NCBI GenBank assembly: GCA_030248215.1
Contig: JASANG010001204.1
Coordinates: 62,001-126,000, forward strand
Direction of reading: 5' to 3'
DNA: 64,000 nucleotides
Origin: Enoplolaimus lenunculus
Taxonomy: Eukaryota
The notes under the pieces are model-generated. The model was given only the letters and a program-made list of their open reading frames with translations. It searched no databases and was not told where the DNA came from. Positions 1-64,000 of the stretch are shown one piece after another (position 1 is the first letter of the stretch; every line of letters begins with the position of its first letter). The position numbers were made by a program, and so were the translations under genes.

Positions 1-230
1 TGGCCAAGTAGGTGTGAAATATGTCAAAGTTACATCACAAATTGAAAACTTTTATGCCTTGGCAAAACTAATCAATGTCAAAATTTTTAAAAAAACTGCT
101 AAGAACGGGCTTTAAACCTGCAAAATAAAATTTCGAATCACAAAAATTATCTTCCACTGCAAAATCTTCTATGTGACGCTGATTTGTAGCGTATCAGCCA
201 TTTTAATAGGGCGAAATTTACATTATTTAC

Positions 231-465
231 CATAACACGAACGGTGATTTCTGTGTTTTGGCCCTGCACTTGCTGGCGTGATAAGACATCTAGGTCGAGC
301 AGAGCTTTGAGCAGGTGCTCTAGATGCACCTTTTTGGTTCGAGCGATGCCGATTTGACCCGTTGTGGACAGGCGACACCTGTGTTGCGTCACGTTCCTTT
401 TGATTTGTGGTGCGTTGTGCCAATTGAGCGTCGCTGGCAGATGAGTGGGTAGATGATTGTTGCAT
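231..465 (-). CDS. Possible coding exon of an unknown gene continuing toward the left window edge
   Basis: GC-richer island with ATG at 465, open frame MQQSSTHSS...RSCYG, a GTAAAT donor below 231 and a TTTTGCAG acceptor near 118. No recognisable domain. Confidence 0.25.
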
Positions 466-2033
466 TTTAATTATTATACTGGTTGTACTATTGTGACAAT
501 GTTATAAAATATTTAAGCTTTTTGCTTTACAAAGCAGCCATGTGTGATTTAAAAGGCCGCCGACAGAGGCGGATCCAGAAATTTGTGACGGGAGCGCTGG
601 AAAATGTAACGAAGAGCAATTTTTGCTGTTTGCTATATATGATATTGGCAGTGAAAAATTATAAGGTAGGCTTATCATTTTATCACAAGTTTTCCGAGGA
701 AAAACATACTTTTTTTACAAAAAATTTTCTGAGGGGAAAAATTGTAAGGCAAGGGACTTTACCATATTATCACAAAAACTTTCGACGGGGGTGTACGCTT
801 CCCCTCTCAGTCTGCTAGTGCCGAAAGTTGTATATAATAGTGGAAAAGTAGAGTTAATTCATACTCCAAAATACAGATATTCCGATACTAATACCGATAC
901 AGAATTTTTTGCTAATGATCGCGGCATGATACCAACAGCGATGATACTTAACTAGTACACCAAACCGAAAAACTTGGAAATTGGAAATAAAAATTGTCCG
1001 TGACTGATGCAAATACATGCAATCGTGCTCTGAAATCCACCCCCTTTAACAAGTCAGTAACATGAGCGACTGTATTTCAGAGTTCCGTTCCGTCTACAGT
1101 AATTTTATGTTCACCATTCAAAAAAATTGCTTACATAAACCTATCTTAACAAATCAGAATTTCAAAAACCCTGTTAAAACCAACGCTAAGTTTTAGCCTG
1201 TATCTGGGGCCCACGCTATTTTCGTAACTGTTTCATGATAAGTATATATCTGTTAGATGCCACACAATTATATATTCAGCTCAATTAGCCATATCGATAT
1301 GCTTTCAAAAATACAAATACCGCTACCTTAATTTTACTAACACCGACACCTACATTTCAGTTCAAAACCAGAGAAAAACTCACGAACAAAGCGAGCCAGA
1401 AGCCAAAGCAATTTTAGTACTGAATTTTAGCACGAAGTTGTGATTTGAGGTCTGCCGAACCTTCGTCTGTGTTCCCTTAGATCCGCAAATGATATTAAAC
1501 TATCTTTAGGTCTGCATTTCATAAAAGTTTTAGTCGTTTTAAAATCCATTTAAAATCACTTCAAAGAACATTTTTTATTGTCCATGTTCTCAGGAACCAT
1601 TCGTTCCATAAACCGGAAACGGAAATGAGGCCATGTTAAACGTTTTACACTTGAAAAGGTAACGAGTATGTTAATTACAACGGTGATCGATAGGCGCTTT
1701 GGTGCAAATGAACCCACATAAAAAATGTTTCATGCTTTTGTTTTCGACATTTCACCAAGGCTGCTAGCCAAGAAATGTGTTATGCCGGTATAAGGGGCAT
1801 TCTTCACATGCAGAAAGCACTCAGACCTCAAACTCGCTTTCATGCAACAGTGAAACCCAAGTATGTCAGAATTCGACAACAATTCTTTAGTGAACTGAAT
1901 TGCTGACACTGGCAGCGGTTTTGAAAATGAAAATTAATTTTCAGATGGTAATAAAGCTTACTGCCGTTCGTATTTTACATTTGAAATTTATCAATTTCAA
2001 TTTTCCAATACCATGCGTTAATGTGGGATCATA

Positions 2034-2232
2034 CACTGTAAAAAATGGTGCGTCAAATTGACTCTCTCCGAAATAGGTTTTTCCTGACTACATGAATTGA
2101 ATCAAAATTCGACTCCGCCTGGGTCAAATTCGACTCAATTTGACTCTGGCGGAGTCAAATTTTGACTCAGTTTATGTAGTCGGGAAAAACCTATTTCGAA
2201 GAGCGTTAATTTGACTCACCTTTTTTGCAGTG
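2034..2232. mobile_element. Near-fully palindromic MITE flanked by TA
   Basis: Ends CACTGTAAAAAA / TTTTTTGCAGTG; the two halves are imperfect reverse complements along their whole length; TA on both sides. Confidence 0.75.
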
Positions 2233-3509
2233 TATATAGGTATGCAACAATTCGTCACCCGACAAGTTGTAATTCGAAATTTCGTCGAGTTGACAATTTG
2301 TCACCCATCATCATGGTTCGGCTTAGACCTACGGTTAGGATTACGCTTAGAAATTATACCATTTAGACGCATAGGGATTTTAGGGTTTGTAATTGTTCAC
2401 TATTGAAGGCGGTGATATTTGGTTATACTGAACTATCGTTCAATTGATCTTGAAGATGCAGTTGCCAGTATATGTGATTGGCCGGTGCCTAGTTTTGCCT
2501 GGCTCCAATATGAAAACCCTTTTAGACCTTTAGGTTACGAATAAATTCGTTTTGTACTATATTGAGATATGATAATTAGGCTTAAGCATCTACAACAACG
2601 GCATTAATTGAAAATATTGCACGAGTGAATCAAACGAGAAGTCCGACGCTTGTAAATACGGAGTTGGTGTAAGCGATCGCGGATCGCAGTTGTATCATGC
2701 TTGGTTCGAGTTCAACAGGTCTGAGCTTTGGTTGCCGACGTGCCACTATGTCATTAGTGCAAAACTTCTCAAAGGGATTTTCCCGACCATATATTTCTAT
2801 CTGCAGTATTTTCTAAAGTTAAAATTAAAGCCGACGATTGTAGATTGCGAGTATCTTATGCGCAATCTCGCCCTAGTACGTGCTGGGTTGGGCAGTTACC
2901 CATGAAAGGAATTTTGGGCTAACATTGCTTTAGGGAATAGTCTTTAGCTCAGGCAAGAAGTTTTAATGTCCATGAACAAATTTTTAGAGGATATTGTACA
3001 ACATAATATAAACTGTATACTGAAATTGACGTCAATCTTGAATTTTCTTTCAAATGTTATCCTGCCGTTCCAAATTATAACGCTTATCAATATAAACTTC
3101 GAGGTGTAAAGAAAGACACGAATCAGGTGCCAATCCAGGACAAATTTTAGACGTAAGTTCACTAGTGGGTGCCCACAAAGTAGACTAAATGAAAACGCAA
3201 GGAGAGTTACGGATGAAAACGAAAGAAGTAAACAAACTCGACGGCAATTACCAGCACAAAGCGCAACCCTCACATAAACACCTGATACTGTCGTAGGCGA
3301 AGTGTTTTCAAATTGTTTGTTTGTCAAAATTTTTGGGGTTGTGCGAAGGCGCGTTCACGGGCACCCACCGATCTACCTCTGGACTCGCCCCTGCAAATGA
3401 AATGGATATTTCTCCACCCGAAACTGCTGAACAGACGAGAAAAAGCACTTTTAACAAGCTTTAGAATAACTTTCTGGATCGTTTAGATAAAATTTCATAT
3501 GCAAAAGGT

Positions 3510-3703
3510 GGCCCATGTAACTTTAAGGGGCATCCAGGTTTCTGTTGGGTCCATAAAAGAGTAGGTTTAGATTCTAGATCACATTTTTTGCTTAGGCGTA
3601 AGCTTAGGCATAGCCTTAAGCTTAGGAAAACATTTTTGCAACGCTTAGGTTGAGGCTTAGGCTTAGGAATACACTTAATACGCCCCTTAAAGTTACATTG
3701 GCC
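3510..3703. mobile_element. GGCC-ended MITE containing TTAGGC repeats, 8-bp TSD (Merlin-like)
   Basis: TIRs GGCCCATGTAACTTTAAGGGGC / GCCCCTTAAAGTTACATTGGCC; TSD CAAAAGGT at 3502-3509 and 3704-3711; degenerate (TTAGGC)n core. Confidence 0.8.
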
Positions 3704-4748
3704 CAAAAGGTTAATATACATTTCCGAGTTACTGTGACTACGCTCCTACTCTTTTATCCCACATTTCGAATAGATGTTACATTTTAAACATTTCAAAACA
3801 AGTTTACGATAACAGCGAGCTATTTATCATTTTTAGAAATATGGTTTATCTTTGTGGTTAAATGAGCTGGAAATACCGGTGTGTCTTAGCATTTGCTAAA
3901 CTCAAAACAGATGAGGCTACGATATATGATTTTAGTACAAATAGTATGGTTTTAAATCAAAACAATACTGCTCTTAATTACATCTGGAATGTATATATAT
4001 GCAGACTAAACATTTTTGGACGCTTGAACTTTACACGTGAGCAGTAGCAGTAGACTGCCGCGAGGGTCGTAAACTATGACAAGCATTTGCTTTCGGGGTC
4101 GGAATTCCAAAGGAGTTGGACTACGGTCGTTTCCGATTACCCGATAATTTTTTAATTTCAGGTACTCTTCACTCCATCTTTTTTGGAAATAGTCAATTCA
4201 TTCAGTGTATACTTTAAAAGCCTATTATAGGTATGCGGATTTTTTGCAATCTTTTGGTTTATTGGTGCATTTATAGCGAGAATGCTGAGCGGATCTTGCA
4301 GATTGATCAGTTTCACGCTTCCCACGTTTCAGCTTTTGCTTTACGACGCTGAAAAATCATCGCCCTGTCAAAAAAATCCTTGACCCCCTAGTGGCGAAAC
4401 AGAATGTTTCTTAACAGAAGTGAATTTGAATTACGGTGGACGCCCCCCGGTCCGGTGGTGATAGTTTATCACTACACTATGGTGAAGGTTTTAAAGTTAA
4501 ACCCATTATTGTATCTTTTGAAACAGTTACTCTCTAAACCTGTCGAGACAACAGAACGAATCCTCAGAATCTGGAACTACAGCTACACCCGTAGCCACAA
4601 CTGCCAATGGGAGCTCAGCCCCACAAAAAATTAAGTCTCTCTTGTAAGCTTGTTATTTGGATCGCATGTTGCTTCTAAAATTGATTTGCTATCACTAACA
4701 AGTTGAGCTGGCTACGGGCATACAACAAACAGTATTATTTATTGTAAC

Positions 4749-4967
4749 GGCCCATGTAAAGATCGAGGGATGAACGTTTTTGTACGGTACTGCAATAGAA
4801 TAAGTTTAACCTTTGGACTAATTTTTTGCTTACGCTTAGGATTAGGCTTAGGCATAACCTCATTCTTACGCTTAGGCTTAAGCTAAGGTAAAAGCTCAAT
4901 TTTATGCATAGACTTACTTAGGAATATGCTTACACTAACTGTTACGGCCCCGTTCTATTCATTGGCC
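4749..4967. mobile_element. GGCC-ended TTAGGC-containing MITE
   Basis: GGCCCATGTAAAGA...TCTATTCATTGGCC; flanks ATTGTAAC / GTTGAAAC (6/8 match); TTAGGC core. Confidence 0.65.
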
Positions 4968-5649
4968 GTTGAAACGCAGATCGCTGCTTGAAATTAATAG
5001 CAAAAGAACGCGACTTTCGCTAAGTAAATATCATTTTATCATTACTATGCAAATTTCCAAAAGTGATATTATTAGAAACTTCTAGTCGTTCAAAGTATTC
5101 AACAAATATTCTGGTAAATTTTATGACGACAATCATCACAATATACTAACGTACAGTATCATTTAGGCAGTATATTAATAGCAGCGATGCTGCCAAAGGT
5201 TATATTTTTCGATTATAAGATCAGTCTCACTGGCTGACTTTAGGAAGGGAAACACAGGCCTTCAACAGCGATAAAAACAAAATTTGTTCTTTGGCATTTT
5301 GTATCAATTGCTTTTGGTTTCTTGATCACTTCGCTCACGAACTTTTTTCACTATTACATATCGCACTGTCTTCAATATCAGAAATTTCTGGATCCACCAC
5401 TGATCAGTTTATTTATGGTAATAAAAATGCAATAGATGATGTAATATCTCCAAAAAATCAAAATGGATTGGACAAAAATGAATGAATAGATAACTTAACA
5501 TAGACCGTTTTCTTATAAAGCAGCGTGAAAAAATTATCATTTCTAAATTAGCTTTAAACCTACCGGGACATGGCGTTTTTTAATATCCATCTAAAAAAGA
5601 AATTTGAGAGAATTGCTGCAATAGGGTGTCACGTCAATTCGTAATTAGA

Positions 5650-6064
5650 AACGGGTAATAAGAGGTGGTCCCCATTTTGAGTCCCAGTCAATTGGAGTAC
5701 ATATCCCTAATAAAATCCGCAAGCGGGTAGAGTTCTTTAACCCTAATTAGAGGCCATAAATGTCAATTTTCCTTAATTGTAGTGCGTAAATGAATCCAGG
5801 ACCAAATAAAGTTTAATTCGTATCTTTAAACAATACTTAAATTTGAAATGAACATTTGTAAGTATAACCTTGCATTGAAGCTGAAGTGTTTGAATCAAGG
5901 CAAGTATACGTTTAATTAAACGGATAGTTGCAATACCAGATATATCAGTACGAAGGGTGGCGGAGGGCGGGGTAAAATAAATAACAGTTCTTAACCGAAT
6001 AACACGGGGTGCACCTTGTAGAGGCTAAATAAATATCAGCCCCCTCTTATTCGGGACACTACAA
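5650..6064. mobile_element. MITE copy of the CTGTAGTGACCCGAATAA family (left end degraded)
   Basis: Internal sequence matches 25416-25866 and, inverted, 62688-63112; right end TTATTCGGGACACTACAA. Confidence 0.65.
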
Positions 6065-7337
6065 TAGACCTAGGCTAGCGATTACGCAAAGCATTTTTGT
6101 GGAAAAGTTATACAAATTACACACGATTCCACACAGTTTGTAAAGCTGACTCGAATGATGTTAAATTTTTGACAATCAAATGATTGGCTAAAGAATTATG
6201 GTCAAATAACAGCCTGCCAACAATTTGGGACGGTCCCAAATCAGTTATACGACCACAACGCTTTAGCCAGTTGTCTGACTGTGACTAAAAAATATTTCGG
6301 TCGCGAGGCGGGGACCTTGGGACGTTAAAAATTGAATTTTTCAAAAATTCAAATTTAGTCGTGGTAAAATTACTAAGCATAAAAAACGTGATTCATTTTT
6401 CAACTGGCATGGTGGACAAATTTTGACGGGGCTCCCAGGAGGAGAAGTGACGTAGTAACCGCGCCATATATCCATTTTTTTCTACACAGAATATATCCCG
6501 TTGTTTATCCTTATCTACTGTACTGTATCATCCGCTCTGGGCGTTACCCATCAATCAAAACCGCTCTCGGTGTAAAGCTATTGTACCCCACAAAAACAAA
6601 AACATCCCCTTTGGGGTTGATCAATAGTTTGTCCTCTCTATATTCAACAGTAGGTAAAAACTGTACGACCAATCACAATTGAATTTGGCACCACCCGCAA
6701 TAAGTTAGGCATGACACAACACAAGACAATAAAGCGTCCTATGCTTTAGAATAGCTTGAACAGCAAAAAGGAATTGAACCAATGGTGAAATAGATGACAG
6801 GTGCACCCAAGTCATTCCCCGTTCAGACAACCAGCAAACCAAAATTTTATGCTTAGTTTAGCCCTAAAATTGCGTTTGGTTTCTTGCTCGTTTTCTCACA
6901 ACTTTTTCATTATCATATATACCACCAGTCCACCCATTACAAATTTGCGAATACGCCACAGGACTAGGCGTTAAACCTATGGTGAACTATAATTCTATAA
7001 ACATTTCTCGTAAAGCTTAGCGGCAATAAGCAGTATATTGGCTATAGTAAGTATAGGTAACACGAAATGTTCACTCTCTAAAAAATTAAATTAGGTACTC
7101 TGAACAATAGGTCAATCAAGAATAGGTTTAAATAGCTGTTAATGAATTTACGCTGAATTATGCGATGCACAAAGGATTGAATATATGAACACATGGTGAT
7201 TTTGAAGTTTATGGCCAGCAATTTAAGGCTGTTTCGAGAAATAGAAATAAGGTAACTCTTGCGACAAGTTTAGCAATAATGTTTGAAGCCATCACAAAAC
7301 ATTTCATGGACTCAGGTTTGAGTAGGGTTCACAACTA

Positions 7338-7480
7338 CAGGCCCGTACACAGCTCACCTTGCTAAGGAGGCTAAAAAATTTTCAGGAGGGGCATACAACG
7401 GTTTCCGTTGACTTACAAGCAAGGTTGTTTTCCAGTGGGGCTGAGCCTCCCCCGCCCGGTTCCCCTTGACTACAAGCCTG
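7338..7480. mobile_element. Short dispersed MITE (CAGGCCCGTA...TACAAGCCTG family)
   Basis: Shares GCTCACCTTGCT..AAAAAATTT..TTGACTTACAAGCAAGGTT with copies near 9005-9150, 13035-13195, 58955-59090 and 63345-63446. Confidence 0.55.
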
Positions 7481-8082
7481 CACAACAAAATGGTTCACAG
7501 TTGAGGGATAGCGTCAAAACGTTTCCAATATACTGATTGAATTAAGATTTGCATTAAAGCATCAACTTAATGAGTTTTAAGTAAAACAGGTTTAACCTTC
7601 ATCCTATTATCCGTAAAAATAATTAAAACTTCACACGTGGGATTTCAAAGGAATTTAGAAGCTTAATCGATGAACACAACCTTCAATGGCTGATTCTAAA
7701 CCACTACGATCCCTAAAAGTATATATTAAGTATTATTTGGAAGAAAAACACGTGTGCGTACTGTCCTATAAATGCGTGACTCCATTTCTCTGTCGCAGTA
7801 AATTGGCTTGGGTGGTTTTTGTAGCTGCAACTGGCTGAGCTTGACTTCGGTGACTGCTTCTGGCAGCGTAAGAAGCTCCTGATTCAAAAACCTTCTAGTT
7901 TTGGAACAGAGGTCCACTCTAAAGAACATATCTATAGCTACCGCTTATACTATTATTCTATTCGCATTCTCCGCTCCGACTAACGTCAAGACAACGATCA
8001 ATCTCGTCACTACAACCATGAGATCACCAGTATATGCGTTCGTCAAAAACTCGCTAAAATGATAACATTAATATGTCACAGG

Positions 8083-8261
8083 CAGTGGCGGATCCAGAAT
8101 CTCAAAATGGGGGGGGGGGCAAATTTCACAGGTAATAAACTTACTTTTGACCCACACACAAACCACGAACTATTGTTGTCACAAAATTGCTATAGAATTT
8201 TTGTCGAGATGCTGTTGGGGGGGGCCACGGCCGAGGTGGCCCCCCCATGGATCCGCCATTG
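8083..8261. mobile_element. hAT-like MITE with perfect 8-bp TSD
   Basis: TIRs CAGTGGCGGATCC / GGATCCGCCATTG; TSD GTCACAGG at 8075-8082 and 8262-8269. Related copies near 564-817, 9417-9597, 50623-50779 and 53063-53241. Confidence 0.8.
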
Positions 8262-9879
8262 GTCACAGGCCCCGGTTTTTTCACTTTTGGCTGCATCATA
8301 GCTACTACACTACATGAATTTATAGGACAAAATCAATATCAATTAACCAATTTTCTGAAACAAAGCAATGACGATCATTCTGAAATAAACGAATTTTCTC
8401 AAACAACAACAATCAATCTACGAGACCGCATAACGGCTTGTCACCGAATAATGTCCTAAAGCCTTTGAATAAATCTAAGCATACATACGCCCAAAACGTA
8501 ATTGTAAGTATTTAGCCTAAGCTCAAACATAATGATGGGCGGCGACGGGCGACGAATTGTCGAGTCAACGAACTTTCAAATTACAACTTGTCCGTCTACA
8601 AATTGTCGGGTGACGAATTGTCGTGATATTAAAAGAAATCTTTTACAATTGATTTCACAATATATAAACCCAAATTGTATAATAGCCAATTGACCGATTT
8701 TGTGGGAACAATAGAAATGTGCCGATGTTTTTATATTGCATGAAAAGCACACTCTGGGTTTCTATTGGACATTCTTAAAGTGCGAAGGCCTTTGTATAAT
8801 TTGACCCAAATTATACGGTATTTTTTCTTTCAAAGAGTCCCATGCAGATGAAGGTTAAAAGTTTGAAAGTAACGCTTCATAAACGACTAATAGTATTATT
8901 ATTTATAAAAATATTCGTATCGAAATAACATCTTTAATAAGCGCACAGTACAACAACTTCGTTATATTTTACTCTCACTCGCAACGTCTGTTTATGTTTG
9001 TAGCAGACCCGTAGTCCGCTCACCTTGCTGGTGAGAGGGAGTTAAAAAATTTTCCGAAGCGGCAGACAAGGGTTTTTGATTGACTTTACAAGCAAGGTTA
9101 AAAACTTTAAAGTGCGTTGAGCCACCATGATTCCTCTTGGCTACGGGTCCGATTTGTAGCGACGAAAGAAAAAATGCTTAGTCTAGTTGAAGTTCGACTG
9201 CAGACAATCTTGACGTTTCAGGAAGCGATCAGAGTTGACTTCATTATCGTTTAGATAAAACTTGAAAACGTCTACAAAAACCGGAAACGTTTAACCTACG
9301 CAGGAATATGAAATGTCCCGTACATATACCGGCTGTATAGGACAATGTGGTAAACCACACAAAAACATCAAACAACCAGTGTCAAAGAAGCATTTCTGTT
9401 TGGAAGAGCATCTGATCACTGGTGGATCCAAGGCGGCTTGCCCGGCTTTGGCCGCCCAACAAAGATCAAGACCAAAAGTTTTGCATTATATTTTGGCACT
9501 AAAATTGTATTTGGCATTTCGGTTGTGTTTTCCTCGCGATTTTTCACTATTACAGATCGTGCGGCCTCCAACATCATAAATTTCTTAATCTGCTACTGTA
9601 CTTTAAATGGTTGATCAGTCAAAGCTACATTTTGCAACCGACTCTGGTTGACGTTTCAGCTGTTTTGAAATTTAAAATTTATACCTCAACACATCCTGCA
9701 AAGGTGATCAAAGTAGTGGCATATTAATCTATATGAGATCCGTTCGCGAGCTTATGATTAAATAACTGATCTGGTGTCATCGCAAATCGATGGTGAAACC
9801 TGACATTAGTTATTTGACAGTTCGGCTTCAAAAATCGAGTTTTATAAAAATTCATAGTTTCCCAACCTTTAGCTGTTAC

Positions 9880-10273
9880 GGCCATAGTAAAGACCAGCGG
9901 CGGTACAGTATTATAAGCCTATTCCTAAGTCTATGCCTAAGCGTAAGAATGAGCATATTCCTAAGCCTAAGCCTAAGCCAATCAAAAAGTCTAAAGCTTA
10001 AGTTTACTTTTTTCTAGTCTTACAGAAAAACTCTCCACCGTTGATCTTTACACGGACCGCTGTTACAAAACCTAAGCCAATCAAAAAACAGCCTGAAGCT
10101 TAAGTTTACTTTTTTCTAGTCTTACAGAAAAACTCTCCACCGTTGATCTTTACACGGACCGCTGTTACAAAACCTAAGCCAATCAAAAAACAGCCTGAAG
10201 CTTAAGTTTACTTTTTTCTAGTCTTATAGAAAAACTCTCCACCGTTGATCTTTACATGGACCGCTGTTATAAA
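9880..10273. mobile_element. GGCC-ended GCCTAA-containing MITE whose right end plus TSD is tandemly triplicated
   Basis: Element 9880-10058 with TSD GCTGTTAC (9872-9879 and 10059-10066); units of about 102 bp start near 9972, 10071 and 10173. Confidence 0.75.
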
Positions 10274-10993
10274 CAGCATTGAAAAGGATACTTTGTTTAA
10301 AATTTTACTAAATCAAACCTTACAAACATAAGGCATAGCCAGAGAAGGGGGTCACGTCCTAAAACTTTTCAAAGGTTTTCTGTGTTACCAACCGAAAAAA
10401 TTGTTAAAAACCTTGTGAAAATATTATCAGGTGACCAGACGCATAAAACCACAGTGGTTACTTTCTTGATACGAACTGTACTGCTTTAAACTCGCTCATA
10501 GTAAACAACCAATAGTGTAAAACTCAACCCGAAGAGCACAAATCACTGCAAAAAAGTGTTATTCCCTAACTGGCCATATTTAAGCGAGACAAACCGTTTG
10601 GCTGTGCAATCAAAGCTTAAAATCGTTTTATTTTATACGCAGTCTGAATGCATAATTGATACTTCCCACGGGAACTATTGAAAACTCGCTCACAAACCAG
10701 ATTTTTTAAACGCGTACAAAACTATAATGATATTGGTAGCCATTGAATATTTGCGCTCAACAGTTTGAAAACGATGTCGTAATTTGATAATCTACTAGTT
10801 TTTTTAAACAATTTTCATAATCGTGTTTTTGTCTTTCGCCAAATGTTTACATTGATAGCTTTCTGATTGCATGTTACGGGTTTAACGGTATAAAATCCCC
10901 AAATTTTTGAGTGCATATGATAGTTCAATTTTGCAGAGGTTTCCAGGTGCCCGCCCCCAAGTACGGTACACGGTGGTAAACGTATACTCTGAT

Positions 10994-11189
10994 GGCCAAT
11001 GTTACTTTAAGGAGCGTAACAGTAGGTTAAGCGTATTGCTAAGCCTAAGCCTAAGCGTTGCAAAAATGTGTTTCTAAGCCTAAGCCTAAGTCTAAACCTA
11101 AGCCTAAGCAAAAAATGTAATCTAGAATCTAAACCTACCCTTTTATGAACCCACCAGAAACCTGGATGTCCCTTAAAGTAACATTGGCC
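10994..11189. mobile_element. Inverted copy of the 3510-3703 telomeric-repeat MITE
   Basis: TIRs GGCCAATGTTACTTTAAGG / CCTTAAAGTAACATTGGCC; (GCCTAA)n core; body is close to the reverse complement of 3510-3703. Confidence 0.8.
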
Positions 11190-12449
11190 CTCCCAATGAC
11201 GCTAATATACAAAAACCATCTGGTTCTGATATGTTATATTTGTTGCCTACCTGGTAAAACCAAGAGTGGGTGATCATTTACACAATAGTGCGCAATTGAC
11301 TCCTTTCTGTGAACATGTATCCTACGCACGTTGCGTTTTAGGCCGATCTCCCTTTTATTAAGGGGGGTGCAGTTGAACGATTGTCTTCACTTTGTTAAAG
11401 ATTTTAGTTTGTTGCTATGATTTTACTTTCAACCTACCCCCACTAAACAAAGAGAGGGTAGGGCAAAAACACATCGAATGCATGTACAATCCCCTCTTGG
11501 TAGTACGTATGGGGAACGATGCATAACTCCACTAGAAAACTAGAAAAATCTCCTAATGTGCGGTTAACGTTATAACCGGGGCGGCTTGGGACACGTTTTG
11601 TTCCTATTCGACTATTGGGTAACACTTTGTCTGATTATATACCCAATATCTTATTCAAAAAGTCGTATTTGTCTACTATCATCAAGTGTAGCTCACCTTT
11701 TGTTCTTAAATATCAAATGATATTCGACGTATTGCCTGCGACTATCATATGACAGATTTTTAAATATCTGCACACGTGAGGAACATAACCAAATTGTCCT
11801 GTTGACCATACGATATTAGAATTTGAAATTTGAATTTTTTTAATATGACGCTGTGTTTCTCTGCGACTTCGTGTTGGAAACAAATTTGCCGGCGTATATT
11901 CGGTATTTTACAGACCGCATGTGCCTCTGTCGTCCGACTTTCTGTTCATTAATAAGCATGCGAAAATTACACTGTCCCGGTGAACATTTTGAGAAATTCG
12001 TTGTTTACAATATCTATATATTCACATAAATGTTTTAACAGTATCACGTGATATACCGAATCTTGTACACATTGAACATCTAAGAGCGTTGGTTTGTAAG
12101 CTAATGACACTTAGCCTCGTAGTTATGTCTGTTGACCCGATAAGATAGCACGAATTTCAGGAATTTCAGACAAACCATGACCCACCTGCCCAGTTATAAC
12201 GTGAATTCCGCATGAAGACGGCTATTAGCACTGTACTAAAGCTCGCGTTTTACCGTTGACGTAAACCAGAGACAAACCGTTACTCGCCTGCCCCGGTAAG
12301 GTGAATCCCGTATAAAACTCAGAAATCTTACCATAAGTCGTATAATGTTATTGGGAACGAGGTATAATTTTGCAAACAGGAAACAAAACTTACAAACTAT
12401 ATCGTCAGCTTCGAGCAATTTTTCAAAACCACAATCACCATTTGTCCCA

Positions 12450-13043
12450 GTATCAGTAAACGGTTTGTGATTTGATTCCAACTCCAACGTTTTAGCATCA
12501 ACCATTGTGACAGTGAACCGTCGGTTATACATTTTTAAATTTTAACGTTATTAAATCTAAAACAACAACGTATTATGTAGCTGATGTTGCCGAAATTTGT
12601 CATGGCAGCAATAATATCGCAATAAAGTTGCGAATAAAAGTAAAAATCGTCAGCAAGGTGGAATGTACCTTTGCGCTTATTGATAAAAAATTTTTTGCGT
12701 TCCTTTCAACCGTTTATAAAAACGCTACTTCCTACACAGAGACCCGTATCAGCAAACGGTTTGTGATTTGATTCCAACTCCAACGTTTTAGCATCAACCA
12801 TTGTGACAGTGAACCGTCGGTTGTACATTTTTAAATTTTAACGTTATTAAACCTAAAACAACAACGTATTATGTAGCTGATGTTGCCGAAATTTGTCATG
12901 GCAGCAATAATATCGCAATAAAGTTGCGAATAAAAGTAAAAATCGTCAGCAAGGTGGAATGTACCTTTGCGTTTATTGATAAAAATTTTTTTGCGTTCCT
13001 TTCAACCGTTTATAAAAACGCTACTTCTTACACAGAGACCCGT
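12450..13043. repeat. Tandem duplication, 2 x 296 bp, near identical
   Basis: 12450-12745 is repeated at 12746-13041 with a few substitutions. Confidence 0.9.
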
Positions 13044-15477
13044 GGTCAGCTCACCTTGCTAGAAGGGACTGAAAAAATTTAGGCGCGGCACACAAGGGTT
13101 TTGTTGACTGACAAGCAAGGTTGAAAATTTTGTAGTAGGGGGCCGAAATCTTTGCAGTGTGGCTGAACCCCCATGGCCCCATATGGCTTCTGGTCCATTC
13201 CTTCACGATCAAGTTTTATATAGTGCACAAGTGCAACTGGCATGTTTTAATAATTTTATTTGAGTTTCAAACAGAACTTTCCAGAATTTGCGTAAAACTA
13301 TTGCCTAGCGTCAAAGAGAAAAACAAAATTAAATTAAGACAATTGATGGAAACATAAAAAGTCTCCAGCGATATTTCAAGACGAGTTTACGAGCCTACAG
13401 GGGCGGCAGACCCGGAGATAAGGCATCAGACAATATCCTCCGTTTTTAAAAAAGGATTTTGCTTCCTTTTTTCAAGGCAGGTCTTTTGGATCTCAATTTT
13501 GCAAAAGAAACTGAATCAATTAGATACAGTAAATGGGACGTACACAAGGGGAGGGATAGAGAAGATATATAATCTCGCGAAATTTCTAGAGACATGAAGA
13601 GAACACTATTAACATGTCTTAAAATTTTGATTCTAATGCAAAAGTTGATATTTTTTCATTTCCGGTTCAGAGAAAACTGTTTAATATTTTTGGAAGAATT
13701 ACGGTTCCGCCTTGAAGAGACTTGTTTAAAAAATAACTAAGGTTTATATATGTATTGTCTGCGGACCTAATATCTGGTTTGAGTTTGTGAACTCAAAATC
13801 GCAATAATGGCGCCGCAATAATGGTCAACATGCAAATTATTGCTTTTTTCATACTTTATATATTAATACAAGCATTTTGCTAATTCATTCCGGATATTTA
13901 AATTAGCATCTAAAGTACATATCTTTAAACTACTATTGTGTAACTAACTTGCTCCCGGGCGGTCACCTTTTGTAACACGGATTTAAGCAAGTCCTGCGGC
14001 AAGTAGTAACTTGAATTTCACCGAAATTTAAATTTCGTTTAGTTTCACTGTTTTTGTAGATAATGAAATCACTCAAAATTTAATCAAGCACGAGTGATGC
14101 TGACTTTACCAGATTATGTTGGACCGAACCGTTGAATGGACCTGTCCAGTCCGATCCGTATCGTTTTCGCTAGTCCAATAGACAAGGAACTGTGTCGAAA
14201 ATAAAACGCTGCTTTAAACATTTTTGTGCTTCAAACAAGTTTTCCAAACAGTTTTTGTGACTGAAGAAAGCTTAAATTACATCGCTTGTGTCGCGAAACG
14301 CTATTTTAAATAGCATCAATATTAACGCCTTTTGAAAACTCGTAAAACGTTTTTTTATGTTTGACAGGATTCTGAATTTTAACGAAAATAAATATTTGAA
14401 AAACGATTAAACGCCTTTGTGATCACAATAAATTTGACTGAAGATTAAATAATTTTTATACAAGATAAAACAATGAAATTGCAACTTTTCTGTTATCTCC
14501 TCTAGCCGATGCTTGCCCAACAATAGCCGGATTACAAAAATTTTTGCATTTCCGCTATTCATGGCCAAATAAAACGGAAAAGATCACAAAAGCTTATGCA
14601 GTTCAGAAAACGACGAAAACTGCCAATGTTACCTTTAAGGTCGTAACTGTTGATTAAACAGATTCCTAAAACTAAAGCGTTGAAGAAAGTGTATACCTAA
14701 GCCAAATTCAAAGCTAAAAATATAGTCTAATATCTAAGTCCCTAATCTTTTGCATCTCGACAGAAAACAAGCCGTTCTTAAAAGCGATGGTTCCAGGATG
14801 AAACAGGTCTGCCTTCGGCGTCGACTTCGGTAGAAAATTGACCTACGGTTCAGACAATTCCGGTAGTAAAACTTTTCGCCTTTTATAAAATAGGTGCAGT
14901 TCTATGCGTTTGCCTGTACGTTTGGATCAACATAGCAGATAATATTGTCAAATTTAATATAATTGTTACGTAAACTTTGTTTCACTTCCGGCTCTGGCTC
15001 CAGCTACCGAAAAATTTGATGACCTCTGGTTTCGGCTCCGGTTATTCACCTCTGTTTACACACTGCATTTTGCCCTCCAAAAGGGAAATTCGGGCTACGC
15101 TTCTGGCTTTACAGGAAACTGCACGTTTTAGAATAAGAAAACTGAAGCCAAATGCACGCAATGTCACTAACCTCAACTTTGCCACTTTTGCGCAAAACTA
15201 AAAAAAACACCGAATGTTCTGGGTTCGTTTTATATTAGGTTTCAAATAAGTAAACAAGTTTTTTAGCCTATTTTAAAACTGGTTTAACATAGTTTTCAGT
15301 TGATAATAGAACCAACCAGCAACCACCTTATGTATATATTATGAGTGTATTCTACGTAGGTCGTTTTGTAGTTTTAGTTGTCGACGAAAAAATGCTGGTT
15401 TATCTGAAGGATTTCAAGACGCTTTAGAAAAGTTTAAGGAATACAACAAAATCAACCTGGAGTAAAAGGATTCTTAC

Positions 15478-15791
15478 ATGGTGTAACCGGCCATTCGTTT
15501 CCGTTTCCGTTAAAAATCGATTTCGGTTTCCGTTTCCGTTATAGATGTACCGGAAAAATTTTTTTTTTTATATAATAATTTTTATCTTTTTTTTATTTTA
15601 TTATTAAAAAATGAAAAAAAACTCGTCAAAAACCATTTTTCTCAAAATTTTAAAAAACCAAAAACACGCCTCAATTCTAGTGCCAAAAAAATAAACCGCA
15701 TTCGAACATTTTTACTCGTTTTTCGTTTCCGTTATTTTGGTTTACTATTCGTTTCCGTTTCCGTTATTTTTTACTATCCGATTACATCCTG
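15478..15791. mobile_element. MITE with CGTTTC subterminal repeats
   Basis: Ends CATGGTGTAACCGG / CCGATTACATCCTG; TTCGTTTCCGTTTCCGTT blocks near both ends. Confidence 0.55.
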
Positions 15792-16261
15792 AATTCTACA
15801 CGTTACTCCATGTAAAGCAAAGCCTTGGAGCGTGTTGATTTAGTGGTGATTGCAGTGAATCTATTCATATGTATAACTACAATAGCATGCTACCACCTGT
15901 GGTTTGCCTTCGGCTCCGGTTGAACAACTTTTTTGTCCATCTGTTAGCAAAAATGCCGAATTTTTACAATCAAAACAAATGTTTTGCAAACATTCTTATT
16001 TCCATAACCATAGATCGAAGCGTTAGCAATTATTTGTGCTGGACAATTAACGCAGGGTGCAAAAGCTGAAGAATTGTCAAACTAAAACGTCATAATTACT
16101 TAAATCCTGCTTTACAACCAAATGAAGCTTAGGGGAACAACGTAATGTTTGGTTCCGGTTACTCAACTCCGGTTGCAACTTGCTATTTAACCAGAAAAAT
16201 TAGTTGCATTCGAACGCTTGTTAAAAATTTCGTCTGGTACAATATAGGTACTATAAAGCTT

Positions 16262-16640
16262 GGTCCGCATTCTGAAATGTGTGTGGCACCTATCGCCAGT
16301 TGGTGATAGGACTTGTAACTTTCGAACCAGTGAACGCTGACGCTCAAAATACAGCACATTTCTCGCATATGATTTGCTCTAAATGATACTTGCTAGACAC
16401 ATTTAAGAATATGGGCCCTATCTGTAATTAAACAATAACCTGCTTGCAAACAGATCTGTTTCTAATTAGTACTGATGCTAAATGCATATAGGACAGTTCT
16501 TAAGCTGTTTACTAGTCAATTGTGCACCCTAGTTCTCTCCCAACAAACTGCGCTGAACGCTTGTTGCAAATTTTATGTCTAGTCGGTTGATCTACATATC
16601 CTAGATCATTAAAATAAAACGACTGATTCATATCTTTGGG
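16262..16640. repeat. GGGCCC-ended MITE plus flank, duplicated at 58047-58415
   Basis: Long colinear match to about 58047-58415; same family as about 18112-18333 and 58675-58897 (TIR GGCCCGTATTCTCAAATG). Confidence 0.65.
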
Positions 16641-17042
16641 CGTATTCAGTTCTCTCCCCGCGCTTTTGTTTGCCCAAAAATGGTTGCATTTTAAAAGGTT
16701 TTGCATATTGGAACTTCTCACGACCTCTACTGATCATTCGACGCCCAAATTTTAATTTTTGAAAAATTCGACTTTTTAACGTCCCGAAATTCCCCCGTGG
16801 CACCCAAAAACGTTTTGTTAATAGTTAGACAAGTTATATACCATTCGACACAGATTGCGTAGTTGACTTAAATGGGGTTATATTTTTTGCAATGAGGCAT
16901 TTTATAATCAAATAAAGGATTTGACGCCGTCCCAAACCATTGGCAGCGTGCCAAATCAGTTAATTGTACACAACTCGTTAGCCAGACGTCTGATGACGGA
17001 AAACTTAACATAATTACACTGTCTTGTACAATATAAATATAC

Positions 17043-18095
17043 CAGGGTTGTTGGCCGGAACAAAATACCGGAAAAAATGGTTTTTTCCATTTTTTCTATT
17101 ATTTTCCGAGGGGGGGTGGAAAAAATGGAAAAAATGGACAAATATTAAACGATTCTTAAATATAATTTGCAACTAAATATGATATGAAATAACGTTTTTA
17201 GACGACATGTAACTAATTTTCATGAAACACATTAACAGTGACCGTGTGTATATCTCCACCAGGACACATTATATGACCGAAAACAGCGAAAATCGCAGTA
17301 TTTGAATATATAAATGGATATCAGATTTGAAGCTTTGCCACGAGATTCAATATAAAACTACATATGCGTTTTGTTCGGTTCACTTACCAGGTTTCGTCGA
17401 CAGTGGGGCCAAAGTTTGGGCGCTCAAAATTGAAAGCTGCTTTTACCATATGATTTGACTCAAGAATACGTCTAGCTTCAACCTTGATTTGCTCGCGAGG
17501 TTGCAGCTATTGAGTGGCTTTGATGTCAAAAACCCAAAAGTGTTTTGGGATTTTATACATATACTTACAAAAAACAAGTATGACTTCTTTAGCTGGCTCC
17601 ACTCATGAGTTTCAGATCGCGCCAAAACTTAAATTTTTAAAAAATTTAAATTTAAGGTCCCAAATTCCTCCATTGGACTCAATTTTTTTTGTCGGAAAAT
17701 TATACAAATTATATATAATTGGACACGAGTTTACGGAGCTAAGTCGAATATTGTCAATTGTTTCCCAATCAGACGTCTGGCTAACGAGTCAGTGATATAT
17801 AATTTGTCCAACTTATCGAAAAAAATTTGGGTCCCAATGGGCTGAACTTGTGGCCTTAAAAACCGAATTTCTCAAAATTTAGATTTGGGTTTGGAACGAT
17901 CAGGGGATGTCATCATAAGCTCAAATGTGCAGAAAGTTTCAAAATGCAAGCATTTTTGGGCAAACGCCGGCTAAGCGTATTTTGACCGATCACTCAGACA
18001 AAGAGTGAATTTTTCCATTTTTCCATTTTTTTCGGAAAAAAATGGAAAAAATTCATTTTTTCCGGTCATAATTTTTTCCGAAAAAAACAACCCGG
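17043..18095. mobile_element. Non-autonomous DNA element with GGAAAAAAT subterminal repeats and nested fragments
   Basis: Ends CAGGGTTGTT / AACAACCCGG with mirrored GGAAAAAATGG / CCATTTTTTC blocks. The interior includes a segment related to about 6150-6420, 16650-16990 and 54660-55010. Confidence 0.5.
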
Positions 18096-20729
18096 ATAAG
18101 TACTATAAGTTGGCCCGTATTATGAAATGTGTGTGGCCCCTATCACCAGTTGGTGTAGGACTTGTATTAACTTTCGATCCAGTGAATGTTGAGGCTCGAA
18201 ATTTTTCACATTTTCAAATATGATTTGTTCTACTTCTGTACCAATATTGAGTTCAGAAGCTGTACCAGTTAGTGCGATTGAAAACCTATTACTAACTGAT
18301 AATAGTTGCTATACACATTTAAGAATACGGACCATTGACCTAGGCGACATAGCTATTAGAAAATATATGTGATTCTACCAAATGAACTGCAAAAGTTTTG
18401 CCATTTGCACCACATATATCGCGTTTTATATTTCTTGTTAGGCAGTCGATAAACAAAACAGACGTAGCTCATCAATGTCAGACTTCATTCTTTTATACTG
18501 ATATACCTAAAGATTAAGTTCAATATAGAATATGTCACGATAGATTGACTATAGGTTTAGAAGACCATTTGAAATAAAAACTCTGAAATGTTAACTGGAT
18601 TCCGAAAAATTTCACCACGGAAATGTTAAAAACAACTTTTTTCAGTTCAAATTTGCAATTTAATTTAATGAAAAATAGAAATTTATGCGAAGTGCAATTT
18701 TCTTTAAAGAGCACATCTTGCACTCAAGTATGTCACGGAAAAATTGTAACCGAAAATATGGACGTGAGACACATGTTGGTAAAATGTCGCATAGGCACGT
18801 CTTTTTCACTATTCTGGGCAATTTTTCATGTGGCTATAGGTAGAGTAAAAATACGGGAAATTTCCAGGTGCATAGATTTTTTAAATTTTCTCCACGAACC
18901 CGGCATGTAATTTCCAAGCTAATACCCTGGCAATGACCATAACCAAAGTGAATATATCCTGGTTGTTTAAGTATATATGTTTATATTTTCGCTGAAATAA
19001 TACGCCGACCAAAGACCACGAACAAGCTCTGTGATCAGTGCAGCGATCGATCACAATACTTAACCAGCACGAAGCACCAGATTAGTTCAATTCCGCAGAA
19101 ATGTCCATTTTGTCTCATGTACCTCTCCAGAAACTTTCGGGGAACAACTATGTTCCCGTAATTCACACATGCGAATAACTTCCTAAAACCGGTAAACAAA
19201 ATGCTAATTTCGAACTACACTGTAGGTATTTCAAACGTAACATATTTTCACCTTTCACAATATTTGGTATTTACGCTATGCAACGAAGTGGAACACGCGA
19301 TCAAAATGAAAGTCATCATCGTGCATTTCATATGCACTTCTTGAAATTTAATCACATATAGCTAGCGTACTCTAAAATAAGTGACATTTCTTGCAAAACT
19401 CATTTAGGACGAAGACTAGCCATTGTATCAAGTGTTGTACTGTGTACAGAATCTGTGATATTGCTCCGTTAATTCTTTCCGATATTTTGTTTATAAATAT
19501 AAATACATACCGACCAGGATGCAACTGGAGGTGAAAAATTTTGGAGCCGAAAGTTGGAGATATTTTTTGGAAAATCTCGGCAATTAACTCAATGAAACTG
19601 TCCAAAATGTTACTTACAAACAAAAGCAACGAAAAATTGAATTTTTCTAAACCTAAGAAAAATTTTGCTATCGAAATTGCAGGAACTGATGGTAGAAATT
19701 CTGCTTGAGTCGTAGCCGAAGGCGGAGGTCGATTTTCTGCAGGACCAGGAGGCAGATCTCCAGTTGTGCCTTTATAACAACTGAGATTAGGAAAGCCATC
19801 TCGGATCCTATATGCCGCTGGTGTTACTTCTACTGGAAACAATTTTAATATACAAGAAAGTTGCCAATGAAAATCACAATTAGTTTACATACACAAACTA
19901 AACTTTTAGTCTGCTTTACTAAATTATCTGCACCATCTCTGCTTACATTTTCCCAACAGTAAGTTACGCATGTCCTTGTTTTACGTTTTGCTACAACGTT
20001 AGGCGCTAAACCCGTTTCATTGGTGTAGAATATCCAATAAATACTTCGGTTGTTCGTTTAGAGAAGAAAGTTTACTAGTCAATTTACGATAAACAACAAT
20101 TCTTCACGCTGAGAACTCAACACATGTGATACCCTGATTGCTAGAAAATGTCTAACCGAAAACCAATCACTGATTTAGATTTCCTTGTATAATATGCCCG
20201 AAAAATAGCGGGCAAAAATTAATTTGCTTAATCTTATAATTATCCAGCATAAACTTCTAAAAACAGTTTTACTTACAACTTTTTCGGCGACTCGTTTATA
20301 TTCCAAAACTTAACAAACACCTAGATTTCCAGATCGCAAATTGTGCGTTTTGGATGATAAAAAAGCATGTTTGAGTATATTTAGAACTAAATTTTCGGTC
20401 TAAAACTATGTCGTTTTCATTAAGTGTGTCAAGTTGAGCGAATGGTTGCATTAAAGCTGGTTAGCATAAAAATCTTGCGCCCAAGTACATTCTAAAAACA
20501 CGTGGACATTATCTTCAACAACTGTTATTCCTATGGAAAAGCAATAATAACAAAAGTTTGGTGTGAGTAAATTTTGACAAGCTGTCGTTTGTGTACAATC
20601 TTTTGCGGCGAAGCTTATAATGTAAACGTCTGATCTTCCCTACTACAAACGTTGGTTTAACTCGTTCCCATGATTTGCAAAAATAATCTGAATCCACATT
20701 AAGTACATTTTCGCATTGAGAAATATGTT

Positions 20730-21382
20730 TTTGTGGTTTGTAAACAATTTATTCAGATTCCTAGCAGCCAAAAACCTTCAGTAATCCTAACAATTATTGA
20801 AATAATTTAAAAAGTCCCAATTTTGTCTTGTCAATTAAGCTAATATGCAAATTAGCTATTAGCTAACTATTCAATTATCGGTTTTACCGTTTTGTAAACA
20901 ATTTATTCATATTTCTTGCACCTAAAAATTCTTTAGTGGTGAAATTAGATTGCTTTTAACCTTAATCATTAGTTAAATATTGCAAAAAGTCCTGATTTAG
21001 GCTTATAAAATATGCTAATATGCAAATTATTTATTAGCTAACTACTCAATTATCGGTTTTGGAGGTTTGTAAACAGTCTACTCAGATTCCTCGCACCCAA
21101 AAACCCTTTAATGCCTAGATTTGATTGCTTGTAACTGTAATAATTAATGAAATAACGTAGACAGCCCTAATTTAGGCTTAACTAATTATGCAAATTAGCC
21201 TCTAGCTAATAAACGGCTCAAAATTTTAAAATATCAACGCGAGACTAACATTCCAGGATAATTGGCTTTCAAACAAAAAATGTTTATCAAAATCGGACAG
21301 ATAGACGGACGGACGGACATCCACGTTTCACCCCAGAGTACAAAATATAAAACGCTGCGCGAAACTTCGAGCTTCACTCAAT
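20730..21382 (+). mobile_element. Helentron/DINE-1-like non-autonomous element with 150-180-bp internal tandem repeats
   Basis: About three degenerate units (TTGTAAACAATTTATTCAGATTCC...TATGCAAATTAGCTATTAGCTA), then a (GACG)n/GACAGATA microsatellite at about 21295-21320 and a GC-rich terminal motif. Confidence 0.45.
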
Positions 21383-22059
21383 CACCACTTAATTCAACAA
21401 GTGAAGATGCTATTGTTCGGCTTTCTATTACAAAACCAATGGCTTCTGAAGTATCAAAAAGGGACCATATGATGACGAAACATGCACCAGCTTTAACGTC
21501 CCCTGCATTGGAATATAAATAAAAAATTTTAAAATTTGGGATGCAAATTCGGTTAAACAGATTTGAAAATATCACAAAGCCAAGCAACTTTAGCGTGACA
21601 CCGCTAGATTTTATTGCGGTCCGTAAGTTTCATTATCTGTTTCGCGTTACCAGTGTCACCAGTCAACATGCATTTCCATCATCCAATGAATTGTTCCACT
21701 CATAAATACGGATCGTCTAAAATTTTAATCGGCCACCCATTCATCAAATTGGACAACAAGCTGTTTTCGGGGTGTTCATGACGATAAATGTCGAACAAAG
21801 TTGATCATTTTTACTAAAAGGTGGCAATGAATTTTGCTTACAATGCATGTAGCACGAAAAGGCATTTTAAATAAGGCTAATTATTAATAGCCATCTGGCG
21901 GTACAACGCTAGTATCTAGCTAGATTTTTTTATATATTGTGTTTACATCGTAGACAAAATGTTCTTTACCCACTTTACACCAGTGTTTAACTTACTTAAA
22001 ACTAGTCGGCGCAGTGAGAACTTCATTCACAAAAATTGGCAACAGCTAGGTACTTAACA

Positions 22060-22417
22060 ATGTACAACCGCAGGTCTGCCTTCGGTTCCGGCAAAAAATC
22101 TGCCTTCGGCTCCGATAGAATTTTTGCCGGAGGTTTCGGCAATTTCGGTAGTAATATTTTTGCATAATTTTGCAAAATTTATAAGTTTAGCACGTTTCGT
22201 TTTGCTTTTGTCACATTTTTCGCGAAAGAACTTTCAAAATTTCGCAAAAAATTAGCGTAAAACCAAACAACTTAAAAATATATCGATGATATTGGCTAAA
22301 AATAACTAATTACCCATCATTGTTACTAAGTACCTAGTTTCACCCGGCTCCGGCAAGTTTGATTCACCTCTGGTCTCGGCTCCGGCTCCGGTATTTTTCT
22401 CCTCCGGTTGCACCCTG
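22060..22417. mobile_element. MITE of the CAGGGTGCAACCGG family
   Basis: Right end CCGGTTGCACCCTGG; body matches about 14793-15064 and 24831-25173. Confidence 0.6.
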
Positions 22418-24830
22418 GTACTTCAGGTCGCTCATAAATTGAAAATCTACAATTCTGCTTTACTGTTTACATCAAAGTAAGTTTAACTTGATCAAATTTA
22501 AAAAACGACTTTTATATATTAACACAAAACACTAGGCATTGGAGATTTCCAAAAACTAGCAGTTTTAATACTTCAACGCAATACGGCTTTAGTGAGATTT
22601 GTTGCGAAAAGCCAAATTCGCAGCATCCAACTTGTTGAAACTATTTTGTGGCCGAAATCGTACCGGAGACCGATCAGGTTGTCAAAAGAAAACTTTAATC
22701 TAATAACCAAATACATGATTGTGACGTGTTTTTGAACCGAAGCCTATACCAGCGAAAAACCCCACAGACCACAGCCGCCGCAAGCGTTACGTTCTTGACA
22801 CAAGTAAACATTGGCCAGCGTTATATTTGACCTTAATAGATTCAGACATGGCATATGACCGAAACAGGAGTTTTGTTTATTAGCTATACGCTCCGAATCC
22901 TCATCAGTGTGTATTAACATGCATTACCTGTCGGTAATGAGTCTTTTAGGTTTCAAACCAGAAAATTGTCAGGCTTGAAATTCAGCCGATTTTCAGTATT
23001 ATTTGGTTTACTTACTTCTGTCAATTTTGGGATCCGCCATTCCAAAAGTTCGGCTGTCTGAACACATATTGCTGCTAACCGGTGGAGTGAAGATGCGATG
23101 CTTGATAAATTTAAGAACACAGTGTTAGATTTACAGGGGCGTTGCTAAAAGTTTGAAAGATGGACTAGGTTACTTTTGTTACCAACTAAAAAAGTTCCCA
23201 AACCATTGGGCAAATATCAAAGAGGGATTGACTCTTGAAGCCGCCTTGGCTACGCCATTATGGACCATACAACGAGAGTATAAATATTAATTTTAGCTGC
23301 GATACTAAAACCCATGATTACAATTTCACTAAGGTCAGTCATACCAAGTACTTGTTTTTGCTGTGGTCAGTTACAATTCCACGCATGTTGATGAAAACAA
23401 CTCATTTAATTTTTCTGCTCAAAACCTGTCAATCGTAATTAAATTGTAAACAAGCCTTGAACACAAATCCACAACAAGTGCGAAGTCAATCTGAAAATGC
23501 ATACACAAATAAAAATAGAATACAATTTGGTCTACATTGATTTGACGGCTGACCGGATCCGTCAATTATTTGATCCTAGAATTACATTCAGACATCAGTT
23601 TATCGAAATCAACATTTCCCTGAGACTTCTTTCAGTCACAAACTGGATATGATGTCTACGAGCAAATATTACAGAACTAAAGGCACACCACTGTCCAGTT
23701 TATTCTTTTCAATACATGATACACATTTGTGGAGTGGACAATTATTTACAAAACAAAAAATTTCTTGCTAAATGAAGTATAAATTCACCTTAAAGGCAAC
23801 TACTGTTTGCTGTAAGTATTTATGCAAAAATAACTCAGTTGTACTGCTGCACAAGATATTATAAGTCAGAAAGAGCTCAGTTCCCACCAAGCGGGTAGAT
23901 CACCTAGGCTTAGGCAGCGAAAGAAAACAATAAACGCTAACTTACAAGCATAGTAGCTGACTATACTTTGCCAAAGTTTATTAGTAACGAAAAATAATAC
24001 CCGAGTTAACAAAACAAAGCACTAAATAAACTAGAAACAATATTAACATCCAATGAAAAATTCACCTTACCCTCTGCTACGTTTTGAGCCTACAAAGCAT
24101 CCAGGTCAGCTTGAATTTCCGGTGTCGACTGCCCAATAGCCCACCGATCACCGCACGTTGGTGACATCTGTACGGATATGATTCATTTCTGTGGACTCCC
24201 GACCGAGTAATCCATAGCCAAGAAACGTCAAACCATTTGAATCGTACTGTGAAGCCAAAGCTAAATTAATATTTCACTTGCAGGGTTAAACAAAATACAC
24301 ATCTATATGTTGTTGTCAATATTCGCAGTTGGTTTTAAATACATTTGAAAACAGTTTCACATACCACAGTGTTAATCTTACATTTATGGTAAAGATAACG
24401 GAAACGCATAATGATTAAAAAATATATAAACGCATAGTGATTAAAATAGCGGAAACGAGCAGGATATTACTGGAGTCCCGGCTCCTGCCGAAAATCGATC
24501 TCCTGTTTCGGCTCCATTACAATTTCTACCGGAGGTCTCGGTAATTTCGGTAGTGAAAATTATATGTTTTACATCGCACAATTTTGAAGAAATTGTCGAG
24601 ATTTCGTAAAAAATAAGCGTAAACCAATCGATTAACAGTACCTTACAAATATTTGCTAAAATTGGCATACAAACACCATTTTAGTCTCACTTCTGAAACC
24701 AAGAACCAAAATGACGTAACACACATACCAATAATTAAAAAAGTTATAAGACAGTAAACAGTCACAGCCCACAAATATCTGTATGGTTAAACAAGGTATA
24801 ATCCCAATTCAGGTTTCAAACTCGGGTATA

Positions 24831-25173
24831 TCAGGGCACAACCGGAGGTCTGCCACAATATCCCGCCCCAGTGGAATTTTTGCCAGAGATTCCGGCAATT
24901 CAGTTTTGAATTTTTGATTATTTTTGAAAAATTTGTTTGTTTGGTGCGTCTCGTTTTAGCTATTGGTACAATTTTGAGCAAAAAATGTCGCGATTTTGTA
25001 AAAAGTAAAGCCTAAATCGAAAGATTCAACAACACCTTAAAGATATTTGCAAAAATTAGCAAATTAAACATGATTTTTAGCTACTTAATTTCTATCAACT
25101 CAGGTTTCACCTCCGGCTAGGGCAAACATTGTTGACGTCCAACGCCGGTATTTTCCCCTCGGTTACACCCTGG
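24831..25173. mobile_element. MITE of the CAGGGTGCAACCGG family
   Basis: Ends CAGGGCACAACCGGAGG / CCTCGGTTACACCCTGG. Confidence 0.65.
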
Positions 25174-25415
25174 TATATAGACAACTACGTAGTACAGGAT
25201 ACATCTATTAATTTCACTAATATAATTTAATGCTATATAATACCAACATTAGTCGAAGCTTTTTTGCAAAAATTTCTCATAAAAGCTTTGGCCAATGTGA
25301 CTTTTACGGCCGTAGCTGTAGAATAAGCCTATTCCTATCCTAAGCCTATTGTGAACGATGTATGAAATCTCACATAGCTGCAAACGACGCCCATGAGCTT
25401 AAATTAAAATGGATA

Positions 25416-25866
25416 CTGTTGCGACCCGAATAAGAGATGTGGTAATAGGTACCCAAGAATAGGAGTCCGTATGCCTAATAAGAGTCCATACGCCTAATAA
25501 GAGTCCGTAAGCGGCGAAGTTCCTAAACCCTACACTCCATAAATGTCAATTATCCCTAATTATAGCGCATAAATGACTCCAGGACCAAATAACGTTGAGT
25601 TTGAAACTTTAATGCATATGAACTTACTTAAGTTTTGAAAGTACATTCCTATAAAAAGTGTAACCTTGCATTCTCGCTCAAGCTTTTGATACAAGACAAA
25701 TAAACGTTTAATTCAACCTATAGATGCAATACCGAATATATATCAGTAATGAAGGGCGGCAGAGGGCGGGCTAAAAATTAATAACAGTCCGTAACCGAAT
25801 AACAGGGGGTGCCCTCTAGAGAGGCCAAATAATATCAATCCCTTCTCTTATATTCGGATCACCACA
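25416..25866. mobile_element. MITE of the CTGTAGTGACCCGAATAA family
   Basis: Ends CTGTTGCGACCCGAATAA / TATTCGGATCACCACA; includes a short internal GCCTAATAAGAGTCC repeat. Confidence 0.7.
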
Positions 25867-25870
25867 AGAT

Positions 25871-25942
25871 AAACGAACTGCCTCATGAGGGTACGCGAAA
25901 CAAACGAACTGCCTCATGAGGGTACGCGAAACAAACGAACTG
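25871..25942. repeat. 31-bp tandem repeat, 2.3 copies
   Basis: AAACGAACTGCCTCATGAGGGTACGCGAAAC twice, then AAACGAACTG. Confidence 0.85.
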
Positions 25943-28013
25943 GTGACGGGTAAACAAAAACACTAAGACAACTTTATTAAACATTACAAACAGAAAATAC
26001 AAATTTAAAAATACGGCGTAAAGAGACAACATATCTGCCGACAAGAGCCTAGCCAAAGGGATTAAAGATCAATAACTTCTGATTTGCATCCAGGGTTTTA
26101 GGAGGAATGCTTTTGATTGGCGAATACAAAACTCCCCTTCGGGATTTGGGCCCATGTAAACATCAGGGGTGGACTATGTTTACACGGGACTGCAATAAAG
26201 CTTTAGCTGATTCGGACTTTTAAAACGGCCAGTCCATTATTACACGTACAATTATATACAAGTTAATCTAAGGCAACGGCTCAAACAAGCTATCACGCTC
26301 TCAAGTAAACCATTAATATAGCTTTATTTGCAGGATATATAAATACACCATCATAAATATTCATTACACTAAAACATAATATATTAATGCTTCTACGTGT
26401 TAAAATAAAATATTTCTACGCGAAATACAGAAAATGTTTGACATTTCGTTCTACAAATGGCTAACCGACGTCACATGTTTTAAAAGACCAAAAAAAATGA
26501 ATGTGAATGCGTTAATGAAACTATCTGAGCAAAGCGAGCGAGAAGCCAGACGTTTTTGTACTAAATCACATTCCACCTTCGATTTCGGGGTTTCCTTACC
26601 TCGGGCCTCCAAATGACGTTGTTGGCAGTACTAACAGCTGCCCTGCTGGAGTCTGCCGAATTAGCTGTAACTGTATTTTCCGCTTAGTACACAAATTATG
26701 TGTCGGAGGTACGTATATCAAGCTTTATTAAAATAACAACGCTATAATACTAACAGAATGTTTCGTTTATTGTGGAACACAAACACGCTTTTGTTTGACA
26801 GACAATTAAATAATGAAAATAAAGTAACAATATACAATTGACAAAAATTTTCAACAAAAATTACAATTCAAGACCTTTAACGTAGGTAAAAACGATTAAG
26901 CCAGTAATGGTTCGTCGAAATGGCTACGACAATTCGATATTAAATAAAAAGTTCCTTGAAGCCTGAACCAAGCGTCACATTTAACAGGAGAAGTATAAAC
27001 TTCATAACGGTATTTAAACTCTAGGCAAACATGAACCCAGACAAAATAGAAATCCGAAAACTCAGACATTTGCGAAACATGTACAATACTATGGCCATGA
27101 AATTGTTTCAAACTTCCAGAATCACGAATATACATAATCCAATCTATCGCTCATAAAAAATTTAACACAAAAATGCTGCTAAATTCGACATATCTTTAAT
27201 AATTGAAGCAACAGACTTACATCACGATCACACATCTACTTTAATTAATTACGAATACACACATTTACACTAAATGAAGAAAAACTGAACACTAATGGAT
27301 ATGCAGTTTTACAAGCCTCGTTTCAATGAACAGAAATACGCAAAAATTAACAGTGCACATCGATTTGGGTTCAGGCAAACCAGGATTCATTTGTATGCGC
27401 AATAACCATATTCTTAACTTTAACAGGGTACGTAATACAAAGTCCAATATTCCTTCACCAGTGGTGTATGTAACAAAGCAAGATAACATGATATAATATT
27501 TACCACTAATTGTAAACGAAAAAAATCCAATTTAGTAATCTTACCCAAAAATCATCGCCAACTCAATGGAACTTCCGTCCACACAATAGCCACTTTTGTT
27601 AATTGATCAAGAATTAAGGATTTGACAACAGTTTACTTTTCACGCGAAAATGCACGACAGAATCTAAAAAATTTCAAATAGCTAAAAATAATGCCAAAGC
27701 ACAAATATGCAGCAACCGAAGAATTTCTGAACACATCTGCATTTAAAACACACACGACAGAGGTACAAACTGAAAAATTACGTTCTTTTTAAGACGACTG
27801 TTGTAATGCAATATTTCCAAATTCAAACCTAAGCATAATGGCTAAAAATTTATTCATCAACAAATAGTGACAGTTGTGAAACTGTACATCCCGCATACAC
27901 CGCTGCAAGTCAACACAACAATATTTTACAGCCTATAAAACAGCGCCCCTTACTTTTAAGAACATCGCTCACCCTGTTATCTGGCACCACATTTCAATTA
28001 AACACTTCTAGAT

Positions 28014-29389
28014 CTAATCCACAGACTGTTCGTTTTCCAGTTGTTCGATAATACTTTCCTCAATCAATCGTACTTCATCATCTGCACAACATTTAGATCT
28101 GTTTTCGGCTGGAAAAACGCCCAATATAACGGCACTTTCCAAATCGAGTCTTACGTGCGCAGTAGGCGAAGCGGGACTCTGGCGACCGTTCGAGTTCTGT
28201 AGTCTACGCCAGCCTTTGTCGTCCGCTGGTCCAGATTCCAAAACGTCACTACTTATCTCTTCATGAAAATGGAATTGTACATTTGTCATTTGTTTTGTAT
28301 CTTTAGAAATAGTTTCCACAGCAGTGTTTGTGCATTCCATTCGCCTCTCATCAACGTGTTCAGACTGCTTCAAAAAGGCGCCGTTATTTTCCCTCGTATT
28401 AGATTTCTGTTCCATTTTCTGCTCTTCATCGTCGCCCGTCATTCCCTTACCGTGTTCTGACTCGCTATCTAAAATCAAAACCTCATCAGAACCACTCGAT
28501 CCCGATGTATGAATTCTGCGTTTGTTTTCTTCATCCAAGATTCCGGTGTCACCGCAGATATTGGTATCTCCGTCACAGCTACTTGGTTCCTCATAACAGT
28601 GCCACTCATCGGGCGTTTGCCGGTTATTGGCATCATTAGCATCTTGCTCCAGACTCGGACTTCTGGTAACAGATCGACTACTCAAAATTTCAGCTGAGCC
28701 TGGCGTTGGCAATCGCTCGCTACTGTAGTCACTGCGTCTGCGATATCTGCGATCTACTAGCCGTTCTGTGACGCAAGAAGGCGATACTTGTCGATCAGAT
28801 CCACTGTTTCGACAGGAAAGAGATCGGAGCCCTTTGGTCGCAGACAACGATCGACGTCCGGACGATTTTGAGCCACTGCTGCTCGAGTCACGTGATCGGC
28901 CGCTTCGATCTCGTGACCCAATCTGCTGATCACGTAATTTAGGTTGGCGATCACGCGATGCAAAGTGTCGATCCCGTGATGCACGTGGTCGATCACTTAG
29001 TCCACCTTGTCGATCACGCGATCGACGTCTACGTCGACTTACCAATCGACAGCGATCAGTTGGCTGATCATTCCATTGACAGAATCGACCACTGCTTACT
29101 TGAGATCGCGACCGGCTTCGACTCCTACTTGCACATCTGACAGTTACAGATACGGAGCGCACCTCAGAGGAATTGCGCGAACGTCTTTGGTCTGGACTTA
29201 CTGATTCTGGTTGATTACTACTAGAGCGGCTACACGAGGCGACCGATGAGACTACAGACTGATCACGAGACTGCCTTGCAGCCTCGAAGCCGGTGACACT
29301 TCCAACACTGCACATATCATCATCACTAATGACAACAACGGGTAAGTTTTGAGCGTCTGTCCTAGGCTTCTTTGTTTTTCTTTTGCGAC
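28014..29389 (-). CDS. Zinc-finger gene terminal coding exon (basic NLS-like stretch, VVVISDDD, RS/SRDR repeats, acidic tail)
   Basis: TTTATAG acceptor in phase 1 matches the 30655 donor; contains the 433-aa ORF; stop at 28014. Confidence 0.8.
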
Positions 29390-32300
29390 CTATAAAGAAG
29401 ACGGCTGAACAGGTGCAACATTAAGCACAGACTTGGTGTATAGTGGCAGAAAGACCACTGAAACGACTAGCTTAGCAAAAGTCACAGCATAAATGAGGTA
29501 AATAGTTAAATTAGTCAAGAACAAATTAGGACTTTTTAAACAATTTTACGGTTTATTAGTATTATAACAAGCATTCAAATTCAGTGCTAAAGGGTTTTTG
29601 GGTGCGAGAATCGGAATAAATTGTTTATAAAGCTTCAAGACCGATAAGTAAATATTTAGCTAATAGCTAATATGTATATTAGCTTAACTGTTAAGCATAA
29701 ATTAACACTTTTTAAATTATTTCACTGATTACTAGAGTTACTGAAGTGTTTCTGGGTGCGACCAATCCGAGTAAACTGTTTATAAACCTCCATAACTGAT
29801 AACTGAGTACATAGCTAATAGCTAATTCGCATATTAGCTTAACTAGTTAAGCTTAAATTGCAAGATTTTAAATGATTTCATTATTATTATTAGAGTGACA
29901 AGCAATAAAATTCAGTACTAAAAGGTGTTCGGGTGCGAGCAATCGAAATAAATTGTTCATAAACCTTCAAGGCCGACAATTAAATAGTTAGCTAACAGCA
30001 AATTTGCATATTAGTTTAGCTGATAAGCCTAATTAAAACTTTTTAATATATTTCACTGATTATTACGGTTACTGAATGGTTCCTGGGTGCGAGCAATCTG
30101 AATAAATTGTTTAGAAACCTCCAAAACCGTTAAATGAAGACTTAGCTAATAGCTAACTTGCATATTAATTTAATTAGTTAAGCCTAAATTAGTACTTTTT
30201 AAATTATCACTAAAGAGTTATTGGGAGCGAAAAATCTAAATACATTGTTTATAAACCTCCAAAACCGATCAATGAACAGTTGGCTAATAACTATGTTGCG
30301 CATTAGAGTTGTTGGAAAGTAATTGAATCAAAATATCCGTTTGTGCTTTATAAATTTGGAATGCTTAACTATTCGATTAAAAACTAAGTATGTCAGAGCT
30401 TTACTAAATACAATACTTTCAGTGTAAAGCACACTTAAACCTCGGCCGTGTACCGATGAGTAGCATCAACGCGAACCATTCTAAATCATACATGAATCAG
30501 TCAAGAGCAGTCAAATCGGGAACGAAATGCTGTGTATACAGCTGATTTTAAGAAGCCAATACGAAAAAATTCATTTCCAAGTTACAAAAATATAAGACTC
30601 ACCACCCTTGAAAAAACTCTGAGACCACCGGTGGCATCAGCAAGTCATATTTACCTTTTCTTATGAATCTATGTTTATTATAGCACAATCGATGAAGTCT
30701 CCATGAAAATGAAACACCGCCACATGTTTCACATGTGAAATGTTCGAGTACTTGATCGTCCGCATTTTCCGTATTTCTTGCTGCGTTAAAACTATCAGAT
30801 AGTGTAAAATGGCTTTCTTGAATGTGGTCCCGCATATTCTCCCATACACTAAAATTAATAGCATCTTTCTTCCAAGAGCGCTACTAGCAAAGTTTTGGAG
30901 GTTGACGCCCTGTTGTGCTTTTGGGTCTAAGGGTTTTAGAAACTTTTATAGTTAAAAGCGCAAGAAACCCCACTTGAAAATTTTTTTACAGTTATTCCAT
31001 GCAAATTAGTTTAGGCAAAAATTTATATGGTAACAATTTATTGCAAAACTTGAAGTTGTTTGTTCGTGACCAACTTATTTTCTAACAAAATAGGACAAAA
31101 CAATGCAAATTACGGCAATACAGCAACCAAAATAACGAATAATTAATGCCGATTTGAAAGAGCACGAAGTATCTTTAAATTAAATAAAGGGTCTTACCCG
31201 AATTCTAACGGGCAATCGAAGTCAAAACACAAATATCTTTCGTCATTTCCGTGTTCTTTTCTAAGGTGCAGCAGACATTCCTGCAACAACCCAGATGAAC
31301 ACAACAAAATTACGGTTTCGCATATCTACAACTCTACAAGTAAGTTTTTATAATCTCAGAGAAAGTTTCAATTCAATCTAGACTGTTCACTATTTAGAGA
31401 CATCAGAAAAACTCAGCAGTAATATACATACGTACATAAATTACCTATTCAGACGCACCGCGATCTTACCGCCAGCTCAATTTACTCAAGCATGTATGTA
31501 ATCAACTACGAAAAATACCCAAGTTGAGCTGGATACTTCAATATTTGGTAGTGGCATTTTCCAAAGCCAGAGCAGGAAAAACAAAACAAAAAGTACAACT
31601 CGATCGCATTAATTCAGTACCCATTATTTGTTGCAATCTTGTTCATATAAGGGGTTTGCTGTTAACTGTGTTACCCTTGTTATTTTTCTCAGAAATAATG
31701 GTTTAATATAGAAATGAGCCGGATACCAAATTTTTGCCGAAACCAATATCCAGTTATATCTTTATTTTAACTAATAAACTCAGCAACTAGTAAGTATGCT
31801 CACAAAATCACATTATATTGTCAGAATATTACATTATAAGAAAATGGCGCTAGAAAACAATAAATGTTTTTATGCACCGTATTTCTCATACCATCAAAAT
31901 GTCAAAGAGGTATGCTTAGTACCTTGAAATCGAAATTAGCAACAACTAAAATCAGTTATTTAAAAAATTTTAGAACAGAACATACCTTCAACTCCATAAA
32001 CGTATTCTCACATCCTTCTGGTTGCATTTTACACGGGAACGGAAATGTATCAGTATGGTTTTGCAGTTCGTGGTGGACTATAGAGTTGGCAACAGACACA
32101 GCTTCCGCTAAAGGAGCAACAAAGCTTGCTGAACAGTAGGAGCACAGAATCTGAAATAATAAAATACATTACGATAATGAGTAATTGTGCTCTGTGCCCG
32201 TATCAATATTTTAGTGATAAGTATAAGTACAGTAACCAATAGTAGTTTTTAAATACCCGCTTTGTGAAGCCAAAATTCGACAACTATTTGAAAATATTGT

Positions 32301-35300
32301 CCAAAAAAGACATTAAACTTTCCACAACATATACCATTTGCGCGGTTAAGCGACATGTGTTGTTCTAACACCAAATTTCAGAAATACTAGCGAAAGACCT
32401 TCGCGACCATTATTTTATACACTACATTCCACGTATCATACTGCATGTTTTTCTGATATTTTACGCCTCACTTTACGTTTAAACGATCATTTTCAAACAA
32501 TGTTATTTTAGATGTTCTAGTTTTCATCTGATCATCAAATTGCAACTTGCAAGCTCGTGTAAACGAAAAAAATCGTGTTGGTTTTACCACTCAAAAAATA
32601 ACAAAACAAAAACATTTGGAATTTGAAATTCCCGCTCCGAAAAGAAATTGAATTCCCACTGAAATTATGTCTAAATTTTATTCCGGTTGAAACCCTGGCA
32701 CCTACCTTTATCACATCGTCAAAGGTATCATTCTTCCCAGATATAACATTCAAGTTTCCCATTTTTTTCCGGCTAGCAGCGCCAGGTCGAGATTTTAGCA
32801 CGCCGCCAGTCGTTACCGTCGCATAATTAGACAGTGCCCTATTTTCCGCAACCGATTTCCGCGTCAAATCCGGTGGTTTAACTACATAGCTGGCCACATC
32901 CGAGGCAGTGGCTTCGTGTTGAGAAACAGACATACCCGGTGGCAAGACAAACTCTGCTGCAGTTACAGGTGCATAACAATTCGGCGGTGGGAATTGCAAA
33001 CTGGAAACCATTTCCGGGGAAAGAAGAGGATTTTTATTGGAATTGCCATCATCAAGCCCTGGACATGAAGTATACAATCTTGTGACGCCAAGCATATAAC
33101 CAAACCCCCCGCTAGCAATCGTTGAACTTGGAATGAAGTCAGTTTCATCAGAATGACGATAAGGAACTGTCACAGACCCTCCAAGCTGCTTGGAAACCTC
33201 GCTTGCATATTGAAGGGTCACATGCGGTCTTATCTTTGAATAAGCCGGGTTGCACATACCTTCTGTGTAAATATTAGTCTGCCATCGTGTCAAAAATTTT
33301 GGCACATTTTGGGGCATTAATGATATGATAGGTGGACTGCATCCGTTTGCGACGTGACGCTTCCATTCTTCTGCTGTAATGTACATCCCATTGCAGTTGC
33401 TACATAAATACTGATGATGAATTTTGTGAGAATAGTAACAGAATCGTGCTCCCCGCCATGAGCCAAACGGACCTGAAGTAATACATGACAATAAAATGTT
33501 CAAAATATCAATAGCCACTCAATTCTAATATAATGATTCCATTTGACGATTTAATATTCGCAAGTTTGTTAAGCGTAATTTACGCCAGGTTTAACATCGG
33601 GCACCAATATGTTAGTCTACGCACAGGGAGTGCGCAAAGAGCTGAAACATAAAGTTTAAGAAATAAATATACACTACTAAATTGGGATACAGCAACTATT
33701 TTTAGTAATGTGCGTGGTTGCCAAACCTTCAACGTACACAGATAACTTTACAATTTTAAAACTTACCACAAACTAAAGCAATATTGTGTATATATTGCTC
33801 TTACTTTTGCACTGTTCGCAACGAAACAAAGGAAAATTATGCGACTTCTCACAATGACAAGCCCAAAAATGAGCAACGAGTCGAGCAAAACCAGTATCCG
33901 TTTCTTTGCAACTCTATAATTACAAAATGCAGTATAGGCTATGCTATAAGCAAGCGGTGAAAAAAAACAGAAAACTTTGAAACGTATTCATTGTAGCTTA
34001 CAACTAATGCCTATGAACCATATTCACAAGTCATAACTCATAAAGCAAGCTAACCACAACATTCATAAGTAAGAAAATTCATTCAGAGGTGGTTATCATC
34101 AGCTAAAAAAGCATTCAAGCTTTAACCTTGTAGAAACCAAATTACAAAATAAGTACTGAATTGACGTGATTACGTTTAATTTTTTGTCAAAATATGCATT
34201 TAAATATCCGGTTCTAGCGAGTATCTCTGGTACCCGGTTAATTCAAAGAATACGGCCACATAACTTATGTGGGCATAATCGGACAGTGATGGCTAGTATT
34301 ACTTTTAGAAAAATACCCGCGTTCTCTCGGCATCATCTTTATTTAATGTATTTAATTCAATGGTGCAAAGTTTGAAGCCAAACTGTGAGTCGATACCTCA
34401 ACTGGACATCGGTACATCTTAATTCCATCCGAGGAATTCATCGAATGCTTTAGTCGAATATGTTCAAGAATATCATCAATTGACAGAAACGAAGCGTTTT
34501 CTGGTGTGCATCCAAAATGACACCGATAAATCTCGGGCCGCGACATTGGATGTGCAGATATTTCATGTTCCACCACCGAACACACTTTGCTTTCCGCCAG
34601 AGTCCACGAAAATTGACCGAAACAATGCGCACACACCACCTGTGTTAATGAATATTGCAAACAGAAGTTTAAACTTTGGTGGGTAATTAAACCAAATAAA
34701 AACATAAACGGGTCATTTTTGTCTGAACTATGGATAATCTGCAAAATCTAACCACCACTTAATTATTGAGACAAGGTGAGCCAAATGCACAACGCGCGCT
34801 GGGTATACTATGCAAAGCCTTTAACCAAAAGTTTTGTGAAAATGTTCCATGTATGTCTGCGTAAACATCAACATAAATAAAATTATAAGCATGCTAGTCT
34901 AGCGTCATCCCCTATCATTCTAAAAAAAAACGAGCGACTACGTCGTCGTTTGAAAAAAAACTAAGGAACACCAAATTACTTGCAATATACGCCTTTCAAC
35001 AACCCCATTTTTCAGGGACTTAGGCTGTCCGGGGTCATGCATCATGTTTTTGTGCACATTGCAAACGAAATACTTTAGCCAAGTAACAACAAGCAACAGA
35101 TGTTTTCGTTACCTGGATAATTTTCACCCTTAGTATGGGCTACACTTTAAAACAAAATGACTTTCTCCGTGCCCATAACCATTTGAAGAGACCCATAAAC
35201 ATCAGCATTTAGTAACTTTTTTACGCATACAACACCAATCCAAAACCAACACTGAACGGAACTTCAAAGACATTCATTAACCTTTGCCGGCTCATCAGGT

Positions 35301-38300
35301 ACAGAAGCGCCATCCAGTGACGTAACCGGGTGTGTTACATCAATATGGCGTATCAACGTTTCAAAATCGTCAAATACCGTCTGACCAAAAAGCGCCGCCC
35401 TGGGCTCTTTGACTCGTTCCCGCAATTGGCGACGTTCGACAAATCCAATGATTTGAGCTAGCGTCAAATCTACACCTCCAAACCGGTATTCGATTTGATC
35501 ACAGTATTCATCATTGATCGCGGTTGCTTGCGATTGAGTTATCGGTAAATCGAGAGCAATTTCAGGCGATGACTGTACACAAAACGGACAGGTGTATTTC
35601 CCTCAAAATATTCCAAATGAGGAAAATATTAAATCAACACATTTATACAACTTAAAGTTATACTCATATGAAAAATAACTAACTTTAAAAAGTCATGACA
35701 GCTCAACTAAGAACGAGCAAAACACAATTGAATTGTGTTAAAACAGATCAAAGAAATAAGAAAGACGATGCATTTGGAACATTTTCTTTCAACCAAAATG
35801 GAAAGAACAAAAGTTTTGAAGTTCAGTCCTTGCATAGGAAAGAGACACCTTTTCAGCTTGGTCCTTGTCCATTCTATTGCTGATCATATTATATACAAAT
35901 GTTACATAAGCTTGTCAAAACTTACAAGTGGTTCTATCTAGCACATTCATGTGTTCAGACAAATAATGTTCTTTAAGCTTCCGTCGTCCAGTGATAGATT
36001 TTGTGCACACAGGACACTCGTGTTCTCGGCACTTATCGCTCGCTTTGTGCGTTCCATATTCCGCGTTTGGTACAATGTTATTACACGCCATACATCGGGT
36101 TGTCTCAGCCGGAATGAGTGTGTTTTTCGCAGCGGCCATGGCCAATTCTGCGTCACGATGTTTGGCACTACAAATGAAATGGCTTTTAACCATAGCTTGC
36201 ATGCAATGATATACCAGGGCGTCGCGACGGAATTTATAGGTCAACCCTCATTTTAAAATTTTTAATAAGGTTTTAGAAACTATTTCAGTTACCCTAGAAC
36301 GTATTCTGCTTTAACCCAGATCATACATTAACAACATAACGTCAACGAAACCATATATAAATAGATATCAGTCAAAACTCGAAAGAGACCTCGAGATACT
36401 TAGACACAATTGGTCCTTTACGCAGTCTCTGCAAACTAGAATACCTAAATTAATATCTTAATGACTCTACTATAAACCTATTCAGTTTCTTTATATTATT
36501 CTCAATTTTATTTAACGTATATGATCTATATACTCTATGACGAACTGCGCTATGAACCGAACATCTAGTTAAGAAGTGTTCTATAGATTCTTCTCCCATG
36601 ACCTACAACAAACCTACAATTGAAGCGCTGTTCGGAAGAAAGTATTTCCTACTACACCAATCATAGGCGACCACAATCAGTGCCTACGGCAAAAGAAAGC
36701 GTTAATACGCTCGACATACTACGAAATTTGAAGGAAACTAGAAGTGAAATCTAACGCTAAAATACTTAGTCACTGAAATATCATAATGTTTTGTAAAATA
36801 GCCATTTCCTATACATCAGTTCAGAATTTACATTGCTAGATATTTAGAATAAGCTAGGCAATATAAACAAAGAACTCATACTAACAGCACGATCCTATAC
36901 CAAGTGCTACGCCTCGTCGAAACTTGGCCACGACGAACTTACGCTGACAAACGATGAATATATCGTTTATCGACTTCAGGCAAAGCCAAATAATATGTTG
37001 CATGTTCAACTTGTTCATCTGTGAGCGTATGATTGAACGCACGATGATGTTCCCACAGGTTCCAGATACCTGTGAAGGGCAGAGTGCACACCCGAGTTGA
37101 CGACGATACGAGATTACACGCATGCTGGCAAATGTACACTTCAATCAATGATTCTTCCACCCTAAAATGTGTTCTGTTCCTTGCATCTAGCTTAACACAA
37201 AATTAGTTAAATCAAATTACGTACTGTTGCTGTGGTTTAACCAAGCCTCAGGAACAGTTATTATATTCTACACTCGAATTGCTTGATAACGCTAAATGAT
37301 AAGACTATCTGCAATACTATTGTTTTTTTACGTTTCGAAACAATTTTTTTAATATTCATAACTTCGAAATCTATGTAAAATATAATATTGACCACCATGA
37401 CAACATACAATAAAGCCCTATTTTGCAGCAAAACTTGCACATGCAACTTGCATGTGCAAGCTTGGTCATAAAACAACTTTGATGTTCTTGCAGCTGCAAA
37501 AAATTGACTGGAATAGATGCTATTGAATTTAATTCGCAAAAGTGAACTCAATTGTAAGTTACAGGAATTTCCTGCACCTTCATTTGGATTGACCAGTTGG
37601 AAATTCGGCGAGGTTGACTGGACTAGTTCTGCATCTACTGAGCATTAAACAAGGCTTTGAAAATGGTTCCAAGTCAAAGAATTTCGAGTAAAGCCTACTT
37701 TGCGCAAGATTGTTTCTAGCAGCTAAGACTTGTAAATGCACGATTTGTTCGAAAATTCATTCGGAGAACTTGCAGCTGCAAAGATTCATGATGAATATGC
37801 GTGCAGAATTAATTAATATGCATGAATAGCCTTGCACATGGATTGAAAATATATACGCTACGCTTGATATTTATTGCCGTCTTATGTAAATTGTTGTATA
37901 AATTCACGTCAATATTCAGAACGAAAATTATGTTTCCTTGCAAATACTTGCAGGTGCACTAATTCGTGCAAGTTGCAGCTGCGAGTACTCGTTGCAAAAA
38001 TCTGCACGTGTGAACAGCATTTAAACCAAATAACGTGTAATTGCATTAGTTTCAAAGTAACATAATACGTATATTATGGCTGATGTTGATTAACATGCTA
38101 TGGCATGACCAAAAAGTCAAAATACAACAGGAAGTCTGAATCCGGTGCCTACCCGGCTTGACAGAAATGTAAAAATTATTGCTAAAATTAGAGAACGATT
38201 TTTACATGACTTTAGCTACCTAATTTCATATCAATGGCAGGTCCTGACACATTTTGCTGACCTACGGCTCCGGTATTTCTTACCCAGGGTTGCGCCTTGC

Positions 38301-41300
38301 GAATCACGTGTATACATGTCTTTCTTGAATGAAAGATCGATCCACTATAGAAACTAACTCACCGCTTCACGCTCTTGTACTGCCTTTGAACCACATGATC
38401 AGACCACTGCCGGACGTTGAAATCATACTCATTGGTTCGGTCGTTCCAACTTGCTAATTCGTACCAAAACGAACTTGGACGATCTACACCAAACATACCC
38501 CATACAGTTGCGACAGGACTCGTCCCCGAATATGTCGTGTCAGCTTTAATAAAACTGCCACTGTGATCTAAATACAAGTCAACAAATATTTGCAAAAAAC
38601 TATCAACACTCTGCTTAAAGTTTGATTTTAACAAGTGATAAAATGACAGCCTGCGTCACCTTTATGGCTCTATGTGCTATGAGTAAGATAACAAACAAAT
38701 TTACTTAATATATTCAATTTCAATTTTACTCATGAAAACTTTGGCCTAGCTGTGATTCGCTTTCGTTATTCCTTAAGCGTACTGTTAGAGTTTTTCGTTA
38801 GTTACTGTCATCTTACACCACTGATAAGTTAACCGACCATGGCTCCATATGCATCTGCACACACCGGCTTTGTTTATGGTTATTCTTTACAATTTAATAC
38901 CCTCTCGAGTTTTCACACTTTCCAGCTTTACCTGTCATATGAATGTGCCAACCTATAGGGACCACTGTTCTTAAGCAATGTTTAACAAACCCGCGTGCAG
39001 GCTCAAAACCTGCAAGCCGATCCATCGCTAACTAATTTATCTACCTTTTATACTTGCTCCAACCTGAAACTTGGCAACGTCAGCACTCACCAAACTCCTT
39101 CCATTATGCGGATTAATTATTATACTAGGCACCCAAACACTTAAATCTATTTCGATGACATGTTTTAAACAGCAAAACTGGGCCGCATACAGAAACTAAA
39201 TCTGTAACTGGCAAAAGGACTCAACGCTAACCGATTACTAAACTGACCCCGATCGTTAAAAGCCTAACTAACTCCTGTCTACCATCCGATCACTATTGTC
39301 ATTTCCATCTTTTAACCACTTTTCCGCCAGCATTGGAGCTCCGTGTCTAATTTTTAGTTTTGCTCGATCAAACGTTCGTCTCCATTTAGCTAGCGACTCT
39401 TGAGCGTTACATTCTTCTTCATCACTATCACTTCGAGTATCACTGCACGACCTTTTATCTATTGGCGCCTTTTGAGGTGGAATGGACTTTGTCGGTAACA
39501 TATTGGAAAGGTTTGTATCAGATACATTACTGCCAAACACTTCAAATGTTTCTCGAAGCATAAGCAAAAGATCTTTTGACAACGGGCTTCGTTTCCGCTT
39601 AAGGCGCTCAACAAGTAATTTTGCAATATTGACCAATATTTCTTCAGCAGATTTATCGCCTGTATAAAATAGAAATAAGTACCGCGCAATCACGCTTTGT
39701 TAGTTCAGGAATGTGTTCGATCAGCAACAAAGACAAATTTACACAGTTAGTGCTTTAACAAAAGATAAATATTGTAAAATAGAAACACTACCGGTTTATA
39801 TTAAACCACTTATAAGATACAGTTATTAAAAAAATTAAGTGCAGGCGCAAAAACACATTAAAAGTTCCGAACTGAACAACAGTATGGCCACAAAAAGAAT
39901 GTAACTTTCTAAATGCCTCAAAATGAGAAAATTCAGAAGAAAATGTAAAACACCATTTCCGTCATTCAATACAACATAATTATTAACGCGCCATAACCGA
40001 TTTTACTTACCATTTAGCGCATCCTTGGCAAGCGAAGCGAACAACTTTGTCAAGTTTTTTTGACTCAATAAACTGTCCAATTCGCTACCACTATTCTGGT
40101 TGCTAGCCGCGTCATCACAGTATTCTCGGAGCAAATCTGCTAACTGGTCATTCGACATAGTCTTTTGACTAGTAGATCTGGTCACACTGGCACGTTTGCT
40201 ATTACTGATGACTATATTTTCGTTTTTATTGTTATTACTTGTAGCATTACTGCTGCCGCCGGTGGTGTTCGTTTTGCTAACGTAGGAATTTCGCATCTTA
40301 AAATAAATAAAAATGTATATAACGTTCACTTTACCAATTATATATATCGCTTGATTGCCAATAATTACTGAGGTCTCACCGTTGACCATAATAAAAACTG
40401 TTACAAATGTTACTTATAATTTCTAACAAAACCATAAAAATTCCGGTTCTGAATCTTTGAATATATGAACAAGAACTGGAGCAGGGATTGAAATTTTGTA
40501 GGAATTCCAGCCAGAACAGGAATTCCAGTTGAACCCTGTCTACTACTAGGACAAACTTACTGTTTACTCTTTTTAATGCTTTGTATTAGTATAAACGCTA
40601 TTTGAGTATTTGATATACGTGTCTGCATTGCAGTTATTCATTTATGAATAAAAATAATACGAACTTATTTCAGATGACAAACCTGAACTGCCTTTTTGGC
40701 TGCTGGCAAAGCAGCAGGCCCACAATCTTTAACCGTATTGAGAGCTTGCTGTAGTTTGGCGAAATCCAAATTCTTCAGTAACTGTGAGACACCGCCACCT
40801 GCTGCAAAGGACGGGGTGACATGTGGCTGAGGCGAATCCACCGGCTGTGGTCGACAAGGCGGTATTGTTGCCATAACCGCTCTCATGGTTGTTGGCATAG
40901 CAACGGCACCTTCGCGCGTGTTTGTCCTGCCATCACGGTCAGATTTTAGAGCACCTGCCTGGGGATAAGACGTGCGAGGCACTACCTCGACAAAAGAAAG
41001 GTCACCATCGTCCGTTTGTTCTGCAAGTTTGCTGTTATTTTCCACGACATTGTTTTTCATCAAATCTAAACCAACTTCTCAACATTTATCCAGGGTGCGA
41101 CCGGACATCCGGCTCCAGAAAAAATCGGCATCCTGCTCTGGTATTTTAACTTGCCGGATGTTTCTTAAAAACTTCAAAAAATTGAAACCATCATTTGTAT
41201 TTATGCCAACTACCATGGAACTGATTGACTTACTTATACCTATTTTCTCTGTCATACAGGTAATGTAAATTTTTGCGCGTGCCCGTGTACATTCGCAATC

Positions 41301-43659
41301 TTTATTGGATTACAATAACACTGGAAAACCTGAGAAAGATGACCACGGTTAGTTTAAGGGCATAATAGTATATATCTCAGCATATTCTTACTGCTAACAT
41401 TACAATAAAACCAGCGGGAAGAAAAATTGTTAGCTACGTCCGTATGTTCTGATCCTTGAATGCCCTCAAGTATCAGTTTTGAATTAATTATCCGGTTCCG
41501 GCCGGATATTATCCGATTCTTGCATTTTTTGACTTAATTCGCGTAGCAAAACGTCATTTAGAAACTTGAAAACCAGTTACTATACCTTACATTACTTTAC
41601 CGTGCAAAGAAACATAACAAACAAATGCGTATTTAAGACGTTTACTTACTGCCATCAGTCAATCCGTTCGAGCTTGTATTGTCGGGCAAGCGAAGAAGCC
41701 CGCTGAAACAATAACATTTACCTTTATAAAAACCAATGTGCAACTGGATATCATGCTGCGGCAGATGAGAAAACCAAGGTCAGATACTTAACTGCATATT
41801 TCGACAAAAAATATATATGAACGTATTTATAGTGATTTGCATAATGTCCAACAATTTCTTACAATTTTGCTTTTACAAGAGTATTTTGGCCAAAAACACT
41901 ACGAAATATTGCTGTTGTGATCATAAATAAAATATACCATAAATATGGTTACGTTTTACTTTTTTGCCATAGAAAACTGGGCCAAGAGAAGTTGAAAGTG
42001 TTCTCCCACTACATATAAAGTAGCCACCAGAAACAAAAAACAAAACAACATTGTTAGCGTACCCTCGTCTCAAGCTTCCTTCAATTGCACCAAAAGGCAT
42101 TCTATTAATATCACTATAACGTACTGCTGTGCTAGTTTCGCCAAGGTAAGCTGATCTGAAAATCAGTTTAAAAGTTTCACATATGGTTCTTGACGCAAGC
42201 ACATTTCGAAAATCACAATATTTTCAAATTAGAAATTACAAATTAATATTTTACCAAATATTACTTTTATTTAAAGAAAAACCTCAATACAATTGTTTGT
42301 AAGCTTAACAAGCAGCCCCTAAACGGGTCAGAGCGACGGGGTGAGTAAATTTTGTGTAAATTGGTTTAACAATAAGAATGAATAAGGAACAAGAGGCAGA
42401 TAGTACTATGTAATCTGAACCAGAAAGGCAATTCACGTCCCTCTCAATTTCGGGACCACCTTCCAAATACGGACCGACACCTTAACCAGTTCAACCAAAA
42501 ATTAACGCAGTTTGGAAATGCGCCTGACATATGGTTGGTTTCGCTCAGGCTCCTTATTATCAAAAAATTTCTCGCTCCCCAAATTTTTCTAAAATTATAC
42601 TTTAACGAACCCGAAATGAAGCATTCACACAATTGACAAAAACAGAAACCCGGGAAGAACTCGAACCACAGATCCCGCGCCGATAACCCTTGTATCTCTC
42701 TACGATTGGGTCCCACCATTAAACGTAGGGAAGCCCACACCCCTTTCTGCTTCTGCACTGCATGTAGCTGTGATTTTATACGCGGAAGATAATTGCGAAA
42801 ATCAGAAATCAAACAGTTTTGTTTTACTACTGAAGCAGCATTGCTTTGCAAGCCAAAATTCAGACCGGCCCATAATTTATTATCTGAGGCAACCACATAA
42901 CCCACTGAGCCACTGTGGCTGCTGAAATTATTAAATTGCTGCGTCGTTTTAAAATACTTATAATATCCCTCTAGTAGTAAAATGTATTGGTATGTGTGGA
43001 CTGAAGCCACTCATTTTCTCCATGGAAGTCGAAAATAGGATTTCAAAAATCCAGGGAGAAGCTGGATTAAAACTGGGGGTGCTATTCCTCAGGATCAAAA
43101 TTGTGAACTCCAATTTTGTACTAAGAATCGTAAAAAGAAATTTGTATTCCAGATAGTTATGTTTGAATCCGGAACAAATGCCACTCGACCAGATATTAAG
43201 GATCTCAAAAATGTCACTAATTCTGAACCAAGTACCCGACCAACATAGTACTTTTGAAACAGATGGCCTCCAGGCCGTCTCAAAATTAGGATCAGTCGAG
43301 ATATTACACCTTTTTCATATACGCAGCTGGAAAAAACAGGCGTGCATAGTTTTCAAACTTACGTTAAAACCACAGATCGTAAAGTGACTTGAACACAAAA
43401 CTACATTTATCGTCGACTACACGTCGACTCGTGGGCTATCGGCAAGCATAAAAAACCTGCTTAAAATGTTATGTTCCACTAAAATATATACTTAACTACC
43501 GGTTTCAGGTAAGTTAAAAATCTGCTATACTTCGACTTGCCTTGAAGGTACATAATCTGGATATGTTCCTAATCTTGACTCGTACAACGACGAAACCTCG
43601 TCAATTTCAAACAAGCTGCGCAACTTGCGCTTTCGACCAAACCCGTCATTCTGCTGCAT
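28014..43659 (-). CDS. Multi-exon C2H2 zinc-finger protein gene with SIM-like motifs and RS-rich C-terminus (gene span)
   Basis: Exons 43659-43541, 41702-41650, 41065-40683, 40296-40011, 39659-39273, 38567-38363, 37161-36943, about 36246-35926, 35601-35282, 34639-34397, 33913-33805, 33472-32706, 32150-31986, 31280-31198, 30848-30655 and 29389-28014. Splice phases agree except the 36943->36246 junction, which is unresolved. Repeated CxxC...HxxxH motifs. Confidence 0.8.
29500..30310 (-). repeat. Degenerate tandem array (about 5 x 160-180 bp), inverse of the 20730-21230 repeat
   Basis: Recurring GGGTGCGAGCAATCnGAATAAATTGTT and TAGCTAATAGCTAA..GCATATTAG blocks. Confidence 0.75.
30655..30848 (-). 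CDS. Zinc-finger gene exon
   Basis: VWENMRDHIQESH...FTCETCGGVSFSWRLHRLCYNKH; AG/GT bounded, phases consistent. Confidence 0.75.
31198..31280 (-). CDS. Zinc-finger gene exon
   Basis: ECLLHLRKEHGNDERYLCFDFDCPLEF; TTGCAG acceptor and GTAAGA donor. Confidence 0.75.
31986..32150 (-). CDS. Zinc-finger gene exon
   Basis: ILCSYC...IVHHELQNHTDTFPFPCKMQPEGCENTF; TTTCAG acceptor and GTATG donor. Confidence 0.8.
32706..33472 (-). CDS. Zinc-finger gene exon
   Basis: Lies within the 327-aa ORF; YLCSNCNGMYITAEEWKRHVANGC; CTTCAG acceptor and GTAGGT donor. Confidence 0.8.
33805..33913 (-). CDS. Zinc-finger gene exon
   Basis: SCKETDTGFARLVAHFWACH...FRCEQCK; phases match both neighbours. Confidence 0.75.
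34397..34639 (-). CDS. Zinc-finger gene exon
   Basis: VVCAHC...EHEISAH...YRCHFGC...FLSIDDILEHIRLKH. Confidence 0.8.
35282..35601 (-). CDS. Zinc-finger gene exon
   Basis: WKYTCPFC...VFDDFETLIRHIDVTH; phase 1 in, phase 0 out. Confidence 0.7.
35926..36246 (-). CDS. Zinc-finger gene exon (5' boundary uncertain)
   Basis: HECPVCTKSITGRRKLKEHYLSEH is a canonical C2H2 finger; GTAAGT donor. Confidence 0.75.
36943..37161 (-). CDS. Zinc-finger gene exon
   Basis: VYICQHAC...CTLPFTGIWNLWEHHRAFNH; TTTTAG acceptor and GTAAGT donor. Confidence 0.7.
37412..38013. mobile_element. TIR-type repeat rich in TTGCA/TGCAA motifs
   Basis: Inverted homolog at about 51850-52152; ends resemble AAGCCCTATT / GTGTGAATAGGGCTT. 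Confidence 0.5.
38363..38567 (-). CDS. Zinc-finger gene exon
   Basis: HSGSFIKADTTY...WYELASWNDRTNEYDF; TTTAG acceptor and GTGAGT donor. Confidence 0.7.
39273..39659 (-). CDS. Zinc-finger gene exon
   Basis: GDKSAEEILVNIAKLL...; phase 1 in and out. Confidence 0.7.
40011..40296 (-). CDS. Zinc-finger gene exon
   Basis: MRNSYVSK...AKDALNG; TTTTAAG acceptor and GTAAGT donor. Confidence 0.7.
40683..41065 (-). CDS. Zinc-finger gene exon
   Basis: LMKNNVVENN...AAKKAVQ; phases match both neighbours. Confidence 0.7.
41650..41702 (-). CDS. Zinc-finger gene small exon
   Basis: GTTTCAG acceptor and GTAAGT donor; 53 nt; GLLRLPDNTSSNGLTDG. Confidence 0.65.
43541..43659 (-). CDS. Zinc-finger gene probable first coding exon (GC donor)
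   Basis: TTTACAG|A-ATG start, MQQNDGFGRKRKLRSLFEIDEV...; ends AAG|GCAAGT in phase 2, matching the next exon. Confidence 0.6.
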
Positions 43660-43797
43660 TCTGTAAAGCCGTTTTGCTGCGTAAATTAAAGTGCAAACAC
43701 AAGATATTTAAACTGCAATCTGAAATAAACGGCCAATATAATTCACACATCAGTTTGCAGCTACAGTTTGGTGAAAGCAACTATTTTAGATCGACGG

Positions 43798-44051
43798 CGT
43801 AAGCATGTGAGACATGCTTGCCCGTTATGTGCACATGCAATATAGTGCAGGGCACTGTATATATGCTAGCTGGCAGCATACGGTGGACACATAGTCGACG
43901 AAAAATGCAGTTGGAGAGGCGGGCTAAGTGGCGCAATGGTAGAGTGCTCGCTTAAGGATCCATAGGCTGAGAGTTCGATTCCTGCTCTAGCCCGCTTTTC
44001 CAGCTGCTTGGTAGAAAGGTCTGATGTCCTTGGTTCCTACCTAGACTGACA
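43798..44051 (+). repeat. 5' LTR (254 bp)
   Basis: CGTAAGCATG...CTAGACTGACA; direct repeat of the split 3' LTR. Confidence 0.9.
43922..43993 (+). ncRNA. tRNA-like (Pro-resembling) Pol III unit within the 5' LTR; not a functional decoding tRNA
   Basis: 72 nt; A box TGGCGCAATGG 43929-43939; B box GTTCGATTCC 43973-43982; acceptor-like GGCTA/TAGCC; TTTT at 43996-43999; anticodon and T stems are broken. Confidence 0.75.
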
Positions 44052-44065
44052 TGGGGGCTACTCCG
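44052..44065 (+). promoter_or_regulatory. Primer-binding site, tRNA-Pro type
   Basis: TGGGGGCTACTCCG immediately follows the LTR's terminal CA; TGGGGGC is complementary to the GCCC-CCA 3' end of eukaryotic tRNA-Pro. Confidence 0.75.
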
Positions 44066-44145
44066 TGGACGCAATGGCAAATTGACGCGCTATGAGCATG
44101 GTATCCAGTCGAAAATAGGATGGACGGTCAAGGGACGACCTTGCT

Positions 44146-44158
44146 GAAAATAAGGGCA
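44146..44158 (+). promoter_or_regulatory. Polypurine tract
   Basis: GAAAATAAGGGCA directly precedes the 3' LTR's TGT. Confidence 0.6.
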
Positions 44159-44250
44159 TGTAAGCATGTGAGACATGCTTGCCCGTTATGTGCACATGCA
44201 ATATAGTGCAGTGCACTGTATGTATGCTAGCTGGCAGCATACGGTGGACA

Positions 44251-45854
44251 ATTTCTATATGTTGAAACACTATGCCACTGAGTTCGCTTCTCATCTCGCC
44301 CTTATTTTTCAGTTATCATTTGATTCTGGTACCTTGCCGGCTGACTGGTTGCTAGCCGACGTGGTCCCAGTATATAAAAAAAAGGTTCTTGTAGCCTAGT
44401 TTCCAATTATCGTCCCATTTCCTTGACCAGTGCATGCTGTAAGGTTATGGAAAGCATTGTTAAAGATAAAATGCTAGAGTTTTTGAACAATAACAATCTG
44501 TTTACAAAAAACCAGTATGGTTTTCTGCCTAAAAGATCCACCTGTAGTCAGTTGATCCAGACAACCCACAGTCTAGCACTTTTTCTAAACAATAGTAGCT
44601 ACATGGGGGCGGATGTTATATATAGACTATGCCAAAGCATTTGACACTGTGAATCATAGAAAGCTTTTGATAAAACTTTCCTCATGTGGGCTTAGAGGTT
44701 CAGTCTTGCGTTGAATAAACGCGTTTCTTCAAAATCGTACTCGGCGGGTTAAAAACGGCGACTGCTATTCTACACGCGGGCCGGTTACTTCTGGGTTCCC
44801 GCAAGGTTCTGTATTGGGTCCTATGTTATTTTTAGTTTATATCATTGATATTCTTGATCTTTTACATGATGTACATGTTGAGATGTACGCAGACGATTGA
44901 AACTATATGTAGGAATTACTAGGTCTGACCCGCTGAAATCTCGGAGCACACTACAAAATGCGTTGGATATCGTTCATGATTATGCTAAGACGTGGCAATT
45001 AAAAATTGCCGTGAATAAATGCAAAGTTGTGCATTTTGGCTGCGCTAACGAACCTTTGAATGTTCGCTACTGTATTGACAGCGAGGTCCTTGCCAGCGTA
45101 AATGAGGTAAATGATCTTGGAGTTATTTTCGAGCGTTCATTGAAATTTTCTAGGCACTGTGATTATATAGCTCATAAATGCTTCCCGTCTTTCTCACTAT
45201 CCCAGTATATATCTGCGTATAAATCATGTTATTCCAATATTGGATTATTGTTCAAATGTATGGAACCCTGTTTTGCTGTTTGATATTGACAAAATTGAGA
45301 AAGTACAGCGCTATTTTACTAGAAGACTCTTTCAAATTTAAATTAGGAGACAAAACATACCGTTCTAGGCTAGGGGAACTTGAGCTTGAAACGTTAGAAA
45401 ATCGCGGACTAAAGTCCGATTTAGCCATGTTGTATAAGCTTATTTTTAAGGAACTTGATCCGCATATTGATAGCTGTTTGCAGTTTTCTGGAACTTCTCG
45501 CACCAGGAAAAACGACCTTAGCTTGAATTTTCCGAAGTTCTTTAATTTAGCTGGTCGTGGTTCGTTCTTCTATCGTGTTGTATCCTCCTGGAATAGCCTA
45601 CCTAACAATATAAATGGGCTCCCGGTTCCCCGAGCAGGTTCTCTTGCCCAGTTTCTTCGACGACTTCCTCGCGACGCACTTAAAAAATTTTTGAAGTATG
45701 ACCGCCATGAACAGTTAACCTTATAGATCGATTTCGGTTGGATGTTAGAGAGGTTTGCCCCTCCTTTCCAACTTATTTTATTTGCCTATTCATATTCGTA
45801 TCTTAAATACGTATGTATGTTTAATCGGTGAATAAACTTTTGACTTTGACTTTG
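44251..45854 (+). mobile_element. 5'-truncated, degenerate CR1-clade LINE (RT pseudogene) inserted in the TRIM 3' LTR
   Basis: RT motifs across frameshifts: VVPVYKK, NYRPISLTSACCKVME, QYGF, DYAKAFDTV, GFPQGSVLGPMLF, MYADD, DLGVIF and C-terminal FFYRVVSSWNSLP. Ends AATAAA plus (CTTTGA)n; no TSD. Confidence 0.9.
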
Positions 45855-45886
45855 CATAGTCGACGAAAAATGCAGTTGGAGAGGCG

Positions 45887-45958
45887 GGCTACGTGGCGCA
45901 GTGGTAGAGTGCTCGCTTAAGGATCCATAGGCTGAGAGTTCGATTCCTGCTCTAGCCT
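45887..45958 (+). ncRNA. tRNA-like Pol III unit within the 3' LTR
   Basis: Copy of 43922-43993 with A box TGGCGCAGTGG and B box GTTCGATTCC; 3 substitutions. Confidence 0.75.
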
Positions 45959-47916
45959 GCTTTTCCAGCTGCTTGGTAGAAAGGTCTGATGTCCTTGGTT
46001 CCTACCTAGACTGACAGACGGGTGTCGAATTTTATGTTCCAGCATTTCAACGTAATAAAAAGGTGCTTGAGTGGTAAAACTGGTCATGTAATCTCCGTTA
46101 CAAATTTCGAAACCAAAAGTCGAACCAAAACTTGGGATAACTGAAAGTCACAAATCAGAAAGTAAGTTATATTATTTCTAACGCGAAATAATCTACTTTC
46201 AGTCCCGCGAAATACTTTGCTTTCAGTCCTAAACGAAGGTATCATTCTTAACACTAGCTACGTAGTTTCCAGCATTGGTACACCTGAAGTTGCGCGTGTT
46301 TGTACATAATATTTTCAAAGTTGCATACGTGTGCACGCATACCACTTAAAATTGCAATACATTAGCGTAGTATAATGTGCAGCGGGCTTGACTTGACAAC
46401 GAGCCGTCCAGGGTTTGAGAACAGTTACAATTCACGGTTCTGGTGAAAACCTAAAGAAGGGGCCAGATGCAAAGAAAACCTATACAAACTCGTTTAATAC
46501 GTTTTAGGGTACTGTGTTTATTTAGTCTAGACTAAAAATAAGCTGTTTTAGGCTTAGGAATATGCTTATACTATTGTTGTGGCCCGGTTCTATACATTGA
46601 CCATAAACTGTAATAAAAGCAGTGAAGTATAATCGGTAGCGCACTTGATTCGCGAGATAGAATTCCAATGTGCGATTTTGGGCGGGATATATTTTTGAGA
46701 GAATTTTTGCAGACCAACTGCCCGCACCAACGTCCGAGGGCCTAAACGGGCCGGCCCTTACTTGTGCCTAACCTTTGACCCGCGAGCCAAGATAAAAACG
46801 GAGCAGTGCGTGACCTCTTTTTGTCCCATGAGCCCATTAAATAGACTGCTGCTTTATATTCTAAATGTACTTTTGAATCTTAATTACTTTCAATTTTTAT
46901 ATACACTGCGGTTGGGACGTAGAAAGGACTTTGAAAGTAGTATTAATACGTTCTACAAAATTACGAAGGAGAGTTTCTTTCAATTCCTGAATCGCACGCA
47001 ATCCTTTACACCTATGCGATTGTAAAAATATCAATAGTCCACTGTATAAGCGGACTTGATGGATATCTAGAATCTTTCATGTGCCGTTGGAACGATTGCG
47101 GCTCTGAAGGAAGCTGCACTGAACAATATTTAGCGAAATATAAAAAATAGTGTTATGTACCCGAATAAGACTAGGGGGGGCTGGTATTTATATATTTAGC
47201 CTTTCCAGAGGGCACCAAACCCGCCCTTTATACTGGGTAAAATTGTCCATAATTTTTGAAAATTTATCTGTTTAGCGCGTTTCGTTTTACTTTTGTCACA
47301 ATTTTCAGGAAAGAACTTCCGAAATTTCGCAGAAAATTATTGTAAAACTAAACTACTTAAGAACATATTGCAGTTGTTGGCTAAAATTAACCAATTAACC
47401 GTCATGATTTTAAAAAGTAGAGCTACGTTCCAGAAAATTTTTTGAAGAGTTTTTCGAGTTTCTAAATCGCAAACATTTGCGTTCGTTGGTCTTCTAGAAT
47501 CCCGAACTGCAGACGTTTCTGCTGTTACTTCAAGAAATCCGTTAATTACTGACGTGAACACACAGTGTGATTTCTATTGTTATTGAAACTCGCTAGGCGC
47601 ATGCTCGGTGTATATACTAGCCAGTACGGGCGAATCTGAGCTACATTTTACTGAAGGTGGTAATGTGTCATCCGCGTAATAGTGCGCGAACTACTATAAA
47701 AATTGTCCAGGTCTGGGTAAGGACCAATGTCATTTTTAAGAACTCTAGCAAAGATGTTATCTTAGAATTAGTCTCTTTGCAGAGTCCAAGGACAACGCAA
47801 ACATTTTGCATACAGGGTCTCCGGCCATGAACAGTTGAGTGGAGTCCCAAAATCTCACCGTCCCAACTAAAAAATTGATACTTTTTGTTTGTGGTGGGAT
47901 TTGGGGATGGTATTCC

Positions 47917-48735
47917 TTAGGCTTAGGCTTAGGCTTAGATTTAGGATCGTCCAATATTTTGGCTCAAGATTTAGGTTTAGGAATATGCAACGCTCCGTCT
48001 TAGGCTTAGGTATTTAGCTGTTTATCCGTAACATCTGGTGTAAAGCTTAGATATACATTTTAGCGACGCCTTAGCCTTAGGCGTAGGCTTTGTCTTTACT
48101 CTATGGCTGAGGCTTAGGCCTACGCTTTAGGCATAGTTTTAGGACGCTGAGGCTCTAGGAATTGGTTTAAACGTAGATTAAATAATAAATGACCATTACG
48201 GGCTAAGTATAAGGGTCTTACGTATAGAACAGGGCCGGATCGTTTTCCGTAGGAGCTATAATAGTGTCTGTTTAAGCTTTAGATAATTTTTTTCTTAGGC
48301 TTAGGCTTAGGCTTAGGCTTAGGAATATGCTTATACTGCTGTTCTGGCCCTGTTCTATACATGGACCATCTTAGGCATAGGCTTACGCTTACGCTTAGGC
48401 TTTCGCTTAAGTTTACGCTTAGGCTTTAGGAGCAGGCTTTGTTTAAGCATAGATTTAGACCACAGATAGCATTGGCTTAGGCTTAAGCCGAGGCTTTATG
48501 AATTGTTTTTAAACAAACAAAGAATAGATCTTAAATAACTCTTGGACTAAATCTTAGGCTTAGGCTTAGGCTCATGCGGGGTTCACGTTAATTAAATATT
48601 AAAATAACCCTTGGGCTAAATCTTATGCTTAGGACCAGGCTTAGGCTTAGGCTTACAGTTAGCCTTGGGTTTTGACTTAAGTTTAGGCTTAGGCTAAGCC
48701 TTGGGCACAGGTCTAGGCTCCGGTTTAGGCTTATG
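47917..48735 (+). repeat. Degenerate interstitial telomere-like (TTAGGC)n array with a nested MITE near 48215-48368
   Basis: Many exact and variant TTAGGC units; TATAGAACAGGGCC...GGCCCTGTTCTATACATGG inside. Confidence 0.85.
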
Positions 48736-48759
48736 TTTAAGAGCATTTCACCTTCTACT

Positions 48760-49052
48760 ATATCCCGAAGTCCCTAAATCCAACCTTCGACTTTATCACC
48801 AAATTACATAATCCTAAAATCCCACTATCGTCCATATCTCGAAATCAACATCCGAAATCCCATAATCCCATCATCAACCATATCTCGAAATCTCAGAATC
48901 CAAAAATCCCACCATCGACCATATCCCAAAATCCCAAAATCCCACTATCGACCTTATCCCGAAATCCCAAAATCCCACCTTCGACCATATTCCAAAATCC
49001 CAAAATACCAAAATCCCACCTTCGATCATATCCCGATATCCCAAAATCCCAC
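48760..49052 (+). repeat. Degenerate minisatellite of about 30 bp (ATCCCAAAATCCCACCATCGACCAT)
   Basis: Repeated ATCCCAAA subunits and TCGACCAT cores. Confidence 0.8.
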
Positions 49053-50270
49053 ATTGTCCCTACCAGAATAGCACTATATAATCGTTATTTTTGCGGAATA
49101 TTTTTGTATAACTGAAAAACCATTCAATTGTACATATGTTTATGGAAGCCGAGGTAGCTTGGAAACCTAGATTTTTGGCTGTAAATCCGGCCATAAAGCA
49201 ACTCCGAACCAACATCTTTAAAGCTTATAAGACAGCAAGTAAAACAAACTCCTCGTAAAAGCAATTGGATATATAAAACTACTAAGCTTGAGCCTAGTCT
49301 AAGCCAAGATTGTTGAGCATGTAAAGCTAAGCCTAAATCTAAACCTACGTCTAAGCCAAAGCCCAAACTTATACGTGCATCTGAACCCGAAATTAAATTT
49401 ATACATTCCTTATCCTATTCTCAGATTAAACATATATAGATTGTTTGGCCCAAGCCTGAACCTAGATTAAAACTTACTTTTAGCTTAAGCCTAATATATT
49501 TACAGATACACACCAGTGGTATTTAACCGTTTATACACTCACACGCTGGCATGTAAATGTTTTACTTTGCTAGTAATTATTGTCAAATTATATTTCTTTA
49601 AAGTTTCAGCAAAAGATCTAAGTAATTTTTCATAAAATTTCCAATTTATGGCGTAAATCAACCCAAGTTTTGCCACGTTTTAAAAATACTCGAAAGAACA
49701 TCAAGAATGCAGCAACCTGGCTAAAGACCAGTCGAATGTAAAAATTCACAGTTGAATTTTATTTATCCAGAATACTTTGATCTTATAAATGTACATTAAT
49801 AAAAAAATTAGTAAACAAAATAAAGACGCAAATATTACATACAGGTTAAATTGCTTCAATTTCAGTATGGTTGACAAAATCGTTAATAGAATAACCAAGT
49901 TCGTGCTACGATCAGGATACAACCCAAATTCTGGTTCCGGTCAGTCAAACAGTGTCTATCGTTATGCGGTTGTACCAGTCTCAAATGTGGTATTTTTATA
50001 CCCATATACCGGTATTTCCGACATCGGTAAATTTTGCTTTCAGAAATTAAAGTTGAACTTTGATGATGAAATTTTTCAAACAGGACCTAGACGAAGGGAA
50101 CGATAAACGATTTCGCCAATTGTTCAAACAACGTATATTTAGTGTACCTAATAAAATCAGCAAAACCCTTTACATTAAGCCAATTTAATGATAAACGGTG
50201 GACAAAAGAGTGTATTTTGCTGATAGTTTGCGTCAAATGGTGACAAAACTAATTACTTATTCAATCACAG

Positions 50271-50458
50271 GGCCCATGGATAGAGCAGGGCCGGATCGTT
50301 TTCCGAAGGGGCTATAATAGAGTCTTTAAGGTTTAGACTAATTTTTTGCTTAGGCTTAGGCTTAGGCATAGGAATAGGCTCATCCATACGCTTAGGCTTA
50401 GACTTAGTCTTAGCAATATGCTTATACAACTGTTCCGGCGCTGTTCTATACATGGGCC
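50271..50458. mobile_element. GGCC-ended TTAGGC MITE with perfect 9-bp TSD
   Basis: GGCCCATGGATAGAGCAGGGCCGGA...TCCGGCGCTGTTCTATACATGGGCC; CAATCACAG at 50262-50270 and 50459-50467. Confidence 0.8.
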
Positions 50459-51265
50459 CAATCACAGTTATCCGGTTCCGGTTCCTGTAGTGTTCGGTCC
50501 CGGTTGTGTTTTTCTGGTATTTATTTATATTCGTTTGCTTTCTGGCAGCGAGGAAAGCTAGGTTAAACATCAATTCTTAATATCTCTAAATAGTATATGC
50601 GTCACCGGCGGATCCAAGGTGGAGAATCCGCCTAGGCACCCACAAAGGGATCGAAACCAAGGTTTTAATGAAGGTTTTGATCTAAGTGGTGTGTGACTTC
50701 TCGCTCGTTTCGCTCGCGAGTTTATTCTATTGTTATATCTCGCGCTGACCCCCTTTTAAAATTTCTGGGTTCGCCACTGATACACATCCAGGGGTAGCAA
50801 CATAGAAAAAATTTTGGGACCGAACCAAAATATGGGCTTTGAATCTGCTTGGCTACTTATATAGCTGAAACGCTCGACATGCGTATATTAGAAATCGTTC
50901 CAGCGCATAACTTCTATTAGTCAAAGTGGTTGCACGATTTGCAAGGCCATTGCTGGTTCTATGCTGAAACGCTACTGAAATAAATATATCTGTCATCCCA
51001 GCTCTAGATATACAAGTACGTTTTGACAATTATTGATGACTATATACAATTAGATTTATGTTAGTGGGACGTCGCATCATCAACATTATATGGGTCATGA
51101 CGTGACACACATTTTTCAGCTTTATGGATTTGAAAACTTTATAAACATTTGAACTCAGGCATTAATGGAAGTTCTGATCTGCCACACAAAGCGTCCAGAT
51201 TCTCGGCATACAAATCTTGCAACTACTTTGACTAGTTACCTAAATGTTCAATAAACCTTAGAGTT

Positions 51266-51506
51266 AGGGTTGCGCTATACTCGACGTCTGGCGTCGTCCG
51301 CCACCGTGCGTCACCCGTACGGCACCGTCCGTCATTCATACGGCGCCGTCCGTCATCGTTCGTACCATACGTTATCGTACCTACGTGAGTTCTTGCGTAA
51401 GATACCGGACGGCGCCGTACTCGTGACGCACGGTGACGAACGGCGCCGTACGGCTGACGCACAGGACGGACGGCGCCGGACGTCAACAAAAATATAGCAC
51501 AACCCT
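51266..51506. mobile_element. GC-rich MITE with CGGCGCCGTAC-type internal repeats
   Basis: TIRs AGGGTTGCGCTATA / TATAGCACAACCCT. Confidence 0.65.
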
Positions 51507-53314
51507 TATTGCTATAAAACCAAAAAGTCAATTCTTACAAGTGTACAATAGAAAATCACTATAATTTTGTTTTCGAATATATAGCGAACAGGTTCCTTAG
51601 AGTAATTGACCAAGTCTGACCCTACAATACAATTCCTATGCTTCACTTATTAGTGGTCTAAAAGACATCAAAAATAGTATTATCACATTTAAGAAAAAAC
51701 CATACAGGAAGTCATGTGCAATTAGTGCTATAAATACCAGACAACTATGTAAATTTATTCATTTTCGCACGCCTTGTGGAAAGTCTAAAATACTTGGTTT
51801 CTAATTTATGATTTTATAAAAATTGCGTTTACAATTTTTATTCATTTCATTAAAACTCAAATTCACACGTGCAAGTTTTTGCAGCGATAACTCGCAGCTG
51901 CAATTTGCACGAAATATTTGCAGCTTTAAGTATTTTCAAAGGAACATTCCGATTGGCCCAACAAACTGCAGGTGCAAAAAATTCAAGCGACATACAACTG
52001 CATTCACAGGTGCGAATTAAATTCAATAGCGTGAATTCAAGTGAATAATTAGCAGCTGCAAGAACTTCAAAGCTACTTTGTGAGCAAATTTGTACATGCA
52101 AGTTGCACGTGCAAGTTTTTGCTGCAAAAACTTATACGTGTGAATAGGGCTTAACTGTAACGCAAAATTGTTTGATTTCTGAAAAGCAAAAAGCTGCGTT
52201 TTGCGAACCACTTTGAACGAGATTATATCGAAATATGCGCGAAAATGAGGCAGTATTACTTGTTCGCCAAGCCAAGGGTGAATACAACAAATGAAAAGCA
52301 CCATTCACCACCATTATCTTGCTGAAATGTTTTCAAATTTTTCGTCACGAAAAGAACTTTCAAGTGCAGAAAAATTTTACAACTGCCTCGGAGTTCTGCC
52401 GTCAACCTTTAAGGTTTCAAACAGTTTCAACAGAAAAAAGCACAAACATAAAATATGAACGAAATTAAGAAGTGAATTGCACGTAAATATTGTCGAAACC
52501 TAAACTACAGTGTATAATAAGCAATGTTCTCAATATATTAAGTACCTTCATAGAATGAGTTTGCCTGTAGCCGATAACTTTTCGACGTCAACAATGACAA
52601 TATACCCCTACAATTAATACTAAGACAACTTAAGTGAGAATAAATTTCTTAATTCATTCTGACCTAACGCACCAAGACGGCAAAAATTTAAAGAATTTAA
52701 AATAAACCCAACTAAAGGCTTAATATAGTTTTTTAAAACAGATTATGGTCTGCTTCGAAATTTCAAAGTGGATATTTGCTATTTCACCTTGGCCGAAACA
52801 CTGAAACGCTTTTGTCATAAAATATGAAGTACAGGAAACCAAGTAATTTACAGTTATTTTTGCATTCTCGGTCGCATTTGCCCGTTTATCGGTTAAAGTA
52901 AAAAACTAAATTTTGACCAGTTTTAAGTAAACCAGTGTGGCTCATCTGGTAACGTTTACCATAAGTTTTTAATCGTTTTGCTGTTGAAATATCTGGCGAT
53001 TCCAGTAATTCTTGACCGAAGCTTAACATTTGAATTCAAACACAAAACAACACGACGCCATTCACTGGCGGATTCCACAGAGGCTACAAAGGCCTAGACT
53101 CTCCCGCAGGGGCAAACCCCATAATTTCGTGTTAAGGCGAAGTAAATTGGGTTCTGCTTATCGCGCGCATTGTTATCGAGCTATTTTTGACTATAATATC
53201 ATGCGACCTCAACCCGCCGAAAAACTATGGATCCGCCACTGACACCCGTGTTCAACAATAACCCATAAGCTTCTAATTTCAAGGGTGCGTTTAACAATTT
53301 TGGCTTGCGCGCGG

Positions 53315-57896
<4,582 letters not shown>

Positions 57897-58674
57897 CTAA
57901 GCCTGAGCGTAAGAATGAGCTTATACCTTTTAGCCTAAGCCTAAGAAAAAAGTTGCTCTAAAGCATAAGCTTCATTTATTGCAGTTCTGCAGTAAACCAC
58001 TCCGCCATTTGGCCGGAGTTCTCAAAACGTGAGGCCCTATCATTGTCCGCGCTCTCAAATGTGTGTAGCACCTATCACTTGGTGGTAGGTGTTGTAACTT
58101 TCGAACCAGTTGAACGCTGACACCTCAAAATACAGCACATTTCTCGCATATGATTTGCTCTATACTTGCTAGACACATTTGAGAATATGGGCCCTAATTA
58201 AACAATAACCTGTATTCAAATAGATTTGTTTCTAATTAAAGATAGTACTGATGCTAACTGTATGTAGAACAGTTCTTAAGCTGTATACTAGTCAATTGTG
58301 AACACGAGTTCTGCGCTAATAAACTGCGCTGAACGCTTGTTCCAAATTTTGTGTATGGTCGGTCGACCTCCATATCCTAAAATAATTAAAATCAAAAACG
58401 ACCTGATTAATTTCTTTTAACGATTACAGTTCATTTAGTGTTATACTTTCCAGCTGCATGCTGTAGGATTAACCTAAACAGATTTAATAATATCTATCAT
58501 CAATAGGCCAGGTGCTACAACTAACAGAGTAGATTATAACCATAATAGGTTGAGCTATTTTTCCATTCATTATGTCACAAGCTAAACGTTTGAGAATCCA
58601 ATTACAGATTAACAATCAAAGCAGTTGCACCTTTCTTAGATTTGGGATTGGACTTTTTGTAGGCTTAAAATCAG

Positions 58675-58897
58675 AGCCCGTATTCTCAAATGTGAGTAGC
58701 ACCTATCACCATTTAGTGATCGGTCCTGTAACTTTGGAACCAGTGTATGGTGAGGTTCGAAATTACGCACATTGTTTGCGTTTGATTTGCCCTACTTCTG
58801 CAAAAAATTTTACATCTGCAACTGCAGATGTTCGTCAGTTTGAAAACCTGTCGCTAAATTGATGATAGTTCCTATACGCATTTGAGAATATGGGCCC
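58675..58897. mobile_element. GGGCCC-ended MITE (possibly PIF/Harbinger-like)
   Basis: TIRs GAGCCCGTATTCTCAAATG / CATTTGAGAATATGGGCCC. Confidence 0.65.
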
Positions 58898-60143
58898 TAG
58901 ATTCAAATAGGCCCATCGTTGCAGTTTTGAAAATACCGACCCTGATCTTGACATGGACCCTGGTCGCCATCTCAACATGCTAAGGGGGCTAAAAAATTTC
59001 ACAAGGAGCATTCAAACATTTCACATATTAACTTACTAAATAAGTTAACACTTTTTTAGAGGGAGGGCAAAATTTTTCCAGGGGGTGGCTCAAACCCTTG
59101 TCTTTCCCTGCTTTTCGCCTCTGCCTACGAGCCAGTAAAAAATGATCTGTATCAAACGCGTAGCATGCTGAACCCAACATAATAGATCTGCATAAAAAAT
59201 ATAAAATCGTGGGACATCTGGGGTTGTTGTATAATATTTACACGCGGTTCGAAAGCATTTCCAACAGGACAGACTACGAAGCTTTGCATGCCTGCTGAGT
59301 ACCAAGTTGTCTTATTCATTAATGCTTACACGGTCTTCTAGAAGAAACTTCACACGATATTAAGCAGAACAGATGAACAAAGAATTACAAACGAAATAAT
59401 AAATATAATTCTAAACTCTGGTAGGATTTACTTAATAGATTGGTCCTACACTCTTATCCAGGTTACTCGTTTGCTTTTAAAGTATCATTAACGAAGACAA
59501 TTTTCGTTGTTTTGGTGAGCGGCCCTGCCACTGCTTCCTCCTTACGCCGGTCGTCTACTGCTATATGACATGGTGAGGAATGAGTACGGTATTGTCATTT
59601 GACCGTTATGACAAATATAATTATGGCAAAACCCATATCTGCAATTTTACTGAACGGTTCTAGAACCATCGGGATGTATTCTGGATGAAAACAGGTTTTC
59701 GCCTTAAAGCAGAAAATCTGTAATAAATTAAAATCAAGAGGAAATTATCCAGATATCAAGAATTTAAATGGAAATTGAAGATTTATGAAAAATTAGAAAA
59801 ACCAGAAAAGTTTCAGTCTTTAGTTTCACTGTTGTTTGTCTCAGTTTTACTACTGTCAATACAATATGTTGTCATTTTCCTGCAGCTTTAAACACTTGTG
59901 CAGAGAGAATTTTTAAGCATGAGTCTTAACCTTAAATGTTGGGCGGGGCGGGAGCAAGAGTTCAAAATTCCTCATATTTGTTTTGCCTCACCAGAGAGAA
60001 TTCTATCTCACTTTGTTTAATGGACGCACTTGAGCTGGATTCAAAAAAATCAGCGTTTAGTTTGGATTGCGTTATAAGTGAAAGTTGGAAAAATTTTGAC
60101 ATTCAGGCACAAAACAAGAAATGAACTATTTCCCAAACTGAAG

Positions 60144-61742
60144 CTATATTTTACACCTACCGTCGAGCAGTATGTTGGTCAGAAGTTCGTTCATTGAACT
60201 GAAATGCAAGCGCTCATTGACTCCTACAGAAGCGTTTCTATACTCTTCTGATTTGTTTGTATTTTCCGACCACAACCCTGGTATATTCGAAGTTTGGTTT
60301 ATATCATCCCGGCACGATTCTGATTGGACGCCATCACCGCTCCAAGGTGAATGATCACGCGTTTCAGTTTCGCTATACTTTGTCGCTTGATCTTCGTTTA
60401 ACAGTTCACATTCGTTTTCGTCATATCGATCAAAATCTGACTTGTCACTATCAGTTTGGTCCCCATTCTCGTTGTTATACCGCTCATCGTTCATAGTTAT
60501 TGTTCCTGCTGTTTGTAATTCGTCTGCTGCACTTGAAACTTGCCGTTCATCAAATTCTTCAACTTGTCCAACGTATGGCGTTCGTTGATTCAAATATGGC
60601 CCATCACAATTTTCCGTCAGTTTCGCTAAAAGTTCCGTCAGTTGATTTTGTACTCCACGCAAGTTTGACGAAGTTAACGACGAGTTTTCGTCAGTGTCGT
60701 TCAATGAACGTTCAGTGTGTAGTGGTTCGTTTTCGTTGAAAGTGTGTTGAAGATTTGAAAGAAATGTGACCAATTGCATTTCAAGTGATGACTCTGCGGA
60801 TGTAGTTCCGGTTGTACGTGTCAGTTTATTTTGCTTTTGGGTATCGTTCAGCTTGATTGATTTAGACGTGATGCCTTGATCAACCGGAGACAACATTCGC
60901 TTCCTGTACCCTGAAGTAGAGTTGGTAAGATTCTTGGAATCTGGTAGTGATGAATTTGGAAACGATTTTTGCCGAGATGTAATACAGTATTCTGATTGGC
61001 TGTAACTGATGTTTGCATTGATGTCATCGCTATTATGTGGCGAATCAGTCTGTTCGATCTTTATTGGTGGATTTTGAGCACTGCCTGTAGCACAATCTAA
61101 AATGACTGCTGGTTGGCTGTTAATGTTCGTTGCCAGAGTGTCTTTTTGAATTTCAATGGGTTGATTGCTAGCATTACTGCTGAAATCAGATTCAACAGAT
61201 TTTAATTGGTCAAATGTGGCTCTTTCTGATAAAAACTGTTTGAATTGTATAGAATGCTTCATTTTCCAGTCGTCGTCGCTATGGTTTAATGTTGAAACGT
61301 TGCCGCCCAAACGTTTGCAAACTTCTTCTTCAGTATATTGTCTTGTGTCTCGTTTAATCTCAATCTCATGTTTATCTCGGCACGCAATATTCGAATTCTT
61401 GTTTAATGAAGTATACCAGGTACTGACCTCAAAATTCGAAATAGGTTCAGATTGATGGTGTATGCTTGAAGTAGGAATAGTGGAAGTTTTACAAACCGGC
61501 TTGTTATTAGGCACAACTGAAACACTACCACTTGTATCCTCTGTAAAAGAAACATCCTGAGCAACTGAATAAGGCATGTCTTGAGCATGTTGAATAGGCA
61601 CCGTATGAACGCGGGTAGAGCTTGAGTTGATGGGGAATAATTGGTGTTCAAACCTTTGACTGGTTTCATTTTTGCTGGTGTTTGGAGCAGAGGTAAAAGT
61701 ATTCCGTTTACGGTAACAGTTTGGCGATGATTTATGTCTCAT
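60144..61742 (-). CDS. 532-aa Ser/Thr/Asn/acidic low-complexity ORF; possible first exon of the AP-2 gene (donor at 60161) or a separate gene
   Basis: 1.6-kb stop-free frame in AT-rich DNA; GACG|GTAGGT donor in phase 1 matches the AP-2 acceptor phase. Confidence 0.65.
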   Translation of the reverse strand: MRHKSSPNCYRKRNTFTSAPNTSKNETSQRFEHQLFPINSSSTRVHTVPIQHAQDMPYSVAQDVSFTEDTSGSVSVVPNNKPVCKTSTIPTSSIHHQSEPISNFEVSTWYTSLNKNSNIACRDKHEIEIKRDTRQYTEEEVCKRLGGNVSTLNHSDDDWKMKHSIQFKQFLSERATFDQLKSVESDFSSNASNQPIEIQKDTLATNINSQPAVILDCATGSAQNPPIKIEQTDSPHNSDDINANISYSQSEYCITSRQKSFPNSSLPDSKNLTNSTSGYRKRMLSPVDQGITSKSIKLNDTQKQNKLTRTTGTTSAESSLEMQLVTFLSNLQHTFNENEPLHTERSLNDTDENSSLTSSNLRGVQNQLTELLAKLTENCDGPYLNQRTPYVGQVEEFDERQVSSAADELQTAGTITMNDERYNNENGDQTDSDKSDFDRYDENECELLNEDQATKYSETETRDHSPWSGDGVQSESCRDDINQTSNIPGLWSENTNKSEEYRNASVGVNERLHFSSMNELLTNILLDGRCKI

Positions 61743-62278
61743 TATATTAATTGGTGAGTATTTTCATTATATTCAGATTCACAGATTTCTCTGTAGGCCA
61801 ATTCTCAAATATAACGCAATTAAGAAGGAAGCATGCAGCTGTTTTTGCCACGATTCTGGTGCTACTTCATGCACGAACGAACTAATTACCTAAAACGCCT
61901 GTCGAAGCGGTTTAAATTAATTATGAACCTAATCATTTTCGCTTCCTAATTTTAGCAATCAAATTCGCAACAGTAATAAAAGAATATTCCCAAAGCCTAA
62001 GCGGAACAAAGAGCTTACACCCAAGCCTACGCAAAAAAGTTACTCTAAAGCTTAATGAGCTTACTCTATTGCAGTACCACAGAAAAACATTCCGCTCTTA
62101 ATCGTTGAATGGACCAGAACAACGGAGCCTTGTGTGGGTAATCGGATCATTGATCAATGTGGCGCCCAACATTGTATTTCAAAGTTATTACGTCAAAACT
62201 ATGACACGGATTCAACTTAAAATTATTTTCGTGATTAGAATTTTCCCATTTACACAATTCCAGACTCACAAGTCAAAC

Positions 62279-62476
62279 GGCCCATGTAAAGAACAGGGCC
62301 GGAACAGTAGTATAAGCATATTCCTAATCCTAATCCTAAGCCTGAGCCTAACACTAAGCGTAAGAATGAGCATATTCCTACGCCTAAGCCTAAGCAAAAA
62401 AAGTTAGTCTAAAGCTTAAACTGAGTCTATTACAAACCCGCCGGAAAGCGTTCCGGCCCTGTTCTATACATGGGCC
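62279..62476. mobile_element. GGCC-ended GCCTAA-containing MITE with 27-bp TIRs
   Basis: GGCCCATGTAAAGAACAGGGCCGGAAC / GTTCCGGCCCTGTTCTATACATGGGCC; flanks AGTCAAAC / AGCCAAAG. Confidence 0.8.
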
Positions 62477-62687
62477 AGCCAAAGCATACATCAAAACAGG
62501 TTGGAAATAATTTTCACAAAGAATAATTGATGAGGTTATATAACATCGCAATATCGTATTTGTTTTAATACCTGCTGGTATAAATGTTCAACCAATAAAT
62601 ACCCTTAATATGTATTTCGTCATTGCACTAAAATTCAACATGGCGAAATTTTGGAAGGCTGCAACATTCTAGCGATTCTATTTCTTA

Positions 62688-63112
62688 CTGTAGTGACCCG
62701 AATAAGCGTGGGAAGACTGATATTTATTTGACCTCTCCAGTGAATACCTCCCTGGTTGGTTACGGACTGTTATTAATATTTACCCGCCCTCCGCCACCCT
62801 TGGTTAGTGACATATACCCGGTATTGCAAGTATTTGTTGAATTAAACATGTATTTGTCTATCAAAAGTTTGAGTGATACTGCAAGGTTATACTTAGGAAT
62901 GTACTTTCAAAACTTAAGTATGCTTAAAGTTATGAACTCAAATTTATTTGGTCCTGGAGTCATTTATGCACTATAATTAAGGCTAAGTGACAAATATGGA
63001 CTCTAATTATGGTTTAGGGACTTTATCCGCTTACAGACTTCTGTTATTAGGGATGCTGATTCCTATTGATTCGGACTCAAAATGAGGACCCCTTTTATTC
63101 GGGTCACTGCAG
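62688..63112. mobile_element. TA-flanked MITE (CTGTAGTGACCCGAATAA family)
   Basis: TA-CTGTAGTGACCCGAATAA...TTATTCGGGTCACTGCAG-TA. Confidence 0.75.
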
Positions 63113-64000
63113 TACGCCTATGAACCTATTAAAATAAACAGGCGTGTAGCCAGAATTTTCCATTAGGGAAGGGTCTACGCAAGTACGCAACCAAGAGTTA
63201 TAAAAATAATTTAAGTTTTGTGTACGTTCGAACAGATGATTCGACCGCTCAAAAAACTTCTCGAGTGAGTTTCAATATGAAATCCCTTCGTAACAGTCGG
63301 AATTGTCAAAACGTTTCTTTCTTTCAATTTGGATTCTGTGATTAGACCCGCAAGCCTCCCTCGTTACATTCGTTGACTTACAAGCAAGTTTGAAAATTTT
63401 CAAGGGGGGGCTAAAATTTTTCCACTTCCACCCCTTGGCTACGGGTACGCATCGCTATGCGCCTGAACACAAACAATTTCGAAACGTATCACAAAACTAA
63501 AAAAGCCTATAGGAGAAGACTACAATTCATCGTATCCAAACATCATCAAACGTTTTGCTTTTGGGATATGATGCTGCTGGCAGCTGAACTTTTCTCGAAA
63601 TACACAATTTTGTGTACGTACGTTGTTCAAAGCGCTTTAAGCTATGAACACCCATCATAATATCCATTGTATTGCAGGAAAGGCCTATATACGTATAGAA
63701 AGCTTAATATTTAGTGTACAACGGTAGAGACAACGCTCGTTTTAGAAACGCGTTTCGCCTTCTAGCAAACAAACTAAAACATATTTTACTAGCAGCAAAT
63801 TTTAGTTTGTGTACAAGCTGTAAACTGTTCGCTAGCCTGCAGGGTTGCGCGTATATATGTAGCATAGACGCAGCCAGAGTGGGGTAATATCTGTGGGTAC
63901 CCGCGCGTAAACGCGGGTCGGGTAAAGAATTTGAGACGCGAGTAAACTCGAGGGTAAAGATTTATCAGGCGGGTAAAAACACAATTTTTACCGGCGGCAA

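Follow-up and report, generated by a model that had tools for sequence, protein, structure and literature searches.

What kind of element occupies positions 43793 to 46021 of the window (the whole 64-kb stretch of DNA analysed here), and what does it do with the tRNA-like segments in its terminal repeats? The first-pass annotation had read it as a non-autonomous LTR element, each LTR holding a segment derived from a tRNA, and both its anatomy and the contigs of its family support that reading; the proposed layout of GACGG / LTR 254 / core 107 / LTR 254 / GACGG is confirmed by the following coordinates.

43399..43450, - strand: older, separate relic, inverted, of the LTR part lying immediately 5' of the tRNA-like segment (E 0.004; 75% over 52 nt)
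43793..43797, no strand: left target-site duplication (TSD), GACGG, the same letters as the right copy
43798..44051, + strand: 5' LTR (LTR1), 254 bp, starting CGT and ending ACA; depth step and loose contig ends at its boundaries
43799..43821, + strand: 10-bp hairpin opening the LTR, predicted U3 (-12.6 kcal/mol, z -4.27, 0 of 200 shuffles as stable)
44052..44158, + strand: non-coding internal region (core), 107 bp; fold no better than shuffles (z 0.46)
44052..44065, + strand: primer-binding site (PBS) of tRNA-Pro type, abutting the LTR, in the register of the Cer1 PBS and of the Pro-type PBS in the available part of Kojima, 2024, Fig. S2C
44146..44156, + strand: purine tract, 10 of 11 letters purines, 2 nt 5' of the 3' LTR
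44159..44250, + strand: first 92 bp of the 3' LTR (LTR2), starting TGT; 137, 144 and 86 contigs in the three runs have unrelated flanks before 44159
44251..45854, + strand: decayed, 5'-truncated LINE with stops and frameshifts (RVT_1, E 9.5e-09 and 6.7e-06)
45855..46016, + strand: last 162 bp of the 3' LTR, ending ACA, with the second tRNA-like segment and TTTT at 45961-45964
46017..46021, no strand: right TSD, GACGG

Without the LINE the element measures 254 + 107 + 254 = 615 bp, is non-coding and has two LTRs, below the 1000-bp limit of a TRIM (miniature LTR retrotransposon). The two GACGG copies are unlikely to agree by chance, since 5-mer pairs drawn randomly from the window agree at a rate of 0.0014 (200,000 draws); the 5-bp length of the TSD is known from the 1 copy seen. 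The LTRs do differ at 6 of 254 sites, as had been counted earlier, and their first letter is among the six: of the TGT..ACA termini described before, ACA is found on both LTRs and TGT on LTR2, but LTR1 starts CGT. The PBS and the purine tract are where they had been placed. Among the Pfam matches of all 37 window frames of at least 100 aa and four LINE pieces (AP-2, weak zinc fingers and the LINE reverse transcriptase) there is no LTR-element protein.

The element belongs to an interspersed, high-copy family with fixed TG..CA ends, the own left end of the described copy being CG. Contigs from three DNA runs of one study, which may include the window's own source, were aligned to a 2.8-kb stretch around it, with 9,167, 5,666 and 3,593 contigs matching. 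Summed contig depth over the element was 1.6e4-3.2e5 against 8-32 over its flanks in all three runs, a thousands-fold difference. Just as the TGT start is followed outward by unrelated flanks (counts above), so is the ACA end, in 70, 65 and 43 contigs, and common ends with different flanks are seen in 3 of 3 runs. At 43821/44182, 43885/44246, 43980/45945 and 43983/45948 both LTRs carry a letter of about 3% of family depth (run X1), as expected if one template gave both LTRs. No empty-site joint was found among the 15 joints listed (312 further joints lie outside that list). An 18-nt pattern from the LTR end, scanned against metagenomes, returned two loci, alike in those 18 nt only, which were taken as chance.

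The following features bear on transcription.

43916..43998, + strand: predicted terminal stem of 11 bp (43916-43926 paired with 43988-43998), by which the acceptor stem reaches into the T run, in both the MFE and the centroid structure; predicted R region
43922..43993, + strand: tRNA-like segment of LTR1, with A box at 43929-43939 and B box at 43973-43981 (RF00005, 21.7 bits)
43996..43999, + strand: TTTT, candidate leaky Pol III terminator, the sole sense-strand run of at least four T across LTR and core
45887..45958, + strand: tRNA-like segment of LTR2 (RF00005, 22.5 bits)

The 72-nt tRNA-shaped segment claimed for each LTR is recovered by the Rfam tRNA model over its full length (1-71 of 71) in both, at E 0.28 for LTR1 and 0.18 for LTR2, though both scores lie under the gathering score of 29. 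The boxes, TGGCG..TGG (A) and GTTCGATTC (B), stand at tRNA spacing, and a combined A-box and B-box pattern, searched on both strands, has two matches in the 64 kb, which are the two segments. A functional tRNA gene was rejected: ARAGORN calls no tRNA gene in the 64-kb window, the anticodon arm of the LTR1 segment is unpaired and its T arm pairs poorly, and the folds are unremarkable (z -1.31 and -0.93), the first of these values being that of the whole terminal-stem segment 43916..43998, which folds no better than shuffles. No family variant at 10% or more of contig depth is listed for the TTTT at 43996-43999. A depletion of T runs was weighed as evidence of selection by Pol III and rejected, since one run in 361 nt is close to the expectation from base composition. 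The three Rfam matches up to E 1 include no 5S match; one of them, ES036 at 43828-43851, was dismissed as chance (21.9 bits against 37.6, E 0.43).

The element is a further example of the Helenus (TRIMp3) design and not a new kind. Its implied novelty, as an animal tRNA analogue of Cassandra, falls to Kojima, 2024 (Biology 13:119, PMC10886601), in which the name Helenus covers any TRIM with tRNA-derived sequence in its LTRs, with lengths of 311-1263 bp and hosts in six animal phyla, fungi and a lycophyte; the animal lineages come from a wasp, fish, a bivalve, a brachiopod, a nemertean and a ctenophore. Across Helenus the A and B boxes persist while cloverleaf pairing decays, and most families share the motifs TRGCY, YGG and GGTTC. 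The window element is likewise a TRIM below 1 kb with A and B boxes in a tRNA-derived segment of both LTRs and a non-functional cloverleaf, and, as in Helenus, a PBS and a purine tract bound its internal region, tRNA-Pro being the predicted primer. Each of its boxes is one letter off Kojima's motif, the B box having AGTTC for the GGTTC of most Helenus and the A box a fifth letter that is not a pyrimidine; these departures from the usual letters speak against a Pol III reading. Copy number is comparable, in that Helenus can reach thousands of copies (5,575 LTRs for LTR-11_DR). In the available part of the same source (PMC10886601), wasp and bivalve consensus sequences likewise have a run of T immediately behind the tRNA-like part, the A box of Helenus-1_SyJa is near-identical and its stem is extended too, and Helenus-1_TeGr has a tRNA-Pro PBS.

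There are also differences. The PBS of the window element abuts the LTR, unlike that of Helenus. A TSD of 4-6 bp is expected as a trait of the class, but in the animal rows of the available Table S1 every determined TSD is 4 bp (two rows n.d.) while the one window copy has 5 bp, and the element is therefore not assigned to the reported animal lineages. Four of its motifs (ctagactgaca, tagcccgc, ggctacg and ctcgcttaagg) have no match in the supplement of Kojima, 2024 (PMC10886601), so that, judged by these, its lineage is likely independent of published Helenus. No nematode family appears in the available text, including Table 1, or supplement of that paper, which agrees with the doubt expressed earlier that one had been described, and the titles listed by a literature search include no tRNA-headed TRIM from a nematode. 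Of the six papers in which the term TRIMp3 occurs, Kojima, 2024, alone is on the subject, to judge by titles. This is probably the first Helenus from a roundworm.

Three other kinds of element were compared. Cassandra of plants and Ajax of nemerteans are also TRIMs with a Pol III promoter derived from a small RNA in the LTR, though theirs comes from 5S rRNA and the window element's from tRNA; Ajax, an animal element, has 5-bp TSDs, the length seen in the window copy, while the terminal repeat of Cassandra RNA is only 18 nt against about 80 nt predicted here (PMC10886601). The window LTRs have no 5S rRNA match among the Rfam matches up to E 1, and membership in either group was rejected. Like the window element, tRNA-derived SINEs (SINE2) have internal A and B boxes, are non-coding and reach high copy number, but their head lies at the 5' end and their tail is of LINE type, whereas here the head lies within two LTRs around a PBS and purine tract; membership in SINE2 was rejected, the tRNA-like part beginning 124 nt inside a TG..CA repeat.

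Duplications of 5 bp are made by elements of the Cer1/Mag group and by BEL elements; a literature search that included the available part of PMC2836005 found no passage giving the TSD length of Cer1/Mag. In the available part of PMC3315495, the PBS of Cer1, a Gypsy/Ty3 element of C. elegans, is also of Pro type and abuts the 5' LTR, and it equals the window PBS in its first 7 letters and in the CCG at positions 12-14. Cer1 also has a nematode host, but it is autonomous and protein-coding, and the window element is non-coding.

We consider it likely that this is a Helenus-type TRIM transcribed by Pol III from its tRNA-like segment and copied by a Gypsy-type helper with host tRNA-Pro as primer. 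TFIIIC would bind both boxes, with Pol III starting near 43916-43922. The TTTT behind the segment, which had been read as a stop, is present, but it cannot be a simple one, as the same TTTT stands in the left LTR and full-length RNA needs read-through. Some polymerases would pass it and end at the TTTT of the right LTR, giving in uninterrupted copies an RNA of about 440 nt with the tRNA-like segment as its terminal repeat R, and the remainder would yield a transcript of about 80 nt. In human cells Pol III commonly reads through its terminators; four T nonetheless suffice to stop the human enzyme, and are even optimal, which would lower the yield of full-length RNA, though these are human data and may not hold for a nematode. 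A Cer1-like Gypsy element would then package the RNA, with priming by host tRNA-Pro at the PBS, and at the purine tract, and would integrate the copy with a 5-bp duplication. The window copy itself is likely dead, given its CG left end and the LINE interrupting its right LTR.

It is unlikely, though worth weighing, that the element is instead an ordinary Pol II TRIM whose genomic RNA starts from U3, the tRNA or SINE copy in its LTR being a passenger, a TFIIIC-bound insulator or an RNA-processing signal. With TTTT right behind the tRNA-like segment, Pol III would mostly stop while still in the left LTR, and Kojima himself states that the Helenus promoter has not been validated experimentally (PMC10886601). 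LTR1 has TATATA near 43859, but LTR2 has TGTATG at the same TATA-like site, and AATAAA is absent from both LTRs. The diverged relic at 43399..43450 has kept a doubled GTCGAC stretch that lies 5' of the tRNA-like segment, which counts for this reading; against it, the survival of the A and B boxes where anticodon-arm and T-arm pairing has been lost is the pattern that Kojima reported for Helenus.

We regard it as improbable that the element primes itself, the short TTTT-ended RNA being trimmed, given CCA and used at its own PBS with no host tRNA. The LTR1 segment ends in 6 nt that are complementary to PBS positions 4-9, which with CCA makes 9 bp and lends this weak support, though pairing ends there, with 8 of 15 positions matched, and no variant of the acceptor 3' strand at 10% or more of family depth lengthens it. 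In LTR2 the 5' acceptor strand reads GGCTACG, as do PBS positions 5-11 in most copies (44062 is G in 84-89% of family depth), but the LTR2 letter at 45892 is found in less than 10% of the family. A Val-like subfamily, with 24-40 contigs in each run and an agreement of about 0.6, comes nearer to the PBS in its acceptor 3' strand. Cer7 of C. elegans reportedly encodes its own primer, which was counted in favour. Against self-priming, the PBS goes on with CCG in the register of Cer1 and Aplysia tRNA-Pro, as far as the available sources give it, which points to true tRNA-Pro, and Kojima found no Helenus whose tRNA-like part was complementary to its own PBS (PMC10886601). A fuller version, in which a nematode lineage of thousands of copies took its head from the very tRNA-Pro that serves as its primer and a leaky TTTT yields both genomic RNA and a CCA-tailed self-primer, making this the first self-priming TRIMp3, would be very improbable.

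That this is no LTR element at all but a dimeric SINE, a tandem duplication or a satellite unit resembling one is scarcely credible, for although a single target duplication has been seen, the left end is CG, a local duplication could also explain the rare letters common to both repeats, and summed depth is similar in magnitude over core and LTRs, as tandem arrays would give, a tRNA-type PBS directly follows the first repeat and a purine tract precedes the second, the many unrelated flanks begin exactly at TGT and ACA, the tRNA-like part lies inside the repeat and not at its 5' end, and Tandem Repeats Finder lists no array at the element.

With the class already known, the advance is a modest one. 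Should the host be a nematode, the Helenus-type TRIM of the window would bring the published animal phyla to seven and would give the tRNA-in-LTR design one more origin, likely an independent one, and its 5-bp duplication, seen in one copy, points to a helper other than that of the 4-bp animal lineages. So abundant a family is good material for Kojima's question of whether Helenus promoters recruit Pol III, and it raises one that he did not, namely how the element obtains full-length RNA when a terminator stands in both LTRs (PMC10886601). For annotation, such copies are relevant in that they inflate counts of tRNA pseudogenes.

The LINE, a 1,604-bp insert which we take from its motifs to be of CR1/L2 type, splits the right LTR into pieces of 92 and 162 bp and entered it later than the element's own insertion. 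It has AATAAA and a short hexamer-repeat tail, with no target duplication, and one contig of its family reaches about 1.5 kb past the 5' end of this copy.

The 615-bp TRIM copy at 43793-46021, termed the element, has the layout given it in the first-pass annotation, with a target-site duplication (TSD) outside two LTRs and a core; this is borne out by the coordinates and by LTR2, whose two pieces, split by a LINE, do not overlap and jointly span all 254 LTR positions:

43793-43797 and 46017-46021, TSD GACGG, flanking the element
43798-44051, LTR1
44052-44158, core
44159-44250 and 45855-46016, LTR2, in two pieces
44251-45854, decayed LINE with RVT_1 matches

Between the two LTRs 6 of 254 sites are mismatched (2.4%), the first base among them: LTR1 starts with CGT, so of the TGT..ACA termini first described, the TGT start holds for LTR2 and the intact TG is found there only. 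Pairs of 5-mers drawn at random from the window match at a rate of 0.0014, the chance level for the TSD. A 10-bp hairpin lies at the start of each LTR (43799-43821 and 44160-44182; z -4.27). An inverted, diverged relic at 43399-43450 (-) matches, at 75% over 52 nt, the part of the LTR that precedes the tRNA-like segment; it has two GTCGAC palindromes, as do most family copies, and may mark a conserved upstream element.

The LINE, which from its motifs we take to be of CR1/L2 type, has RVT_1 matches at 44378-44641 (E 9.5e-09) and 44715-44897 (E 6.7e-06), numerous stops and frameshifts, an AATAAA and a short tail of hexamer repeats; no target duplication was found around 44251-45854. Since a contig of its family continues ~1.5 kb farther 5', the LINE copy here is 5'-truncated. 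LINE-family contigs start two bases inside the LTR (44249-44250), a 2-nt microhomology at the 5' junction.

The tRNA-shaped 72-nt segment with A and B boxes that had been read in each LTR (the head; LTR1 43922-43993, LTR2 45887-45958) was recovered by two routes: both heads align to the complete Rfam tRNA model, at 21.7 and 22.5 bits, each below the gathering score of 29, and they are the only two matches in the window to an A-box plus B-box pattern. In the Rfam alignment the acceptor and D arms are partially paired and the anticodon and T arms mostly unpaired; ARAGORN found no tRNA genes in the window. The TTTT at 43996 is the sole run of at least four T in the LTR and core, has no variant listed at 10% or more among family contigs, and closes an 11-bp terminal stem in the predicted fold. 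AATAAA is absent from the LTRs.

Contigs from three DNA runs were aligned to the element region; the runs, which may include the source of the window, belong to one study and do not count as independent. Summed contig depth rises from 8-32 on either flank to 1.6e4-3.2e5 within the element, and is ~120-1,900 over the LINE, with a core:flank ratio of 6,500-35,000; because such depth is not a copy number, we claim only that family copies are likely in the thousands. Many copies with the same ends, as the first-pass annotation had anticipated, are seen in all three runs: unrelated sequence lies 5' of the TGT at 44159 in 137, 144 and 86 contigs per run (agreement 0.35-0.37) and past the ACA at 44051 in 70, 65 and 43 (0.37-0.38), while 154, 128 and 106 depart at 44029, repeat the LTR end shifted by one base, and then diverge. 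Contigs span the copy's left junction in three of three runs; at the right junction they reach just 28-29 letters into the LTR, the threshold being 31. At four positions the letter common to both LTRs here accounts, in run X1, for ~3% of the family's depth, which fits two LTRs from one template; a local duplication predicts the same. Loose contig ends (45906; 43990-43991) mark subfamilies with other heads on the common LTR frame, one of which, represented by 54 and 55 contigs in two runs at ~0.6 agreement, is Val(GAC)-like with a fully paired anticodon arm; these differing heads suggest that heads were exchanged or captured more than once.

TRIMs whose LTRs contain tRNA-derived sequence are already published as Helenus, which with Cassandra and Ajax, the 5S rRNA-derived counterparts, forms TRIMp3 (Kojima 2024, PMC10886601). 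The proposed animal tRNA-in-LTR analogue of Cassandra thus stands as to its features, which agree with Kojima's definition wherever they could be tested, and falls as a new type. Helenus elements of 311-1263 bp are reported from fungi (rusts and agarics), Selaginella and animals of six phyla, with 0 matches to "nematod" in text and supplement (PMC10886601); relative to that list the element probably adds a phylum. TSDs there are 5 bp in fungal and plant families and 4 bp in all animal rows that give a value, whereas this one copy has 5 bp, and it is therefore kept apart from the reported animal lineages. The same paper gives Gypsy-like PBSs (primer-binding sites) for animal Helenus, with tRNA-Pro in one bivalve family, and places a T run right after the tRNA-like part in several consensus LTRs, with an extended stem in addition in Helenus-1_SyJa; both features are thus common to Helenus and the element. 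Four element-specific motifs (ctagactgaca, tagcccgc, ggctacg, ctcgcttaagg) have 0 matches in the supplement; there tgtaagca has 1, gtcgac 6 and gcgcagtggta 2, in other contexts or the A box. Kojima found no head-PBS complementarity, and describes Pol III activity of Helenus as unvalidated (PMC10886601).

The element's PBS starts TGGGGGC immediately 3' of the LTR, with CCG at positions 12-14. Cer1, a C. elegans Gypsy element, has a PBS matching tRNA-Pro, with the same start, LTR adjacency and CCG (PMC3315495). From this comparison we infer that host tRNA-Pro would prime reverse transcription at the PBS and that the helper would be a Cer1-like Gypsy, a BEL element being the alternative. Cer1/Mag-group and BEL elements presumably produce 5-bp TSDs. 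Were the genomic RNA a Pol III product, the TTTT would be passed in the left LTR and obeyed in the right, giving an RNA of ~440 nt with the tRNA-like segment as R region. Terminator read-through is described as common in human cells, and four T as also sufficient and efficient for human Pol III termination (bioRxiv 10.1101/2025.10.17.683076, PMC5356446). Read-through in the left LTR is the weakest inferred step, for which reason an ordinary Pol II TRIM, its RNA starting in U3, is retained as an improbable alternative. That the head RNA primes at the element's own PBS today is unlikely. At its 3' end the LTR1 head has 6 nt that can pair with PBS positions 4-9 (9 bp with CCA) and, since 44062 is G in most copies (84-89% of depth), their PBS positions 5-11 are identical to the acceptor 5' strand in LTR2. 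However, pairing breaks past 9 bp (8/15 positions overall), the matching LTR2 acceptor letter is rare among family copies, and the prevailing acceptor 3' strand lacks a corresponding change. The head, whose anticodon arm we take to resemble tRNA-Pro, may originate from the very tRNA-Pro that would act as primer.

The host of the window is a probable nematode. TTAGGC, presumably the nematode telomere repeat, occurs 81 times in the window, with 14 tandem runs, and TTAGGG has 0 runs. For AP-2, summed over four exons, the top match among the 120 homologues listed is Trichuris muris (368.5 bits), by a small margin over one protein at 368.4 and the best named arthropod at 356.3; named matches among the 120 are arthropods and Trichuris only. 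This transcription factor gene lies at 53315-57896 (-), with exons near 57567-57800, 56549-56674, 55374-55571 and 53666-53950 and, within an intron, 26 tandem copies of a 17-bp unit (56034-56475).

Two frames at 35264-36247 (-) have weak C2H2-type zinc-finger matches and are probably exons of one gene; no Pfam match was found for the frames 32535-33518 (-) and 28014-29420 (-) or the 539-aa open frame 60144-61763 (-). A dispersed repeat of ~200 bp with TTAGGC-like runs occurs in both orientations, its copies 70-90% alike:

3510-3703, 4749-4970, 9878-10068, 10994-11189, 46548-46604, copies of the ~200-bp repeat
48222-48369, 50271-50458, 57186-57369, 62276-62476, further copies

Further repeats, comprising 370-420-bp dispersed families and a 155-175-bp unit repeat, lie at 5657-6066, 16263-16637, 25482-25867, 58045-58417 and 62686-63099, and at 20727-21195 and 29503-30305. 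MITE-like self-complementary stretches of 150-240 bp are found at 2031-2235, 51266-51506 and 54652-54798.
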